Source: Akkermansiaceae bacterium UBA5689 | GTDB taxonomy: Bacteria; Verrucomicrobiota; Verrucomicrobiia; Verrucomicrobiales; Akkermansiaceae | Direction: 5' to 3' | DNA: 64,000 nt | NCBI GenBank assembly: GCA_002420305.1 | Contig: DIHT01000133.1 | Coordinates: forward strand, 2,261 to 66,260 | In this document: positions 1 through 64,000 of the stretch, one piece after another | How the letters are laid out: the number at the start of each line of letters is the position of its first letter | How positions within the stretch are numbered: the stretch's first letter is position 1 | Notes under the pieces: generated by a model | Database searches by the model: none | Seen by the model: only the letters and a program-made list of their open reading frames with translations | Told to the model about the DNA's origin: nothing | Translations under genes and position numbers: made by a program

Positions 1-242
1 GAACACCTGGTGACCCGCAGCTATTTGGCGTTCGGGTCGACCTCGATATCTGGTAAAAACGTCCAAATACCCTTTAAGAGCCCTCGGAATGAGGGGAATG
101 GAGGCTGAAGATCTGCATGTTTTGGTGTTTTGTGTGTTCTTCAATATCTGGTAGAAGCCAGCCATTCAGGCGTTCCCTGAACTGCCACCATCAGTTAAAG
201 GCGGGGAAGAGATCGCAAGTTACCCCGCATAGAACACGATTC

Positions 243-2522
243 ATGACCAAGCTCCGACTCCCGGCAATCCTGCCCATGGTAGGGATATTCGCACTCGCTT
301 CCTCCAGCATGGCGGCTCCTCCCAAGGCTTCTGGCCTTTTAAGCTGGAGGGGTCCAGACCAGACGGGTGCTCTTCCAGGGAAGGGATACCCGGAGAAGTG
401 GGGAGGACCCGGGGGAGAAAACCACCTCTGGACGCACAAGGTGAAAGGCGGGGGGACTCCGGTCATAGCCAACGGGAAGCTTTACTCATTTGGCTACTAC
501 GACAATCCCAAGGATCTCAGCGATGTTCAAGAGGCTCTGATCTGCTTGGACCCGGAGACGGGAGAACTGGTGTGGGAATACCGGTTTAGCGATTTTATCA
601 GCGACGTAGTCTACAACCGCTACGCGGTGGGCTCTCCCATTGTCGATGCCGCAACAGGGAACGTTTACATGCAGAGTTCGAACGGACGCCTGATGGCATT
701 CACTGCGGATGGTAAGAGGCTGTGGGAGCATTCCCTGGTGGAAAAGCTTGCCAGGCTGACCTTTCCTAACGGGCGAACAGGGTCGCTGGGACTCCAGGGA
801 CCCGTTGTGATTGTTCACTGCGTAACTGCCAACTGGGGCACTACGGGTCCTGCTCGGGACCGGCTCTACGCGTTCGATAAAATCACCGGAGAGCTTGTGT
901 GGTATTCGACACCCGGGACCGTGCCGGACGACAGTTCGTTCTCCATGCCAGTGTATGCCACCATCGATGGCCACCGGGTGGGTTACACAGGACACGGGTG
1001 TGGGAACCTGACGAGCGTGGACATGCGGACCGGCAAGCCGCTCTGGCGCTTCCAGTTTGCTAAGGGCGGGGTTAATTCCCAGATTCTCAAGTATGGTGAG
1101 GACAAGCTCATCGCGATCCATGGAAAGGAAAACGTGGATACGACCGCGAAGGGGCGGCTCATATGTCTCAAGGTTCCAACGACCTATAATGCGGGGAAAC
1201 CAGCAATTTTGCCGGCAAGCGCGGAGGTCTGGCGTAATGAGGATCATGTCGCCTTTACGAGTTCTCCAACTCTGGTCGGCAACAGGATCTTTAGCACGAT
1301 CGCAACGGGTGAGCTGGTATGCGTGGATGCCGATACAGGTAAAACAGTGTGGAAAAAGAAGCTTGGTCCCGACCAGCTTCATGCTTCCCCGGCCTTTGCC
1401 GATGGCAAGCTCTACGTGCCGCTGGCAGACGGAATGTTCTATATCCTCAAGCCTGGAGAAGAGGGCGCGGAGGAGCTGACCAAGCTTCACCTTCACACTC
1501 CATGTCTCGGCACGCCGGCCTTATGGGGAGGGAAGTGTTTCCTGATGACCAAGGATGGCCTGCACTGCTTCGGCGCGAAGGGCGCCGCCGCTGACAAGCC
1601 CGGAGAGGAATTGCCCTCCGAGGAAGTTGGTCCAGTCGCGCAGATCCAGATCGTGCCAGCTGAGTTCGCCCTGACTCCCGGAAGCAAGCAGACCTTCACC
1701 ATCTGGGGCCTTGATGATAAGGGACGCCGGGTGAAAAAAATGGAGGGTGCAGAGTGGGAAGCTTTTATTCCTCCAACAGCCAGGGTGAAGGCAAAAGTTG
1801 ACGCCTCTTTCGAGGGAGACACCCTTTCGGCAGGAGCGGATGCGAAGCTCTCGGCTGGTGCTTTCAAGGCCAGCGTCGATGGAATGAGCGCAACAACCCG
1901 TGGCCGGGTGATCGCTACTCTCGGCTATGAGGCAGATTTCGAGGGAACGCCCCTCCCCATGAAGAACGATAAGGGAGAAGCGGTGAACTTTCCGCCGTTG
2001 CCCTGGCTCGGCGCCCGGATCAAGTGGCATGTCCTCCAGCATGATGGCAGCCAGGTGATCGCCAATCGGTTGGACAATGTGCTCTTCCAGCGAACGATGA
2101 ACTTCTTTGGTGATCCTGAGCTAAGTGATTACGTGCTGGAGGCAGACGTTGCGACCGACGGGAATCGTCGGGTAATGTCCACAATCGGGCTCGTGAACCA
2201 GCGCTACCTGATTACCTTGGATGGCAACCGCCGAATTCTGGAGGTGAGCTCCAATCACGAGAGGGTTAAGGAGAGCGTGAAGTTTCCGATCCGTCCAAAT
2301 ACCTGGTATCACCTCAAGACCCACGTTCTCCGGGGCGAGGATGGGGGAGGTTCGGTGCGCGCCAAGGCGTGGTTGCGTGATCAGCCTGAGCCCGAAGAAT
2401 GGACCATTGAGGTTAAACTCGACGACGTTCACGAGAAGGGGGCCCCCGGAATCTTCGCATTTTCGCCACAAGTTCAAAAACGAGTTTATATCGATAATAT
2501 TAAACTTTCTGCTGCCGAGTAG
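243..2522 (+). CDS. Secreted PQQ-like beta-propeller repeat protein with an Ig-like (Big_2-like) segment and a C-terminal LamG/DUF1080-like jelly-roll region
   Basis: ORF 117..2522. Start trimmed to ATG 243, which gives the signal peptide MTKLRLPAILPMVGIFALASSSMAAPP. Repeated blade motif D-x-x-TG-x-x-x-W (LICLDPETGELVWEY, LYAFDKITGELVWYS, LTSVDMRTGKPLWRF, LVCVDADTGKTVWKK). Ig-like stretch QIQIVPAEFALTPGSKQTFTIWGLDDKGR. About 200 aa of beta-rich C-terminus. Confidence 0.75.
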   Translation: MTKLRLPAILPMVGIFALASSSMAAPPKASGLLSWRGPDQTGALPGKGYPEKWGGPGGENHLWTHKVKGGGTPVIANGKLYSFGYYDNPKDLSDVQEALICLDPETGELVWEYRFSDFISDVVYNRYAVGSPIVDAATGNVYMQSSNGRLMAFTADGKRLWEHSLVEKLARLTFPNGRTGSLGLQGPVVIVHCVTANWGTTGPARDRLYAFDKITGELVWYSTPGTVPDDSSFSMPVYATIDGHRVGYTGHGCGNLTSVDMRTGKPLWRFQFAKGGVNSQILKYGEDKLIAIHGKENVDTTAKGRLICLKVPTTYNAGKPAILPASAEVWRNEDHVAFTSSPTLVGNRIFSTIATGELVCVDADTGKTVWKKKLGPDQLHASPAFADGKLYVPLADGMFYILKPGEEGAEELTKLHLHTPCLGTPALWGGKCFLMTKDGLHCFGAKGAAADKPGEELPSEEVGPVAQIQIVPAEFALTPGSKQTFTIWGLDDKGRRVKKMEGAEWEAFIPPTARVKAKVDASFEGDTLSAGADAKLSAGAFKASVDGMSATTRGRVIATLGYEADFEGTPLPMKNDKGEAVNFPPLPWLGARIKWHVLQHDGSQVIANRLDNVLFQRTMNFFGDPELSDYVLEADVATDGNRRVMSTIGLVNQRYLITLDGNRRILEVSSNHERVKESVKFPIRPNTWYHLKTHVLRGEDGGGSVRAKAWLRDQPEPEEWTIEVKLDDVHEKGAPGIFAFSPQVQKRVYIDNIKLSAAE

Positions 2523-2546
2523 ATAACCATCCAACACCGTTCAGAC

Positions 2547-4376
2547 ATGAAACCTAAATCTGTTTATCCGTTCATTATCAGCCTTGGAGCCCTTGTGGGG
2601 TTCTCGTCCTGCCAGGACCAGGGGGACCCTGCTGCTGCCTCTGGTGACGCGGGTGGTCTCGCTGGGGGCGAAGCGCCTGTTGCCACTGAGCAGCCTGGTG
2701 GCGGGCCCCGGGAATGGCCCACATGGGGTCGCGATGGATCGCGCAACATGGTGGGCAACGCTGCCAACCTGCCTGTTGAGGTCAACCCCGGGGAAATGGA
2801 TGATGAAACCGAGGAAATTGATCTCACGGGGGCAAAGAATATTCGCTGGGTGGCCAAGTTAGGCTCGCAATCCTACGGGACAACATCGGTGGCCTATGGG
2901 AAAGTATTTGCGGGAACGAATAATGAATCTCCCCGGGACAAACGCAACGTGGTCGATCGCGGTAACCTGATGTGCTTTGATGAGAAGACAGGGGACTTTC
3001 TCTGGCAGCTTGTGTCGCCTAAGCTCGGAGCCCGCAAGGTCAGCGACTGGGAATACGTCGGGCTGTGCTCCTCACCTGCCGTGGAGGAAGATCGGCTCTG
3101 GGTAGTGACCAACCGGGGCGAGGTTGTCTGCCTCGATATGAATGGCCTTGCCGATGGCAATGATGGGCCCTTCCAGGACGAGCAAAAGTATTACGGCGCA
3201 GGCCTCTCGGGGATGGCCAAGGCACGCGATGTCACAGTTGATGGCGAGACCCGGACTCTTTCGGACGCCAGCGCTACTTTGGTTGAATCTCTGACCAAGC
3301 AGATTGAAGGCGGGCTTGAAGGAGACGCACTCAAGGGGGCCATTGGCCGGCGGAAGGGAGCCTTCGCCGAGGGCGCTCCTAAAATCGACGAAACCTACGC
3401 TGACATCCTCTGGGTGTTCGATATGCGGGACGCAGACAATGGTGTTGGCGCGTTCCCCCACAATGTCTCAAGCTGCTCTCCCCTGATTCATGGGGACATT
3501 CTCTATACTTCAACATCGAACGGGGTCGACTGGTCTCACACCAACATTCCCGGGGAGTTCATTCCCGGGCTGATCGCCCTCGACAAAAACACAGGAAAAC
3601 TACTTGGAGAAGAGGTCTCGGGCGTTTCTGAGCGAGTGCTCCACGCAAGCTGGAGCTCTCCGGCAGTCGGTAAGGCCAAGGGTGAAGATGTTCTTGTCTG
3701 GGGGGGCGGAGATGGTTTTGCATACGGGTTCAATCCGGTCCCTGTAATGGATGAGGATGAGGGAATTCCGATTCTCAAAGAGCTCTGGCGCTACGATGGC
3801 AACCCTCCGCATTTTCGTAAGAAGCCGGATGGAACCCCGATCAAGTATGCCACCTTTAAAGGGCCTAACGATATTATCGGAACGACTGTGATTCATGAAG
3901 GCCTTGTCTATTTTGCGATTGGCCAAGACCCGGAACATGGAGATGGAGTTGGCATGCTGAGCTGTGTTGACGCCAGCGCGACAGGGGATTTGAGCGGCAA
4001 GGCCGTATGGACCTACGAATATGGCGATGGATCAGGCATCGGACGCTCGATTTCGACCCCAAGCATTACGGATGATGGTCTTGTGATCTGCGCTGAGTAT
4101 GACGGAGACATTCACTGCGTGGATGCCAAGACCGGAAAGCAATACTGGGTCCATGAGACCGGGAGTCGGGTATGGTCTTCGACCTTGGTCGCTGACGGGA
4201 AGATTTTCCTCGGCACGGAGGATGGCGAAGTAGTCATTCTGGCCGCCGCAAAGGAGAAGAAGCACCTTGGGACTATCGAGCTCCATGCGCCAATTTATAG
4301 CTCTGCGGTCGTTGCCAATGACACGGTTTATATAGCCAGCCAAACTCACCTTTACGCTATCGGGACGGTTGAGTAG
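2547..4376 (+). CDS. PQQ-like beta-propeller repeat lipoprotein
   Basis: Lipobox-like N-terminus MKPKSVYPFIISLGALVGFSSC followed by a low-complexity linker. Blade motifs LMCFDEKTGDFLWQL, LIALDKNTGKLLGEE, IHCVDAKTGKQYWVH. Confidence 0.75.
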   Translation: MKPKSVYPFIISLGALVGFSSCQDQGDPAAASGDAGGLAGGEAPVATEQPGGGPREWPTWGRDGSRNMVGNAANLPVEVNPGEMDDETEEIDLTGAKNIRWVAKLGSQSYGTTSVAYGKVFAGTNNESPRDKRNVVDRGNLMCFDEKTGDFLWQLVSPKLGARKVSDWEYVGLCSSPAVEEDRLWVVTNRGEVVCLDMNGLADGNDGPFQDEQKYYGAGLSGMAKARDVTVDGETRTLSDASATLVESLTKQIEGGLEGDALKGAIGRRKGAFAEGAPKIDETYADILWVFDMRDADNGVGAFPHNVSSCSPLIHGDILYTSTSNGVDWSHTNIPGEFIPGLIALDKNTGKLLGEEVSGVSERVLHASWSSPAVGKAKGEDVLVWGGGDGFAYGFNPVPVMDEDEGIPILKELWRYDGNPPHFRKKPDGTPIKYATFKGPNDIIGTTVIHEGLVYFAIGQDPEHGDGVGMLSCVDASATGDLSGKAVWTYEYGDGSGIGRSISTPSITDDGLVICAEYDGDIHCVDAKTGKQYWVHETGSRVWSSTLVADGKIFLGTEDGEVVILAAAKEKKHLGTIELHAPIYSSAVVANDTVYIASQTHLYAIGTVE

Positions 4377-4469
4377 AGGGGACAAGGTTCAATCTGCTTC
4401 GGGTAGACGCCGTCCTCGCCCCATAAGAACAAGAAATCCTCCCTGGTCCGCAGCCCGACCCTGAATGGC

Positions 4470-4706
4470 ATGAAAAAAACTTCCGTTGCTTTCCTTCTTA
4501 TTTTTGTCGCCCTTGCTGTTCTTCATCAGGACGCATGGAACTGGAGCAGTTCCCATCTGGTTTTTGGCTTCATGCCCGTCGGGCTGGCGTATCACGCACT
4601 GTATTCCCTGACGGCCGCCCTCTTCTGGGGAATCGTGATCAAGTTCGCTTGGCCTGAGGACTTGGAGCAGTGGGCCGAAGAGGGAGAGAAGAACTCAACA
4701 CCTTAA
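4470..4706 (+). CDS. DUF3311-family small membrane protein (accessory subunit usually found next to SSS symporters)
   Basis: 78 aa with two TM segments (VAFLLIFVALAVL, HALYSLTAALFWGIVI). Stops 11 nt before the symporter start, the typical pairing. Confidence 0.7.
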   Translation: MKKTSVAFLLIFVALAVLHQDAWNWSSSHLVFGFMPVGLAYHALYSLTAALFWGIVIKFAWPEDLEQWAEEGEKNSTP

Positions 4707-4717
4707 ATTTAAGAATC

Positions 4718-6409
4718 ATGGCAACCGTATGGGTGATAGTCTGCTACTTGGGAGCTCTTCTCGCGTTCGCGCTGGGCTCCAAGGTTCTCTTTCGCGGCAC
4801 AAGTAACGATTACTTTGTCGCCAGCCGTTCAATCGGACCGTTCATGCTCCTCATGTCGGTTTTCGGAACGACCATGACCGCGTTTGCGCTGGTTGGGTCT
4901 ACAGGGAAAGCCTTCGAGCGTGGGATAGGAACCTACGGACTGATGGCGTCCTCTTCCGGGCTCATTCACGCAGCTTGTTTCTTTTTGATCGGAGTAAAGA
5001 TCTGGTCCATTGGGAAGCGCCACGGGTTTGTGACTCAGATCCAGTTTTTTCGCGCCCGTTTCGGCTCCAACGGACTTGGGTATCTCCTTTTTCCCATTTT
5101 CGTGCTTCTGGTCATTCCCTACCTGCTTATTGGAGTTATTGGTGCGGGCAAGACGCTCCAGCCGGCTACGGCCGGCGCCTTTCCTGAGCTTTTCCAGAGC
5201 GAAAACCCGATCCTGAATGGGGGAGTGCCGCCCTGGCTCACTGGCTTGGTTATCTGCGGCGTTGTCCTGGCCTATATTTTTGCGGGCGGCTCTCGGGCCG
5301 CAGCGTGGGCCAATACTTTCCAGACCTTGGTATTTATGGGGATGGGGCTGGTCGCATTTGTGCTCATTTATAATGTTCTCGGACAGGCGGGAAGCCCAAC
5401 CAATGTTGCCGCGCGTGTGACAGAGCAGGGTGAGGTTGTGCAGGACTACGCGTTTGACAAAGCCTCGGGGAAATTAGTCAAAGCGGAGAAGCCGAAGGTT
5501 ATTGGAAAACTCAAGCACCCGGAGGAGGCGGAGCAATGGGCAGGAAAGCAACCCCACCTGACGAGAGACGAGGTCGAGATCATTTACAAGGCCAAGAATC
5601 CTAAAACCAAGGAGGTGGTCGCCAAGACACGCGAGGTGGGAGTACCGTGGTTGATGTTCCTCAGCTATATGTTCATTCCCCTGAGCGTGGGCATGTTCCC
5701 GCACCTGTTCCAGCATTGGCTTACTGCGAAAAGCGCGAAAGCATTCAAGCTTACTTTGGTAGCCCACCCGCTGTGCATTATGATAGTGTGGGTGCCCTGT
5801 GTGCTGATCGGGATCTGGGCCAGCGGGCTGCTCCCTTGGGGCATGCCCCCCGCGGCAATTCTGTCAAATGTTCTCAAGACCTTGATAGGGAACCCCATTC
5901 TTACGGGTATGCTGACAGCTGGAATTCTTGCAGCCATCATGTCTTCACTGGATTCACAATTCCTGTGCCTGGGCACAATCTTCACGAACGATGTGGTCCT
6001 GCATAATTCTAAGAAAGAGTACACCGATAAGCAGATTCTCTTCATGGCGAGGAGCTTCGTGGTCGGCATCGTGGCTGTGACCTACGTGCTGGCTCTTCTC
6101 CTCCAAAATCAGAACGTCTTCGACCTTGCAGTCTGGTGCTTCTCTGGCTTTGCGGCCCTCACGCCCCTTGTGATTGCCGCGCTTTACTGGCGGCGGGCGA
6201 CCGCTGCGGGGGCATTCGCGAGCGTGATTACAGTCGTGGTGACTTGGTTCACCTTTTTTGCGATGTCAGGCTTCGGGGGGGAGTTTACCGTGATGGGCGG
6301 AATTATGCCGGCTGCCATTTGTTGGGTAGCGGGCGCTCTGGCAATGGTGGTTGTTTCGCTCGCTACCAAGCCGCCCGCCAAGGAGACGGTGGACAAGTTT
6401 TTCGTATAA
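4718..6409 (+). CDS. Sodium:solute symporter (SSS/SSF) family transporter
   Basis: ORF 4670..6409, start trimmed to ATG 4718 (MATVWVIVCYLGALLAF). About 13 hydrophobic segments. SSS-like N-terminus YFVASRSIGPF. Contains a charged hydrophilic insertion of about 85 aa (nt ~5390-5645). Confidence 0.8.
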   Translation: MATVWVIVCYLGALLAFALGSKVLFRGTSNDYFVASRSIGPFMLLMSVFGTTMTAFALVGSTGKAFERGIGTYGLMASSSGLIHAACFFLIGVKIWSIGKRHGFVTQIQFFRARFGSNGLGYLLFPIFVLLVIPYLLIGVIGAGKTLQPATAGAFPELFQSENPILNGGVPPWLTGLVICGVVLAYIFAGGSRAAAWANTFQTLVFMGMGLVAFVLIYNVLGQAGSPTNVAARVTEQGEVVQDYAFDKASGKLVKAEKPKVIGKLKHPEEAEQWAGKQPHLTRDEVEIIYKAKNPKTKEVVAKTREVGVPWLMFLSYMFIPLSVGMFPHLFQHWLTAKSAKAFKLTLVAHPLCIMIVWVPCVLIGIWASGLLPWGMPPAAILSNVLKTLIGNPILTGMLTAGILAAIMSSLDSQFLCLGTIFTNDVVLHNSKKEYTDKQILFMARSFVVGIVAVTYVLALLLQNQNVFDLAVWCFSGFAALTPLVIAALYWRRATAAGAFASVITVVVTWFTFFAMSGFGGEFTVMGGIMPAAICWVAGALAMVVVSLATKPPAKETVDKFFV

Positions 6410-6542
6410 GGCGAAAATGCCCCGACAGGGGCGCATTCATGCCAGTATTCAGGAATAATTCCCCCTACCGCGGGATCGTGGGACTTGCGGGATTGTCAGA
6501 AAGGAGTAGGGATATGCCCCATCACCAAGGAATTGATTAGAT

Positions 6543-7613
6543 ATGAGCTGTGATTTGACCGTGGAAGAAGCCCGTGCGGCACTGGATGAGCGTGTTCGAG
6601 AAAGCATGCAATGGCACTTTTCGCCGGAGACGGGGTGCCCTTACTGGCTAGAAAGAGCCTCCAGCCTGGGATTCGACCCTCGGACGGAGGTGACGTGCTT
6701 CGCGGATATCCAGAAATTTCCAAACTTTGATGATGAGGTTCTCAGGAAAGAGGATCCCAGTCGATTTATCCCCAAGGCGTTTGAAGGCAGGCCTTTCAAT
6801 GTATTCGAGACCGGAGGCACCACCGGGATGCCGAAGCAGCGGATTGGTTGGGACGATTACAAGACCGATTACTCGGAGTTCAGTGACCACTACCCTTCCG
6901 ACTTTTTTCCCCAGGGGGGGAATTGGCTCATGGTGGGCCCCACCGGGCCAAGGCGCTTGCGACTTTCCATTGAGCATCTAGCTAATCGGCGGGGAGGGGC
7001 CTGCTTTTTCATCGACCTTGATCCTCGTTGGGTGAAGCGCCTGATTGCGGACGGAGAATACTCGATGGCCCGAAAGTATCAGGAGCATGTCATCGATCAG
7101 GCCGTTACCATTATCCGGCATCGAGACATCAAGTGCCTCTTTACCACACCCAAGCTGCTCGAGAGTCTTGCTGAGCGGATGTCGCTGGTTGATGGAGGGA
7201 TTAAGGGCGTGTTTGCCGGGGGAACGACGATGACTCCTCAATATGTCCGCTTCATTGAGGAGGAGGTACTGGAGGGCAAAATCAATTATGCCCCAACCTA
7301 CGGGAACACCTTGATGGGCCTTGCAATTAGCCGGAAGCGGGAGCCAGGAGAGTACAGCCTGACTTACTATGCGCCCCAGCCCCGTGCCGTCCTGCGAATC
7401 GTAGACCCAGAGGATTCGACCCGCGATATGGAATATGGGGACTATGGCCGGGTGGAACTCACAACCATGACCAAGGAGTTTTTCGTGCCTCGCTTTCTTG
7501 AGCGGGATGAGGCCATTCGGAGAGAGCCATGTGGGGAATTTCCTTGGGACGGGGTGGGAGATGTAAGGCCCTTTCAGAGCGGAACGAAGCAGGTGATTGA
7601 AGGCGTCTACTAA
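6543..7613 (+). CDS. Short adenylate-forming enzyme, PaaK/LuxE-like (acyl-AMP or acyl-protein synthetase type)
   Basis: 356 aa. P-loop-like motif FETGGTTGMPKQR (compare SSGTTGKP in PaaK and TSSGTNG in LuxE). Second glycine motif GVFAGGTTMTPQ. LuxE-like length, without the full C-terminal subdomain of PaaK. Confidence 0.55.
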   Translation: MSCDLTVEEARAALDERVRESMQWHFSPETGCPYWLERASSLGFDPRTEVTCFADIQKFPNFDDEVLRKEDPSRFIPKAFEGRPFNVFETGGTTGMPKQRIGWDDYKTDYSEFSDHYPSDFFPQGGNWLMVGPTGPRRLRLSIEHLANRRGGACFFIDLDPRWVKRLIADGEYSMARKYQEHVIDQAVTIIRHRDIKCLFTTPKLLESLAERMSLVDGGIKGVFAGGTTMTPQYVRFIEEEVLEGKINYAPTYGNTLMGLAISRKREPGEYSLTYYAPQPRAVLRIVDPEDSTRDMEYGDYGRVELTTMTKEFFVPRFLERDEAIRREPCGEFPWDGVGDVRPFQSGTKQVIEGVY

Positions 7614-7700
7614 ACGAGAGGACCCAAAGACTCGGCATTCGAAACGGAACACACCAACGAGAAACTTGAACCCCCGGAGCTTTAAAGCGCTCCACTGAAT

Positions 7701-9140
7701 ATGATGAGTAAGGAAACGCATATACCGGTCCTGCGCCTCGGCGAGGAATACCATAGCCTCGATACCGTTGAGCTGGAGTCCGCAGCAGGCAATGCGGTCT
7801 ACACCCATACGGCGAATCCCGGCCTGATACGTCGGGACATTCTCAACCTCGAGAAATCAAAGGCCGCCTTAGAGGCTGTGCCTGCAGAGACCCTTGCGGA
7901 CTATTGCGAGGCCGCTGCAGAACTCTTCCTCCACGAGGAGCTTCCAGTCGGTAACAGCACTCAGAGTCCCCAGCAATATATCGAGTCTCTGTCGGCGCTG
8001 ACCAAGCTTCCCCACACGCTCGTAAGGATGAACATGGGCAAAGTTCACGCAGCGATGTCGCAGATCCGGACGGTGATCGGAGGTCTGACCCGCAATCTTC
8101 CGTTAGAGCTTTTTGATCGGGGTCTTTCGGCGGTCGATGATCTTGAGGTGAATTTCTATCCAGTGGCCGATGCTCTGGGGGTTTCTCTCCCCAGCAATGC
8201 ACCTGCGGTAAACTCGTTGTGGCTGCCTGCGCCAGTTCTGAAGATTCCGGTCCTGTTGAAACCAGGCCGGGAAGACCCCTTTACTCCCCTGCGTATCGTT
8301 CAGTCCCTGATTGCTGCAGGATTCCCGAAAGAAGCATTCGGGTTTTATCCCACGACTCACGAGGGTGGGGACACCATTCTCATGACCTGTGGTCGTGGCA
8401 TCGCGTTTGGAAGTGACGCCACGGTCCGAAAGTATTCGGGCTTTCCGAGTATTCAGGTCCATGGCACAGGGAGGAGCAAGATCCTTATCGGAGATGATTA
8501 TCTCGGCAAATGGGCCGATCATACGGAGACTCTGGTGGAGTCAATCTCGGCCAACGGAGGCCGAAGCTGCATCAACACCTCTGCGATTCTTGTTCCATCC
8601 GGGCGAGATGAACTGGCGGATGCCGTAGCGCGTGACCTTGCGGCTATCGAACCTCTCCCTAGGGATCATGAGGATGCACTTCTTTGCGGATTTTCGAACA
8701 CCGAATGGGCTGGATCGATCAATGACCTCATTGATGAGCACCTCAAGGTGGAGGGCGCGGAAGATGTCACAGCGCGTTATCGGAGCGGCTCCCGTCTTGT
8801 TGAGATGCATGGTCAGACGTATCTGCGGCCGACGTTGATTTCCTGCGCGGACCCGGGGCACCCTCTCGCAAACACGGAATTCATGTTTCCTTTTGCCAGT
8901 GTGACGGAAATGCCGCAGAGCCAAATGCTTGAGGAGATTGGGGAGACTCTGGTTGTTTCCGCTTGGACTGAGGACGCGGCCTGGATTCGCGACCTGATGA
9001 ATTCACCCGATATCGAGCGGCTCAATATTGGACCCTTCCCGACCAATCGGGTTCAATGGGAGCAGCCGCACGAAGGCAATTTGTTCGAGTTTCTGTTCCG
9101 GCGGCGCGCTATCCAGGGGAATCTTGCCGCAGTGAGCTGA
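7701..9140 (+). CDS. Aldehyde dehydrogenase superfamily protein, LuxC-like acyl-CoA/acyl-protein reductase candidate
   Basis: 479 aa. ALDH-type motifs SLPSNAPAVNSLW and VLLKPGREDPFTP. Catalytic-Cys context GGRSCINTSAILV (Cys about residue 290). Size and Cys position match LuxC-type reductases. Confidence 0.6.
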   Translation: MMSKETHIPVLRLGEEYHSLDTVELESAAGNAVYTHTANPGLIRRDILNLEKSKAALEAVPAETLADYCEAAAELFLHEELPVGNSTQSPQQYIESLSALTKLPHTLVRMNMGKVHAAMSQIRTVIGGLTRNLPLELFDRGLSAVDDLEVNFYPVADALGVSLPSNAPAVNSLWLPAPVLKIPVLLKPGREDPFTPLRIVQSLIAAGFPKEAFGFYPTTHEGGDTILMTCGRGIAFGSDATVRKYSGFPSIQVHGTGRSKILIGDDYLGKWADHTETLVESISANGGRSCINTSAILVPSGRDELADAVARDLAAIEPLPRDHEDALLCGFSNTEWAGSINDLIDEHLKVEGAEDVTARYRSGSRLVEMHGQTYLRPTLISCADPGHPLANTEFMFPFASVTEMPQSQMLEEIGETLVVSAWTEDAAWIRDLMNSPDIERLNIGPFPTNRVQWEQPHEGNLFEFLFRRRAIQGNLAAVS

Positions 9141-9146
9141 TTCAGG

Positions 9147-10307
9147 ATGGAGCCCTTTACAACCAGACCCAGTCCGCAACTGGTGGGTGGCCCCGGCTCT
9201 CTCGCGGAGCTACCGTCGTGTGTCCGCAAAAGCGGGGGGCAGAACGTGTTGCTTGTTACCGATCAAGGGGTGGCAGCGGCCGGCCACACCGAGCGAGCCG
9301 CGGCTCTGCTTGAAGATGCAGGAATTGCCTGCGCGGTTTATGATGGCACGAGCGAGAATCCTGAGGAGAGCGACATTCTTGCTGCGATGGAATTTGCCCG
9401 CAGGGTTGGGCCGGATTGCTTTGTGGGCCTTGGTGGAGGGAGCAGTATGGACACCGCAAAGGGCTGTAATTTTCTTCTGACTAACGGGGGCGCTATGAGC
9501 GATTACAAGGGATACGGCGCGGCTCGGACTCCCCTTCTCCCCTTTATTGGTATTCCAACTACGGCTGGAACTGGAAGCGAATGCCAGAGTTACGCGGTGA
9601 TCAGTCGGGATCGATCTCACGAGAAGATGGCCTGCGGGGACCCCTCTGCGCTTGCCACGTATGCCATTCTTGACCCTGACCTGACGGCCTCGATGCCTCA
9701 CAGGGTGGCGGTCCTGACTGCGCTGGACGCCCTCGCGCACTCGCTGGAGACAGCGGTGAGCACTCGTAGGAATTCGTTCTCCTCCGCCTACTCAAGGGAG
9801 GCATTTCTTCATATCTCCTCTGCGATTGAGCCAGTTCTGAGGGGAGAAGCATCGGCTATCGAGCGCAACGGGATGTTAATGGGATCCGCCTTTGCGGGAC
9901 TGGCAATTGAGAATAGCATGCTGGGCGCGGCTCACGCCTCGGCGAACCCACTCACGGCCTCATGCGGCCTAGCCCACGGCCACGCGGTTGCTCTAATGCT
10001 TCCTCATGTGATCGGGCTGAATCAGGAAGTCCCGGAAGCCCGGGAGACCTATGCGCATTATGGAACCTTGCTCTCAAGCTGCCAAGGGGCGGACTGCGGG
10101 GTCCGAGCTTGGGTTGAGCATTTGCTGACCGTGGCGGATCTCTCTCCGCTAGCGCAGTGTGGCGTCGATCCGGGCTTGCTTGCCGAGCTCGCAGAGGACG
10201 CTACGAGGCAGTGGACGGGACAGTTCAATCCTCGGAGTATGAAAAGAGAGGATTTTGCAGTATTATACGAGAACGCCTTTGATGGTGCTGCAACCCAAGA
10301 TACGTGA
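9147..10307 (+). CDS. Iron-containing (group III) alcohol dehydrogenase
   Basis: 386 aa. Motif GLGGGSSMDTAKG. Metal-binding His-rich segments LDALAHSLE and GLAHGHAVALMLPH. Confidence 0.85.
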   Translation: MEPFTTRPSPQLVGGPGSLAELPSCVRKSGGQNVLLVTDQGVAAAGHTERAAALLEDAGIACAVYDGTSENPEESDILAAMEFARRVGPDCFVGLGGGSSMDTAKGCNFLLTNGGAMSDYKGYGAARTPLLPFIGIPTTAGTGSECQSYAVISRDRSHEKMACGDPSALATYAILDPDLTASMPHRVAVLTALDALAHSLETAVSTRRNSFSSAYSREAFLHISSAIEPVLRGEASAIERNGMLMGSAFAGLAIENSMLGAAHASANPLTASCGLAHGHAVALMLPHVIGLNQEVPEARETYAHYGTLLSSCQGADCGVRAWVEHLLTVADLSPLAQCGVDPGLLAELAEDATRQWTGQFNPRSMKREDFAVLYENAFDGAATQDT

Positions 10308-11467
10308 TGAACTACCTCTACCCTAACTTTTTGGCCGTCTGCGTGGCCCATGTTCTCGTTACCGCAGGGACCAGCTTCGCGGCCCCCAAGGATAAAAACG
10401 TAGAATCAGAGACAAAGTCTTGGGCGATTCCCCGCGGAGGCAACGCCCTGCAGGGGCGGGTTCCCGACCGTATTCCTCGCAAGCCTGTAGTAAGCTGGGA
10501 TGCCGTGCTTGATGGGCCGATTGTGGGGGACGCAGCTATCGCGGATGGCGCCGTTTTCGTAGGCACGGTAATGGGCACCTTTTACTCCGTGGATGAGCGG
10601 AGCGGCAAGCTGCGCTGGAAGGTTGAAACGGAGGATACCATTGAGGCCCCACCAACCGTGGGCGGAGGCCGGGTCTTCATCGGATCGAGCGATCGATATC
10701 TTTACTGCTTCGACCAGAAGACCGGTAAGGAACTATGGAAATATGAAGCTGCGGATAAGTTCGTGGGCGGGGGCTTACTGGTTCAAAGTCCCGATGGGAA
10801 GGAGTCTTGGGTCGTCGTCAACGGCTACGATGGGATCTGCCGGGCGCTGCGTGCCAAAGACGGCACGGAGGCGTGGACCTACGAAACGGCAGAGCAGATC
10901 AACGGAACCCCAGCGCTGGTTAATGGCAAGAATATCGTTCTTGGAGGCTGCGATGCGAGGGTGCACGTGATTGACGTCACCAATGGAAAGGCAGTGAATG
11001 AAGTTGAGGTGGAGGCGGAGATCATTGGCACTGTAGCGACCATGGGCAGCATGGTGTATTCTGCGAATTATGGAAACCAGCTGGTCGCAGTAGACATTTC
11101 GAAGAAGGATCCGAAGTGGGTTTACGAAGACAAGGATTTCGGATTCTACGCGGCTCCTGCAGTTACCGAAAAGCACGTGTTCATCGGTTCCCGAGACAAG
11201 CACCTCCATGCGGTAGACCGGGATAGTGGCAAAAGAGCATGGCGATTCAAGACCGGCTCCCGTATCGATGGCGGAGCAATCGTCTTCAAGGATGCAGTGG
11301 CCTTTGGATCTGGAGACGGAAGGGTGTATGCGGTCGACCCCGTGAACGGGAAAGAAATCTGGAGGGTAGATCTGGGAGAGGGGATCAGTTCAGATCTCGC
11401 ATTCGCCAACGGTAGAATTGTGGTAGGGGGCTCTGACGGAACGCTTTTTTGCATTGGGGGACAGTAA
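10307..11467 (+). CDS. Secreted PQQ-like beta-propeller repeat protein (BamB-like fold)
   Basis: GTG 10304 or ATG 10307 overlaps the ADH stop (TGATG). Signal peptide MNYLYPNFLAVCVAHVLVTAGTSFAAP. Blades YCFDQKTGKELWKY, RALRAKDGTEAWTY, HAVDRDSGKRAWRF, YAVDPVNGKEIWRV. Confidence 0.75.
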   Translation: MNYLYPNFLAVCVAHVLVTAGTSFAAPKDKNVESETKSWAIPRGGNALQGRVPDRIPRKPVVSWDAVLDGPIVGDAAIADGAVFVGTVMGTFYSVDERSGKLRWKVETEDTIEAPPTVGGGRVFIGSSDRYLYCFDQKTGKELWKYEAADKFVGGGLLVQSPDGKESWVVVNGYDGICRALRAKDGTEAWTYETAEQINGTPALVNGKNIVLGGCDARVHVIDVTNGKAVNEVEVEAEIIGTVATMGSMVYSANYGNQLVAVDISKKDPKWVYEDKDFGFYAAPAVTEKHVFIGSRDKHLHAVDRDSGKRAWRFKTGSRIDGGAIVFKDAVAFGSGDGRVYAVDPVNGKEIWRVDLGEGISSDLAFANGRIVVGGSDGTLFCIGGQ

Positions 11468-11684
11468 GGAGGCCTTGCTTGATTGTAAGGATGCGCAAAA
11501 TGAAAGGTGTTTAGAGAGCTTTGATGGGGAAATCCCACGGCAGGAGCTCCTGTATTCGAACCTGCCGGGTCACTGAAACCGGGTAATCACTTTGCGAGGT
11601 TCCAATCCCGGCAAAAACGGGCTATTCTCTTCTCCGCCCATTCTGTTTGCCTCCGACGGGCGACGATAAGCCATAAGCGACACC

Positions 11685-13010
11685 ATGAGCGAAACCGCTA
11701 CCCCTCCGACGAAGAAGGCCACCCGGGCGGGCAATTACTTTATTTCCAATTACCCGCCCTTTTCCTTCTGGTCCAGTGACCAGGAAGAGGAAGTGCGGTC
11801 GGCGTATGACAGTGCCCCGATCCCGGGGACGCCTCTCGGATTGTATCACCATATTCCCTTCTGTCGCAGGCGCTGTCACTTCTGCTATTTCCGTGTCTAT
11901 ACGGATAAAAATGGACAGGAGATCCGAGACTATCTGGATCACACCATTACCGAATTGGAGCGTCTGGCAGCGAAGCCTCTTGTTGCGGGGCGCAAGCCGC
12001 ACTTTATCTACTTTGGGGGAGGAACCCCTTCCTACCTTTCCGGGCGGCAGCTGACAGACCTTACCGACCGCATGAAGGCCATCCTTCCATGGGACGAGGC
12101 AGAGGAGGTCGCCTTCGAATGTGAACCGGGGACCCTGACGGCGGGAAAGCTGGCTGCGATCAAGGAGATCGGAGTGACCCGCTTGAGCCTTGGGATCGAG
12201 AACTTTGATGACCGGATCCTCGAGATCAACGGTCGTGCTCATCGGAGCAAGGAGGTCTGGAAGGCCTTCGAGCGCGCAAGGGCCGAAGAGTTTGACCAGA
12301 TCAATATCGACCTTATTGCGGGAATGTTGGAGGAGACGGAGGAGAACTGGCAGAAGAACATTGAGCAGGTGCTCAAACTTGCTCCGGACAGCATCACCAT
12401 CTACCAGATGGAGATTCCCTATAACACGACCATCTACAAGGATATGAAGGAGAGTGGTGCCTTGGTGGCACCAGTGGCGGGGTGGGAAACCAAGAGGCGC
12501 TGGGTCAAGGAGGCCTTTGCGGAACTGGAGGCTAATGGCTACACAATCAGCTCCGGATATACGGCGGTAAAGAATCCCGAGAGAACAAAATTCATCTATC
12601 GGGACTCTCTCTGGGGAGGTGCAGATCTTGTTGGGCTTGGGGTAGCCTCGTTTTCACATGTGCAGGGAGTCCATTATCAGAATTTGACGGAGATAGACGA
12701 TTACGTGGCCGCAATTGATTCAGAGAAGATGCCAGTCAAGCGCGCGTTTCGAACGAATGAAGAGGAGCGTATGATACGGGAGTTTATCCTACAGATGAAG
12801 TTGGGCCGCGTGCAGGCAGATTACTTCCGCAACAAATTCGAAATTAACATCCTTGAGCGTTTTTCCCGCCCTCTCGAGGAGCTGACCGAGGAGGGGCTTC
12901 TTGAGGTGGCCGATGATGCCATCGTGCTGAGCCGAGACGGACTTCTGTGCGTGGATAATCTCCTTCACGACTTTTTCCTCGAGCACCATAAAACGGAACG
13001 AATCGTTTAA
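11685..13010 (+). CDS. HemN-like radical SAM protein (coproporphyrinogen-III-oxidase family; class C rSAM or HemW-like)
   Basis: 441 aa. Cluster motif HHIPFCRRRCHFCYF (C60/C64/C67, nt 11862-11885). The fourth Cys of true HemN (CxxxCxxCxC) is replaced by Phe. Also has GGGTPS and a HemN_C-like tail. Confidence 0.8.
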   Translation: MSETATPPTKKATRAGNYFISNYPPFSFWSSDQEEEVRSAYDSAPIPGTPLGLYHHIPFCRRRCHFCYFRVYTDKNGQEIRDYLDHTITELERLAAKPLVAGRKPHFIYFGGGTPSYLSGRQLTDLTDRMKAILPWDEAEEVAFECEPGTLTAGKLAAIKEIGVTRLSLGIENFDDRILEINGRAHRSKEVWKAFERARAEEFDQINIDLIAGMLEETEENWQKNIEQVLKLAPDSITIYQMEIPYNTTIYKDMKESGALVAPVAGWETKRRWVKEAFAELEANGYTISSGYTAVKNPERTKFIYRDSLWGGADLVGLGVASFSHVQGVHYQNLTEIDDYVAAIDSEKMPVKRAFRTNEEERMIREFILQMKLGRVQADYFRNKFEINILERFSRPLEELTEEGLLEVADDAIVLSRDGLLCVDNLLHDFFLEHHKTERIV

Positions 13011-13092
13011 GATCGCAGCAAGATATTGTCCGCTGGCCCGCTATGCGGCGGTCGCGAGCGATCTCTCAGAGTCCTTCATCGAAAAACCTCTC

Positions 13093-13647
13093 TTGAATCC
13101 AATCGAGCATTCATCTCCTCACGGTTTTTTGGGTGAATCCCTCGCGCGTGCTGGGCTGAGCCCGGAGGTATTTATCTGGTGCCCTTCCGAGCAAGTGCCA
13201 GATCCTTTCCACGCTCTCCTTGTGCATCAGGGTGATATGACGTCGACGTTGGAGAGGTTCTACCAAGAGCGCATGCTTCTTGAGGTTCTTGCGGAGGAAA
13301 ATTCCGATGGATGCTACTACAGGGAAGTCATTCTCAAGGGGAAGGGAACTGGTCGGGTGGCTGAATTTGGGGTGATTGAAATTGAGTTGGATCATTTTCC
13401 TCTAGCCCTTCAGAAATTGATTTTACGCGGCGAGCAACCTCTAGGGGGGATCCTCAATGAGAGTGGGATGACCTATAAAAGCGAGCCCCTCGGCTACTTT
13501 TCGGTTGCGCGGGAGGCCCTACCGCCGAAATTATCCCTATTGGGCTCTGCATGCATGTTTTTTGGCCGCTACAATCAGCTAAAAAGCCGTGACGAGACCT
13601 GTCTGGCCCGAATTCTCGAAATAGTTCCTGATTTTCACCACCAATGA
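13093..13647 (+). CDS. Chorismate lyase-like (UbiC/DUF98 family) protein
   Basis: 184 aa, TTG start. Family-like motifs GDMTSTLERF, YREVILKG, and C-terminal LARILEIVP. Its stop overlaps the next start (ATGA at 13644). Confidence 0.55.
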   Translation: MNPIEHSSPHGFLGESLARAGLSPEVFIWCPSEQVPDPFHALLVHQGDMTSTLERFYQERMLLEVLAEENSDGCYYREVILKGKGTGRVAEFGVIEIELDHFPLALQKLILRGEQPLGGILNESGMTYKSEPLGYFSVAREALPPKLSLLGSACMFFGRYNQLKSRDETCLARILEIVPDFHHQ

Positions 13648-14915
13648 ATATTTCCGGCGATAAACAATCCTGTGACGTCATTGTCATCGGCGGGGGCCCC
13701 TGTGGAGCTACCACGTCTGCCCTCCTTGCAGAGAAAGGCCATCGAGTCATCTTGCTCGAGAAAGAAAAGTTTCCCCGCTACCATGTCGGCGAGTCGCTCA
13801 TGCCCTTCTGCTATTTCACCCTGAAAAGGCTCGGAGTCCTGGAGGAAATGGAAAAGCAGGCATTTGTGAAGAAGCACAGCGTGCAGTTTGTCTCTAAAGA
13901 CGGGAAAATATCGGATCCCTTTTACTTTTTTCAGCATTTTGACCACCCGGCGGCCACGACGTGGCAGGTGGAACGGTCCGTCTTCGACAATATGCTGCTG
14001 CGCAATGCAGAGGCCAAAGGAGTCGACGTTCGAGAGGAAACAGAAGTGCGCCGTTTCAATTATGAAGGGGAACAGGTTGTTGGCGTCTCCGCCAAGGGAA
14101 AAGACGGGCAGGAATACACCCTCCAAGCACCGCTGACGGTTGACTGCACTGGGCGTGATGCCCTGTTCTTGAGAAAAAAGAGCTGGAGGAAACGGGATCC
14201 AAAGCTCAACAAAATAGCGATTTGGACGCTCTACAAGAATGCGAAGCGTGACGAGGGTCTGGATGAAGGGGCAACTACCGTAGCTTATGTCGATGGCAGG
14301 GGCTGGTTCTGGAACATTCCCCTGCGCAACAATATTGTGAGCTCAGGAATCGTCGCGGAGCGGGATTACCTCTACCGTGACAGCAGGGATCCGAAGGAGA
14401 TTTACGAGCGTGAAATCGAGAAAAATAGCTGGATTAAGGATCACCTTGGAGAGGGAGAGCAATTTGGCGAATACTGGGTGACCGGGGAGTATTCTTACCG
14501 GGGAGAGCATTGCGCCTCTGATGGTCTCGTCATGGCAGGTGATGCCTTTGCCTTTTTGGACCCGGTCTTTTCCTCGGGAGTCTTTCTCGCTTTGAAAAGC
14601 GGAGAAATGGCAGCAGACGCCGTAGGAGAAGCTTTGGAGAAAGGGGACTTCTCAGCAGGGCAATTCTCAACTTACGGGGAGGAGCTTTGCGGAATGATTG
14701 AAGTCATGCGCAAGCTCGTTTACGCCTTTTACGACGAGAATTTCAGTTTTGGAGAGCTCATTAAGCGGCACGAAGAGATGCGCCCCATGCTCACTGACTG
14801 TTTGATTGGCGATCTCGATGGAAAAGATTATACGCCCCTCGCGGAAGCAATAGGCGACTTGGCCTCGCTTCCGGAGCCTCTCGCCCACGGACGAGCCCCC
14901 CAGACTGTAACATAA
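13644..14915 (+). CDS. FAD-dependent halogenase-like oxidoreductase (tryptophan/phenol halogenase family signature)
   Basis: 423 aa. GxGxxG in DVIVIGGGPCGATTS. FPRYHVGESLMP. Candidate Lys in FVKKHSVQF. WxWxIP motif GWFWNIPL (nt 14304-14321). FLDPVFSSGV (FxxPxxSxG). Confidence 0.65.
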   Translation: MNISGDKQSCDVIVIGGGPCGATTSALLAEKGHRVILLEKEKFPRYHVGESLMPFCYFTLKRLGVLEEMEKQAFVKKHSVQFVSKDGKISDPFYFFQHFDHPAATTWQVERSVFDNMLLRNAEAKGVDVREETEVRRFNYEGEQVVGVSAKGKDGQEYTLQAPLTVDCTGRDALFLRKKSWRKRDPKLNKIAIWTLYKNAKRDEGLDEGATTVAYVDGRGWFWNIPLRNNIVSSGIVAERDYLYRDSRDPKEIYEREIEKNSWIKDHLGEGEQFGEYWVTGEYSYRGEHCASDGLVMAGDAFAFLDPVFSSGVFLALKSGEMAADAVGEALEKGDFSAGQFSTYGEELCGMIEVMRKLVYAFYDENFSFGELIKRHEEMRPMLTDCLIGDLDGKDYTPLAEAIGDLASLPEPLAHGRAPQTVT

Positions 14916-14936
14916 CACGATGTCCCCGCTACCCGC

Positions 14937-16253
14937 ATGAAAGTCACCTTTCTGACAGCGGGCACGGGTAGCTACCACTGCGGAGCGTGTATGCGTGACA
15001 ACACCCTTGTCACGGCCCTACACCGGGACGGGCACGAGGTGGCTCTGTTGCCTATGTATCTCCCCATGCAGCTGGACGAGGAAAGTCCGCCGCAGGAAAG
15101 TCGGGTGCCGATATTTTTTGGAGGGATCAACGTCTACCTGCAAAACAAGTTTGCGTTCTTCAGGCACACTCCCCGGTGGTTTGATGCTCTCTTGAATGGC
15201 GCAGGGCTACTGCGGAAGGCGGCGAGCCGGAGCCATATGACCAGCCCGCGAGACCAGGGAGAGATCTGTCTCGCTATGCTCCGGGTGGAACAGAGCCGTT
15301 TCACGAAGGAGCTGGAAAAGCTGATTGATTGGCTTGCTGTGCACGAGCAACCCGAATGTATCGCCCTGTCGACAACACTTTTCGCCGGGATGACCAAGGA
15401 GTTGAAGAAGCGTCTGGGAGACATTCCGGTCATCGCGTTTTTCCAGGGAGAAGACACCTTCCTCGATAGCCTTCCTGAACCTTACCGGACTGGGTGCTGG
15501 GACGAAATGAAGGAACGGCTTGTGGAGTGCGAAATGCTGATTGCCCCAAGTCGCTTTTATGCCGGGGTCATGTCCAAGCGCCTTGGGATCTCTCAGGACA
15601 AAATAGAGGTGCTCCCAAATGGGATTAACTTGGAAGGATACGGGAACCAACAGCCCCCGGATGGGCCCAAGGCGATTGGCTACTTATCCCGGATGTGCAG
15701 GGATAAGGGCCTAGGAGACATGGTGGATGCCTATCTCCTCTTCCAGTCGAAGGGAAACTTTCCGGAGTGCCGGCTCAAGATCGCGGGCTCATGTCCCCCG
15801 GGGGATGAGCCCTTTGTGAAGCAACAGAAACAAAAAATCGAGACTGCCGGACTGAGCCATCTTGTTGACTGGAAGCCCAATGTGAGCCGGGAGGAGAAGG
15901 TCCGCTTTCTTGGGAGCCTTACAATATTTTCAGCGCCCATGCGTTATGCCGAGGCCTTCGGCCTCTGTCTTGTTGAAGCCATGGCGAGTGGAGTTCCAGT
16001 GGTGAACCCCGGGGGCTCAACCTTCGAGGAAATTGCCTTGGCCACGGGGGGAGGAAAAACAGTCTCACCCGGCGACCCCGGGCTGCTGGCGTGTGCTTGG
16101 GAAGAGCTCCTGAGCAATCCTGAGGAGGCGACAGCGATGGGAGAAAGAGGTCGCCGAGGGGTAGAGGAGCATTATAGTGTCAATGCCATGAAGGATGGGT
16201 TCCTGGAACTCGCTCAGAGAGCCTGTGCAAAGACTACATCCCGCCAGCCATGA
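14937..16253 (+). CDS. Glycosyltransferase family 4 (GT-B, Glycos_transf_1 type)
   Basis: 438 aa. EX7E-type motif AEAFGLCLVEAMASGVPVV. Typical GT4 C-terminal domain. Confidence 0.8.
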   Translation: MKVTFLTAGTGSYHCGACMRDNTLVTALHRDGHEVALLPMYLPMQLDEESPPQESRVPIFFGGINVYLQNKFAFFRHTPRWFDALLNGAGLLRKAASRSHMTSPRDQGEICLAMLRVEQSRFTKELEKLIDWLAVHEQPECIALSTTLFAGMTKELKKRLGDIPVIAFFQGEDTFLDSLPEPYRTGCWDEMKERLVECEMLIAPSRFYAGVMSKRLGISQDKIEVLPNGINLEGYGNQQPPDGPKAIGYLSRMCRDKGLGDMVDAYLLFQSKGNFPECRLKIAGSCPPGDEPFVKQQKQKIETAGLSHLVDWKPNVSREEKVRFLGSLTIFSAPMRYAEAFGLCLVEAMASGVPVVNPGGSTFEEIALATGGGKTVSPGDPGLLACAWEELLSNPEEATAMGERGRRGVEEHYSVNAMKDGFLELAQRACAKTTSRQP

Positions 16254-16702
16254 GGGAGGATTCCAAAAATTACTGCTATGAGCACAGCCGCCGGGTTGAG
16301 TTTCATGAGACAGATCTCGCCGGGATCGTGCACTTCTCCAATTTTTATCGTTATATGGAGTCCGCTGAACATGCCTTCATGCGAAGCCTTGGACATCCAG
16401 TTCACGGGCGAGCTGCCGAGGATGGGGTTGGATGGCCGCGGGTGAGTGCCAGTTGTGAATTCCGGAAGCCTGCGCGTAACGACGACGTGTTGCGGATACG
16501 GGTTAGTATCGAAGAGATCCGGACGAGGTCAGTTCGCTACAGTTTTCGCTTCTACCTTGACCCCGGGGATGATCCCATTGCGACGGGAACAGTAGCGGTT
16601 GCCTGCGTGCAATTCAAAGACGGAGAAATTTCTGCAGTTCCCATCCCTGAACAGATTCGAGCTGATCTCAAGTCCGCCGAGGCTGCCGCCAATCCCGAAT
16701 GA
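16250..16702 (+). CDS. Hotdog-fold acyl-CoA thioesterase (4HBT/YbgC family)
   Basis: 150 aa. N-terminal motif RVEFHETDLAGIVHFSNFYRYMESAEHAFMRSLG with the catalytic Asp context. ATGA overlap with the GT4 stop. Confidence 0.8.
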   Translation: MREDSKNYCYEHSRRVEFHETDLAGIVHFSNFYRYMESAEHAFMRSLGHPVHGRAAEDGVGWPRVSASCEFRKPARNDDVLRIRVSIEEIRTRSVRYSFRFYLDPGDDPIATGTVAVACVQFKDGEISAVPIPEQIRADLKSAEAAANPE

Positions 16703-17292
16703 TTCCAGTGAGCGCCCCTCTTCCCAAATCTCAGAAAAAGAAATCCATGAACTGGCTTATTTTTGCTCTCATGACCGTGGCCTGTTGGGGCCTCTACGGC
16801 ATTTTCCTTCATGCCGGCCAAGTTGAAATGCAGGACAAGGTCCTTGGCCGCTACAAGGCGTTCCTTTTCGTAGGACTCGCTTATTTTATCACCGCAGTAG
16901 TCGCGCCACTGGTGGTCCTGCTGGTCAAGGGAGCAGACTGGTCCATGCCGGGGAAGGGGATGTGGCTTTCTCTATTTGCCGGGATTCTTGGTGCGATCGG
17001 AGCCTTTTGCGTTCTGCTTGCGATGGCTTCCGGAGCAAAGGGAGGGATGAGTCCTGCGGTGGTGGCAATCTCGGTGATGTCGATTATCTTCTGCGGGGCT
17101 CCACTGGTGAATGCGATCGTTTCGATCTGTATGGATCGACCGGCAGGAGGGCTCGCAGCCGTTCCATGGCAATTTTTCTGCGGGATCCTGATGGCGGCCT
17201 TTGGCGGCTTCATGGTGGTGAAGTTCAAGCCTGCTGGATCTCACGGAGCTCCTCCGGCCAAACCGCCGATAGAAGCTCAAGCAAAACAATAG
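16699..17292 (+). CDS. Integral membrane protein (5 predicted TM; half-size DMT/EamA-like)
   Basis: ATG 16699 overlaps the thioesterase stop (ATGA). Alternative ATG at 16747 (MNWLIFALMTVACWGLYG). Hydrophobic throughout, with a Pro/Ala/Lys-rich tail. Confidence 0.6.
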   Translation: MIPVSAPLPKSQKKKSMNWLIFALMTVACWGLYGIFLHAGQVEMQDKVLGRYKAFLFVGLAYFITAVVAPLVVLLVKGADWSMPGKGMWLSLFAGILGAIGAFCVLLAMASGAKGGMSPAVVAISVMSIIFCGAPLVNAIVSICMDRPAGGLAAVPWQFFCGILMAAFGGFMVVKFKPAGSHGAPPAKPPIEAQAKQ

Positions 17293-17332
17293 TAAGTAGA
17301 ACTCCTCGGGGAAGACTGGAGAGACTTCGGAA

Positions 17333-18556
17333 ATGATGCCCCTCAGCGCCATCAACGACCTCTTCGGAGCCATCTTGCCTGCCAATGCTTTTTACGCGGC
17401 AAAGTTGGGAAAGTGTCTAACGGTGGAGAGTCTGAAGGAATTCGAGAGCCGAGTGCCGTTTACGACCAAGGACGAACTGGCTGCGGATCACGAAGCGCAT
17501 CCGCCTTACGGCTCCAACCTCACTTATCCGCTTAAGCGCTACACCCGTTTCCACCAGACAAGCGGCACGCGGGGAAATCCCATGGCTTGGCTAGATGATT
17601 CTGCCGGCTGGGACTGGGTTTTAAAATCGTGGCAATGGGTCTGGGACAAGGCTGGGGCTACTCCGGGGGATAGTGCGTTTTTCCCATTCTCCTTCGGCCC
17701 CTTCATTGGATTCTGGTCTGCCTTTGAGGCTGCGACGGAAATGGGCATCCGGGCGATTCCGGGAGGTGGGCTTTCGAGTGAAAACCGCCTCCGGATGATG
17801 GAGCGGCATCGACCTGGCTTTATTGCGTGCACCCCTACCTATGCCCTTCATCTTGCGAACATAGGGAAGGAAATGGCTCTTCCGGTAGATGTGCTGGGCG
17901 TGGAGGCGCTGGTGGTCTGTGGTGAGCCCGGGGGAAGTATTCCGGAGGTTCGGGAACGGATCCAGCGTGAATGGAATGCGCGGGTTGTGGACCACCATGG
18001 GATGACCGAGACGGGCCCGGTAACAGTCAGCGATCCTCAAAATCCCGAGGTCCTCCGAATTTCTCATCAGGCCTATCACGCAGAGGTTATCAAGACAGGT
18101 AGTGGAACCCACGTAGCTCCAGGAGAAGTTGGAGAGCTCGTATTGACAACTCTCGGGCGCTATGGGTCACCATTGATCCGCTATCGTACGGGCGATCTTG
18201 TCCGTCCGGTAGCTGTTGAGGGGGAGGGGCCCGGAGCCTTTGGTTTGCATGGGGGTATCATTGGAAGGGCGGATGATATGGTAGTGGTTCGAGGGGTAAA
18301 CCTCTACCCCAGTGCGATCGAGGCGGTTGTTCGAGGCTTGGATGGGATCGGGGAATACTTGGTCGAGGTCGATGAGCGCGGAGCCCTGCCAGAGGTCAGC
18401 CTGATCGCAGAGATGCTGGAGGGGCAATCGGTTGAGAGCGAACTTGAGGCCCGCCTCCGTGCTGTTTTTTCTATGAGAATCCCTGTAAGAGCGGTTCGTC
18501 CTGGCGATCTGCCGGGTCACGAAGTAAAGGCCAAGCGGTGGAAAGTGATCAGGTAA
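17333..18556 (+). CDS. Phenylacetate-CoA ligase-like (PaaK / coenzyme F390 synthetase family) adenylate-forming enzyme
   Basis: 407 aa. Motifs FHQTSGTRGNPM, HHGMTETG, RYRTGD, VVVRGVNLYP. Confidence 0.8.
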   Translation: MMPLSAINDLFGAILPANAFYAAKLGKCLTVESLKEFESRVPFTTKDELAADHEAHPPYGSNLTYPLKRYTRFHQTSGTRGNPMAWLDDSAGWDWVLKSWQWVWDKAGATPGDSAFFPFSFGPFIGFWSAFEAATEMGIRAIPGGGLSSENRLRMMERHRPGFIACTPTYALHLANIGKEMALPVDVLGVEALVVCGEPGGSIPEVRERIQREWNARVVDHHGMTETGPVTVSDPQNPEVLRISHQAYHAEVIKTGSGTHVAPGEVGELVLTTLGRYGSPLIRYRTGDLVRPVAVEGEGPGAFGLHGGIIGRADDMVVVRGVNLYPSAIEAVVRGLDGIGEYLVEVDERGALPEVSLIAEMLEGQSVESELEARLRAVFSMRIPVRAVRPGDLPGHEVKAKRWKVIR

Positions 18557-19230
18557 TGATAGATGTTCAAAATGTAAGCAAGGTGTATGAGATGCCGGGG
18601 GAGGCCGTTCGCGCCCTCGCCGGCATCGAGTTCCAGGTAAAATCGGGAAAGACCGCAGCAGTCGTTGGTCCCTCGGGGAGCGGAAAAACAACCCTGCTGA
18701 ATCTTCTAGGGGCGTTGGACCAGCCCAGTGAGGGCAAGATAGTCATCGATGGCAATGATCTCTCCTCCTTTGGTGAAGAGGAGGCCGCGACTTTCCGAAA
18801 TCGCTCTCTGGGTTTCGTCTTCCAGCACCATCATCTGCTGCCGCAGTGCACCCTTCTGGAAAATGTGGTTCTTCCCCGTCTTGCCGGGGGTTGGGAGGAA
18901 GCCGAATCAGAGACTGCGGCGAGGGCGGAGACATTGCTCGAAAATGTCGGCCTTCAGGACCGGCTTACCCACTTTCCGCACCAGCTTTCTGGTGGGGAGC
19001 GATTGCGCGCGGCTCTAGCCCGGGCACTTGTCAATCAGCCAAAATTGATTCTTGCGGATGAGCCTACGGGCTCGCTCGATCTTGAGACAACAGAAGTGGT
19101 CGCAGAGCTTCTGGGGCGGCTGAATTCTGAGATGGGCGTCACCCTCGTAGTCGTTACCCACAATCTCGCTCTGGCCCAGAGGATGGAAAGTCACTTTGAG
19201 CTCCGCGGCGGGCAATTGGAGAAGCAATGA
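18556..19230 (+). CDS. ABC transporter ATP-binding protein (LolD/MacB-type)
   Basis: ATG 18556 overlaps the ligase stop (TAATG). Walker A GPSGSGKTT, signature LSGGERLR, Walker B ILADEPTGSLD. Confidence 0.9.
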   Translation: MIDVQNVSKVYEMPGEAVRALAGIEFQVKSGKTAAVVGPSGSGKTTLLNLLGALDQPSEGKIVIDGNDLSSFGEEEAATFRNRSLGFVFQHHHLLPQCTLLENVVLPRLAGGWEEAESETAARAETLLENVGLQDRLTHFPHQLSGGERLRAALARALVNQPKLILADEPTGSLDLETTEVVAELLGRLNSEMGVTLVVVTHNLALAQRMESHFELRGGQLEKQ

Positions 19231-22200
19231 ATGTGCTCAAGTTCATCCGGCGCGGGATCTGGCACTACAAGCTCTCCTATTTAGGGGTCGGCGCTGGAGC
19301 GGTTCTTGGCGCTACCGTCTTGCTCGGAGCTCTTATTGCCGGGGATTCGGTAAAGGAAACTCTTCGTCAGGTTGCGGGTCAACGTGTTGGCCAGGTTGGC
19401 CATGTGTTTGTGGCGGGAGAGGGGTTTTTTCGAGATGCCCTCGCTGATGATGTTGAGAACAAGGACCTCAGGGTTGCGCCGGTTCTCCTCCTACGGGGGC
19501 AGCTCAACGCATCGGCGACTGGCAGGGCTCAAGGGAGTGTACAGATTCTTGGCGTAGACGACCGGTTCTGGGGGTTTTCACCAGAAGAGAGGAGTGCGGT
19601 GGCGCTCGAGTCCCGGGAGGTAGGAGTGAACAGTTATCTGGCAGAGTCCCTAGATCTCCAAGAGAGCGACTCTGTCATCATTCGTCTCCAAGAGCCCGGC
19701 ATGCTTTCCCGCGACGCCCCCCTCTCCGGAGAGGCTGAAGATGTTATCAGTTTCCGGGCAAAGGTCAGGAAGGTTGTGGGCCCAAATCAGTTCGGCCGAT
19801 TCAACCTCCAAGCCACTCAGCTACCCGTGCCCACCATTTTTGTGCCCTTAAGCCGGTTACAGCAAGTAGTCGAACAGCCCGGTCGGGCCAATCTGCTCCT
19901 TTTGTCTGCGGAGGAAGAGGGATCAGTTGGTAGTAATGAGTTGGCCAGCCAGATCAGGAGCGAGATGGCTTTGGAGGACTATGGCCTTTCCCTTGTGGAT
20001 GTGCCTTTGGCTAACGCCTCGGAGATCAGATCAAGCCGCATTTTCTTCGAGGACCCGATCGTCCGAGTAGTTCAAGAGCGGTTTCCCGCCATGGTGCCGG
20101 TAACCAGTTATCTCATTAACACCTACGCTGCGAATGGGAAGGAAACGCCGTATTCCATGGTAGCGGCGGTGCGGGCAGAGGGAGCCTCTTTCCTGCCTCA
20201 GGACATGAAAGGGGAGGACATCGTGGTCAATGAGTGGCTGGCGGAAGACCTCGATTTGGAATCCGGTCAGGAATTAAGCTTATCCTTTTTCAAATTGGTT
20301 CGGGGAAATGAGTTAGAAGAATCCACGGCGAATTTCCGGGTGCGAAAGAGCATCAACCTTGAGGGGCTTGCCGCGGATCAGCTTTGGATGCCGGACTTCC
20401 CGGGGGTGGCGGAGGCGGAGGATGCCCAGGACTGGGCTCCGGGATTGCCTCTCGATCTCGGCAGGATCAGGCAAAAAGATGAGGATTATTGGGATGATTA
20501 TCGGGGAACCCCAAAGGCCTTTATTTCTGAGGAAAAGGGGACGGAGCTATTTGGCAACCGGTGGGGAAATTTCACATCTCTCCGGGTGCCAACTGCGGAG
20601 GTTTCCACGGTGAACCTCGAGGATGAATTGCTGCCACTCCTCCGGCCAGAGATGGCCGGCTTACTTCTGCGTAACCTAGGAGATGAAGCAAGAGCAGCAG
20701 CGAAATCCCCAGTCGATATCGCGGGCCTTTTTCTCAGTATGAGCGTATTCCTGATTGTGGCGTCCATTGCTCTGACAGCGATGCTCTTTCGGTTCAACGT
20801 CGAGCAGCGCAACAGGGAGAGTGGGCTGCTTGCTGCGGTGGGGGTCTCACCGAGAAAGGTTCTCCGGTGGCGCCTCGTGGAAGGGTTCATCATTGTGTTA
20901 GTAAGCGGGGGAGTCGGGCTGGCCCTAGCAATCACCTACTCGACCTGGATTCTTCGCTTTCTGGAAACAATATGGAGTGATGGGATGAGCGGGCCATTCT
21001 TCATGCTTCACCTGAATCCCAACAGTGTATTCGTCGGATTAGGGGTCTTCATTTTTCTGTCCATGGCTGCTATCTACTACTCAATGCGGAAGCAGGCTCG
21101 GAGAAGTGCAACCATGCGGTTGGAGGCAGGAACCGAGGAGGCCCGGGGGCGCCCCCGGATCTGGCGATTTGCATCTACGGGGGCGCTCTGTTTGCTTGTA
21201 GCGGCAGGAAGCCTCCTTGGGAGAGAGTCGATTGGGGCTCAGGCTGCCTTTTTCCTTTCCGGGATGTTTCTTCTGGTTGCGGGGCTGCTGACTTACCGGG
21301 CGTGGCTCGAACGTATAGCGAAGAAGAGATATCCCTCCATGTCTACTAGAGCGATGGCGACCCTGAACAGTGTTCGCCGACCGGCGCGAAGCCTGGTGGT
21401 AGTTGGGATCATGGCGTGCGGAATTTTTCTCGTTATTTCTGTTACAGCCTCACGAAAGTACGTTGGGGAAGAGTGGGCGGAAAAGGAAAGTGGGGCCGGA
21501 GGGTTCGGCTTTTGGATCGAAACGACAAGCCCGATCAATCGAGCAGCTGACGCCAAGAAGGATCCTGATTATTTTGAGCTGGGAGACCTCAGGGATATTC
21601 TCGGTGCCATCGTCCCCTTCCGAATGGGCGTGGGAGACGATGCTAGCTGCTTTAACTTAAATACGGCAGCCCGCCCCCGATTGATTGCGACCGATACCGG
21701 GGCCTTAGCAGAGCGAGGGGCCTTTACCCTCAAGGCAGTTTCCGAAGGAGCGAATAAGGAGGACGGCTGGAAGCTCCTGGGGCAACGAGCCGAGCCGAGG
21801 GTGCTTCCTGCATTTGTCGATGAGACAACGATGATGTGGGTTCTTAAGAAGAAAGTTGGAGATCGAATTACCTATCAGGATGAGCGGGGGAAGGATTTTC
21901 AGGTAGAAATTGTAGGAGCGTTAGCCGATAGCGTTTTCCAAGGAAACATGATCGTTGACGAGGCCGCCTTTCTTAGGTTGTTCCCCTCGCAGGAGGGCTA
22001 CCGCCTGTTTCTGGCGGACGCTTCCGACGACACCGAGCAGGCGCTGGAAGCGCTGCAGAAAGCCACTGCAGATCGTGGAGGCGCAGTTTCTCTTACGCAG
22101 GAAAGGCTCGAAAGCTTTAACAACGTGCAGAATACCTATATTTCGATTTTCCACGTCCTTGGAGGTCTCGGTCTCATTCTGGGGAGTGCAGGACTCGGAG

Positions 22201-22505
22201 TTGTGACAGCTCGTAATCTTGCCGAAAGGCGGAATGAATTTGCCGTTCTCAACGTCATCGGGGTGGCCCACCGGGAAATCCGAAGGATTATTTTCAAGGA
22301 GGTGAGATCCTTTATTGGCTGGGCTCTTGTGGTCGGCCTCGGGGCCTCATGCGTAGCAATACTGCCTGTGTTCTCAGAAGCCCCGCCGGAACAAACCCTG
22401 TTTGGTCTAGGGGTAATGGTTGTGCTTATCGGCGTAAATAGTCTGTTCTGGGCCTTTGTTGGCTATCTTACCGCCTATCGCAGAAGATCTGGAATCAGGA
22501 TCTGA
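19227..22505 (+). CDS. Large ABC transporter permease with two FtsX-type domains
   Basis: 1092 aa. ATGA overlap with the ATPase stop. Two modules, each with an N-terminal TM, a large extracytoplasmic domain and a 3-TM FtsX-like bundle (…FNVEQRNRESGLLAAVGVSPRKV… and …ARNLAERRNEFAVLNVIGVAHREI…). Confidence 0.8.
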   Translation: MNVLKFIRRGIWHYKLSYLGVGAGAVLGATVLLGALIAGDSVKETLRQVAGQRVGQVGHVFVAGEGFFRDALADDVENKDLRVAPVLLLRGQLNASATGRAQGSVQILGVDDRFWGFSPEERSAVALESREVGVNSYLAESLDLQESDSVIIRLQEPGMLSRDAPLSGEAEDVISFRAKVRKVVGPNQFGRFNLQATQLPVPTIFVPLSRLQQVVEQPGRANLLLLSAEEEGSVGSNELASQIRSEMALEDYGLSLVDVPLANASEIRSSRIFFEDPIVRVVQERFPAMVPVTSYLINTYAANGKETPYSMVAAVRAEGASFLPQDMKGEDIVVNEWLAEDLDLESGQELSLSFFKLVRGNELEESTANFRVRKSINLEGLAADQLWMPDFPGVAEAEDAQDWAPGLPLDLGRIRQKDEDYWDDYRGTPKAFISEEKGTELFGNRWGNFTSLRVPTAEVSTVNLEDELLPLLRPEMAGLLLRNLGDEARAAAKSPVDIAGLFLSMSVFLIVASIALTAMLFRFNVEQRNRESGLLAAVGVSPRKVLRWRLVEGFIIVLVSGGVGLALAITYSTWILRFLETIWSDGMSGPFFMLHLNPNSVFVGLGVFIFLSMAAIYYSMRKQARRSATMRLEAGTEEARGRPRIWRFASTGALCLLVAAGSLLGRESIGAQAAFFLSGMFLLVAGLLTYRAWLERIAKKRYPSMSTRAMATLNSVRRPARSLVVVGIMACGIFLVISVTASRKYVGEEWAEKESGAGGFGFWIETTSPINRAADAKKDPDYFELGDLRDILGAIVPFRMGVGDDASCFNLNTAARPRLIATDTGALAERGAFTLKAVSEGANKEDGWKLLGQRAEPRVLPAFVDETTMMWVLKKKVGDRITYQDERGKDFQVEIVGALADSVFQGNMIVDEAAFLRLFPSQEGYRLFLADASDDTEQALEALQKATADRGGAVSLTQERLESFNNVQNTYISIFHVLGGLGLILGSAGLGVVTARNLAERRNEFAVLNVIGVAHREIRRIIFKEVRSFIGWALVVGLGASCVAILPVFSEAPPEQTLFGLGVMVVLIGVNSLFWAFVGYLTAYRRRSGIRI

Positions 22506-22554
22506 AGCCGACTCTGTTTCTTGTGCTTCCTGGGTCGCTACCTAGGCTTCCACT

Positions 22555-23460
22555 GTGAAAGCTCTTATCCTGGTATTATTAACGTTAGCGCCTATGGCCC
22601 GCGGCGGGGACTGGGTTGATCTCTGGACGGGTGAGGCTCCGGGGGCCAAACGCCCGCCGGCCGGGACCGAAACTGGCGGAAGCAACTGGAGATTTTCTCA
22701 TACGGAAATTCCCCAGTACAGTTTGTTTCCAGCAAAAAAACCGAATGGAACGGGGGTGGTGATTTTGCCAGGTGGGGGCTATGCCAACCTCGCAGCAGAT
22801 CACGAAGGGCGGCAAGTTGGAGAGTGGTTCGCCAAACGGGGAGTAACGGCCATGGTGGTCAAATATAGGGTTAGCTCCAACCCTGCCCTTGGATATCATT
22901 ATCCCATCCCTCAAATGGATGTTCGGCGGGCGATCCGGACAATGAGGTCCATGTCGACGAAGTGGGCCGTGGATGCGGGTCGGATCGGCGTTCTGGGGTT
23001 TTCGGCCGGAGGCCACCTCTGCTCTACCGCAGTCACAATGTTCGATGACACATTCAAGCAGGAAACACAGGACCCTATCGACATGCTAAGCTGTCGGCCG
23101 AACTTTGGGATTCTCTGCTATCCTGTGATTGCAATGGGCCAGCCCTATTGCCACGGGGGGTCGGTGAGGAATTTACTGGGAGAGGCGCCCTCTCAGGAAC
23201 TCCTCGACCGGAACAATACCGCATTACGAGTCACTAGTCGCACCCCTCCGATTTTTCTCGTCCACTCTGCCGATGACCGGGCAGTGCCTTTACGGAATGG
23301 CACGGAATTTGTGGCAGCTTGTGCGGAGAAGGGAGTTCCGGTGACCTGCCATATTTATGCCAAGGGAGGCCATGGTTATGGTCTGGGCCGGGCTGGAGAA
23401 TCCAAAAACTGGCCTGCCCGCCTCGAAGATTGGATGCGAAGCCACGGATGGATGGAGTGA
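22555..23460 (+). CDS. Secreted alpha/beta hydrolase (esterase, BD-FAE / carbohydrate-esterase-like)
   Basis: GTG start, signal peptide MKALILVLLTLAPMARG. Oxyanion region VILPGGGY. Nucleophile elbow GFSAGGH. C-terminal HSADDRAVP…GGHGYG. Confidence 0.75.
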   Translation: MKALILVLLTLAPMARGGDWVDLWTGEAPGAKRPPAGTETGGSNWRFSHTEIPQYSLFPAKKPNGTGVVILPGGGYANLAADHEGRQVGEWFAKRGVTAMVVKYRVSSNPALGYHYPIPQMDVRRAIRTMRSMSTKWAVDAGRIGVLGFSAGGHLCSTAVTMFDDTFKQETQDPIDMLSCRPNFGILCYPVIAMGQPYCHGGSVRNLLGEAPSQELLDRNNTALRVTSRTPPIFLVHSADDRAVPLRNGTEFVAACAEKGVPVTCHIYAKGGHGYGLGRAGESKNWPARLEDWMRSHGWME

Positions 23461-23508
23461 TCCGCGACCATGGACTGCTATCTGGCAGCAGTTTCCTGCG
23501 CTAGCGGC

Positions 23509-24405
23509 TCAGCTCTCTGGCGAGTTCGTCTCGGGTTCGCCGTCCTCTCCGCTGAAATCGACTTTCTCCACAGTGGCTCCTTTCCTTAGGTTGGCGGCGA
23601 AGTTACGCAGTGCGTTCCGGCGTTTCTCAAATTCCACCCGATGGGTAATGTCCTCCTGAACCTCCTCAAAAGCTCGGACCACAGCCGGTTTGATCTCAGC
23701 GATCTTAAGAATGTGGTAGGAGTGCTCGTAGGCGATGACGGGGCTGACCTCCTCGAGCCGCATCGTGAACATGATTGATTCAATCGGGTTTGATGGCCGA
23801 TCGAAAGTAATCCAGCCCAGGTCAATTTCTCCCGATTCTTTCTCGGTCTCTGCCTTCGCGATTTCCTCGAAGTTGGCACCATCAACAAGCGCTTCGCGGA
23901 GCTCACCCATCTCTTCCAACAAGAGGACAGGATCCTCATGTTTCTCAAGAGACTTCATGAAATGAAGGACTCGCACTTCGGCAGTAGTCCGAAATTCTCT
24001 TTCGTTGTCCTTGTAGTAGTTCCGGACGTCCTGATCAGAGACATCCGTTTTGCCCGCCAGAACTCCATCGAGAAACTTCTCCATACGCAAGTTGGCCTCG
24101 CACTCATCCTGCAGACTGTCGCGCTGCGCCTCCAGCATGTCCCAGCTTGCACCATGTTTACGATATTCCTTCAGGGTGCCCTCAAGCCGCTCCTTGATCT
24201 CATCTTCAGGGAGATCAGGGAATTGAGATTCGGCCTCCTGTGCGATTAAGACCGAATCGATGACCTCTTCCTCCGCCTGCTCCATGAACTCGGGATCCCG
24301 TTCGCAACAAGATACTTGCAGGCGGGCCTCGGCTTCAGACTTGATCCGGGCAAAGGCATCCTCAAGAAGATTTGGGTCGATAAGTTCTCCGTTAACGCGA
24401 AGCAT
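23509..24405 (-). CDS. Parvulin-type peptidyl-prolyl isomerase (SurA/PpiC-like)
   Basis: 298 aa. Acidic N-terminal chaperone-like region, then a rotamase-like segment (VRVLHFMKSLE … GEIDLGWITF … SYHILKI). Confidence 0.55.
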   Translation of the reverse strand: MLRVNGELIDPNLLEDAFARIKSEAEARLQVSCCERDPEFMEQAEEEVIDSVLIAQEAESQFPDLPEDEIKERLEGTLKEYRKHGASWDMLEAQRDSLQDECEANLRMEKFLDGVLAGKTDVSDQDVRNYYKDNEREFRTTAEVRVLHFMKSLEKHEDPVLLLEEMGELREALVDGANFEEIAKAETEKESGEIDLGWITFDRPSNPIESIMFTMRLEEVSPVIAYEHSYHILKIAEIKPAVVRAFEEVQEDITHRVEFEKRRNALRNFAANLRKGATVEKVDFSGEDGEPETNSPES

Positions 24406-24454
24406 AGCTGAGAGGTAGCGGCGGAGGACTCAATCGCCAATCCGAAAGAATATC

Positions 24455-27004
24455 TCAGTTTGCCACGATATTCACCAGGCGGCCGGGAACAACGATGACC
24501 TTCCGGACGGTCAGGCCCTCTATGAGCCCCGCAATTTTGGAGTCTGCCAGCGCAGAGGATTCCAATTCCTCATTCGAAGCCGCGGCATCCACTTGTATCC
24601 GGGACCGGACTTTTCCGTTTACCTGGACAACCATTTCGATCTCATTTTCCACCAGCAGGGACTCGTCGTAGTCAGGCCAATCTGCCTCGAGACAGGAGCC
24701 CCCATACTCCAGCTGCTCCCAAAGTTCCTCGGTGAGGTGAGGGGCAAAAGGATTGAGCAAGATAAGGAAGGAGCGGAAAAGCTCGTGAGGGACTTCGTTC
24801 CCGGCAGTGAAAGCGTTAATGCATTCCATCATCTGGGAAATGGCGGTGTTAAACCGAAGTTTCTCGATGTCCTCCCCAACTTTCTTGATCGTAGCGTGCA
24901 TGATCTTGAGGAGGGCGGGTTCCCCGGGATTGTCGCCGAGTTTGTCTCCATGGGCCCACTCGCCTTCCTGAGTGATGACCATGGCGACTCGCCAGACCTT
25001 GGCAAGGAAGCGCGAGACCCCCTCGACGCCCTGCGTATTCCAAGGCTTTACCTGCTCGAGCGGGCCCATGAACATCTCGTAGAGCCGGAATGCATCCGCG
25101 CCATACTCTGCTACCACGTCATCAGGATTAATGACGTTGCCGAGCGACTTGGACATCTTGCGGCCATCTTCTCCCATGATGAGGCCCTGATTCACGAGTT
25201 TCTGGAACGGCTCTGCAGTATTGAGATGCCCAAGGTCATTCAGGATCTTATGCCAGAAACGAGCGTAAAGCAGATGCAGCACGGCATGCTCAGTACCGCC
25301 AATGTAGAGGTCGACTCCTCCTGTATGGCCCGGGCCTCCAAGCCAGTAGTCTCTGGCCTCAGAAGAAATAAATCGCTCGCTATTCGTCGGGTCGCAGTAG
25401 CGCAGGTAATACCAGCATGACCCTGCCCACTGAGGCATGGTGTTTGTTTCGCGCCTCTTCCCATCGGAGACCTCGACCCAGTCGGTGGCTTTTGAGAGGA
25501 GAGGTTCGGGTTCTCCGGAGGGATTATAGTCTTCCAACTCTGGAGCGAGCAAAGGCAACTCACTTTCTGGCAGGGCTTCATGGTGGCCGTCCTTCCAGAG
25601 GATGGGGAAGGGCTCCCCCCAGTAGCGCTGGCGGGAGAAAAGCCAGTCGCGCAGCTTGTAGTTGGTCTGAGCCTCTCCATGATTGTGTTCCCCAAGCCAC
25701 TCCTTGATTGTTCTTTTGGCTTCTGGGGTTGCCATTCCATCGAGAAAGCCTGAGTTCACGGCGCTGCCATCGCCGGTGAACCCTTGCCAGGCCGTGTCGT
25801 CTGCAGGCTCAACCACCTGGACGACCGGCAGGTCAAATTTGGTCGCGAACTCGAGATCGCGGCTATCGTGGCCGGGCACTGCCATGATGGCACCGGTTCC
25901 ATAACCCATCATGACATAATCAGCGATCCACACCGGAATGGGTTCGTTATTGACCGGGTTGACGGCAAAAGCTCCCGTGGCGACACCCGTCTTCTCCTTG
26001 TTGAGCTCTCCACGCTCCATCTCAGACTTAGTCGCGCACAGCCTCCGATAGGAGGTGACGGCGTCTCGTTGTGGGTCGGTGGTGATCTGGTCTACCAGAG
26101 GGTGCTCTGGGGCGAGGACCATGTAGGTGGCGCCGAAAAGGGTGTCAGGCCTGGTGGTAAATACCTCGATCTCTGCGTCGTGAGTGGGTGCGAGGGGAAA
26201 AACGACGCGCGCGCCCTCGGACCGCCCGATCCAGTTACGCTGGAGCATCTTAATCCCTTCGGGCCAGTCGAGATCCTCCAGCTCGTCGATGAGCCGTTGC
26301 GCGTATGCAGTAATACGAAGCATCCACTGCTGGAGAGGACGCCGCTCTACGGCGTGCCCCTTCTCTTCCCACTCCGAGACTTCCTCATTGGCGAGGACCG
26401 TTCCAAGGCTGGGGCACCAGTTCACGGGAGCCTCTGCGACATAGGCGAGTCGCACATTATCGATTTGTTCCTTGGTCCAGCCCTGCTCTTCCAGTTCGGA
26501 TACGGGCCGGGCCCGTTGGGAAGAGGCATCGAAGTAGCTATTGTAAATCTGCAGGAAGATCCATTGGGTCCAGCGTACGTATCCTGGATCCGTGGTATTT
26601 ACCTCGCGATCCCAGTCGTAACAGAAGCCAAGCATCTTGAGCTGGCGCCGGAAGTTATTGATGTTGTTCTGTGTATTGATTCTTGGATGCTCTCCGGTCT
26701 TCCGGGCATGCTCTTCCGCGGGCAGGCCGAACGCGTCCCACCCCATCGGGTGGAGAACGTTGAAGCCGTTCTTGCGCTTGTAGCGAGTGATGATGTCAGT
26801 GGCGGTATAGCCTTCAGGGTGGCCTACATGCAGTCCAGCTCCGCTCGGGTAGGGAAACATGTCGAGCGCATAGAATTTGGGTGCGGCGCTATCGAAGTCA
26901 GGGTCACCCGGTCCGGGCATATGGAACGTCTTATTCTCGTCCCAACGCTCCTGCCACTTTGCCTCGAAAGTATCGAATGGGTAAGGTTTACGTCGGTCGC
27001 TCAT
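24455..27004 (-). CDS. leuS: Leucine--tRNA ligase
   Basis: ORF 24455..27064 trimmed to ATG 27004 ([21 protein letters not shown]). HIGH-type motif [21 protein letters not shown] motif [12 protein letters not shown]1 editing domain present. Confidence 0.95.
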
Positions 27005-27107
27005 GGTGGGTTCTTTGGTCCTGAAACGGGGCGGGAAGGTGGCAGATAAGCCGTAGCAGGGCAAGCGCCCTGCGTCAGGGTTACGGTGGCAGTTGGCGGA
27101 GAGCCCG

Positions 27108-28361
27108 CTATTCGATCGAATTGTAAATCAGTGGCTTGAGAGCATCCTCGAGAAGGAAGTCGAAGGGGAAGGTTTGCTCCATGGTGACTACGACGAGCTG
27201 ATCAGCCGGCGAAATCCAGAAGTGGGTGCTCAACATGCCCCCCCAGCCGTATTCGCCGATGCGCCCTGCCTTGTTCCAATCTTTTTGGTCAACCTTCACT
27301 GAGAAGCCGAGGCCAAATCCCGTGCCGTGTCTCAAGTTCCCTGGGAACCTTATAGGCATCGCCGATGCAGGAAGGTGATTCCGGGTCATATTCTCCACGG
27401 TCTTCTTCTTGAGGAGCCTGTGCCCGTGCAGCTCCCCGCCATTTGCCATCATCTGCAGGAAGCGGGTATAGTCACGGATTGTCGAAGCGAGGCCCCCACC
27501 CCCCGAAAACATTCTGGTCTTGGCGCTGTAAGTAAACAGATCCGTGGTCCTTCTTTTTAATGCCCCTTTTTTGTTGGAGTCGTAAGCCACAGCTAGTCGT
27601 GTTCTTTTGTCCTCCGGGATCACGAAGCCCGTGTCGACCATTCCCAGTGGAGTAAAAATCTGAGACTGAAAGAATTGGTCGAGAGTCAGGCCTGAAACTC
27701 GCTCCACTACAGCGCCCAGAAGGTCCGTCGAAATTCCGTAAAGCCAACTCTCGCCGGGGTCAAAGGCCATCGGGATGAGCGCGGCCTGCCTATAAAACCT
27801 GGAAAGTGGGACTGTCTCGAGGAGGGAGCCGTTCTCCCGATGCGCCTCGTCTATCGGCTGAATTCCGATATTTCCGTAGGAATATCCCGAAGTATGACAC
27901 AAGAGGTCTTTGACGGTGGCAGGGGTTTTCGGGATCCTCGCCTTACCATCTTTCCAGACCTTGGCGTTTTTAAACTCAGGCAGGTATTTGGAGACGGCGT
28001 CCTCGATGCGAAGTTCACCTCGCTCAACGAGCATCATTGCGGCAACCGAAGTCACAGCTTTTGTCATGGAATAGATACGAAAGATGGTGTCTGCCTCCAT
28101 GGGTTTTTTGTTTTCGATGTCGCGGAGGCCAAACGTCTCCGAGTAGACAATTTTTCCTCTCCGGGTAACCATCACGGAGGCTCCGGCAATGTGCTTCTCG
28201 CGAATCAGAGACTGAACTTTGTCTCCAACCGACTGGAGCTTTTCCGAGGACATACCTACCGCGGCAGGGTCAGCGACGGGCAGTTCTTGGGGAGTGGGCT
28301 TTCTCGCCGTGGAGAGTCCGGGAATAAGAATCAGGAACAAGATGACCGCATATAGCTTCAT
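27108..28361 (-). CDS. Secreted serine hydrolase, beta-lactamase (class C/AmpC-like, esterase EstB-like) family
   Basis: ORF trimmed to ATG 28361 ([19 protein letters not shown]). SxxK motif YSMTKAVTS. Later YSN-like motif YSYGN. Confidence 0.8.
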
Positions 28362-28430
28362 GTGGGTGTTTGTCTCTGATCTTACGGAGGAAGGCAAGTG
28401 GCCTCCCCTCGGCTCATTTACAAGGGGCGG

Positions 28431-28472
28431 AAAACAGAACCCCGCCGCGGTAGCACCGAAACCACGGCGGGG
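28431..28472 (-). terminator. Intrinsic-terminator-like hairpin on the minus strand, in the 5' leader of the serine hydrolase gene
   Basis: Minus strand reads CCCCGCCG-(17 nt loop)-CGGCGGGG followed by TTCTGTTTT. 8-bp all-GC/CG stem at 28440-28447 / 28465-28472. A UUCG-capped helix (about 28478-28504) lies immediately upstream on the minus strand. Confidence 0.4.
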
Positions 28473-28792
28473 CCTCTCTCGCTCTTCTCCGAAGAGAAGG
28501 AGCGAAGAATCTGTTACTCGTTGACCGGGAGGCCGGGAAGGCCTGAACCGGGCGATGAATCCTTAGCTGGGGAAAATCTGTAGCAAGATATATTGAGAAG
28601 GGAGGGGGTTACTCGCCAGAGAATTTCTTATTTTTTTCTTAGTAAGCGCCTTAATATCTGTAGGTCACAAGCAGGTCCCATTCTGGTCCCGGGTTAAGAG
28701 CGCTGAGAGAGCGATCCCTCTCGAAACGGCGCGGAGGTTAGATGGCCGGTTTTCGCACTTTATTGAGTGGAGCTGTTGAGGAGGATGAAGGA

Positions 28793-29416
28793 ATGATCCC
28801 ATTGCTGGTCGCGACACGGAATATACATAAAACCGAAGAAATAGCATCAATACTGGGGGAGGGATATCAAGTATCTGACCTTACAACGCTTCCGGGTGCT
28901 CCCGATGTTGAGGAGACGGGATCCACCTTTCTTGAGAATGCGGGGCTCAAGGCTGTTGCTATCAGTAGCGTGACTGGGTCATTAGTCCTGGCGGATGACT
29001 CGGGCCTTGAGGTTGATGCGCTTGAGGGAAGGCCGGGTGTCTACTCGGCTCGTTATGCCGGACTGGAGGCGAAAGACTCTGACAATAATATGAAGCTGCT
29101 CTCGGAGCTCGAGGGCGTGGGAGAGAACAGAAGAACCGCAAGGTTTCGTTGTGTCATGGTGCTGGCTGAGGCTGGGGAAATTCTGGAAGATTTCTCGGGC
29201 AGTGTGGAGGGGCGGATTCTGGAAAAGCCGCGAGGCGATGCCGGGTTTGGGTATGATCCTCTTTTCGTTCCTGGCGGCGAACGCAAATCGTTTGCAGAGT
29301 TGGGCCCGGATATTAAGAATGGCTTGAGCCATCGGGCCCGGGCGATGGAGGAGGTGTCGGTCTGGCTTTGGCACCGCCATGGCGGTATCCCCGGGGCTTC
29401 CCTGGATAAGGCGTGA
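28793..29416 (+). CDS. rdgB: Non-canonical purine NTP pyrophosphatase (RdgB/HAM1 family)
   Basis: ORF 28742.. trimmed to ATG 28793 (MIPLLVATRNIHKTEEI). Motifs ETGSTFLENA, ADDSGLEVDAL, GPGVYSARY, FGYDPLF, SHRARA. Confidence 0.9.
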   Translation: MIPLLVATRNIHKTEEIASILGEGYQVSDLTTLPGAPDVEETGSTFLENAGLKAVAISSVTGSLVLADDSGLEVDALEGRPGVYSARYAGLEAKDSDNNMKLLSELEGVGENRRTARFRCVMVLAEAGEILEDFSGSVEGRILEKPRGDAGFGYDPLFVPGGERKSFAELGPDIKNGLSHRARAMEEVSVWLWHRHGGIPGASLDKA

Positions 29417-29495
29417 GGGAGCCCATGAAACATGCGAAGTAGATCGACGCTTTTTCCCACAGCTGTTACCATGGGCAAAAATTCACAGTGGTGAG

Positions 29496-29993
29496 ATGAG
29501 ATGGAGCCCCATTCTTTTGGCCGCCACCTTCGTGGCATTAGCCTCTTCGTGTGCCCGTCATGAGGGTAGCTACCGTCCCCACTCCGCCACCGCCATTGTG
29601 GTCAATGGCAGGGCGAGTGTGCCCCGGGGGGCCCCGCTCGCAGTGAAGCGGGCGATTACAGCAGCGAACCGCATTCAGGGAATGCCCTACAAATGGGGCG
29701 GAGGCCACGCGCGGCTTAATGATTGGGGCTATGACTGCTCGGGTGCGACGTCCTATGTCCTTCGAAATGCCGGGTTGATTCAGGGCCAAATGCCTTCAAG
29801 AGGCTTTCTCCGGTATGGGCGTCGAGGCCATGGAGACTGGATTACAGTATGCGCCCTGAATGGGCATGTCTTTCTGCTCATTGCCGGGTTACGTTCTGAT
29901 ACTCAGGGAGCCTACCGTCAGGATGGCCCTCGCTGGCGGCCCTATCCCCGTTCGACGAGGGGCTATGTCCTAAGGCATCCGGTGGGTCTCTAA
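29496..29993 (+). CDS. NlpC/P60 (C40) family cell-wall peptidase-like lipoprotein
   Basis: Trimmed to ATG 29496 (MRWSPILLAATFVALASSC lipobox). Motif GMPYKWGGGH…GYDCSGATSYVL (catalytic Cys context). Downstream His in NGHVFLLIAG. Confidence 0.6.
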   Translation: MRWSPILLAATFVALASSCARHEGSYRPHSATAIVVNGRASVPRGAPLAVKRAITAANRIQGMPYKWGGGHARLNDWGYDCSGATSYVLRNAGLIQGQMPSRGFLRYGRRGHGDWITVCALNGHVFLLIAGLRSDTQGAYRQDGPRWRPYPRSTRGYVLRHPVGL

Positions 29994-30010
29994 AAGGGAG
30001 CGGAGACTCG

Positions 30011-30685
30011 TCAATTTTCCTCAGCTTGTTGAATACGTTCGATGACCGCGGGTAGCTCCCGGGCGCTGCCAATGACATGGTCGGCAAGAGAGAAATCGCA
30101 ACAGGAGGTGACACGATTGGGAATAGCGACATTGGCCATCCCGGCTGCCTTGGCCGCCTTGATCCCGTTGACCGAGTCCTCAATGACAAGACAGGACGCG
30201 GGGTCAATTCTCAGGCGTTGAGCGGCCTCGAGATAGAGGTCGGGGGCGGGCTTTATCCGAGGGGCATCATCGCGGCAGACGGTGATATCGAAGTGGTCCA
30301 GAAGGCCGATTTTGCTCAACCACCCATCGACCCAGCGATGCGATGAGCTGGAAACCACCCCCATTAAGAAACCGGATTTCCTGCCCCATTCCACAGCCTC
30401 AGGAATTCCAGTCATGGCCTGGGCTCCCTCCAGATTCTTTTCGATGGAAGCCTGACGGGCATCGTCGAGAGAAGACCATTCAATAGGAGCACCAGTCAGG
30501 CTTTCCAGGTGCGTTTTTGGAGACCAAGTCTCAAAGTCGGTTCCGATGCACTGGTTGAAGACTTCCAGAGGTAGTGCATGGCCGTGATCCTGAAATGTCT
30601 TGAGCCAAGCTTGGTAGATCGGCCATTCGGTGTCGACGATCAGACCGTCGAAATCGTAGAGGAGGGCGCGAGGAATTGTTTGCAT
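30011..30685 (-). CDS. HAD-superfamily hydrolase (beta-phosphoglucomutase-like subfamily IA)
   Basis: Trimmed to ATG 30685 (MQTIPRALLYDFDGLIVDTE, DxDxT motif). VVSSS. C-terminal IEDSVNGIKAAKAAGM. Confidence 0.8.
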   Translation of the reverse strand: MQTIPRALLYDFDGLIVDTEWPIYQAWLKTFQDHGHALPLEVFNQCIGTDFETWSPKTHLESLTGAPIEWSSLDDARQASIEKNLEGAQAMTGIPEAVEWGRKSGFLMGVVSSSSHRWVDGWLSKIGLLDHFDITVCRDDAPRIKPAPDLYLEAAQRLRIDPASCLVIEDSVNGIKAAKAAGMANVAIPNRVTSCCDFSLADHVIGSARELPAVIERIQQAEEN

Positions 30686-30772
30686 CAAGAATAGGGTCAG
30701 ATCAAGAGCTAGCGGAGGGAAGAGGGGGTATCTTTTCCTCGCCCCTTGGGAGCCGCGGGGGGAGAATGCCAT

Positions 30773-31621
30773 ATGCGCTCGATTCTGACCATTTCTCTTC
30801 TGGCCTGTAGCCATGCCGCGTTCAGTGCCCCAAAACCCGAAGTCCGGAAGCCCGATGAGGTTGTTGTCTACCGCAAGACCGAACAGGCCGAACTAGGAAT
30901 CGAGATTTTCCGGCCGAAGGGGTGGAAAGCGGGAGATACTCGCTCCGCAGTGGTCTTTTTTTTCGGGGGAGGCTGGGTTGGGGGCTCTACCACCCAGTTT
31001 CATCCACAGGCTACGAGGCTGGCATCTCTTGGGGTAGTGGCCTACTGCGCAGATTACCGGGTCCAGAGTCGGCACAAAACGTCTCCTTTTGAGGCCGTAG
31101 CGGATGCCAAGGCCGCTATTCGTTGGATCTGGCGCAATGCGAAGAAGCAAGGTGTGAATCGGGATCGAATTGTTGCAGCTGGAGGGTCGGCAGGGGGACA
31201 CCTTGCTGCCTGCTGTGGCTTGATTGCTGACCTCGATGATGTTCGGGAGGGAGAGCCCGGCTTTATTCCGGCGGCAATGGCCCTTTTTAACCCCGTGATT
31301 GACACCTCGCGGAAAGGATACGGATACGCAAAGTTGAAACAGCGTTACCGCGAACTCTCGCCGGTGGAGCACGTGCACCCCTTGGCTGCTCCCACCCTTG
31401 TGCAGGTGGGATCCGCAGATACCACAACGCCCCCCGCCGGACATAAGCTTTTCAAAGCCCGGATGGATAAGAAAGGACGTTCCTGTAATCTGTTTGTCTC
31501 AGAGGGCCAGAAACACGGCTTCTTCAACCCACGGGGAGACAACAGCCAATACTGGATGACGATGGGAAGAATGGAGGAATTCCTGCACAAGGAGGGACTG
31601 CTGACTGCTACTGGAAATTAG
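30773..31621 (+). CDS. Secreted alpha/beta hydrolase (esterase/lipase; paralogous in type to 22555-23460)
   Basis: Trimmed to ATG 30773 (MRSILTISLLACSHAAFSAP). VVFFFGGGWVGGS and the nucleophile elbow GGSAGGH. Confidence 0.75.
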   Translation: MRSILTISLLACSHAAFSAPKPEVRKPDEVVVYRKTEQAELGIEIFRPKGWKAGDTRSAVVFFFGGGWVGGSTTQFHPQATRLASLGVVAYCADYRVQSRHKTSPFEAVADAKAAIRWIWRNAKKQGVNRDRIVAAGGSAGGHLAACCGLIADLDDVREGEPGFIPAAMALFNPVIDTSRKGYGYAKLKQRYRELSPVEHVHPLAAPTLVQVGSADTTTPPAGHKLFKARMDKKGRSCNLFVSEGQKHGFFNPRGDNSQYWMTMGRMEEFLHKEGLLTATGN

Positions 31622-31647
31622 CAGCTAGGCTGTCTGGAGCCGTGCAG

Positions 31648-33147
31648 TTAACGCCGTTTCGCTTCCGGGTAGCGGGCGAGTATTCCTTTCATCTTGGCAA
31701 GGATTCCCGGCCTTTCCTTTGCAAGGTTTAGCTGCTCCACGGAGCTTTCTCCGTAATCGTAGAGTTCGAATTGGGCGGTCTTGGCTGGAGCCCCGGGCTT
31801 TTTCCATTCGACCATTCGATATCGCTCCGTCCTGATGGCCCTGCCTATGACTCCCCCCCGTCGTGGGTAGCAGTGGAAGGCATGGTCCCGCACTCGTAAT
31901 TTGGGGTCCTTGAGAACCGGGAGGAGGCTTTTGCCGCTCATCGGCTGGGGGACTTCTGGCTGGGGCAGGCCACTGAGTTCAGCAAGGGTCGGAAACAGGT
32001 CCACGCTTTCCGCCAATTGTCTGGTGGAGCCGCCTTTCGCCGTCACACCCGGTGCAACAACAACGAGGGGGATCCGGTTGGCTTGCTCGTAGTTCGTGTG
32101 CTTGGTCCAGATGCCAAGATCTCCAAGGTGGAAGCCATGGTCTCCCCAGAGCACGACGATGGTGTTGCTGTCGAGGCGAAGGCGATCGAGCTCCGTCATT
32201 ACTTTTCCGATTTGTGCGTCCATATAGCTGACACTCGCGTAATAACCGTGAACGAGCTGGCGTTTCAGTTTTTCTGTGTAGTCCTCATTTTTTGGAGGAA
32301 CTGGAGAATACATGGCAATTTCTCCAGCGCGTTTATGAGCGATTCCCGGGGAGCCCTTGGGATGGTCCGGAAAGGGAGAAAGGGGAAACTTGGAAGGATC
32401 GTGAAGGTCCCAGTATCTCTGTGGAGCACTGAAGGGGAGGTGGGGGCGGACAAAACCGACCGCCATGAAAAATGGACCCTTACGGGTCTTGGCAGCCCGA
32501 AGCCGCTTGATGGCCTCTGCCGCAACTCTTCCATCGGCATAGTCCTCATCACGGGAATTTGTAGCTTCAAAAGCGGCGCCCCGCGGGAGAGAGCGAATCT
32601 GGTCGAGCTTCTGGTTGGTGAAGTAGGCTTCTTCCCGGGTGAGCTTTCCCCCTTCCGTACTGGCGGGGTCGAGATACTCGATCACCTTGTCGTGGAAATG
32701 CGGGACACTGAAGGATTCCGGGTCTCCTTCATTCCCGTGGCCGATATGAAAAATTTTACCCATCGATTCAGTGTGATAGCCATGTTGGGCAAAGAACTGG
32801 GGCATGGTAACGGCCTCTGGCATGGAGCGTCGCAGCTTATGGCCGAGTCCATAGAGTCCAGTTGCGGTGGAATGGGCTCCCAGCATCAGGGTAAATCGGG
32901 ATGGAGCGCAAACTGCCTGATTGCAGTAGGCGAGGTCGAATCTCAGGCCTCGAGCGGCCAGTTGATCTAGATGGGGGGTCTTGGCGTATGGGTCGCCGTA
33001 GCAGCCCAAGGCAGGCTTCAAATCATCAACGAGAAGAAGGAGAATATTGGGATGGCCTGTGTGGGTGTCGTCCGCCCGGGCATTTGCCGGGTCCAGCATC
33101 AGTAGTGCAAGAGCGAGAGTAATTGAAATTCGGAAACGAGGTAGCAT
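31648..33147 (-). CDS. Cys-type sulfatase (iduronate-2-sulfatase-like, family S1)
   Basis: Signal peptide MLPRFRISITLALALLMLDPANARA. DDLKP. Formylglycine motif CAPSRFTLMLG. WGDHGFHLG. Confidence 0.9.
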   Translation of the reverse strand: MLPRFRISITLALALLMLDPANARADDTHTGHPNILLLLVDDLKPALGCYGDPYAKTPHLDQLAARGLRFDLAYCNQAVCAPSRFTLMLGAHSTATGLYGLGHKLRRSMPEAVTMPQFFAQHGYHTESMGKIFHIGHGNEGDPESFSVPHFHDKVIEYLDPASTEGGKLTREEAYFTNQKLDQIRSLPRGAAFEATNSRDEDYADGRVAAEAIKRLRAAKTRKGPFFMAVGFVRPHLPFSAPQRYWDLHDPSKFPLSPFPDHPKGSPGIAHKRAGEIAMYSPVPPKNEDYTEKLKRQLVHGYYASVSYMDAQIGKVMTELDRLRLDSNTIVVLWGDHGFHLGDLGIWTKHTNYEQANRIPLVVVAPGVTAKGGSTRQLAESVDLFPTLAELSGLPQPEVPQPMSGKSLLPVLKDPKLRVRDHAFHCYPRRGGVIGRAIRTERYRMVEWKKPGAPAKTAQFELYDYGESSVEQLNLAKERPGILAKMKGILARYPEAKRR

Positions 33148-33258
33148 GGATTGAATTTAGCGGGGGGTACAAGGCTCCCACCAGCAAAAGTCACTTCGGC
33201 CGCTATTGCGGATTCGTGGTGGTCTTGCGGGGGGCTTTCCGTGAGAGAGGCGAAGGTG

Positions 33259-33933
33259 TCAGGCTTCCCGGATGGCACGGATCGCGCTGCCGATGTCAGG
33301 AGCCTTGAATGTCGAGGAGCCTGCTACCAGGACGTTTGCTCCCGCGGCGGTAGCCGCTGGGGCGGTCTGTGGATCGATCCCGCCATCGACCTCAATATGA
33401 AAAGAGAGGGAATGCTTGTCCCTGATCTGGACCGCCTTTTCCACCTTGGGCAGGACTTCTGGCATGAATGCCTGTCCCCCGAACCCGGGGACGACAGTCA
33501 TGACCAGAAGTAAGTCGACCTGATCAAGATAAGGTTCCACTACTTCCAGAGGGGTGGCCGGGTTCAGAGCGATACCGGTCTTGCACCCTCCATCGCGGAT
33601 TATCTCCAAGGTGCGAGCGACCTCGTGGCTAGCCTCCGGCTCGGCGTGAACGGAGATGAGGTCCGCCCCCGCTTCGAGAAACCTTGGGATGTAATGGTCA
33701 GGCTTCTCGATCATCAGATGGACATCGAGGAAAATGTCATTGGTTGCGTGAATTGCTTCCACCATTGCAGGTCCAAAGGAGATGTTCTCAACGAAATGCC
33801 CGTCCATGACGTCGAGGTGCAGCCAGTCTGCCCCAGCGGTAATCGCCCTCGAACATTCTTCCGCAATACGGGAAAAGTCTGCAGCCAAGACGGAGGGCGC
33901 GACGATCCGGTCGGCGTTGCTCCAGTTTTTCAC
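33259..33933 (-). CDS. rpe: Ribulose-phosphate 3-epimerase
   Basis: 224 aa. PSVLAADF, LHLDVMDGHFV, VMTVVPGFGGQ, EVDGGI. Confidence 0.95.
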   Translation of the reverse strand: MKNWSNADRIVAPSVLAADFSRIAEECSRAITAGADWLHLDVMDGHFVENISFGPAMVEAIHATNDIFLDVHLMIEKPDHYIPRFLEAGADLISVHAEPEASHEVARTLEIIRDGGCKTGIALNPATPLEVVEPYLDQVDLLLVMTVVPGFGGQAFMPEVLPKVEKAVQIRDKHSLSFHIEVDGGIDPQTAPAATAAGANVLVAGSSTFKAPDIGSAIRAIREA

Positions 33934-34063
33934 GTCTTTTTTTTAGCCGGCCAGCGCTACTTTTCAAGACTTCCCAGTCTTTCGCAGATGGTGGGTCTCA
34001 CGATTTGTGGAGTAGTGAATTTCGTGGTTTGGCTACTCCCGTCATTGTGCTTGCCTCTTGTGA

Positions 34064-34603
34064 GTGAGTGAAGACCTGATTATCGACCTCGCCAGCGATG
34101 CCTATTTCATGGGGCAGGCCTTGCGAGAGGCCCACAAGGCCTATGCGGCCGAAGAAGTGCCTATTGGGGCCGTGGTGGTGCGAGAGGGAGAGATAATCGC
34201 TCGGGGATGGAATCAGGTTGAGACCCTTCGTGACGCCACAGCGCACGCGGAAATGCTGGCGCTAACGGCAGCTCAGAACAGATTGGAAGACTGGCGCTTG
34301 GAGAAGTGTATTCTCTACGTGACCAAGGAGCCGTGTCCGATGTGTGCGGGAGCGATCGTTCACTGTCGCCCGGAGCGGGTGGTGTTCGGGTGCCCTGACC
34401 TGAAGGCGGGAGCTGCAGGGGGCTGGATCAACCTTCTGGAGTCCAACCCTCCTTTGAATCACCGTTGTGAAGCGACCGGAGGGGTGCTCGAAGATGAATG
34501 TGTAGAGCTTCTTCAGCGCTTCTTCCGTGAGGCCAGAGCGAAAACAGCGGCCAGGAGACACCGAGAGTCGGGGCCTGATGTCCCTTTTTTGGAATCACCG
34601 TGA
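34064..34603 (+). CDS. tadA: tRNA adenosine(34) deaminase
   Basis: GTG start. Zinc motifs HAEMLAL and PCPMCAGA. About 30 aa of basic C-terminal extension. Confidence 0.9.
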   Translation: MSEDLIIDLASDAYFMGQALREAHKAYAAEEVPIGAVVVREGEIIARGWNQVETLRDATAHAEMLALTAAQNRLEDWRLEKCILYVTKEPCPMCAGAIVHCRPERVVFGCPDLKAGAAGGWINLLESNPPLNHRCEATGGVLEDECVELLQRFFREARAKTAARRHRESGPDVPFLESP

Positions 34604-34612
34604 ACTGGCCGA

Positions 34613-35320
34613 TCAGGGCCTCCTCCGCAGGAAACACATAAGACCGAGACCAATGGCCCCGAGCAGGGTTGAGGTCGGCTCCGGGACCTGAAAGGTTCCA
34701 GTAGGAAACGGTGGCGTAGCGGTGAGGTTCGTCCCGTTATCACTCCCCCCGTCAAAATTGTCATCGCCATCCCAAGCGTTGGGACCAGAGAATGTCCAAT
34801 CGCTGGCATCGAACGTCCCGCCATTGGCGAGAACTCCATCATTCCTGTAAGACCATCCGTCTAAAGTGTCCCATGCCGTGCCGGTTCCGTCGGTATTGAT
34901 GTCGCCGAAGACATCGATGACGGCCTCATCCCCTGCGAACGATCCGGTCGCGTCAAAGAAGAGCTCAATCGCGTCGTCGCCATTGTGATTGATCCCACTT
35001 CCTGCAACATGATCTGGCGCAATGCCAAACCATGAAGCGAAATCCGTATCCTCAGTAGCTACGAAGAAAAAACTTCCGGCCGCAAGGGGTTGACTTGGAA
35101 GAATGGCCTCAACGCCATCAGTTCCTCCACCATTGTTCGCGACACCAAGGGCGAAGTTTGAGAGGTCGGGTACAGCCGATGTGGCAAACAGCTCGACTCC
35201 TTTGGGATCTCCACCTGGTAGCGGCCCATCGAATACCCCCGTGATGATTAGCGCCCCATGTGAGGGGATGGCAAGGGTGGAGCAGAGAGCGAGTAGGGAC
35301 AGCAGCTTCATAAGGGTCAA
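34613..35320 (-). CDS. PEP-CTERM-anchored secreted protein with a lamin-tail-domain (LTD)-like region
   Basis: Signal peptide MTLMKLLSLLALCSTLAIPSHG. LTD-like ALIITGVFDGPLPGGDPKGVELFA…GDDAIELF. C-terminal VPEPTSTLLGAIGLGLMCFLRRRP (PEP motif, TM, basic tail). Confidence 0.8.
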   Translation of the reverse strand: MTLMKLLSLLALCSTLAIPSHGALIITGVFDGPLPGGDPKGVELFATSAVPDLSNFALGVANNGGGTDGVEAILPSQPLAAGSFFFVATEDTDFASWFGIAPDHVAGSGINHNGDDAIELFFDATGSFAGDEAVIDVFGDINTDGTGTAWDTLDGWSYRNDGVLANGGTFDASDWTFSGPNAWDGDDNFDGGSDNGTNLTATPPFPTGTFQVPEPTSTLLGAIGLGLMCFLRRRP

Positions 35321-35497
35321 TACAGGGGTCTAACCTAAATTTGTTAGGGTGTGAATCAGAATGTGAGCAGATTATGTTCCAATTAGGGTGAGTAGATATG
35401 GTTCCCATTGATACGCATTCAAGCTGTCCAAATTTTTATGGCTGATCGTCTTGATTCTCGTGCGTGCTTGCTGGGGTGCCGTCGGGCAGCCTAGGCT

Positions 35498-36631
35498 GTG
35501 CCCATGTCAGGGCCGGTTCATGCTGTCATTGGCACCGATGAGGGCAGGGTGTCAGAGGAGGCGCTTGCGCTTTTCAATGAGCTTAAGCCCGTTGGAGAGG
35601 CAGAGGAGTTCACGAACGATGTGATCGAGGGGACCGCAGCGAATGCGGAGGAAGCCTACCGGGCCTGCGCGAGGACGATTGAAGCGTTGCAAACTGTTGG
35701 GTTCTTTGGATCTGATAAGATCGTATGGCTCAAGGGTGCAAATTTTCTGGCTGATGACCGCACTGGTGGGTCGGAAAGGGCCAAGGAGGGAGTGGAGGAC
35801 CTGCTTGAGGTCTTGAAGGCGGGCATTGGTAACGAGGTGACGTTTCTTATCAGTGCGGCGGCAATCGATAAGCGCCGCGGATTTTACAAATGGCTGCAAA
35901 AAAACGGCGAGGTTGCGACATTTGACAAGATCGATGTCTCCAAAGACGGCTGGGAGGATGAAGTAGCGTTGCTGGTGACCACCCGGGCCAAGGAGCTGGA
36001 ACTCGCCTTCGAGCATGAAGCATTGGACTTGTTTGTCCAGATGGCTGGTGAAGAGACCCGTCAGATCGGGAATGAATTAGAGAAACTTAGTCTTTATCTC
36101 GGGGACAGGAGACTTATCGAATTGCAGGATGTCCGCCTGATTGTCCCCCTGAGTCGCAAGGGAGTGGTCTGGGAAATCGGAAGGGCCCTCGAGAGCCGGG
36201 ATACCGCGCGGGCGATCTCTCTGGTTGACGCCCAGTTAGAGAAAGGGGAGAGCGCCATCGGGCTGATGCGAGCGGCGATCATCCCTACCATTCGCAATTT
36301 GTTTATGGCGCGGGTCCTCCTCGATTCCCATCCAAGGCTGCCCACGCACAACGGGCGCTCCTTCACCTCCGCCCTGAATCAGCTTCCGGATGGAGATATC
36401 GCCTGGCTACCCCGGACCAAGAGCGGAAGCGTCAACGCATGGGGACTGTTCTTCGCGGCCCGAAAAGCCGGACAAGTGACTATCAGCGAGATGAGCCAAG
36501 CATTGGAATCAGCCCTCAATGCGGATAAGTCTCTTGTCACGACCCAGCTGGATCCTCGAATGGTTCTTCATCGGTTAGTTGCTGAGCTTACCATGGGGAT
36601 TGGGAAGAGACGCTCGAGGAAGAGCGCGTAA
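35498..36631 (+). CDS. holA: DNA polymerase III delta subunit-like protein
   Basis: 377 aa (GTG 35498, alternative ATG 35504). Clamp-loader delta-like length and helical C-terminus, with N-terminal VHAVIGTDEGRVSEEAL. Family call rests on weak similarity only. Confidence 0.5.
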   Translation: MPMSGPVHAVIGTDEGRVSEEALALFNELKPVGEAEEFTNDVIEGTAANAEEAYRACARTIEALQTVGFFGSDKIVWLKGANFLADDRTGGSERAKEGVEDLLEVLKAGIGNEVTFLISAAAIDKRRGFYKWLQKNGEVATFDKIDVSKDGWEDEVALLVTTRAKELELAFEHEALDLFVQMAGEETRQIGNELEKLSLYLGDRRLIELQDVRLIVPLSRKGVVWEIGRALESRDTARAISLVDAQLEKGESAIGLMRAAIIPTIRNLFMARVLLDSHPRLPTHNGRSFTSALNQLPDGDIAWLPRTKSGSVNAWGLFFAARKAGQVTISEMSQALESALNADKSLVTTQLDPRMVLHRLVAELTMGIGKRRSRKSA

Positions 36632-36693
36632 TGAAGGGGCGACCCTTGAAAACGCGTTCTTGATAAACGGTCCAGTCGTGATGCCCTGAGAGG

Positions 36694-37065
36694 GTGAAAA
36701 TCGTCATAACAGGTCTTATCGTGGGATTGGCCGCAGGATTGGCTGGAGCTCTTTGCGGAGTGGGCGGAGGAATTCTCATGGTTCCCGCTTTTGTCCTCGC
36801 TCTCGGAATGGGCCAGAAGCACGCAGTTGCAACATCGCTGGCAGTCGTGGTGGTGACCGCGCTGGCTGGGACAGCAAATCACGTCTTCAGGAAAAGTGAC
36901 CTGATTGACTGGAGGCTCGTTGCCTGCACGGCCGTGGGTGCGGCAGTAGCGGCGTGGTATGGAACGGAGCTTATGAGAAACATGAGCAATCAGCAGCTCA
37001 CCCGGATCTTCGGGATCCTCCTAATTCTCGTAGGAGCGCGAATGCTGATGCTTAAGACGGCCTAG
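36694..37065 (+). CDS. TauE/SafE (TSUP) family membrane protein, half-size
   Basis: 123 aa, GTG start, 4 TM. Motif GALCGVGGGILMVPAFVLALGMGQKHAVATS. The 3' end overlaps the convergent gltA stop by 4 nt. Confidence 0.55.
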   Translation: MKIVITGLIVGLAAGLAGALCGVGGGILMVPAFVLALGMGQKHAVATSLAVVVVTALAGTANHVFRKSDLIDWRLVACTAVGAAVAAWYGTELMRNMSNQQLTRIFGILLILVGARMLMLKTA

Positions 37066-38192
37066 CGCTCGGAGATTGGGGGAACCGGGGAAAGCTCCTG
37101 AGGCCCGACATACTCGGTAAGAGGGCGGTAAAGACGATTGTCCTCCAGCTGCTCCATGACTTGTGCGGTCCATCCGCTGGTTCGGGCAATGGCGAAGATG
37201 GGGGTAAAAAGATCCGTGGGAAGCCCCAGCGAATAGTAGACGGTAGCAGAGTAGAAATCGACATTGGCATTCAATCCCTTCCGCTCCTCCATGAGCTGGG
37301 CGATGCGTTCTGACATTTGCACCCACTTTGGTTCTCCGAGCTCCTCGGTCAACTTGCGAGCCATACGCTTCAAATGAGGAGCGCGTGGATCGAGAACTTT
37401 GTAGATCCTGTGCCCGATACCCATGATCTTGCGTTTGTTTGCAAGGGCATCCTCAATGTAGGCGTCTACCTTGTCCACGGACCCAATCTCCTCGAGCATT
37501 TTAATGACGCCTTCATTCGCACCTCCATGCAGAGGGCCCTTCAAAGTGCCAATCGCGGATGTGATAGCAGAATAAAAGTCCGAAAGGGTCGCAACAGTAA
37601 CGCGAGCCGAGAAGGTAGAAGCGTTCATCCCGTGATCAGCATGGAGTATATATGCAACGTCGAGGGTTTTGGTGGCCTGCTCTCCGGGCTCCTCTCCTGT
37701 GTAGAGGTAGATGAAATGACCTGCTTCCGAGAGGTCTTCGCGAATAGGAGGGAGCTCAAGTCCCTGCCTGGCGCGGTGAAAATAGGCTACGATGGTTCCT
37801 ACCTGAGCGCACAAGGACATGGCGACCTCCCGGTTTGCCGCATGGTCGGGCTCGCCGATATTTGCCCGATCGTCGTAAAGCCCAAGCATTGAGACCGCAG
37901 TTCGCAAAACGTCCATGGGTCCGGCGCCTTTTGGAGCGGCCTTGAGGTAGTCAATGACCCCCTGAGGAATCGCCCGCCTGCTGGCCAGATCCTGCTTGAA
38001 TGCCTCCAGTTCAGAGAGCGTTGGTAGTTTCCGATGGTAAAGAAGGTAGACCACTTCCTCGTAGCAACAATGCTCTACGAGGTCATCGATGTGATAGCCG
38101 AGGTAGGAGAGGCGGCCCTCAAGGCCTTCGACGTTTGAGAGAACAGATTCGTTGGCGGTAACTCCTTCGAGGCCTTTGGCGTAATCGGACAC
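37062..38192 (-). CDS. gltA: Citrate synthase (about 376-aa type)
   Basis: Motifs LKGPLHGGANEGV, MGIGHRIYKVLDPRA, VDFYSA. Confidence 0.9.
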   Translation of the reverse strand: MSDYAKGLEGVTANESVLSNVEGLEGRLSYLGYHIDDLVEHCCYEEVVYLLYHRKLPTLSELEAFKQDLASRRAIPQGVIDYLKAAPKGAGPMDVLRTAVSMLGLYDDRANIGEPDHAANREVAMSLCAQVGTIVAYFHRARQGLELPPIREDLSEAGHFIYLYTGEEPGEQATKTLDVAYILHADHGMNASTFSARVTVATLSDFYSAITSAIGTLKGPLHGGANEGVIKMLEEIGSVDKVDAYIEDALANKRKIMGIGHRIYKVLDPRAPHLKRMARKLTEELGEPKWVQMSERIAQLMEERKGLNANVDFYSATVYYSLGLPTDLFTPIFAIARTSGWTAQVMEQLEDNRLYRPLTEYVGPQELSPVPPISER

Positions 38193-38366
38193 AGATCAAA
38201 TTGGGGATAGAAAATGTATGGCAGTCTCCCGGAACGGGACGATGCGCTCCGAGAAAAAAGCGGTCCAGACCGCAACGTGCAAGATGTAATGGATGAAGAT
38301 TTCGAATCGTTTCTTGATTGGAGACTTTCCGGTGAAGTCTACCATCAGGACGTGGGAGCGGTTTAC

Positions 38367-39020
38367 ATGATTGCGATAGAGACAAGCAGTAGCCGGGGAT
38401 CGGTGGCTCTTGCTCGGGGGCGCGAGGTCATCCGGTCCTTGGAATTTGAGGCCTCGAGACGGCCCTCAGAGCTTCTAATGGAGCCCCTTGGGGAGATTTT
38501 GGATCTCGTTGGGGAGGGGAGGATAGCGCTGGTTGTCGTTGGTACCGGGCCAGGCAGTTACAATGGCGCAAGGGTAGGAATTGCAGCAGGACAGGGTATA
38601 GGGATTGTCCATCGGTGCCCTACGGTTGGAATTTGCTCTCTGGAGGGCCTGCCGACGGTCCGAACCGGAGAGAGGTGTGTTGCCCTGAGTGATGCCAGAA
38701 GGGGCACATTTTGTAGTATCGATCTCAATAGGGGGAGGGTCTCTGCTGCTCCGGTCCTCTCTGAACACCTCCAGTTCGAAAAGAGGGCCCGGGTGGCAGC
38801 GGAGTATGGGGAGATCTTGGTGACATTGGATGAGGTGAGCCGCCTCGGGCTAAGCGAATACCAGATTCGTCCGGAGCTCCCCTCAGCGGCGTTCCTTCTT
38901 GAGTCGTGGCTGGGCCGGACAGATGAAGAGCAGGAGGAACTGGCTAGTGTCCCCCCCCAGCCTTTTTACCTGCGGCCCCCCCATATTACGAAACCGAAGG
39001 AAACCTTGGGGGGAGAGTAA
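38367..39020 (+). CDS. tsaB: tRNA t6A37 biosynthesis protein TsaB (YeaZ)
   Basis: ORF 38214.. trimmed to ATG 38367 (MIAIETSSSRGSVALARG). GTGPGSYNGARVGIAAGQG. Confidence 0.8.
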   Translation: MIAIETSSSRGSVALARGREVIRSLEFEASRRPSELLMEPLGEILDLVGEGRIALVVVGTGPGSYNGARVGIAAGQGIGIVHRCPTVGICSLEGLPTVRTGERCVALSDARRGTFCSIDLNRGRVSAAPVLSEHLQFEKRARVAAEYGEILVTLDEVSRLGLSEYQIRPELPSAAFLLESWLGRTDEEQEELASVPPQPFYLRPPHITKPKETLGGE

Positions 39021-39096
39021 GGAATCGCGCCGGGGCAATTCGGGCAGCTCATGTTTCGGAGCAGGCCAACCTGTTGCTAAGCGCTTGAGCCAGAGC

Positions 39097-40851
39097 TCAG
39101 GACCAGAGTTTGATGGCCTTCATGAGATTGGACTCTTGCTCCCTGCAGGGAGCACCGTTCCCATAGGTGATAGAATAATGATATCGCAGGAGCTCCTTTG
39201 CGAAGTCGGGCTCTTGGTCGCGCTCTGCAAGGGAGTGCAACTGCTGCCGCAGAGTGCGGCTGGGAGGCATGGGGTAACCGTGCTCCCGGCAGGCTTGTCG
39301 GAACCTGGTGAGATAACCCGGCGCGTTCGGAAGGAGGCCCTCTGACACTAATTGCGCCCCTTTTGGTGATCTTCGCCGAAGGCGGAGCAGAACCAGGCAC
39401 ACAGGAAGGAGACCAAGCCCCGCGCTGAGGGCGAGATAGGTCCAGAGGCTTCTGGCGCGGTCTTGGGCGGCGGCGGAAGAATCCAAATCGAGGAGGTCGT
39501 TTTCCATCAGCGGCAAAGGATCGTTGGCGTCGGCAAGATCAAGTGGGGTTCTTGCTCCGGGAGGCGTGGTGTCGAAGACAACCCAGCCTACGTCCTCGAG
39601 ATAAATCTCGGTCCAAGCGTGGGCCTCACTGGCGCGGAACATCAGGTATCCAGGCCCCTCATACCACTTGCCCCCGCTCCAACCATAGGCAATACGAGAA
39701 GGGATATTCAGGGCTCTGCAGAGGAGAGCGCCAGCGGTAGCAAAGAACTCGCAATGGCCTCGTTTCTCGTCCCTTAAGAAATTCAGAACGGGATCGATTC
39801 CCTTGGGGTTTTCGATCTCGAGGGAATACTGGAAATTCTGCCAGAGAAGGTTCCGCAGGCCGACCAGCCGCGAAGCGGCATCGCCGAGCGTCTTACTGGA
39901 AAGATTGATGATTTCATCGCGGAGCTCTTCGCTGGATGGAAGTTGTAAGCGTGGAGAGTCCTCAGGGAGATCAGGAAACCTGAGGTTTGGGAGCTCGCCG
40001 GATTCTAGAAGACCGGTCAGGGTGACGGTTTTTGCCGCTACCTCGTAAGTGTATCCCTTCTCGGGATTCTTCGCAGGGTTGAGGCGAAAAATGCCTGGGT
40101 CCACGTGCCGGAGCTGCGGCACCCAGCCTTGGGTCGCTCCCTGTGGGGCGGTGAAGAGGTCTTCTCCACGGGGGTGGGAGGCTTGGATAATTTCTCCCCT
40201 GAGCAGGGGGCCGGGACGAGTTTCCGGTTGGCTCAGATTGACCCTGCCGCCCTCGTCAGGGGTGAGCAAAGCGGGAGGCATTCCAACGGGAGTCCATGTT
40301 GCGGCATCAAACCGCTCCAGTGCGAAGGCTCGAAGGTATGCCCTGCTGCGGAGAAGGAATCCGGTTGTTGAAGGGTCCCGCGGGCGGAAAAAAATCTCGG
40401 GTTTGTTTGAGGGGCGGGCGTTGCTGGTGAGGGGAAGGGGACGGCGCCCTTTCGTATCCCAGAGCCAGTTTCCGGAAATACTGCTCCCGTGTGAGGAAAG
40501 ATCCTCGTCGGAGCTACTTTGAGTAGCCTCGCGCCCTTGAACGGAGAGCGACTCTGAAAGACGCAGCGAGAGGGATTCGGCGTGGGATGGGATCACAGTA
40601 AGGAAGCACAGGAAGAGGCACTCAATGCTCAAGATGCCAAGGCCGACAGCGAGGTAATCGGACCACGAAGGTCGCCGGAGAGATCGAGCAACACTGCCTG
40701 CCGGTCGTGCCCGACGTTGCCAAAGGCCAATTCCGAGGACGAGGACAAGGACGGCCAGACAGTTGCGGAGGACAGGATGCAGTTCTTCTGGCAAGCCGCG
40801 AAGCAGGGCGTAGGCGGCGACGACTGTGAGAGCGAGGAAGATGCTGCGCAT
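39097..40851 (-). CDS. Membrane transglutaminase-like protein (TgpA-like: N-terminal TM bundle plus transglutaminase core)
   Basis: ORF 39097..41034. Start placed at ATG 40851 (MRSIFLALTVVAAYALL), just after the DUF58 stop. Core motif RGHCEFFATAGALLCRALNIPSRIAYGW and HAWTEIY…GWVVFDTTP (Cys-His-Asp). C-terminal TM. Confidence 0.8.
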   Translation of the reverse strand: MRSIFLALTVVAAYALLRGLPEELHPVLRNCLAVLVLVLGIGLWQRRARPAGSVARSLRRPSWSDYLAVGLGILSIECLFLCFLTVIPSHAESLSLRLSESLSVQGREATQSSSDEDLSSHGSSISGNWLWDTKGRRPLPLTSNARPSNKPEIFFRPRDPSTTGFLLRSRAYLRAFALERFDAATWTPVGMPPALLTPDEGGRVNLSQPETRPGPLLRGEIIQASHPRGEDLFTAPQGATQGWVPQLRHVDPGIFRLNPAKNPEKGYTYEVAAKTVTLTGLLESGELPNLRFPDLPEDSPRLQLPSSEELRDEIINLSSKTLGDAASRLVGLRNLLWQNFQYSLEIENPKGIDPVLNFLRDEKRGHCEFFATAGALLCRALNIPSRIAYGWSGGKWYEGPGYLMFRASEAHAWTEIYLEDVGWVVFDTTPPGARTPLDLADANDPLPLMENDLLDLDSSAAAQDRARSLWTYLALSAGLGLLPVCLVLLRLRRRSPKGAQLVSEGLLPNAPGYLTRFRQACREHGYPMPPSRTLRQQLHSLAERDQEPDFAKELLRYHYSITYGNGAPCREQESNLMKAIKLWS

Positions 40852-40891
40852 TCGAGTGTTCCCGGTCAGCCGGGCAGGACAAGAGGTTTGC

Positions 40892-42007
40892 TCATGGGGC
40901 GGGGCTACGAACCTTAAGAGTTCTTGCCCCATAGTTATGCTGGCGAATGTCCACACTGATGGCAGGCCTCCTCGGGAGAGTATCGGCCCAAGATTCCTTA
41001 GGCATATCGGAGATGATAATGAGGGAGTCCTCATCCGCGATCCGCTCCATGATTGGAATTAGGTCATGAGCTTCGGTGTCATGCCGGCGTTGTGCCCGAG
41101 TCAGTGAGACAAGGAGGTTGCCGAAACTACTCCTGGAGCTCACGGGAAGAGGGTCCCATTGATTAAAATCAGCGAGAAAGGTTGTCGGGATGCCATGTTG
41201 ACGAAGGTGACGCAGTGTCCCGCACGCGAGCGAGAGGGCCCATTCGAAGCGGTCTGCGCGGATCAATTGACCCGACATGCCAAAGGAGTGGAAAAGCACG
41301 ACGCAATGTCTGGGGTAGAAGCCCGGGGGGTCATTCTCGCGAACCCGCAGGCCCCTGCACCGGGTGAATGAGCGTGCGGAGGCAGGCCAGTGGATGTGTT
41401 TGGCTGGGTCTCCCGCCTGCCAAGGGCGGATTCCTCGCGGCTCCCCGGGGGCTTGGCCAGAGGTGATGCCGGGTAGCAGGGAGGCATCATGGAGGGATCC
41501 CTGAGTGGAAAGCTCCCGCGGAGTCAGCGGCCGGGGGAAAACAAGAATCTCGTGAGAGATCAACCCGGAGGCTTTCAGGGAAAAGAGGCCGAGGGGCATG
41601 GTCGTTTTCAGAGAATACTCGTGTTCAGAAAGGGCGCTGCGCCCGGGAATTGTTCCCCGTAGATGGACCTCTGAAGCGGAACCAGCTGCAGTCCAGGGGG
41701 CAAAGCTCCGGATTTCGACCTGCCCGGCAAGCCTGAGAGCGATCCTGATCTGGAAAGCGTCCAGAACACTACGCTCGTTATGGAGGAGAACCCTCAGATC
41801 AAAAGGGTGATCAGCATAGACTCTTGTCGGCGCCCGGAGACTGAGCGAAAGGGAGGCAAGATTTTTCCGGACGAGGAACCAGGCTCCTGCGAGCAGGAGG
41901 CCTCCACTCAATCCGAGGGTGATGAGAATGCCGTCCGATCGAACCCCCCCGAGGGTTATCAGAGCGAGGGAGGCCCCGAGGAGGATGGCACCGCGGCGGG
42001 TCAGCAT
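40892..42007 (-). CDS. DUF58 domain protein (vWA-like, MoxR partner)
   Basis: 371 aa. Two N-terminal TM segments. Motif GDPAKHIHWPASARS…LRVRE. Confidence 0.75.
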   Translation of the reverse strand: MLTRRGAILLGASLALITLGGVRSDGILITLGLSGGLLLAGAWFLVRKNLASLSLSLRAPTRVYADHPFDLRVLLHNERSVLDAFQIRIALRLAGQVEIRSFAPWTAAGSASEVHLRGTIPGRSALSEHEYSLKTTMPLGLFSLKASGLISHEILVFPRPLTPRELSTQGSLHDASLLPGITSGQAPGEPRGIRPWQAGDPAKHIHWPASARSFTRCRGLRVRENDPPGFYPRHCVVLFHSFGMSGQLIRADRFEWALSLACGTLRHLRQHGIPTTFLADFNQWDPLPVSSRSSFGNLLVSLTRAQRRHDTEAHDLIPIMERIADEDSLIIISDMPKESWADTLPRRPAISVDIRQHNYGARTLKVRSPAP

Positions 42008-42096
42008 GGGTAGTAAGCTCGGGAGAGGGTTCGAGGATGTTTTAGATCTTGGTGCGGTAAAGCGGGGTGTTGCTTAACGAGGATCAGACGGGCTCT

Positions 42097-43017
42097 TCAG
42101 GGGACAGGGGTCTGATCCAGAGCGGCGTCGAGAAGGGGATCTGGGTCCAAGGTGTCATCGGTCAAAAGTCGATGACGGAGAACGTGGGGATAGACCGCCT
42201 GCACGTGATCGGGGTGAACAGCGCTCTGGCCCTCAAGAAGTGCAAACGCGCGCGCGGCAGACTGGAGCGCCAGAGTGCCGCGGACGGAGATTGCATGGTC
42301 CTGACCGGTAAGAGACCTCGCTGTCTGGCAGAGGGCGAGAAGGTAGCGCTGAAGGTTGTCTGAGATCGGAACTTCCGTGACCTCTTCCTGAAGGATGGTG
42401 AGATCTTCAATGGAGAGCACGGGGTGGGGGGCCTGTTCTGAGGGGGAGGGAGGCCCACTTCCATGAAGTTTCAGAATGGCGAGCTGGCACTCCTCGGAAG
42501 GCAGTGCCATTGGAATCGAAAGAAGGAATCTGTCCAGCTGTGGCTCCGGAAGAGGGAATGTCCCGGTGGAGGAGGTGTCATTCTGGGTTGCCACTACGAG
42601 GAAGGGGTCGGGAAGTTTTTTAGTTTCTCCGTCCACGGACACTTGCCGCTCGTTCATGGATTCAAGGAGAGCCGACTGCGTCCGGGGTGAAGCCCGATTG
42701 ATTTCGTCGGCGAGAAGAAGGTTGGAGAACACGGGCCCTGGGATAAAATCAAAGTCGCCACTCTGCTGCCGGTAAAGATTGTAACCAATGATATCCGAAG
42801 GAAGCAGGTCCGGCGTAAATTGAAGCCGCTTGAACATTCCGCCGAGAGACATCGCAAGGGTTGAGGCAAGGGATGTTTTTCCAATCCCCGGGGGACCTGT
42901 CACAAGCGCGTGGCCGCGCGCGAGAAGGGCGGTGAGGAGCAGGTCCGCTGCACGCTCCGACCCTAGAATTGTCTCATTGAGCGTTGCCCGGAGGGTCTGT
43001 AGAGAAGCTTGGAGCAC
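42097..43017 (-). CDS. MoxR-family AAA+ ATPase
   Basis: 306 aa, GTG start. Walker A GPPGIGKTSLA, Walker B LLADEINRASPRTQSALLE. VVATQN. Confidence 0.9.
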   Translation of the reverse strand: MLQASLQTLRATLNETILGSERAADLLLTALLARGHALVTGPPGIGKTSLASTLAMSLGGMFKRLQFTPDLLPSDIIGYNLYRQQSGDFDFIPGPVFSNLLLADEINRASPRTQSALLESMNERQVSVDGETKKLPDPFLVVATQNDTSSTGTFPLPEPQLDRFLLSIPMALPSEECQLAILKLHGSGPPSPSEQAPHPVLSIEDLTILQEEVTEVPISDNLQRYLLALCQTARSLTGQDHAISVRGTLALQSAARAFALLEGQSAVHPDHVQAVYPHVLRHRLLTDDTLDPDPLLDAALDQTPVP

Positions 43018-43149
43018 ATGGATGAGTTACCTCGTAACAGCCCGGGGGAAAATCGGAAACTTACGGGAGGGACACAGCCCCACAGAGAGCGACGGGGAGT
43101 TAAGCGGCTTTAAAGTACTGTTTTTTCGGGAAAGATCGTTCTCAAGGCC

Positions 43150-43734
43150 CTATTCCCGGTTAATTTCTACGGCAATCTTGGCAATGGCGGCCGGGTAAAT
43201 CTTGTGTTCCTCGCCCTGAATCCTGGCGTGGAGAGAGCCCGGGGTATCATCGGGATGAACAGGGACTCTGGCTTGGGCGATAATGGGGCCGGTGTCCATT
43301 CCTGTATCGACATAATGGACGGTGCACCCGCTCTGACGAGCTCCCGCCTCTACAGCCTGGGCCCATGCGTCGAGGCCGGGAAAATCGGGGAGAAGAGAAG
43401 GGTGAATATTGATGATTCGCCCGGGAAAGGCATCGAGAAGAGGAGGCCGGAGGAGTCGCATGAACCCCGCGAGGCAAATCAATTCTACCCCAGCCTGTTT
43501 GAGAATGTCCGCGGTTTCTCTCTGCGCGTCCTCCGGAAACTTGGAGTGGAGGCCCCTGCAGTCGATCAGCCCCGTGGGTAATCCTGCCTGTGCCGCTCTC
43601 TTGAGAATATAGGCATGCGGAATATCGCTGAGGACCATGACGATTTCAGCTTCCAACTTACCATCTTGGATAGCATCGAGGATGGCTTGCATATTGGAGC
43701 CAAAGCCGGAGCCCAGAATACCGAGACGAATCAC
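43150..43734 (-). CDS. purN: Phosphoribosylglycinamide formyltransferase
   Basis: 194 aa. LGILGSGFGSN, IINIHPSLLP, GCTVHYVD. Confidence 0.9.
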   Translation of the reverse strand: MIRLGILGSGFGSNMQAILDAIQDGKLEAEIVMVLSDIPHAYILKRAAQAGLPTGLIDCRGLHSKFPEDAQRETADILKQAGVELICLAGFMRLLRPPLLDAFPGRIINIHPSLLPDFPGLDAWAQAVEAGARQSGCTVHYVDTGMDTGPIIAQARVPVHPDDTPGSLHARIQGEEHKIYPAAIAKIAVEINRE

Positions 43735-44066
43735 CCCGGAAGGCTAGGAGCGGATGCTCCGTGAGACAAGCGCAGGTAGTCAATCCAGTGTTCAGGGGGC
43801 CCATTTTATCAGGCTTGAGGGTTGGGCGGTGCTCTCCTTTCACTTGCTCAGATTAAAGAAGGGCGGCATAGTGCGGAGGCTTTGAGTATGGCAAAATCCA
43901 TGGTCATGGACCTCGGCGGCTTGTTGCCGCCATGCTTCATGGAGACGGCACCCGACCTGGTAGGATTTTCCAGCACCTTCAGGGTTCTGTCGCCCGAAGA
44001 GGTCTTGAGCAACAGTTGCTGACTTTGTTGGCACTAAAATGATAATTTCCCCAAGCTCCCGGAAGT

Positions 44067-45167
44067 ATGCACGACCCCCGTATTGATCAGCTCGCAGGGC
44101 AACTAGTTCGCCACTCCACTAACCTCAAGAGGGGCGAAAAAGTTCTCATTGACCTTTATGATGTCCCGGAAGAAGTGGGGATCGCCTTAGTCCGCGAGGC
44201 GCGCCGGCGTGGCGCAGTTCCGTTCGTGGCGATGAATTCTATGCGGGTTGCACGGGAGCTCTTGGTGGGCGCCACGGATGAACAGTATCGGCTGACGGCC
44301 AAGCACCGGATGGCCGAAATGCGGGATATGAATGCTTATATTGCTGTGCGAGGGAGCCACAATATCGCGGAATTGAGTGATGTGCCTCCAGGGCGAATGG
44401 ATCTGGCTCAGGGGCATACTCGCAGGGTCCTGCGTCACCGGGTGGAAAAAACAAAGTGGTGCGTATTGCGCTGGCCCCATGCGGCAATGGCCCAGCAGGC
44501 CGGAATGAGCACGGAAGCCTTCGAGGATTTTTACTTTCGGGTTTGCCTTCTGAACTACAAGGCCATGAAGCCTGCGATGAACGCCCTGGGCCGTCTGATG
44601 ACAAAAACCGAGCGCGTTCATATCAAGGGCCCGGGGACCGATCTGGAATTTTCGATCAAGGATATTCCCGCGATTCCCTGTGGCGGTGAATGCAACATTC
44701 CTGATGGGGAGTGTTTTACCGCTCCGGTCAAGAACTCGGTCAATGGGGTCATTACGCACAATGCCGCGACGATTTATAATGGGATCCCATTTGATGGTAT
44801 CAGGTTGGAATTTGAGAACGGCAAGATCGTAAACGCAGAGGCAGAAGGCAAAAACCGGGAGATTAACAAGATACTCGATGCAGATGAAGGCGCGCGCTAT
44901 ATCGGGGAATTTGCCTTGGGGTTTAATCCGGAAATCCGTGAGCCCATGCGTGATATACTGTTTGATGAAAAAATTGCCGGGTCCTTCCATTTCACCCCCG
45001 GGCAGGCCTATGACGAGGCCAGCAATGGCAACAAGTCAAAGGTGCACTGGGACATGGTGAGTATCCAGCGCAGCGATCATGGAGGTGGCGAGATCTGGTT
45101 TGATGGTAAGCTGGTCCGAAAAGATGGAAAGTTTCTGCCGAAGTCCCTCCATGGTCTAAACTGGTAG
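44067..45167 (+). CDS. M29-family aminopeptidase (AmpS/PepS-like)
   Basis: 366 aa. N-terminal [21 protein letters not shown]. Later EFALGFNP and HWDMV, typical of thermophilic metalloprotease M29. Confidence 0.75.
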
Positions 45168-45267
45168 GAGTTGGATCTTGGGGGGAACGAGCGGTCAGCT
45201 GGATAGGGGAAGAAGGCCCGTCGAATCGCCTTGGAAATAGTAAGGAAACCTGAAACGTTCAGGTCTG

Positions 45268-46701
45268 ATGCTTCGACCGGTAGTTGTATGGGCGCTCCTT
45301 GTCTGCAGTTCATTGGCCCAGAGCTACGTCGGAAGCAGGGAGAAAGCGCCGGCTCCCGACCGAGAATTTCGGGCGGCGTGGATCGCCTGCGTCTACAACA
45401 TTGACTGGCCTTCGAGAAAGGGACTGAGCGCCCAGCGGCAGCAGGCCGAGCTGACCCGGATTCTCGACCGGATGGCGTCATTGCGGATGAACGCAGTGAT
45501 TTTCCAGGTGCGCCCCCAAGCGGATGCCCTATATCGATCGCGGATTGAGCCTTGGTCCCCGTGGCTCACAGGCACTATGGGAAGAGATCCGGGCTACGAT
45601 CCGCTCGCTTACTGTATTAAGCAGGCCCACGCTCGCAATATCGAGGTTCATGCATGGTTTAATCCATTTCGGGCAACGCCTCACAGGGACCATCAGGTTT
45701 CTCCAGATCACGTTTCGCGGACCCACCCCTCAATTATACGCGACTTCAAGCTCCACCGGTGGATGGACCCGGCGAGCAGCTTTACGAGGCGCCGGGCCTT
45801 GGACGTCATAGCCGATGTAGTGAGGCGTTACGACGTAGACGGAATCCATATTGACGATTATTTCTACCCTTATCCCGATCTTGTCAAAGGACGGCCAACC
45901 CCTGACTTTCCAGATGGCAAGACCCCTTCGCAGCGGCGGGTTTATGTGGACTCCTTCGTGCGGGGCATGTATTCGAAGGTGAAGGGGATCAAGCCATGGG
46001 TGCGCGTTGGGATCAGCCCTTTTGGAATCTGGAAGCCAGGAGTCCCCCAGGGAACTATGGCTCATATTAACGCCTATGAACATCTGGCTGCAGACTCCCG
46101 GAAGTGGCTGGCTTCAGGGTGGTGTGATTACCTTTCTCCCCAGCTCTACTGGCGGATCAAAGGGCCTCAGAGTTTTCCTGTGCTCCTTGAATGGTGGCGA
46201 GCTCAGGGCGTCCGTCCGGTGTGGCCCGGACTAGCGACAGCACGTATCAAGTCCACCGAGGATCCAGGTCGGCCTGCCAGCGAAATGGTGAACCAGTTAC
46301 GGCTCTCTCGTAGTGTAGGCCGAAATTACGCTGGGCATGTTCATTGGAGCGCGAAGTCCATTATGGAAAATCGAGGGGGAATTACCACGGCATTAAGCAA
46401 GAGTATCTACACTCACCCTGCCCTCGTGCCACCCATGCCGTGGCTAAGCAAGACGAGGCCTCAGGCGCCGCGGGTGCGTGCGAGCACGAGTAAAGGATTG
46501 ACCCTTCTGCAATGGTCCAAGGTTTCGTCTGCCACTAAGTATGTTGTCCAAGCCCGTTACGGCTCCAGTTGGAACACTTACGCCGTGACACATGGGTCCC
46601 GTCTGAATGTGAGCCTTAGGGGCTCTCCAGATGCTATTGCGGTTAGCAGTGTAGATCGCTACGGGATCGCTTCGGATGCGAACGTCGTGGGGCGGCGATA
46701 G
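45268..46701 (+). CDS. Glycoside-hydrolase-like GHL10 (DUF187/YngK) family protein
   Basis: Signal peptide. Motif EFRAAWIACVYNIDWPS … MNAVIFQVRP … HAWFNPFR … GIHIDDYFYP. Confidence 0.75.
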   Translation: MLRPVVVWALLVCSSLAQSYVGSREKAPAPDREFRAAWIACVYNIDWPSRKGLSAQRQQAELTRILDRMASLRMNAVIFQVRPQADALYRSRIEPWSPWLTGTMGRDPGYDPLAYCIKQAHARNIEVHAWFNPFRATPHRDHQVSPDHVSRTHPSIIRDFKLHRWMDPASSFTRRRALDVIADVVRRYDVDGIHIDDYFYPYPDLVKGRPTPDFPDGKTPSQRRVYVDSFVRGMYSKVKGIKPWVRVGISPFGIWKPGVPQGTMAHINAYEHLAADSRKWLASGWCDYLSPQLYWRIKGPQSFPVLLEWWRAQGVRPVWPGLATARIKSTEDPGRPASEMVNQLRLSRSVGRNYAGHVHWSAKSIMENRGGITTALSKSIYTHPALVPPMPWLSKTRPQAPRVRASTSKGLTLLQWSKVSSATKYVVQARYGSSWNTYAVTHGSRLNVSLRGSPDAIAVSSVDRYGIASDANVVGRR

Positions 46702-46823
46702 AGAATGAGAGGATGCATGGCTACCGGGGATTGGCCCTTCCTCTATCCGCGGCGGGGAAAATAGATTGCCTAAAGCTGATATTTAAGAGAAATTAAAACG
46801 TTCGCTCAACAAAGCTCCTTCTA

Positions 46824-47030
46824 ATGAACCTCCGCTTCTTCGTCACCTCAGTAGGAGCCCTGATTCTGGCATGGTTGGCACTAACCTTTTTCCGGGAAGT
46901 GCCAATGGAAAGCTACCTTCGCCCCTCTCCTTCAAGTGCGATCTCCACCGAGGAAGAATCGCAGGAGAGTATCATCGGAGAGAAGGACCCTGATCAAGTG
47001 GCCGCACACGGGGATGTTGCAGGCAAATAA
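46824..47030 (+). CDS. Small hypothetical membrane-anchored protein
   Basis: 68 aa. One TM (FFVTSVGALILAWLALTFF) and an acidic tail. Coding status unverified. Confidence 0.35.
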   Translation: MNLRFFVTSVGALILAWLALTFFREVPMESYLRPSPSSAISTEEESQESIIGEKDPDQVAAHGDVAGK

Positions 47031-47226
47031 AGAGTGATGGGAGAGCTGTTAGCGGGGGGCATTGACTGGGGCTCCAAGGGAATGGCCCGGGAGACCGCCA
47101 GATCCTAGGCCCCCTGTCCGGATATAGTTTTTGGAAGGGGCCATCTTCTTCCTTGTTTCCTACGGGATGCCGCAGGCAAGATCGCTTCCCGGCAGGTAAT
47201 CACTCAGTCCCTGCTGCCCCTGGACG

Positions 47227-48738
47227 ATGGCTGTAACCCTTAAATGTGCTGCTTGTGGCGCCGAAGTCGTTTTTGAGGAGCTCAACTCAAAAGCAGAAAA
47301 AACGTGCCCCGGGTGCCAGGTGAAAGTTCGCTACCGCGAATGCGATGAGCAAATGGCAATTCCTGTCAGTATGGCTCTCCCGGAAGAATTTGCCCCCATC
47401 GACTTGAGTTCGGTCGCAGACAAATCGGCCCTCCTGGTGGAGCGCTACAAGAAACCCGACGCCGAATCCTCCGAAAGCGAAACGACGGATGTCACTCTTG
47501 CCAGAGCACTGAAGGCTCTTGCTGAGAGCGTGGGAGTTTTGGATGAAAGGCTAAATCGGCATGAGGGGAAGGCGCCGCTACCGCCTGAAGAAGAGGGCAC
47601 AGATCATAAAAAGAAATGGGAGGAATCCGTTGAGGTTTCAACTGACGAGGAAAGTGTAGACGGGGAAGCGAGGAGTAACCGGGAGAGCATCTCGGGAGTT
47701 ATCCATCTGGACCCTCAAGAAGCGGAAGGGAGCAAAGAACCTACCAAGGCGAACCCAGTTGAAGCCCGGGTATTGGTCCGGCGCGAAGCGGCTCAAATAG
47801 CACATAACTTTCAGCGGGAAAGAAACGGGCAGAAGGATTGGACAGAGGAGGCAAGCTCTTTGCGCCATGGTACTGGGGGTTCGGGGCTCATTCGGAGCTT
47901 TCCAAAAACCACTGTTCTTGTCGCCGTGACCGGGGTCGCCCTGCTGAGTATGGTTGTGATTCTATGGACTGGGACCTTTCTTGCTCGCGGAGAGAAAGTG
48001 GGAGAAGAGCTAACGCTCGTAAGTCCCCAGACGACAGGCCTGAGTCAGCTGATGGAAGATGACCCGGAAGCCGCGATGGCCGAGACTGTTGCCCGGGGTT
48101 ACCTGAATGCGACCAGCGCGCAAGCAGCTCTGCCATTCGTGTGGCAATCAGAAATCATCCGCAATAAGTTTGAGCGCTATTTTAAACCTCTCGCACAGCC
48201 TGACGCTTACGAACTTACTCTTCAGGATCGCGCAACTGGAAAGGGTGGCAAGCCACAGTTTCTCTATAGAATTGACTCTCCGGGCGAGAAGGAGAGAAGG
48301 CTTTTACTGCTACCTGAGGGATCCATGCCAAAAGTCTTCTGGGAATTTTTTGCGGAAGTGGGAGACATGCCGTGGTTAGACTTTCTTGCCAGTCAGCCAG
48401 AGGCTCCCGTTGAGATGCGGGTTTGGCTCCATCCGACGGACCTTTACGTCAGTGGATACGATAACGAGAAGTGGCAAAGCTATATCCTCCATGACCGTGC
48501 GGAGCAGCACAGGATTCTAGCGTATGCGCCGAGAGATCTTGGTGATGACTGGAAGATCTCGGATGCGTTGCGGAACCGGCCTGTCACCTTCAAACGCCAC
48601 GAGGCGGTGATGGCTCTTCTACTCCTGCGGCACAAAATGGAAGCTGATACGCAGGGGTTCTCAGGCGCGATAGTGGAAATCGAGGACGTTGTTTCAACGT
48701 CCTGGCTCCCGGATCGCTTCCGGGCTGGCAAGAATTGA
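47227..48738 (+). CDS. Hypothetical bitopic membrane protein: N-terminal zinc-ribbon, acidic linker, single TM, about 260-aa extracytoplasmic domain
   Basis: CAACGAEV…(17 aa)…CPGCQV (CxxC-N-CxxC). E/S-rich linker. TM TVLVAVTGVALLSMVVILWTGTF. I do not recognise the C-terminal domain. Confidence 0.6.
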   Translation: MAVTLKCAACGAEVVFEELNSKAEKTCPGCQVKVRYRECDEQMAIPVSMALPEEFAPIDLSSVADKSALLVERYKKPDAESSESETTDVTLARALKALAESVGVLDERLNRHEGKAPLPPEEEGTDHKKKWEESVEVSTDEESVDGEARSNRESISGVIHLDPQEAEGSKEPTKANPVEARVLVRREAAQIAHNFQRERNGQKDWTEEASSLRHGTGGSGLIRSFPKTTVLVAVTGVALLSMVVILWTGTFLARGEKVGEELTLVSPQTTGLSQLMEDDPEAAMAETVARGYLNATSAQAALPFVWQSEIIRNKFERYFKPLAQPDAYELTLQDRATGKGGKPQFLYRIDSPGEKERRLLLLPEGSMPKVFWEFFAEVGDMPWLDFLASQPEAPVEMRVWLHPTDLYVSGYDNEKWQSYILHDRAEQHRILAYAPRDLGDDWKISDALRNRPVTFKRHEAVMALLLLRHKMEADTQGFSGAIVEIEDVVSTSWLPDRFRAGKN

Positions 48739-48753
48739 CGGACGGCCTGAGCT

Positions 48754-50853
48754 TTAAACCAATCCGTTGCGCTCAAGTAGTGGTTGCAATTCCGGGTCCC
48801 GGCCCATGAAGTCACGGTAGAGTTCGTCCACGGGGCGTGAGTTGCCCTTACTCAGGATATGATCTCGGAACGCACGCCCCGTGTCAGGGTTCAGCACGCC
48901 CTCGGCTCTGAAGCGAGTGAATGCGTCGGCGTCGAGAACCTCTGACCATTTATAAGAGTAGTAGCCTGCGGCGTATCCTCCAGGGCTGTCGAACAGGTGG
49001 TTAAACTGGCGAGCAATGGTTGGAGTAGGCGAGGCCAGAACGGACTTATAGTTCTCCAGTATTTCTTGGTCCACCTCATCGAGGTCTCGATCGAGATACG
49101 CGGCGGGCTGAGTGTGAAGTTCGAGGTCAAGCTTCCCGAGTGCAAGCTGACGCATGGTGGCAGAAGCACTCAGATAGTTTCGGGCGGCGATCATTTTTTC
49201 AAACAGCTCTTCCGGAATAGGCTCGCCGGTTTCATGGTGTCGGGCAAAAAAGTTGAGAGAGTCCCGGTCCCAGCAGAAGTTCTCCATGATCTGGGAAGGT
49301 AGCTCGACCCAGTCGCGTGGCACATTCACCCCTGAAAGACTTTTTACCGGGACATCGCTGAGGAGTTGGTGAAGAAGATGGCCAAATTCATGGAAAATTG
49401 TTTCAACTTCGCTGTGTGTGAGAAGAGCAGGTTGGTCGCCGATGGGCTTGGTTAGATTACCGGTGATCAGCCCAAGATGCGGCTTGCGCTCGCTGTCTCC
49501 GCTTCCGGGCAACCCTGTTTCGAGGTAATTCATCCATGCTCCGCTGCGCTTTGATTCCCGGGGGTGCCAGTCAGCGTAGAAAGAGCCAAGGAGCTCCCCT
49601 GACTCCGAATCATGCAGGTCGTAAAAGCTGACTTCGGGGTGCCATACTTCAACTTCTTCCCCGGAGTGAGAGGACCCTGATTCGACGAAGATCCCTTGGC
49701 GTGGTGTGATAGTTACTCCGAAGAGTCGGCTGGTCAGACCGAACAGGCCTTCCATTACGTTGTCGACCTGGAAGTAGGGGCGCAGGTCTTCGTCATCAAA
49801 GTCATACTGTTCCTTCCGCTGTTTCTCTGCCCAGTAGGACACTTCCCATGGCTCCAAGCGGTTGGCTTCTTCGCCGGTTTTGCGGGCTTTGTAGCTTTCG
49901 ATCTGAAGGCATTCGTTACGGAACGCATCGACGATTCGCTCATGGAGGTCTTCAACAAATCCAAGTGCCCTGCTCCCGTTACCAACCATGCTCCGCTGTA
50001 AGTTGAGGTCGGCGAAATTTGCGAAGCCCAGCAACTCTGCTTTTTCTTGCCGGAGCCGGACGATTTCCCAGACGAGAGTTGAATTATCGAACTTGCCGCT
50101 GCGCCCAATGGAGCCTCTGCCCTCAAAGACCATTTTGCGGAGCTCCTCGCTGTCTGCATATTGCAGGACTGGATAGAAGGACGGAAATTGCATATTGAAA
50201 CGCCAGCAGGGAGCCTCTGGCGAACCGAGCCCCTTGGCTTCTGCATCTGCACGGGCAGAGGCCCGGCTGCTCTCCGGAAGCCCTGCTAGCAGGGCCTCGT
50301 CTTTCACAACGAGTTCCCATTCTTTTACGGAGTCCAGGACGTTTTCTCCGAACTTCTTGGTGGCCTTAGCCAACTCACTCTGCAACTGGGCCATGCGCGC
50401 TTTTTTATCCGGAGGCAAATCCGCTCCGGCGTCGCGGAATTCCGCACAGGTTTCTTCCACGAAGCGCTCCGACACAGGATCAAGTTTCTTTACGGAATCG
50501 GACTCCGAAAACGACTTCAAGCTTGCCCACAATTTAGCGTTGAGGGGAATGGAGGCGTGAAAGGCCGTGACCTTGGGAAGCATCTTGTTCAGCGCGCTTC
50601 GCTGGGTGTCGTTGTCTCGGACAGACGAGAGATGGTTGAGCCTGCCCCAGCCACGGGAGAGAGATTCGGTGGCAGCTTCGAGAGCGGCAAATGTATTGTC
50701 ATAGGTCAGCTGCTCGTGCGGAACGGAGCAGATTTCATCGATGCGCTGCTGGGCCTCAAGGATACCCGCTTCTATGTCGACCTCTACCTTTTCAGGGATC
50801 AGTTGAGACCAGGGAATGTGGAAGTTCTCAGCGAGGAAGGGATGATCGGCCAT
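48754..50853 (-). CDS. M3-family zinc metallopeptidase (oligopeptidase A / dipeptidyl carboxypeptidase-like)
   Basis: Trimmed to ATG 50853 (MADHPFLAENF). HExxH motif IFHEFGHLLHQLL. Typical M3 length. Confidence 0.9.
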   Translation of the reverse strand: MADHPFLAENFHIPWSQLIPEKVEVDIEAGILEAQQRIDEICSVPHEQLTYDNTFAALEAATESLSRGWGRLNHLSSVRDNDTQRSALNKMLPKVTAFHASIPLNAKLWASLKSFSESDSVKKLDPVSERFVEETCAEFRDAGADLPPDKKARMAQLQSELAKATKKFGENVLDSVKEWELVVKDEALLAGLPESSRASARADAEAKGLGSPEAPCWRFNMQFPSFYPVLQYADSEELRKMVFEGRGSIGRSGKFDNSTLVWEIVRLRQEKAELLGFANFADLNLQRSMVGNGSRALGFVEDLHERIVDAFRNECLQIESYKARKTGEEANRLEPWEVSYWAEKQRKEQYDFDDEDLRPYFQVDNVMEGLFGLTSRLFGVTITPRQGIFVESGSSHSGEEVEVWHPEVSFYDLHDSESGELLGSFYADWHPRESKRSGAWMNYLETGLPGSGDSERKPHLGLITGNLTKPIGDQPALLTHSEVETIFHEFGHLLHQLLSDVPVKSLSGVNVPRDWVELPSQIMENFCWDRDSLNFFARHHETGEPIPEELFEKMIAARNYLSASATMRQLALGKLDLELHTQPAAYLDRDLDEVDQEILENYKSVLASPTPTIARQFNHLFDSPGGYAAGYYSYKWSEVLDADAFTRFRAEGVLNPDTGRAFRDHILSKGNSRPVDELYRDFMGRDPELQPLLERNGLV

Positions 50854-50964
50854 GAGCAGTAGCTTGGAATTCAAAGAGCCGAATGTCAAAGAACAGCACC
50901 GGAGAGAATAGGCTTAATGGATTTCCCATAGAACCAAGGAAGTCATCAGTCATCCCGAGGTGCG

Positions 50965-51000
50965 CAAAAAAGCCCCGCCGGAGACCAATCCGGCGGGGCT
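50965..51000 (-). terminator. Rho-independent terminator (minus strand)
   Basis: Minus strand reads AGCCCCGCCGG-ATTGGTCT-CCGGCGGGGCT followed by TTTTTG. 11-bp perfect stem at 50971-50981 / 50990-51000. Lies about 140 nt downstream of the UDG stop. Confidence 0.7.
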
Positions 51001-51141
51001 AGACCGTTTCTATAGACTGCAAAGAAGAGTAGAAAGGGTATGGGGCCGTCACAGGGTGCCGGTCACCTCAGACATGAAACGACGGATCAACGTTGATTCG
51101 TACAAGAAATTTCATTCTTGGGCCGAGAAACTTTCTGCGGC

Positions 51142-52197
51142 CTATTTTTCAGCGAAAAATGCGCGCTGCTTCTGAGATATCGGCATCTCAAGAAACTCCA
51201 TAACGCTTAACATATCTTCCCACACTTTGCGTTTCTCCGTGACTGCCGAATCGTTGTGAAGGAGGTAGGACGGATGGTAGGTCACCCTCAATGGAATACC
51301 CTCAAACTCATGCCACTGCTCTCGCATGCGGCCGACGGGTTGGTTTTCATAGTTCAGGAGCCCTTCTGCCGCCGTTCCGCCGAGGGCGACAATGCACTTG
51401 GGTCGTACGATTTCGATTTCTGCCCTCACGAAGGGAAGGCAGGCGTGCATCTCCAGAGGAGTTGGTTTTCGATTGTTGGTGGTCTGGTTTTTCAGCGCGG
51501 GCCGAAATTTACAGATATTGGAAATGTAGACGCTCTCCCGGGAAAATCCCATCGCCATCAGGATCTGATCCAGTTTTTGCCCGGCTTTTCCAACAAAGGG
51601 CTGGCCTCGCCGTTCTTCCTCGTAGCCCGGGGCTTCTCCAACCAGCATGAGCTCAGCCTCAGGGTTGCCCGTAGCGAAGACCATTGTGTCGCGTAGTGAT
51701 GACAGTGAAAGGGCAGGTTCCCATGTTTCGGCCTGCTTCCTGAGGGAAGCGAGTTTCTCGATTGCGCTTCCGCCCTCTGCTTTCAGCTTCGGAGGGGGGA
51801 CCTCAGTCTGTTGGCTGTTGCTGGAGTCAATATCCACTGCCTTAGGAACTGGAGGATGTCGGGGGCCAGCCTCATCCGAGCGCTTCCCTTTGCGGATTCT
51901 CTCGCGGAGGATCTCTTTAGCTTCTTCATCGAGGCGAATGTAACGTTCGCCACTGCGTGCAAGCTGCTGAAGATACTCGATGAGCGAGTGAACCGGGGAC
52001 ACCGTCCCAAGGAAGCAGGAAGAGTCGCGGGGACCAAGCCCCAACTCAGGGCTCCCGGCGTTGCGGATGGCCAGTTCAAGTTCGGGCGTCGCCCGAGGTT
52101 CGTCCTGTGCGCGAATAGTTTTGTGAATAAAGTATTGTCGGAGTGGGCCCTTTAGACTAAAAAATGCGGCCGAGCACTTCCTTGGTCTTATTGACAA
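51142..52197 (-). CDS. Family-4 uracil-DNA glycosylase with an N-terminal extension
   Basis: Motif LMLVGEAPGYEEERRGQPFVGKAGQ and C-terminal HPSYLL. The start is uncertain: the ORF maximum is TTG 52197, and an in-frame GTG at 52002 is possible. No internal ATG before the UDG core. Confidence 0.8.
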   Translation of the reverse strand: MSIRPRKCSAAFFSLKGPLRQYFIHKTIRAQDEPRATPELELAIRNAGSPELGLGPRDSSCFLGTVSPVHSLIEYLQQLARSGERYIRLDEEAKEILRERIRKGKRSDEAGPRHPPVPKAVDIDSSNSQQTEVPPPKLKAEGGSAIEKLASLRKQAETWEPALSLSSLRDTMVFATGNPEAELMLVGEAPGYEEERRGQPFVGKAGQKLDQILMAMGFSRESVYISNICKFRPALKNQTTNNRKPTPLEMHACLPFVRAEIEIVRPKCIVALGGTAAEGLLNYENQPVGRMREQWHEFEGIPLRVTYHPSYLLHNDSAVTEKRKVWEDMLSVMEFLEMPISQKQRAFFAEK

Positions 52198-52219
52198 TCA
52201 AGCCTCCCTGCCTGTCTTC

Positions 52220-52957
52220 ATGAAAGTCCTGCTCCTTAAATTGGCGTTGACCATTCTTGCCATAAGCATCTTGCCCAGCTGCAGCTTCTTCCAGCCGGCG
52301 GCCCCTCTGGCCGGTGCGACTTCGCAGAGCAAGCTGGAAAAGGGGAAGTCTGCCCAAGCTGCATGGCTTGGCTCTCTCTGGTCCTCCGCGGGAAGCGGTC
52401 GGCAGGGCGAAGGGTTTCTGCCGGCTCAGGTCGATCTCGCGGTGAAGGCCTCGGCCTCGACCCTGCCAGTCGACAGACACGGCCGGCCTACCTACCACAG
52501 TGAATCCGTGCGGCACCGTTACGTGCGCACAACGTCCTACTCCCATCAGGAGAACGAGGTTGGCGCAGAAGGCCGTCTTAACGCGATGGGCACGATCCTC
52601 AAGTATGGCCGGGTCAGGAGCGCGGCAGCTGATTGGTCCCGATATCCCGTGGGAACTGCATTTAGGATCAAGGGACTTCCGCAGGTCTACGTCGTCGATG
52701 ACTATGGACGCTCATTAGCAGGAACAAACACGATCGATATCTACCATCCCACGTTGAAGCTGATGAGAAAGTGGGCCACCCGGGATGTTGAGATCAATGT
52801 TATCCGATGGGGCTCTTGGGAGCAATCGGCGAATCTTCTTCGCGGACGGACCAAGTATGCGCATTGTGCGATGATGTATTATGCAACCCTCGCGAAGATT
52901 CGCCGGCAAAGGGTCGCCCAAGCCGCGGAGAGGGAAGCAGTCAATCCCTCTCTGTGA
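52220..52957 (+). CDS. 3D-domain lipoprotein (MltA/RlpA-like double-psi beta-barrel)
   Basis: Lipobox MKVLLLKLALTILAISILPSC. 3D-like segment TTSYSH…GRLNAMGT…AAADWSRYPVGT…VVDDYGRSLAGTNTIDIY. Confidence 0.6.
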   Translation: MKVLLLKLALTILAISILPSCSFFQPAAPLAGATSQSKLEKGKSAQAAWLGSLWSSAGSGRQGEGFLPAQVDLAVKASASTLPVDRHGRPTYHSESVRHRYVRTTSYSHQENEVGAEGRLNAMGTILKYGRVRSAAADWSRYPVGTAFRIKGLPQVYVVDDYGRSLAGTNTIDIYHPTLKLMRKWATRDVEINVIRWGSWEQSANLLRGRTKYAHCAMMYYATLAKIRRQRVAQAAEREAVNPSL

Positions 52958-52978
52958 GGAAGGCTCTCTCTCGATGAT

Positions 52979-53632
52979 ATGACGAGAGCAGAGAGAGCAG
53001 AATTTATTCGCCGGCGTCTCGCCGAACTCTATCCAGAGACACCCGTTCCTCTGGACCATAATGACGCTTTTACTCTCCTGATTGCAGTTCTGCTATCTGC
53101 ACAGTGCACGGATGCGCGGGTAAACGAGGTTACCCCGGGGCTATTTGCCCTCGCGGATACGCCGGAGCTCATGCAGGAAGTCCCAGAAGAGGAAATCAAG
53201 ACCGCAATCAGGTCTTGTGGTCTCGCTCCCCGGAAGGCCAAGGCGATTTCGGGCCTGTCGAGAATGCTCGTGGAGAATCATGGGGGAGAAGTGCCTGATT
53301 CCCTCGATGCCCTCGAAGCGCTCCCCGGTGTTGGTCATAAAACGGCCTCAGTAGTCATCTCACAGGCTTTTGGGGTTCCCGCTTTCCCGGTAGACACTCA
53401 CATCCACCGACTCGCTCAACGCTGGGGTTTGGCGAGTGGGAAAAACGTCGCAGACACAGAAAAGGCTCTCAAACAGCTGTTCCCGCGAGAAAGCTGGAAC
53501 CAGCTGCACCTGCAAATCATCTTCTATGGGAGGGAGTTTTGTAGTGCTCGGGGATGTGACGGGCGGGTGTGCGAAATCTGCCGCGCTTTGTTCCCCAGGC
53601 GCCGCTCTCCCGTCAAAACTAAAAAGGCTTAA
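52979..53632 (+). CDS. nth: Endonuclease III
   Basis: 217 aa. FTLLIAVLLSAQCTD, HhH-GPD LPGVGHKTASVV, Fe-S Cys cluster C-x6-C-x2-C near the C-terminus. Confidence 0.9.
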   Translation: MTRAERAEFIRRRLAELYPETPVPLDHNDAFTLLIAVLLSAQCTDARVNEVTPGLFALADTPELMQEVPEEEIKTAIRSCGLAPRKAKAISGLSRMLVENHGGEVPDSLDALEALPGVGHKTASVVISQAFGVPAFPVDTHIHRLAQRWGLASGKNVADTEKALKQLFPRESWNQLHLQIIFYGREFCSARGCDGRVCEICRALFPRRRSPVKTKKA

Positions 53633-53877
53633 AGGCCGATGAACTATTCAATGCGGTAAAATTGACTGGGGTAGTGGGCTTCCGCCGCTGGGGGGCTCTC
53701 CCTCTTAGGCCCTTTTTGCTCAAGGTTTAAACGGATATTCGCTCTCTCAGGTAGCAGCCCCCCCCTTATGGGGCAGCAGATTTTTCAAAACCAGTCTTTA
53801 CTCGTCCCCATCTCCTTGGAGAATCTCACGCCGCGCTACTTGCATCACAGACGCGCGTCAAGAACCCGGAATCAACC

Positions 53878-54666
53878 ATGATCTATAAAACCAAGAAAGG
53901 TCTCTTCAGCGCTTTTTCACTAGTGCTCACTACTCTCCTTGTCTCGGCTCCTGGCCTCATGGCGCAGGGTGAAGCGCCAACGGGTGATAAGAATGCTCTC
54001 CAGAAGTGGGTTCTGGATGGGGGCTGGCCAATGGGGCTCATTGCTCTCGCCATTATCGCCCTGCTCGCCCTCAGTGTTTTCAACTTTATCAATCTCACTA
54101 AGCCGAAGTTTTGCCCCGATGATCTCAAGGCTGCCCTGCTCGATCATATGATGAACTGCCGGGTTCGCTCCGCGATTGAGCTCGCGGCCTCCCACCCGAG
54201 CTACCTTGGCCGCATGCTTGCTTACTCCTTGCCCAATATTGATGCCACCAAGCCTGAGGACCTTGGAAGAGACGGAGTAGAGGATGCGGTTGCAGACTTT
54301 ACCATTAACGAAAGCCGGAAGAACATGGTCTGGATTAACTACATCGCGCTTATTGCTCAGGCAGCTCCCATGCTCGGTCTGTTTGGAACGGTGTATGGAA
54401 TGGTCAACGCGTTCGGGGTTCTCAGTTCGACTGGTGCAGCCGAGCCCGCTCAGCTTGCGGGAGATATCCAGATTGCGCTTCTGACTACCTTCTGGGGGCT
54501 GTTGACTGCCATCCCCTCCCTGATTTCCTACTTCTACTTCAAGAATAAGCTGAACAACTTGGTAGCAGAGGCTCATCACACCTCCGAGGAGTTGATCAAT
54601 GCTTCTATTCAGACCGTCAATCAGGACGCGTATCTGGCCAAGATCCCGGAAGGAATCGCAGTCTAA
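53878..54666 (+). CDS. exbB: MotA/TolQ/ExbB-family proton channel with a cleavable signal peptide
   Basis: 262 aa. Signal-like N-terminus, then 3 TM. Conserved region APMLGLFGTVYGMVNAF…QIALLTTFWGL. Confidence 0.85.
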   Translation: MIYKTKKGLFSAFSLVLTTLLVSAPGLMAQGEAPTGDKNALQKWVLDGGWPMGLIALAIIALLALSVFNFINLTKPKFCPDDLKAALLDHMMNCRVRSAIELAASHPSYLGRMLAYSLPNIDATKPEDLGRDGVEDAVADFTINESRKNMVWINYIALIAQAAPMLGLFGTVYGMVNAFGVLSSTGAAEPAQLAGDIQIALLTTFWGLLTAIPSLISYFYFKNKLNNLVAEAHHTSEELINASIQTVNQDAYLAKIPEGIAV

Positions 54667-54714
54667 GTAAGGGCGCCGCCGCTTCTGTTTTCGGCTTCTC
54701 AATCAGCATGACCT

Positions 54715-55185
54715 ATGGCTTCCAATAAACTGCGCGCTACCCAGCAAGAGCAGGAGGATGATACCCAGGTCGACATGTCGCCAATGATCGACATGGTCTT
54801 CCTTCTGCTGATTTTCTTTATCGTCAATGCCACCCTTATCATCGTGGAGATGGATAAGCGTGTGAAGGTGCCTATTGCGCGCTACTCTGAGAAACAGAAC
54901 GATAAGATGGGCCGCATCGTGGTCAACGTCTACAGCGATGAATTTGCGGGCGAGGGCCGCTTTCGGATGGCAGATGGCAAAGAGGTTTTTGCGGACGACG
55001 AGGATCTGGTCGACTTTATCAAGAAAGAGAAAGAGAACTGGGACCTCAAGGGGCAGAAAGCCAGACTTCACCTTCGCGCCGATGGCAAAGTACACTTTAC
55101 CTATGTCCGTCGTGTCATTCGCGCAGCGGCGGCAGCAGGAGTCAACGAGGTCATCTTTGTGAGCCTCTGGTCCCGTAGTAGCTAG
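54715..55185 (+). CDS. exbD: ExbD/TolR-family protein (copy 1)
   Basis: 156 aa. VDMSPMIDMVFLLLIFFIV (conserved Asp in the TM) and a periplasmic domain. Confidence 0.85.
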   Translation: MASNKLRATQQEQEDDTQVDMSPMIDMVFLLLIFFIVNATLIIVEMDKRVKVPIARYSEKQNDKMGRIVVNVYSDEFAGEGRFRMADGKEVFADDEDLVDFIKKEKENWDLKGQKARLHLRADGKVHFTYVRRVIRAAAAAGVNEVIFVSLWSRSS

Positions 55186-55208
55186 CATAAGCAAGGAGAA
55201 CTGATCCC

Positions 55209-55694
55209 ATGGCCAGACATCGTAGAGCTACCGCACTTGAGGAAGATAAGCCCGAGCTTAGCATTTCCCCGCTCATTGATATCTGTTTCCTTCTCCTGAT
55301 ATACTTTCTGGTCACTACCACCATTAAGCAGAAGGAGAGGGACAATAGTATGGCGCTTCCCTCGGCTGCGCCTTCCGAGGTTCAGCCAGATATCCAGCCC
55401 TTCTTCATCAAGGTCAGCAACGATGGCCATGTTTATGCCAACGTCGGGGCCGCTGAGGAGCTTCTCGATACTGAGGCGCAGGGCGCTGAACGGATCCTCC
55501 CGGTGCTCGATCAGCGACTGGAAATCTACTCCGCCGCTGCAAAAGCAGGCAACAACAAGCCTCTTGTTCAGATTTATGTTGAGGGGGAGGCAGAGCAACA
55601 AGTGGTCTCGGATGTCCTCAACCACCTCGCTAAGCACGATATTAGCACGGTCACCTTTACCGATCTCGTGGCTCAGGACGAGCAGCTCAAATAG
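55209..55694 (+). CDS. exbD: ExbD/TolR-family protein (copy 2)
   Basis: 161 aa. LSISPLIDICFLLLIYFLV and a periplasmic domain. Confidence 0.85.
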   Translation: MARHRRATALEEDKPELSISPLIDICFLLLIYFLVTTTIKQKERDNSMALPSAAPSEVQPDIQPFFIKVSNDGHVYANVGAAEELLDTEAQGAERILPVLDQRLEIYSAAAKAGNNKPLVQIYVEGEAEQQVVSDVLNHLAKHDISTVTFTDLVAQDEQLK

Positions 55695-55708
55695 GGTATT
55701 ACTGCTGC

Positions 55709-55745
55709 CCTCCAGCTACTACTAGTAGCGATTTTGTGCTGGAGG
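55709..55745 (+). other. Intercistronic stem-loop between exbD2 and the TPR gene
   Basis: CCTCCAGC (55709-55716) pairs with GCTGGAGG (55738-55745). The loop contains an inner palindrome CTACTAGTAG. No U-tract follows. Confidence 0.3.
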
Positions 55746-55848
55746 CCCCAATGAGGATCTAAGAAAATCTTCGCCCAAACGTTGGTGTTCTTGCCGGGCG
55801 CCCCGGTTTCTGAGAGAAAATCTATCTAGACTACAACCTCGATTCGAC

Positions 55849-58848
55849 ATGATTCAATTCACAAAGAACCGGATCCTCTGCGGCCTCTTGGCCCTCTGCG
55901 CATCCCTATGTCTTCCTGAGAAATCACTTGCGCAGGGAGGAGTGGAAACGGCTTGGGCAAATTCGCTGACGGCAATGAAGGCGAAGGAGTGGGCGAAAGC
56001 GCACGCGATTCTGGCCAAGGCAGTTGCCCAGTATGATGGCAGAGCTAAAACCCTTTTTGGGCCCAGGTTTGGCTGGTTTTGGTATCACAAGGGATACTGC
56101 GAACTCAAACTGAGGCAGTGGGAAGAGGCGATGGAGTCGTTCAAGGCCTGCTACACGAAATATCCGAATAAGAATGCTGGGGGAGCCGGATTGGATGCGG
56201 CAACTCAAGGCAGCTTCAATTTCTATCATAAGAAGGCGCTTCTCAAATGGGGAGATGCGGCTATCGGGGCTCAGGATTGGGAAGTGGCCATCAAGATGTA
56301 CAAAAAATTTCTGCAGGAGCGGGACCCGAAGAAGGACGCTTATCCGCGGGGTGCGTTCTACGTCAATATGTCCAAGGCCCACTTCAAACTCTTCCAGGTT
56401 CCGGGCGGCATAGAAAATCTCGAAATCGCTATTGATAACAAGGAGACCTTTCCCACGCCGGATGAGGGGATCATGGTAGGGTTTCAGGACCTCGTTGAGG
56501 CAGTCATCGAAAAGCAGAATGAGCAGGCACTGATGGACTTCCTTGGGAAACATCGTTCGGACATCCGCCTCGAGCCATTCAAGATGCACCGCTTTGCTCC
56601 GGTTTTGATGAAGCTTGCGGCAGATGCCCTCGCTGCGGAAATGGAACGGTCGGCCTTTGAGCTCTATGCTCTGGTGCCGAGCACAAAGGCATCCATTGAT
56701 GACATCAAGGCTCGCCTTGCTCAGGTTGGCACATTCGAAAATCCATTCCAAGACCCTCCTCGCAGCAACCGGCAGATCGAGAAGAAGGTGCTCGAAGCAG
56801 ACCTTGAAGAGCTGAAGAAGCAATGGGCATCAGGGAATCCCTATGAGGTTTTTGCGACCGCTGCTACCGCATACATTCATGAGCAGTATGGTAACGTACG
56901 TGGGGCTTTTGCCGCCTACGAGCAACTTGAACTTTATCACAGCAAGGCAAAGAAGCGTGAAGAGAATCTCTATAATCTGGTCAGGACCTCCGCGATTATT
57001 GGTGAAGTTCTCGTGACTGAGAAATACGGCAGCCTTTTCCTTAAAACGTTCCCTGACAGCAAGCATGTGGAGTCTGTCCGGAGCATGATGCTGACCAGCC
57101 TCTTTATGGAGGGGGAATATGAGAAGTGTATCGAAGTTGCGACCGTGATGTTGCCCAAGCTGGCGTCTCCTTCCAAGCAGCACGATATCTGCCTCCATGT
57201 TCTTGGAGGGAGCTACTACTATACGGCTAAGTATGATGTGGCGCGCAAGTTTCTCGACGAGCACGTAGAGATGTATGAGAAGAGCCAGTTCCGGATGGCG
57301 TCCCTCTATTTTCAGGGCTCAAACCTATCCCGACTGCAATACTGGGGAAAAGCGGCCGAGCTTCTCGATGTGTTCCTTTCCAAATATCCTGACCCGGGGA
57401 AGAATATCTATCTTCCATTTGCCCTTTACGACCGCGCGAACTGTCATTTTGCGGAAGATGAGCTCGACCCGGCGTTGGTGAAATTGAACCGGCTCGAAAG
57501 TGAGTTTCCCAATAGCGACATCATGGACATGGCCTTCAATCTCAAAGGTAATGTTCTCCAGACCCAGGAGGAGTGGGACCCTGCGGAAGCTTATTATAAG
57601 AAGGCAATGGAACTCGCCAAGAGGCGCGAAAATTCCATTGTTGTCGGTGAATCTCTCTTTTACCTCGTAGGGCTTTTGGGTCCTGAGAAACGAGGGAAAA
57701 AAGAGAATCCAAGGGTAAAGGATGCCGTTCCTTACTATGACGAGTTCTGGAAGGACCACGGTTCCGCTTCTCCTTACAAGGCACAGACGGCGGTCGCGGG
57801 GGTTCACCCACTAACAGTTGTTGGCCGTGAGGAAGAGGCCTTGGAGCGATTACAGGGGGTCATCGCAGAACTCGCCTCTGTTGCTGGAGCATTTGGATTA
57901 GAGGAGGCGATTAACTCCTATACGCGGGCCTACCTCGAGAGCCACAGTGAGGATGACCTCAAAGAGCATTATTACAATTTCCCCGGGATCGACTCGGGAA
58001 ACAAGGAAGCTCAGGCCCTGCTTCGGATCGCCCTCATCACCGTCTTTGAGGAGAAAGGCAAGAAGGCCGACAAGGAAGAAAATGCGAATGATAAACGCGC
58101 GGCGGAAGCAATGGTGGGTGTCCTTTTCCGGGACCTGAAAGGTGAGTTCGATCCAGCTCAGTTGACGAACTATGTGCTGGTGCGTGTCGGGGATTACCTC
58201 CGCGAAATGACCAGCACTCCGAGGAATGCGCTCGCCTACTACAGCGAGGTGGTCAGGCGGGAAGACCAGTCATACCGCTTCAATGCGAACTTTGGGTTGG
58301 CCGATATTCTCGGGGAATCACAAAGCCCGACCGAGAAGCAGAAAGCGATCGACAGTCTTGAAAACATCTTCAAGAACGCTCCTCAGAAGAAACAGAAGGA
58401 AAGGGCTCTTTATCGAATCGTGAGTATTCTGGCGGCTAAGGGGGACTGGGATCTTTTGACAACCCGAGCCAAGGAATATCTGACTACGGAGGGATTCCGG
58501 CGATACGCCGCGGAGACTTCCTTCTTCCTCTCGCAGTCCTACGACAAGCGCAAGATGCGGGAGGACGCCATCGTTGCCTACAACAACACCTGGGCCAGCT
58601 ACACGGGACTTATCCGGATATCTGCACCCTCAATGAAGAGAGTGATGGAACTGGTATGGGAGCGCAACAATGATGACGATCATCAGCAAGCTTACGAGAT
58701 CGGATACAAGTTCCGGAAATCCACGGAGCATCTTCTTGAGCAGATGAAGGATGAGGAAAGAGAGCTTTGGGAATCTGTGCGTGATCTCGTAAAGCGCTAT
58801 GGGGATCACAGCTCGGTAACCAAGATCGTAGAGGAGAAGCCGAAGTAA
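55849..58848 (+). CDS. Large secreted TPR-repeat protein
   Basis: 999 aa. Signal peptide MIQFTKNRILCGLLALCASLCLPEKSLAQG. All-helical, with many 34-aa-like repeats containing W/Y/A/F/P patterns (for example WEEAMESFKACYTKYPN, ALYDRANCHFAEDELDPALVKLNRLESEFPNS). Confidence 0.7.
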   Translation: MIQFTKNRILCGLLALCASLCLPEKSLAQGGVETAWANSLTAMKAKEWAKAHAILAKAVAQYDGRAKTLFGPRFGWFWYHKGYCELKLRQWEEAMESFKACYTKYPNKNAGGAGLDAATQGSFNFYHKKALLKWGDAAIGAQDWEVAIKMYKKFLQERDPKKDAYPRGAFYVNMSKAHFKLFQVPGGIENLEIAIDNKETFPTPDEGIMVGFQDLVEAVIEKQNEQALMDFLGKHRSDIRLEPFKMHRFAPVLMKLAADALAAEMERSAFELYALVPSTKASIDDIKARLAQVGTFENPFQDPPRSNRQIEKKVLEADLEELKKQWASGNPYEVFATAATAYIHEQYGNVRGAFAAYEQLELYHSKAKKREENLYNLVRTSAIIGEVLVTEKYGSLFLKTFPDSKHVESVRSMMLTSLFMEGEYEKCIEVATVMLPKLASPSKQHDICLHVLGGSYYYTAKYDVARKFLDEHVEMYEKSQFRMASLYFQGSNLSRLQYWGKAAELLDVFLSKYPDPGKNIYLPFALYDRANCHFAEDELDPALVKLNRLESEFPNSDIMDMAFNLKGNVLQTQEEWDPAEAYYKKAMELAKRRENSIVVGESLFYLVGLLGPEKRGKKENPRVKDAVPYYDEFWKDHGSASPYKAQTAVAGVHPLTVVGREEEALERLQGVIAELASVAGAFGLEEAINSYTRAYLESHSEDDLKEHYYNFPGIDSGNKEAQALLRIALITVFEEKGKKADKEENANDKRAAEAMVGVLFRDLKGEFDPAQLTNYVLVRVGDYLREMTSTPRNALAYYSEVVRREDQSYRFNANFGLADILGESQSPTEKQKAIDSLENIFKNAPQKKQKERALYRIVSILAAKGDWDLLTTRAKEYLTTEGFRRYAAETSFFLSQSYDKRKMREDAIVAYNNTWASYTGLIRISAPSMKRVMELVWERNNDDDHQQAYEIGYKFRKSTEHLLEQMKDEERELWESVRDLVKRYGDHSSVTKIVEEKPK

Positions 58849-58884
58849 CAAGAACGCTCTTCCAACCCCTAACAGAATCACGAT

Positions 58885-59853
58885 ATGACCAAGTTAGTTT
58901 TAAGCTTCATTCTCCTCTTTGCCTCCGGGGCAAAGCTTATCGCAGAAGACGCGATGGGAGTCATCATATACACTGAGCCGGTAAGCAAGCAGGAGGACGT
59001 TCTTAAGGTCTGGATGACTGCGGCAAGTACGACTCAGATCGAATACAAGACTACTCCTCAGAGCCTGAACAGGAACCGGATCAAGCGATCAGTAGTGAAA
59101 TCGGTCTACTTCTTCGAGCCTCCTGTCTTCAAGGAAGCAATGGACCTCTACGAGAGCCGGGACTATGCAGGAGCACGGGAAAAGTTCGCCGCATGTAAGA
59201 AAGCGTTTGAGACACTCGATGAAATCAGGGGAAATTATAGCGCGTTGGCTGGGTTCTATGAGCTAGAGACCTGCCGAAAGCTGGAAGATCTCGAAGGGCT
59301 CAAAAAACTGCTGGACGTGTATCAGGCTGATACCCTTGCGCGTGAGCACCAGCGTAATCAGCTGGAAGTTTACGCTGTATGGGACGCGGTGCGGACAAAG
59401 AGCTGGCCCCGTCTTGATGCTCTTGTAAGAGAGGTTCTCGCAGAGAAGAAGTGGATTGGGGAGCACTTGGCACAGCTGAAGTATTGTCATGGACTTGCTC
59501 TCGAGGGGCTGGGCCGGGATACGGATGCGCTGATTGCATTTAACGGCGCCTTTACTGCGGACTATACGGCCTCGGAGGAGCTGACTCAGAAGGCCGCACT
59601 CGCTTGTCTGAGAGTCATTAAGGGTAATGATGAAGTAGGTCTGGCCATTCAACTATGGGGAACTGAGGATGAGGACCCCAATTCTCCGGGATATTTTCTC
59701 CTTCAGGAAGGTGTTGCCCTTTGTGATTTATGGAAGAAGTCCCTCGGTGGGGGGAAGCCCCTTCCTGCTGAGTTCGCTTCTCTCCTCCGTTACCGTGAGG
59801 ACAACAAGCCTAAGCCAGAGGTGAAGGAGAAGGCGGACGAGGAAGGAGCCTGA
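58885..59853 (+). CDS. Secreted hypothetical protein (helical/TPR-like) with a Lys/Glu/Pro-rich tail
   Basis: 322 aa. Signal peptide MTKLVLSFILLFASGAKLIAEDA. 36 nt downstream of the TPR gene. Confidence 0.55.
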   Translation: MTKLVLSFILLFASGAKLIAEDAMGVIIYTEPVSKQEDVLKVWMTAASTTQIEYKTTPQSLNRNRIKRSVVKSVYFFEPPVFKEAMDLYESRDYAGAREKFAACKKAFETLDEIRGNYSALAGFYELETCRKLEDLEGLKKLLDVYQADTLAREHQRNQLEVYAVWDAVRTKSWPRLDALVREVLAEKKWIGEHLAQLKYCHGLALEGLGRDTDALIAFNGAFTADYTASEELTQKAALACLRVIKGNDEVGLAIQLWGTEDEDPNSPGYFLLQEGVALCDLWKKSLGGGKPLPAEFASLLRYREDNKPKPEVKEKADEEGA

Positions 59854-59928
59854 GCTGCCCTGGTTCCAAAAAAATATTTGGATGGGTGGCTTTCCGCCTC
59901 TCCAAGGTTCGCTTGCAGTCCGCGTCAA

Positions 59929-60294
59929 CTAGCTTGGCTCCGCGTTGCGGCCTTCTTCGATCAGGTGCCAGAATTGCTTGGATCGTGCGAGCTCCTCGTC
60001 TTCTGCGCCAAAAGGTAGTTTCGAGCGGAAGAGGAAGTCCTGAAAGGTATTCTTGTGAAGGACGCGGTGCACCTTGACGTGATCATCGAGGACCTCGAAA
60101 TAGAACCTCCACTCCTTCGCGCGAAAGCGGAAGAGCACCTTGTTGTCTCTCTCGATTCTTCCAAACCGATCATCCTCCAGATTTTCAAGGTCCTCCTCCT
60201 TGACCTTGAATTCGTCAAGTAGCTCGAGTTGTTCCAGCGTGCCGAGCTGGGAGATCTCAGCAGCGCTAATCACGTTGAAGACTATCTGAAGCAC
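59929..60294 (-). CDS. Hypothetical protein with a weak RelE/ParE-toxin-like signature
   Basis: 121 aa. The segment VLFRFRAKEWRFYFEVLDDHVKVHRVLHKNTF resembles the RelE/ParE core (xRxRxGxYRxxYxxxDxxxxVxVxxVxHR). About 35 aa of extra C-terminal tail. Confidence 0.35.
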   Translation of the reverse strand: MLQIVFNVISAAEISQLGTLEQLELLDEFKVKEEDLENLEDDRFGRIERDNKVLFRFRAKEWRFYFEVLDDHVKVHRVLHKNTFQDFLFRSKLPFGAEDEELARSKQFWHLIEEGRNAEPS

Positions 60295-60368
60295 GACTTA
60301 CCCTACACCCCGAGAAGGAAGAGGGAACGGAAAATAGCAAGTGGCCCATTGCTTTGGAGCCTTTTCCT

Positions 60369-61574
60369 TCAGTGGGAATGCCCTTCGTGAGAATGGGGGA
60401 GTTTCAGGGCGTGGGCAGCTTCGTGCTCCGCTTGGTGGTATACTTCCCGGATTGGAGTTCCGCTTTTGGAGGCCGCTTCCCGGCAGTCTTCATATTCCGG
60501 GGTCACCCGGGATTGCCCGCCCGGTAGCGTCGCGATCTTAACCCGAATCTCACCAAACTTGGTCTTAACTACCTCGCTGCGACGGGGCAGTGAATTGCGT
60601 TGTACTTCCTGCCGGCGGACCCCGAGAGTAGAGCTCTCATGAAAAAGGAGGTGTTCCAGAGACTCGGCCTGCTGTGGTTTAGCAAGAACTTGAAGGAGTA
60701 TTCCGGGCCGGCCTTTCTTCATCTGGGCAGGAAGCACTGAGACATCGAGAGCTCCTGCCTCCATCAGGAGATGAGAGAGATGGCCCACCAGCTCGGGAGA
60801 CTCGTCATCGAGATTCGTTTCGAGTTGTATCAGGGTTTCAGTGAGTAGGCGGGACCCGCCTCCGGCATCGCCCAGAAGAAGGCGCAGGACGTTCGGAATC
60901 TCAAGGTCGTTGGATCCGGCCCCGTAACCAATTGACGTAAGGGCCATTGGTGGGATAGGCCCAAATCCATCGGCCACCTCCGAGAGAACTGCGGCACCAG
61001 TCGGAGTTACGAGTTCAGCATCGATGGTGCTGCCCGCGACAGGGCAACCTTTCATTAGTGCCAGGGCTGCAGGAGCAGGGAGGGGGATCTGTCCATGGGC
61101 ACCAGTGACAAAGCCGCGGCCAAGAGGAAACGGAGAAACGCGAACCTGCTCGATACCCAGAGCCTCAAGTCCCGCGAGAGTGCCGCAAACGTCGACAATG
61201 GCATCGACCCCACCTACCTCGTGAAGGTGGACCTTATCGACGGTAGAATCGTGAATTGCGGCTTCTGCCTCGCAGATCCGGGTAAAGATACGAGTAGCGG
61301 TTTTCTTGACCTGCGCGGACAGGGAGCTGTCCTCAACGACCTTTACGATGTCGGCGAGGTGACGCTCGGGGGCATCGTCGTGCACATGGACGTCGACCTT
61401 GACTGCGCTGAAGGCATTCTTGGAGACGCGATTGATATGCAGGTGGAAGTCTTTCAGGTGAAGCTTGGAGAGCTCGGCCTCCAGTTTGTCAGCGGGTAGA
61501 CCCGCATCTACCAGCGCTCCAAGCATCATGTCCCCGCTTGCTCCTGCAATACAGTCAAAGTAAGCCGTGCGCAT
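60369..61574 (-). CDS. larC: Nickel-pincer cofactor biosynthesis protein LarC (nickel insertion, DUF111)
   Basis: Trimmed to ATG 61574 (MRTAYFDCIAGASGDMMLGALVDAGL). His-rich C-terminus HALKLPHSHEGHSH. Confidence 0.85.
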   Translation of the reverse strand: MRTAYFDCIAGASGDMMLGALVDAGLPADKLEAELSKLHLKDFHLHINRVSKNAFSAVKVDVHVHDDAPERHLADIVKVVEDSSLSAQVKKTATRIFTRICEAEAAIHDSTVDKVHLHEVGGVDAIVDVCGTLAGLEALGIEQVRVSPFPLGRGFVTGAHGQIPLPAPAALALMKGCPVAGSTIDAELVTPTGAAVLSEVADGFGPIPPMALTSIGYGAGSNDLEIPNVLRLLLGDAGGGSRLLTETLIQLETNLDDESPELVGHLSHLLMEAGALDVSVLPAQMKKGRPGILLQVLAKPQQAESLEHLLFHESSTLGVRRQEVQRNSLPRRSEVVKTKFGEIRVKIATLPGGQSRVTPEYEDCREAASKSGTPIREVYHQAEHEAAHALKLPHSHEGHSH

Positions 61575-61612
61575 GTGAGGATTGGAAAGGGTATCGGGGC
61601 CGAAGGAAAGCC

Positions 61613-62377
61613 TCAACCGGCGTGTTTCCCACCAGATCGCATGATTGAACTGGCGACCATGGCGGCGCCAAATCCGTTATCAATGTTGACTACTGAGACA
61701 CCAGAAGCACACGAGGAAAGCATCGCGTGCAGGGCAGCTTCACCCCCTCTCGAGATCCCGTATCCCACACTGGTGGGAACGCCAATGACAGGGCAGGCGA
61801 CCAATCCTCCAATGACACTGGTGAGGGCCCCTTCCATGCCGGCAACACTAATCACTACTCCCGCTTCTCGAAGAGTCTCTAGCTTATCCAGAAGCCGGTG
61901 CAAACCGGCAACTCCCACATCCGTGAGGCGCTCCACCCGGTGACCGAGGAATTCGAGGGTCTGGGATGCTTCCTCCGCAACAGGCAAATCGGAAGTGCCC
62001 GCGCAGGCGACAACCGCGTAGGGATGAGCTTTTGCTTCGGGGCGGTGTCCCAGAGCGAGAAGGCGCGAAAGCCTGTCGTAGCGGGCTTCGGGTAGTGCTT
62101 CTTCCACAATGCGGGCCTTACGACGGGAGACCCTGGTCGCGAGGGCCCTTTGATTGCTCTGGTATATTCGGTCGAGGATTTCAACCAGCTGCTCCCCACT
62201 CTTTCCTGCACCGAAGACGACTTCGGGTGCTCCTTGCCGGAGTTCCCGGTGGGTGTCTATGGTTGTGTGCTCAAGATCTTGAAACGGGAGGTCCCGGAGC
62301 TCTTCCAGCGCCTTGGCGGCGGTCACCTCTCCGGTTGCGACCTGATTGAGTAGTCGTTCGATACGTTCGGGGTTCAT
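61613..62377 (-). CDS. larB: Nickel-pincer cofactor biosynthesis protein LarB (NaAD carboxylase/hydrolase, PurE-like)
   Basis: 254 aa. N-terminal LEELRDLPFQDLEHTTIDTHRELRQGAPEVVFGAGKS. PurE-like AVVACAGTSDLPVAEEA…VAGMEGAL. Confidence 0.85.
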   Translation of the reverse strand: MNPERIERLLNQVATGEVTAAKALEELRDLPFQDLEHTTIDTHRELRQGAPEVVFGAGKSGEQLVEILDRIYQSNQRALATRVSRRKARIVEEALPEARYDRLSRLLALGHRPEAKAHPYAVVACAGTSDLPVAEEASQTLEFLGHRVERLTDVGVAGLHRLLDKLETLREAGVVISVAGMEGALTSVIGGLVACPVIGVPTSVGYGISRGGEAALHAMLSSCASGVSVVNIDNGFGAAMVASSIMRSGGKHAG

Positions 62378-63177
62378 TTTTTCCTGAGGACATCATTCAT
62401 ACTCCCTGATCGGAACCCTGCGAGGTCGAGAGCGGCATAGGGAAATCCCGCCTCCTTCATCGCCTTTGTAATTTGATCGCTTTGTTCCACGGCACGAGCG
62501 AGCTCATTCTGGCTTACCTCGATACGAGCTATCTGGTCATGATGCCGTACACGAAGCTCGTGAAATCCCAGCGACCGGAGGGATGCTTCAGCTTTTTCGA
62601 CCTGTGCGAGTTTTTCTGGAGTGACCTCCGAGCCGTAGGGGACTCTGGAAGAGAGGCAGGCGTTGGCTGGTCGATTCCAGTTTGAGAGGCCCAGTTGGCG
62701 TGCCCATTCGCGGATCTCCCCCTTGCCGATCCCGGCCTCTTGAAGCGGGCTGCGGACCCCGTGCTCTCTTGCAGCTCGCAGACCCGGACGGTGGTCTCCG
62801 AGATCATCGGCGTTAGTGCCATCGAGAATCCACTTGAAGCCTTCCGCCTTCGCGTAGTCGATCAGGCACTGATAGACATTGGTCTTACAAAAATAGCAGC
62901 GCTGGGAGTCGTTACGCTGGTAGCGTGGGTCTTCAGTTTCTCGGCTCTGGACCACCTCATGAGCGACTCCGATCTCGGCGGCGAGACTCCGGGAGGCTTC
63001 TAAATCGCTTTGGGCGAGACTTGGGGATGCGGCGGTGATGGCTACCGCATTGTCTCCGAGTTGTTCGCGAGCGACTCTCAGAACCAGAGTGCTATCGATC
63101 CCTCCGGAGAAGGCGACGAGGACACGCTCGAAATCGTGGATGATTTTTGAGGCTAGAAGCCGGGGAGAATCTTTCAT
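62374..63177 (-). CDS. larE: ATP-dependent sacrificial sulfur transferase LarE (PP-loop ATPase)
   Basis: PP-loop VAFSGGIDSTLV. Conserved Cys region ANACLSSRVPYG. ATG 63177 preferred, with the ORF maximum at TTG 63246. ATGA overlap with the larB start. Confidence 0.8.
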   Translation of the reverse strand: MKDSPRLLASKIIHDFERVLVAFSGGIDSTLVLRVAREQLGDNAVAITAASPSLAQSDLEASRSLAAEIGVAHEVVQSRETEDPRYQRNDSQRCYFCKTNVYQCLIDYAKAEGFKWILDGTNADDLGDHRPGLRAAREHGVRSPLQEAGIGKGEIREWARQLGLSNWNRPANACLSSRVPYGSEVTPEKLAQVEKAEASLRSLGFHELRVRHHDQIARIEVSQNELARAVEQSDQITKAMKEAGFPYAALDLAGFRSGSMNDVLRKK

Positions 63178-63179
63178 GC

Positions 63180-63197
63180 GCAGACCATATGGTCTGC
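63180..63197. promoter_or_regulatory. 18-bp perfect palindrome abutting the larE start codon
   Basis: GCAGACCATATGGTCTGC reads identically on both strands. It lies 3 nt upstream (minus-strand sense) of ATG 63177. Confidence 0.3.
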
Positions 63198-63530
63198 CCT
63201 TACGCAAAGGTATGCAGAGCGATTCGGCAAGACGGCAGGTAACCAAAGAGGGGATTTTCTATTCCTAGGCCCGAAATATGCAGAGATGAATTGAGGTAGA
63301 GAGGCACGGCACAACCCTTTTCCCTCGACAGAGCCAGCACCCCGTGCAAATCCTGCCGGCCGTGAACAGTTGGACCCTAGCACCTCTTCTTCTTGTGTCG
63401 CCGCTTGGACGCTAGTCCTTGCCCGTCTCTCCTGGCCCAGCAAATGTCTCCTGCATAACGGGGCGAACTGTGGCCGATACGTTTGCCAAGACCGTGCCAA
63501 AAGATAATTATCAGCCAATCCAATCTGATC

Positions 63531-64000
63531 ATGAATAAACAAAAGATCCGTAAGTACCAGCCCTTTCCTGAAGTTGGGCTAGCGGACCGCCAATGGCCCG
63601 ACCAGACAATTACTGCGGCTCCAGTCTGGTGTTCCGTGGATCTGAGGGACGGCAACCAGTCCCTCCCGGTGCCGATGAGCGTGGAGGAAAAGCTCGAGAT
63701 GTTTGATCTGTTGGTAGAAGTCGGATTTACCCAGATAGAAGTAGGGTTTCCCTCGGCCTCGGAGACCGAATTCAATTTCCTTCGACGTCTTATCGATGAA
63801 GACCTGATTCCGGAGGGGGTCAAGGTTCAGGTTCTCGTACAGGCTCGAGAACATCTGATTCGGCGAACATTTGAAGCGATCGATGGGGTAAAGAATACGA
63901 TTGTCCACATGTACAACTCAACATCCCCCTTGCAAAGGCGGATCACATTCGGAGATGCCAGCCGGGAGGATATCAGGCAAATGGCCGTTGACGGAGCGAT
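63531..64000 (+). CDS. leuA: 2-isopropylmalate synthase, long (LeuA type 2) form, 5' partial in the window
   Basis: Manual translation from ATG 63531: [88 protein letters not shown]…[13 protein letters not shown]. The ORF runs off the window end, so it is absent from the ORF track. Confidence 0.9.

Follow-up and report, generated by a model that had tools for sequence, protein, structure and literature searches.

We found that a conserved block of about 17 genes spans positions 117-22505 of the window, a 64,000-nucleotide stretch of DNA from the marine Verrucomicrobiota genome of Akkermansiaceae bacterium UBA5689. Whether the block (~117-22505) acts as one biosynthetic super-operon for a small chorismate-derived aromatic compound is, in our judgement, an even call. 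As best read from the sequence, an undescribed pathway would make a 4-hydroxybenzoate-derived compound that is halogenated, glycosylated and possibly C-methylated and is destined for the envelope. The cluster is conserved across the phylum, and the gene combination and the product are both undescribed; a literature search gave no description of the combination, in line with an earlier note on this DNA. The data establish how the genes are ordered and coupled, their folds and families, the catalytic motifs and the nested conservation. The genes are as follows.

117..2522, + strand: secreted PQQ_2 beta-propeller, 801-aa ORF (Pfam PQQ_2; signal-like N-terminus)
2547..4376, + strand: second PQQ_2 beta-propeller (Pfam PQQ_2; lipoprotein-like signal '...GFSSC')
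4470..4706, + strand: small DUF3311-type membrane subunit of the symporter (Pfam annotation of the gene call; position conserved)
4670..6409, + strand: sodium:solute symporter, SSF (Pfam SSF, NCBIfam sss; conserved with the block)
6543..7613, + strand: EhpF-type truncated ANL adenylating enzyme (PDB EhpF 3l2k/3hgu, 182 bits, full length)
7701..9140, + strand: EhpG-type ALDH-superfamily partner (Pfam Aldedh)
9147..10307, + strand: iron-containing alcohol dehydrogenase (Fe-ADH), aldehyde/alcohol interconversion (Pfam Fe-ADH, ADH_Fe_C)
10304..11467, + strand: secreted 8-bladed PQQ_2 (BamB-like) beta-propeller (Pfam PQQ_2, 238 bits; signal peptide)
11685..13010, + strand: HemN-like (class C-type) radical SAM enzyme (rSAM), core gene (Radical_SAM, HemN_C)
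13093..13647, + strand: UbiC/DUF98-fold chorismate-lyase-like protein, TTG start, hub gene (assigned by structure only)
13644..14915, + strand: flavin-dependent halogenase, short CndH/Bmp2/PltA/CmlS type (Trp_halogenase/FAD_binding_3)
14937..16253, + strand: GT4 glycosyltransferase (Pfam Glycos_transf_1, Glyco_transf_4)
16250..16702, + strand: hotdog (4HBT/YbgC-type) acyl/aryl-CoA thioesterase (Pfam 4HBT, 4HBT_2)
16699..17292, + strand: small 5-TM membrane protein, 197 aa (five hydrophobic segments)
17333..18556, + strand: PaaK-type aryl/acyl-CoA (or AMP) ligase (Pfam AMP-binding, AMP-binding_C_2)
18556..19230, + strand: LolD/MacB-type ABC ATPase (Pfam ABC_tran; ATG at 18556, TAATG junction)
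19227..22505, + strand: 1092-aa duplicated FtsX permease, type VII/MacB-like, ADOP-like (two FtsX stretches, weak ADOP match)
22555..23460, + strand: secreted alpha/beta-hydrolase esterase (Pfam BD-FAE and Abhydrolase_3; PaeX-like)

The earlier note had described nine + strand genes at 11685-22505 as a single co-oriented, translationally coupled unit. An ORF check returned all nine at matching coordinates, and base-by-base inspection of the junctions confirmed four ATGA overlaps (13644, 16250, 16699 and 19227) and one TAATG overlap (18556); the remaining intergenic gaps measure 82, 21 and 40 nt. These boundaries proved too narrow, with eight further genes 5' of the nine belonging to the conserved block, which starts at or before 117. 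Three of them encode secreted PQQ_2 beta-propellers, two the DUF3311/Na+-solute symporter pair and two the EhpF/EhpG-type pair; the remaining one is the Fe-ADH, whose stop overlaps the start of the third propeller by 4 nt. With the reductase pair, Fe-ADH and propellers the likely end product changes. The first propeller probably starts at M43, followed by its signal peptide, and the symporter more likely starts nearer 4718 than at the called start (563 aa in public gene calls). At the 3' side, the esterase is conserved within Roseibacillus only, Haloferula carries a different gene at that spot, and cluster membership is doubtful. KS, ACP, NRPS and prenyltransferase were absent from the window, as scanned with Pfam on the ORFs outside the nine-gene block (a few short ones excepted), and likewise from more than 80 related loci; the earlier claim that there is no PKS/NRPS core holds for both sets. 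The block encodes neither a flavin reductase nor a periplasmic adaptor nor an outer-membrane channel, which counts against the biosynthetic reading.

Dozens of species-level genomes share this gene order, with protein identities of 34-74%, an arrangement far beyond chance. Synteny across PVC (Verrucomicrobiota) genomes, on which the earlier note had placed its main test, was found. The synteny is nested: the rSAM and lyase-like genes form the core, adjoining each other in 66/72 loci with 0-80 nt gaps or overlaps, and the other modules (propeller, halogenase, GT4/thioesterase, ligase, ABC, reductase) join stepwise. The complete block occurs in Roseibacillus, cultured Haloferula, Opitutaceae and Horticoccus, and export genes in about one third of loci. 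A scan of the related loci gave no further recurrent family near the core. The evolutionary core is the rSAM-lyase pair, not the nine-gene set; halogenase, glycosyltransferase and export genes are facultative add-ons. Many genomes hold just propeller-rSAM-lyase(-halogenase) amid housekeeping genes, a pattern more in keeping with a conserved cellular role than with a classical antibiotic and one that counts against the biosynthetic reading.

The rSAM carries CxxxCxxC and GGGTP motifs and is very strongly conserved, the most so of all proteins in the block. Its HemN_C match is borderline (23.9 bits vs cutoff 24), and it lies under every NCBIfam equivalog cutoff. True HemN is its top match over the full length in both NCBIfam (208 bits, cutoff 325; STM4012 192, ChuW/HutW 189) and PDB (128 bits vs 92 for NocN). 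Public annotation calls it coproporphyrinogen oxidase, and PGAP names only a 'family protein'. From these data it is possible, in our view improbable, that the rSAM simply serves the organism as HemN, its anaerobic coproporphyrinogen oxidase, and that the 387-aa propeller is a housekeeping protein resembling BamB. Their adjacency to lyase and halogenase would then be inherited order without shared function, and the real pathway would run from the lyase through FtsX. The full-length HemN matches, the public annotation, the leading conservation of the rSAM and the minimal loci amid housekeeping genes all speak for such a role. However, 208 bits is far below 325 and near the ChuW/HutW and STM4012 scores, PGAP stays unspecific, and coupling to the lyase is tight in those 66 of 72 loci. 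In MAGs placed in other phyla (L061, L082, L083) the rSAM is likewise found with the lyase gene, and both sampled homologues at 73% identity lie in the cluster. The reaction type of the rSAM is a candidate only, which sequence cannot tell, and its best scores against true HemN count against the biosynthetic reading. We know of no precedent for a constant pairing of an rSAM with a UbiC-fold protein. HemN-like enzymes are documented as methylases, cyclopropanases and more, MenK/MqnK being quinone methylases (PMC10114718). With the class C enzymes MenK/MqnK, TbtI, NosN, C10P and ChuW the rSAM shares the HemN architecture, both motifs and a non-heme gene context (PMC10114718), all of them typical of C1-transferring members, but it is an orthologue of no characterised one.

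The lyase-like protein gave zero Pfam or NCBIfam matches even at E<=10. Its designation as a DUF98 chorismate lyase in the earlier note thus failed at the HMM level, an outcome which that note had counted as refuting its reading, while the other eight of the nine family calls held; fold and UbiC residue alignment rescued it. Its AF2 model (pLDDT 90) had DUF98 2nwi as top Foldseek match (E 4e-8, TM 0.65/0.74), with effector-binding (UTRA-type) domains of the GntR family and UbiC as the next matches. M49-T50, R77, P116-L117-G118 and G158-R159 align with UbiC M34-T35, R76, PLG and GR, and the UbiC ligand-binding residues are invariant. The equivalent of UbiC E155 is an ambiguous position, and hhalign against UbiC reached a probability of only 11.8%. 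Since the UTRA ligand-binding domain shares this fold, the modelled protein could be a binding partner and not an enzyme. Two independent pairings surround the lyase, one with the rSAM (the 66/72 loci, nearly all Verrucomicrobiota) and one with a PaaK ligase gene directly 3' in Acidobacteriota loci. One locus has it fused in frame to IspH, and the core is widespread, with 1,739 clusters at 50% identity.

The halogenase matched CndH (192 bits), Bmp2 (167) and PltA (167) in the PDB, and its family assignment stood. It keeps the four signatures GGGPCG, K77, GWFWNIP and FLDPVFSSG, with the catalytic K77 aligning to CndH K76, and these are retained in at least 95% of 51 orthologues. Its nearest solved relatives take thioester-tethered aromatics as substrates. 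Another reading, to which we give a slightly smaller chance than to the HemN one, makes the block a primary-metabolism pathway to a quinone-like or other redox cofactor serving the periplasmic quinoprotein-like propellers, in which the ring would come from the UbiC-like lyase and be methylated by the HemN-like enzyme, and the flavoprotein would modify the ring. UbiC is the entry to the ubiquinone and plastoquinone pathways. Consistent with a cofactor are also the breadth of the core, the IspH fusion, the weak 'empty quinoprotein' match of the propellers, and quinone methylation by the HemN-like MenK/MqnK (PMC10114718). However, prenyltransferase, UbiD/UbiX decarboxylase and O-methyltransferase occurred in none of the 80+ loci, the flavoprotein signature is that of a complete halogenase and not a hydroxylase, the fusion was seen once, and known quinone routes have no place for GT4, thioesterase and ligase.

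The GT4 protein has a conserved N-terminal CGxCxRD motif in the conservation profile; its PDB relatives are all distant, and among the distant kin are the lipid glycosyltransferases PimA, GlcN-PG synthase and MGlcDAG synthase. The thioesterase keeps the Asp motif 'EFxxTDxAGIxH' and has the 4-hydroxybenzoyl-CoA thioesterases 5wh9 and 1bvq among its closest PDB relatives. The ligase scored 164 bits against 2-hydroxyisobutyryl-CoA synthetase and 123 against PaaK, and the FlxY match of the adenylating enzyme was weak (84 bits). A profile search assigned the 5-TM protein, whose gene position is conserved in 21/64 loci, to no family, with EamA/DUF2070 matches sub-threshold; it is possibly a half-size DMT/EamA-like transporter or flippase. 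The ABC ATPase has LolD as best match (NCBIfam, 262 bits, below cutoff) and is kept together with the FtsX permease in 16/48 loci. An envelope component in place of a free small molecule would also be conceivable, though we think it rather unlikely. GT4 and ligase would join the aromatic acid or alcohol to an envelope acceptor such as a sugar-lipid, the 5-TM protein together with the LolCDE/MacB-like pump would flip and extract it, and the propellers would handle it in the periplasm. The outcome would be comparable to mycobacterial p-hydroxybenzoate glycoconjugates, or to aryl polyenes with their place in the outer membrane. The LolD-like ATPase with its type VII FtsX permease, the lipid-glycosyltransferase kin of GT4, three secreted or lipoprotein-like propellers and a phylum-wide rather than sporadic conservation point this way. 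Against it, lipid-synthesis, acyltransferase and polyprenyl-phosphate genes are absent from every locus, the GT4 acceptor is unreadable from sequence, and only that third of loci carries export genes.

Upstream, the first propeller recurs 5' of the block in Haloferula (62% identity), Opitutaceae (66% over the available part) and Horticoccus (39%), the second at the same position in Opitutaceae (57-58%) and Haloferula (59%), and the third type 5' of the rSAM in 48/62 loci. All are quinoprotein-like. The EhpF-type protein has a TGGTTGMPK motif, and its homologues (identity ~35-39%) bear the annotation 'arylcarboxylate reductase' or 'phenazine biosynthesis protein'; it is predicted to activate the aryl carboxylate as one half of a two-protein reductase. 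The EhpG-type protein is 30% identical over its full length (E 2e-41) to the ALDH 3' of a Streptomyces EhpF homologue, in clusters of shikimate type, and is proposed to act as an acyl-adenylate/thioester reductase yielding an aldehyde. The ehpF-ehpG order is identical to that in phenazine clusters; as far as we know, the pair has been proposed, not biochemically shown, to act as a reductase. The Fe-ADH gene adjoins the rSAM in distant loci too (L007, L048, L065, L071). Given this pair and the Fe-ADH in the block, the pathway may end in a benzyl aldehyde or alcohol and not a benzoate. The same genes could be read as catabolism or salvage, which we regard as very improbable: the symporter would import an aromatic alcohol, aldehyde or acid, Fe-ADH and ALDH would oxidise it, and CoA ligases would activate it for thioester processing, as in phenylacetate (PaaK/PaaI) or 4-chlorobenzoate (ligase/dehalogenase/4HBT) routes. 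An SSF importer, Fe-ADH, ALDH-family protein, PaaK-type ligase and 4HBT thioesterase are indeed present. However, ring-cleavage, epoxidase, dehalogenase and beta-oxidation genes are absent, the ALDH-like protein is of the EhpG type, which in biosynthetic clusters goes with an adenylating enzyme, and halogenase, GT4, aromatic-making lyase and exporter-type ABC pump are anabolic or export features.

For the biosynthetic reading, we infer all substrates, the step order and the product. The UbiC/DUF98-fold protein would turn chorismate into a 4-hydroxybenzoate-type acid, to whose scaffold the HemN-like enzyme would add a C1 or radical modification, most likely ring C-methylation by analogy with class C radical SAM methylases. 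The PaaK-type ligase would load the acid as a thioester, CoA replacing the missing carrier protein, and the 4HBT hotdog thioesterase would release it. The short flavin-dependent halogenase would put Cl or Br on the phenol ring, the EhpF/EhpG-type pair with Fe-ADH would convert the carboxylate to aldehyde or benzyl alcohol, and GT4 would glycosylate. The 5-TM protein and MacB-type ABC/FtsX pump would then take the product out of the cytoplasmic membrane, after which the three secreted propellers may bind or handle it. The logic put forward earlier (acid supply, halogenation/C1 chemistry, CoA activation, glycosylation, ABC export) fits all measurements; the symporter and propellers lack an explained role, which we count against this reading.

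Several known systems resemble parts of this scheme. Xanthomonadin, aryl-polyene and flexirubin clusters share a hydroxybenzoate-type start unit, adenylating enzyme, halogenase, GT or acyltransferase and hotdog thioesterase, with export to the outer membrane. However, their defining KS/CLF, ACP, ketoreductase and dehydratase are missing from the window and all related loci, and their chorismate enzyme is an FkbO/XanB2-type chorismatase of a different fold. Mycobacterial p-hydroxybenzoic acid derivatives and phenolic glycolipids are made with the lyase Rv2949c, FadD22 and glycosyltransferases. There too a DUF98-type chorismate pyruvate-lyase gives p-hydroxybenzoate that is adenylated, glycosylated and exported to envelope or medium, but through FadD22-ACP, Pks15/1, several GT-A/GT-B enzymes and methyltransferases, and with no known halogenase, rSAM or carboxylate reduction. 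In Fischerella ambigua, the early ambigol steps reportedly use Ab5 (lyase), Ab6 (adenylation), Ab8 (carrier protein), Ab10 (halogenase) and Ab9 (release). Chorismate-derived 4-hydroxybenzoate is likewise adenylated, halogenated as a thioester by a flavin-dependent halogenase and released. The window cluster, from another phylum, lacks carrier protein, condensation domain and P450, for which CoA and the hotdog thioesterase would substitute, and has in addition the HemN-like rSAM, carboxylate reductase pair, GT4 and ABC exporter. For ambigol biosynthesis, PMC10300848 cites Duell 2020 and Kresna 2021. In marine Pseudoalteromonas, the bmp cluster (literature e.g. PMC10579414) also joins a chorismate lyase with flavin halogenases to give halogenated phenolics, and the window halogenase is a Bmp2 homologue (167 bits). 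The enzymes are Bmp6 (chorismate lyase) and the halogenases Bmp5 and Bmp2. That cluster differs in its decarboxylating halogenase, P450 coupling enzyme and ACP for the pyrrole branch, and is not known to carry an rSAM, GT, reductase pair or FtsX exporter. EhpF and EhpG belong to D-alanylgriseoluteic acid biosynthesis in Pantoea/Enterobacter agglomerans (PDB 3l2k, 3hgu; PMC3175449; PMC11278526), where the phenazine carboxylate ends as a hydroxymethyl group (PMC3175449). Although the Ehp substrate is phenazine-1,6-dicarboxylate and the window cluster is without phz genes, both have a truncated ANL adenylating enzyme followed, in identical order, by an ALDH-family protein.

The gene architecture around the lyase-like gene (13093-13647) was nested across related genomes, and the conserved block of the window ran from 117 to 22505, taking in genes upstream of the nine (11685-22505) described in the earlier note. 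The block comprised, in order:

117-4376, two larger secreted PQQ_2 propellers
4470-6409, DUF3311/Na+-solute symporter pair
6543-7613, EhpF-type protein, 356 aa
7701-9140, ALDH-like protein, 479 aa
9147-10307, Fe-ADH
10304-11467, secreted PQQ_2 propeller, 387 aa
11685-13010 (+), HemN-like radical SAM enzyme (rSAM)
13093-13647 (+), lyase-like protein
next gene (+), halogenase
14937-16253 (+), GT4 glycosyltransferase
next gene (+), 4HBT hotdog thioesterase
16699-17292 (+), membrane protein with five hydrophobic segments (5-TM protein), 197 aa
next gene (+), PaaK-like ligase
next gene (+), ABC ATPase
last gene, to 22505 (+), FtsX permease, 1092 aa

All nine ORFs from 11685 to 22505 were present where they had been placed, and a base-by-base check bore out the translational coupling claimed for them, with ATGA overlaps at 13644, 16250, 16699 and 19227 and TAATG at 18556; the other three junctions were gaps, 82, 21 and 40 nt long. 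Most of the nine proposed family assignments were upheld by Pfam and NCBIfam searches, and the protein proposed as DUF98/chorismate-lyase-like was the exception, being without any HMM match; the 197-aa protein also matched no family. The claim that the window holds no ketosynthase, carrier protein, NRPS or prenyltransferase stood for the window ORFs scanned with Pfam (a few short ORFs were left out), and no hidden PKS, NRPS, ACP or prenyltransferase was found in the scanned rest of the window or among all recurrent neighbour families of 80 related loci. Likewise, the ketosynthase pair plus ACP that marks aryl-polyene, xanthomonadin and flexirubin loci was absent from the scanned window ORFs, and no such family was recurrent in the 80 loci. 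Neither a riboswitch nor another RNA was detected in the 217-nt gap upstream of the rSAM gene or elsewhere in the window; promoter-like sites in the window were no commoner than in shuffled controls, and terminator-like sites were mostly intragenic. The window proteins matched, one for one, Tara Oceans metagenome contigs and MAG GCA_002709205.1, and near-identical loci occurred in MAGs labelled Roseibacillus sp. and Akkermansiaceae bacterium, so the source organism is a marine member of the Verrucomicrobiota, in keeping with the earlier note, which had looked to PVC genomes.

A pattern scan in which each GTDB species was represented by one genome yielded 153 lyase-like relatives, and the best 80 of these 153 loci, each covering 10 kb on either side of the lyase gene, were analysed; nearly all belonged to Verrucomicrobiota, and a few came from MAGs placed in Acidobacteriota, Phycisphaerae and other groups. 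Many of the loci came from MAGs, and some of the phylum assignments may be binning errors. ORFs of the loci were labelled by the window proteins, and each neighbour was counted against the loci with enough flank.

Neighbours of the lyase gene in related loci (loci with the gene/loci with enough flank)
rSAM, beside the lyase gene: 66/72
387-aa propeller, near: 48/62
Halogenase, near: 48/74
GT4 glycosyltransferase, near: 32/70
Thioesterase, near: 29/67
PaaK-like ligase, near: 27/62
5-TM protein, near: 21/64
ABC ATPase, near: 18/58
FtsX permease, near: 16/48
EhpF-type, ALDH-type and Fe-ADH, near: 14/about 50

Synteny in related genomes, on which the earlier note had staked its reading, was confirmed: the 13-gene order from EhpF to FtsX was whole in eleven loci with enough flank, including two from Opitutaceae (L026 and L030) at only 39-74% protein identity. 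Cultured Haloferula helveola carried the whole block, with both large propellers and the symporter, and cultured Horticoccus sp. (L078) carried the block without the halogenase; the large propellers were also kept in Opitutaceae and Horticoccus. In the Acidobacteriota loci the lyase gene was directly followed by the PaaK-like ligase (49-52% identity), and the rSAM was absent. All-against-all clustering of the neighbours revealed no further recurrent family. The other neighbours in minimal loci, which keep only propeller, rSAM and lyase genes with or without the halogenase, were housekeeping genes such as ispH, accD, trpS and mltA.

The lyase-like protein found no match in Pfam (Chor_lyase and DUF98 included) or NCBIfam even at E<=10, its family profile gave only chance matches to light-harvesting proteins among PDB sequences, and hhalign aligned it only weakly with E. 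coli UbiC (11.8% probability). An AF2 model built from 20 homologues was confident (pLDDT 90, pTM 0.86). Foldseek ranked the DUF98 protein AF1396 (2nwi) closest (E 4e-8, TM 0.65/0.74), followed by the effector-binding (UTRA-type) domains of GntR-family regulators, which share the fold, and then by E. coli chorismate lyase UbiC (1jd3/1g1b, E about 1e-3). Alignment of the family with UbiC (E. coli K-12 record) showed 12 invariant columns, among which M49-T50, R77, P116-L117-G118 and G158-R159 correspond to M34-T35, R76, P-L114-G and GR of UbiC; M34, R76 and L114 hold the product's carboxylate in the UbiC structures. The counterpart of UbiC E155 was ambiguous, the invariant E176 of the family lying one or two positions off it in the alignment. 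The model, the Foldseek ranking and the residue alignment together place the protein with UbiC/DUF98 by fold and pocket, and since the E155 match is ambiguous we call it lyase-like, with family membership and activity putative. An exhaustive profile search brought 1,739 clusters at 50% identity to E<=1e-3. One Verrucomicrobia MAG (L029, 9899-11734) encoded a 611-aa in-frame fusion of the lyase-like protein with a complete LytB/IspH domain (Pfam LYTB, 224 bits), the sole such case among the loci examined; a 613-aa representative (P0263) also appeared in the exhaustive search. A link to isoprenoids through this fusion was considered and dropped, as it came from a single locus.

The rSAM carried the motifs CRRRCHFC (CxxxCxxC) and YFGGGTPS (GGGTP), both kept in 73 orthologues, and matched Radical_SAM in Pfam, with HemN_C borderline. 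That it is a housekeeping HemN is suggested by its best matches, which are true HemN proteins; against this, it scored 208 bits with the HemN equivalog TIGR00538, below the cutoff of 325, its gene is tightly coupled to the lyase gene, and it lies beside the lyase gene in MAGs assigned to other phyla too, which makes this explanation very unlikely. The rSAM also fell below the cutoffs for HemW, HemZ, ChuW/HutW and STM4012, with scores for ChuW/HutW, STM4012 and HemW about equal to that for hemN. Pfam scans named no heme genes in the window, and its constant neighbours were the lyase-like and halogenase genes. A HemN-like architecture in a non-heme biosynthetic context makes the rSAM a candidate class C radical SAM methylase/C1 transferase, a HemN-like family concept set out previously (PMC10114718). 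Our best guess is that it would C-methylate the ring, because HemN-like enzymes that lie outside heme contexts usually act as methylases or as C1 transferases of another kind (PMC10114718). At >=71% identity the clade held >120 clusters, and both members sampled sit in this gene cluster.

Next to this pair, the halogenase possessed the GxGxxG FAD motif (GGGPCG, residues 16-21), the WxWxIP motif (GWFWNIP, retained as GWFWxIP), the FLDPVFSSG motif and K77, which aligns with the catalytic K76 of CndH (K79 of PrnA) and the equivalent Lys of PltA and Bmp2; all four were kept in >=95% of 51 orthologues. Its best solved relatives were CndH (192 bits), the unnamed halogenase 8zop, Bmp2, PltA, Mpy16, CmlS and ChlB4, and most of its closest relatives act on thioester-held aromatic acyl groups, which matters here because no carrier protein is encoded in the window. 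The protein is a flavin-dependent halogenase whose activity is predicted from its complete signature. The thioesterase is a 4HBT hotdog protein whose nearest solved relatives include 4-hydroxybenzoyl-CoA thioesterases, and it keeps the Asp motif typical of that class. The ligase scored 146-153 bits against the PaaK equivalogs, far under their cutoffs of 646-700, and its top PDB match was 2-hydroxyisobutyryl-CoA synthetase; judged by its profile matches, it is a member of a PaaK-like subfamily (Pfam AMP-binding_C_2) and not a PaaK orthologue. A quinone or cofactor pathway, which UbiC, MenK-type methylases and quinoprotein-like propellers would suit, is most improbable, since prenyltransferase and decarboxylase genes are absent from every locus and the flavoprotein shows the full halogenase signature.

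Upstream, the EhpF-type protein had only a weak Pfam AMP-binding match and aligned with EhpF (3l2k/3hgu) at 182 bits, residues 17-356 against 23-366 of 3l2k, without the usual ANL C-terminal domain; EhpF itself is an atypical ANL enzyme, truncated, from the pathway to D-alanylgriseoluteic acid. Streptomyces plasmids carried homologues annotated "arylcarboxylate reductase" or "phenazine biosynthesis protein", and in Streptomyces and ehp-type clusters the EhpF homologue was followed by an ALDH-family gene (ehpG), the same order as in the window. The ALDH-like protein, with a candidate catalytic Cys in GGRSCIN, shared 30% identity over its full length with the Streptomyces partner (E 2e-41). A LuxE/LuxC fatty-acid reductase had been considered for 6543-9140 and was dropped for EhpF/EhpG after the PDB match. 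In griseoluteic acid a hydroxymethyl group replaces the precursor's carboxylate (PMC3175449), and on this analogy and the EhpF/EhpG homology we read the pair together with the Fe-ADH as a putative module that takes an aryl acid through the aldehyde to the alcohol. The 387-aa propeller gene overlaps the Fe-ADH stop by 4 nt, and the DUF3311/symporter pair and the two larger propellers lie upstream of it and of the reductase genes. A catabolic pathway, which would accommodate the symporter, ADH, ALDH, ligase and thioesterase, leaves no place for the halogenase, GT4, lyase and exporter and is extremely improbable. The ORF of the 801-aa propeller (117-2522) probably starts 42 codons too early as annotated, and its C-terminal part of about 180 residues, unnamed by Pfam at E<=0.001, looks on visual inspection like a concanavalin/DUF1080-like lectin domain.

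The ABC ATPase (LolD-like, ABC_tran) and the two FtsX domains in one 1092-aa protein form a MacB/LolCDE-type (type VII) transporter; neither a periplasmic adaptor (HlyD/MFP) nor a LolA partner was found in the block, and none was recurrent in the related loci. A distant relative (L007, 1-6916) had two very large RND (ACR_tran/MMPL) transporters upstream of Fe-ADH-rSAM-lyase-halogenase in place of the ABC/FtsX pump, which suggests that the export module is interchangeable. The GT4 glycosyltransferase had only distant PDB relatives. At about residues 7-45 it bore an invariant N-terminal motif with two cysteines, 'TxGxGxxxCGxCxRDN...GH...PxYLP', a feature unusual for GT4 and possibly a metal-binding or redox site. 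In one MAG (L096, 13171-14523) a GFO_IDH_MocA oxidoreductase, which may be a sugar-modifying accessory, lay between halogenase and GT4.

Elsewhere in the window, three consecutive genes at 60369-63246 (-), Ni_insertion (LarC-like, 469 bits), AIRC (LarB-like) and a PP-loop Asn_synthase/NAD_synthase-type protein (LarE-like), look like a nickel-pincer nucleotide cofactor biosynthesis set. Two paralogous BD-FAE/Abhydrolase_3 esterases, one directly after the cluster (22555-23460, pectin-acetylesterase-like) and the other 7 kb beyond (30746-31621), close to a sulfatase and a GHL10 protein, probably serve polysaccharide degradation and not the cluster. An ExbB/ExbD pair followed by a 999-aa TPR protein (53878-58848) and a PEP-CTERM protein (34613-35320) are typical Verrucomicrobiota envelope genes unrelated to the cluster.

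Taken as a whole, a chorismate-derived aromatic pathway with tailoring and export has, in our judgement, about an even chance of being correct. The lyase-like protein is the probable hub of the cluster because it takes part in two independent pairings, with the rSAM and with the ligase, and the same pairings point to an aromatic acid, activated by the ligase, as its product. The ligase would activate the acid and the thioesterase release it, with the short halogenase acting in between; ambigol and pyrrole pathways share this activate-halogenate-release logic, but here CoA would replace the carrier protein. The EhpF/EhpG/Fe-ADH module would reduce the carboxylate, GT4 would form a glycoside, the 5-TM protein and MacB-type pump would deliver the product beyond the inner membrane, and the three co-encoded secreted propellers may act on it or bind it. 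That the product instead ends up as a conjugate bound to the envelope, a variant of this reading, is rather unlikely. A bolder proposal, which we consider a long shot, is that rSAM and UbiC-fold protein constitute a hitherto unknown two-enzyme system making a new chorismate-derived aromatic as a standard Verrucomicrobiota trait and not a sporadic antibiotic, either as a periplasmic cofactor or ligand for the propellers or as a halogenated aromatic glycoconjugate of the envelope.

Although Verrucomicrobiota abound in oceans, soils and guts, their small-molecule chemistry is almost unexplored. This long and tightly organised locus is conserved in different orders of the phylum, and its presence in cultured Haloferula helveola and Horticoccus sp. 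makes it directly testable. It also defines a large UbiC-like family (about 1,700 clusters at 50% identity) without a Pfam or NCBIfam model, and the almost constant association of the HemN-like clade with this family suggests undescribed radical SAM chemistry on a chorismate-derived ring. If confirmed, halogenation by way of a CoA ligase and a hotdog thioesterase without a carrier, and aryl-acid reduction by EhpF/EhpG, would be of use to pathway engineers; should the product prove to be a natural organohalogen, the locus would represent a widespread marine and soil source relevant to halogen cycling. The literature searched contained no description of the gene combination and no relevant work on 'arylcarboxylate reductase'. 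Precedents for every enzyme type and for the overall logic exist in the ambigol, bmp, mycobacterial p-hydroxybenzoate glycoconjugate, Ehp and aryl-polyene pathways, but the gene combination matches none of them: what appears new is that a distinct HemN-like clade is almost always paired with a UbiC-fold family outside Pfam and NCBIfam models, that the acid would be handled without a carrier, and that conservation is phylum-wide and extends to secreted propellers.
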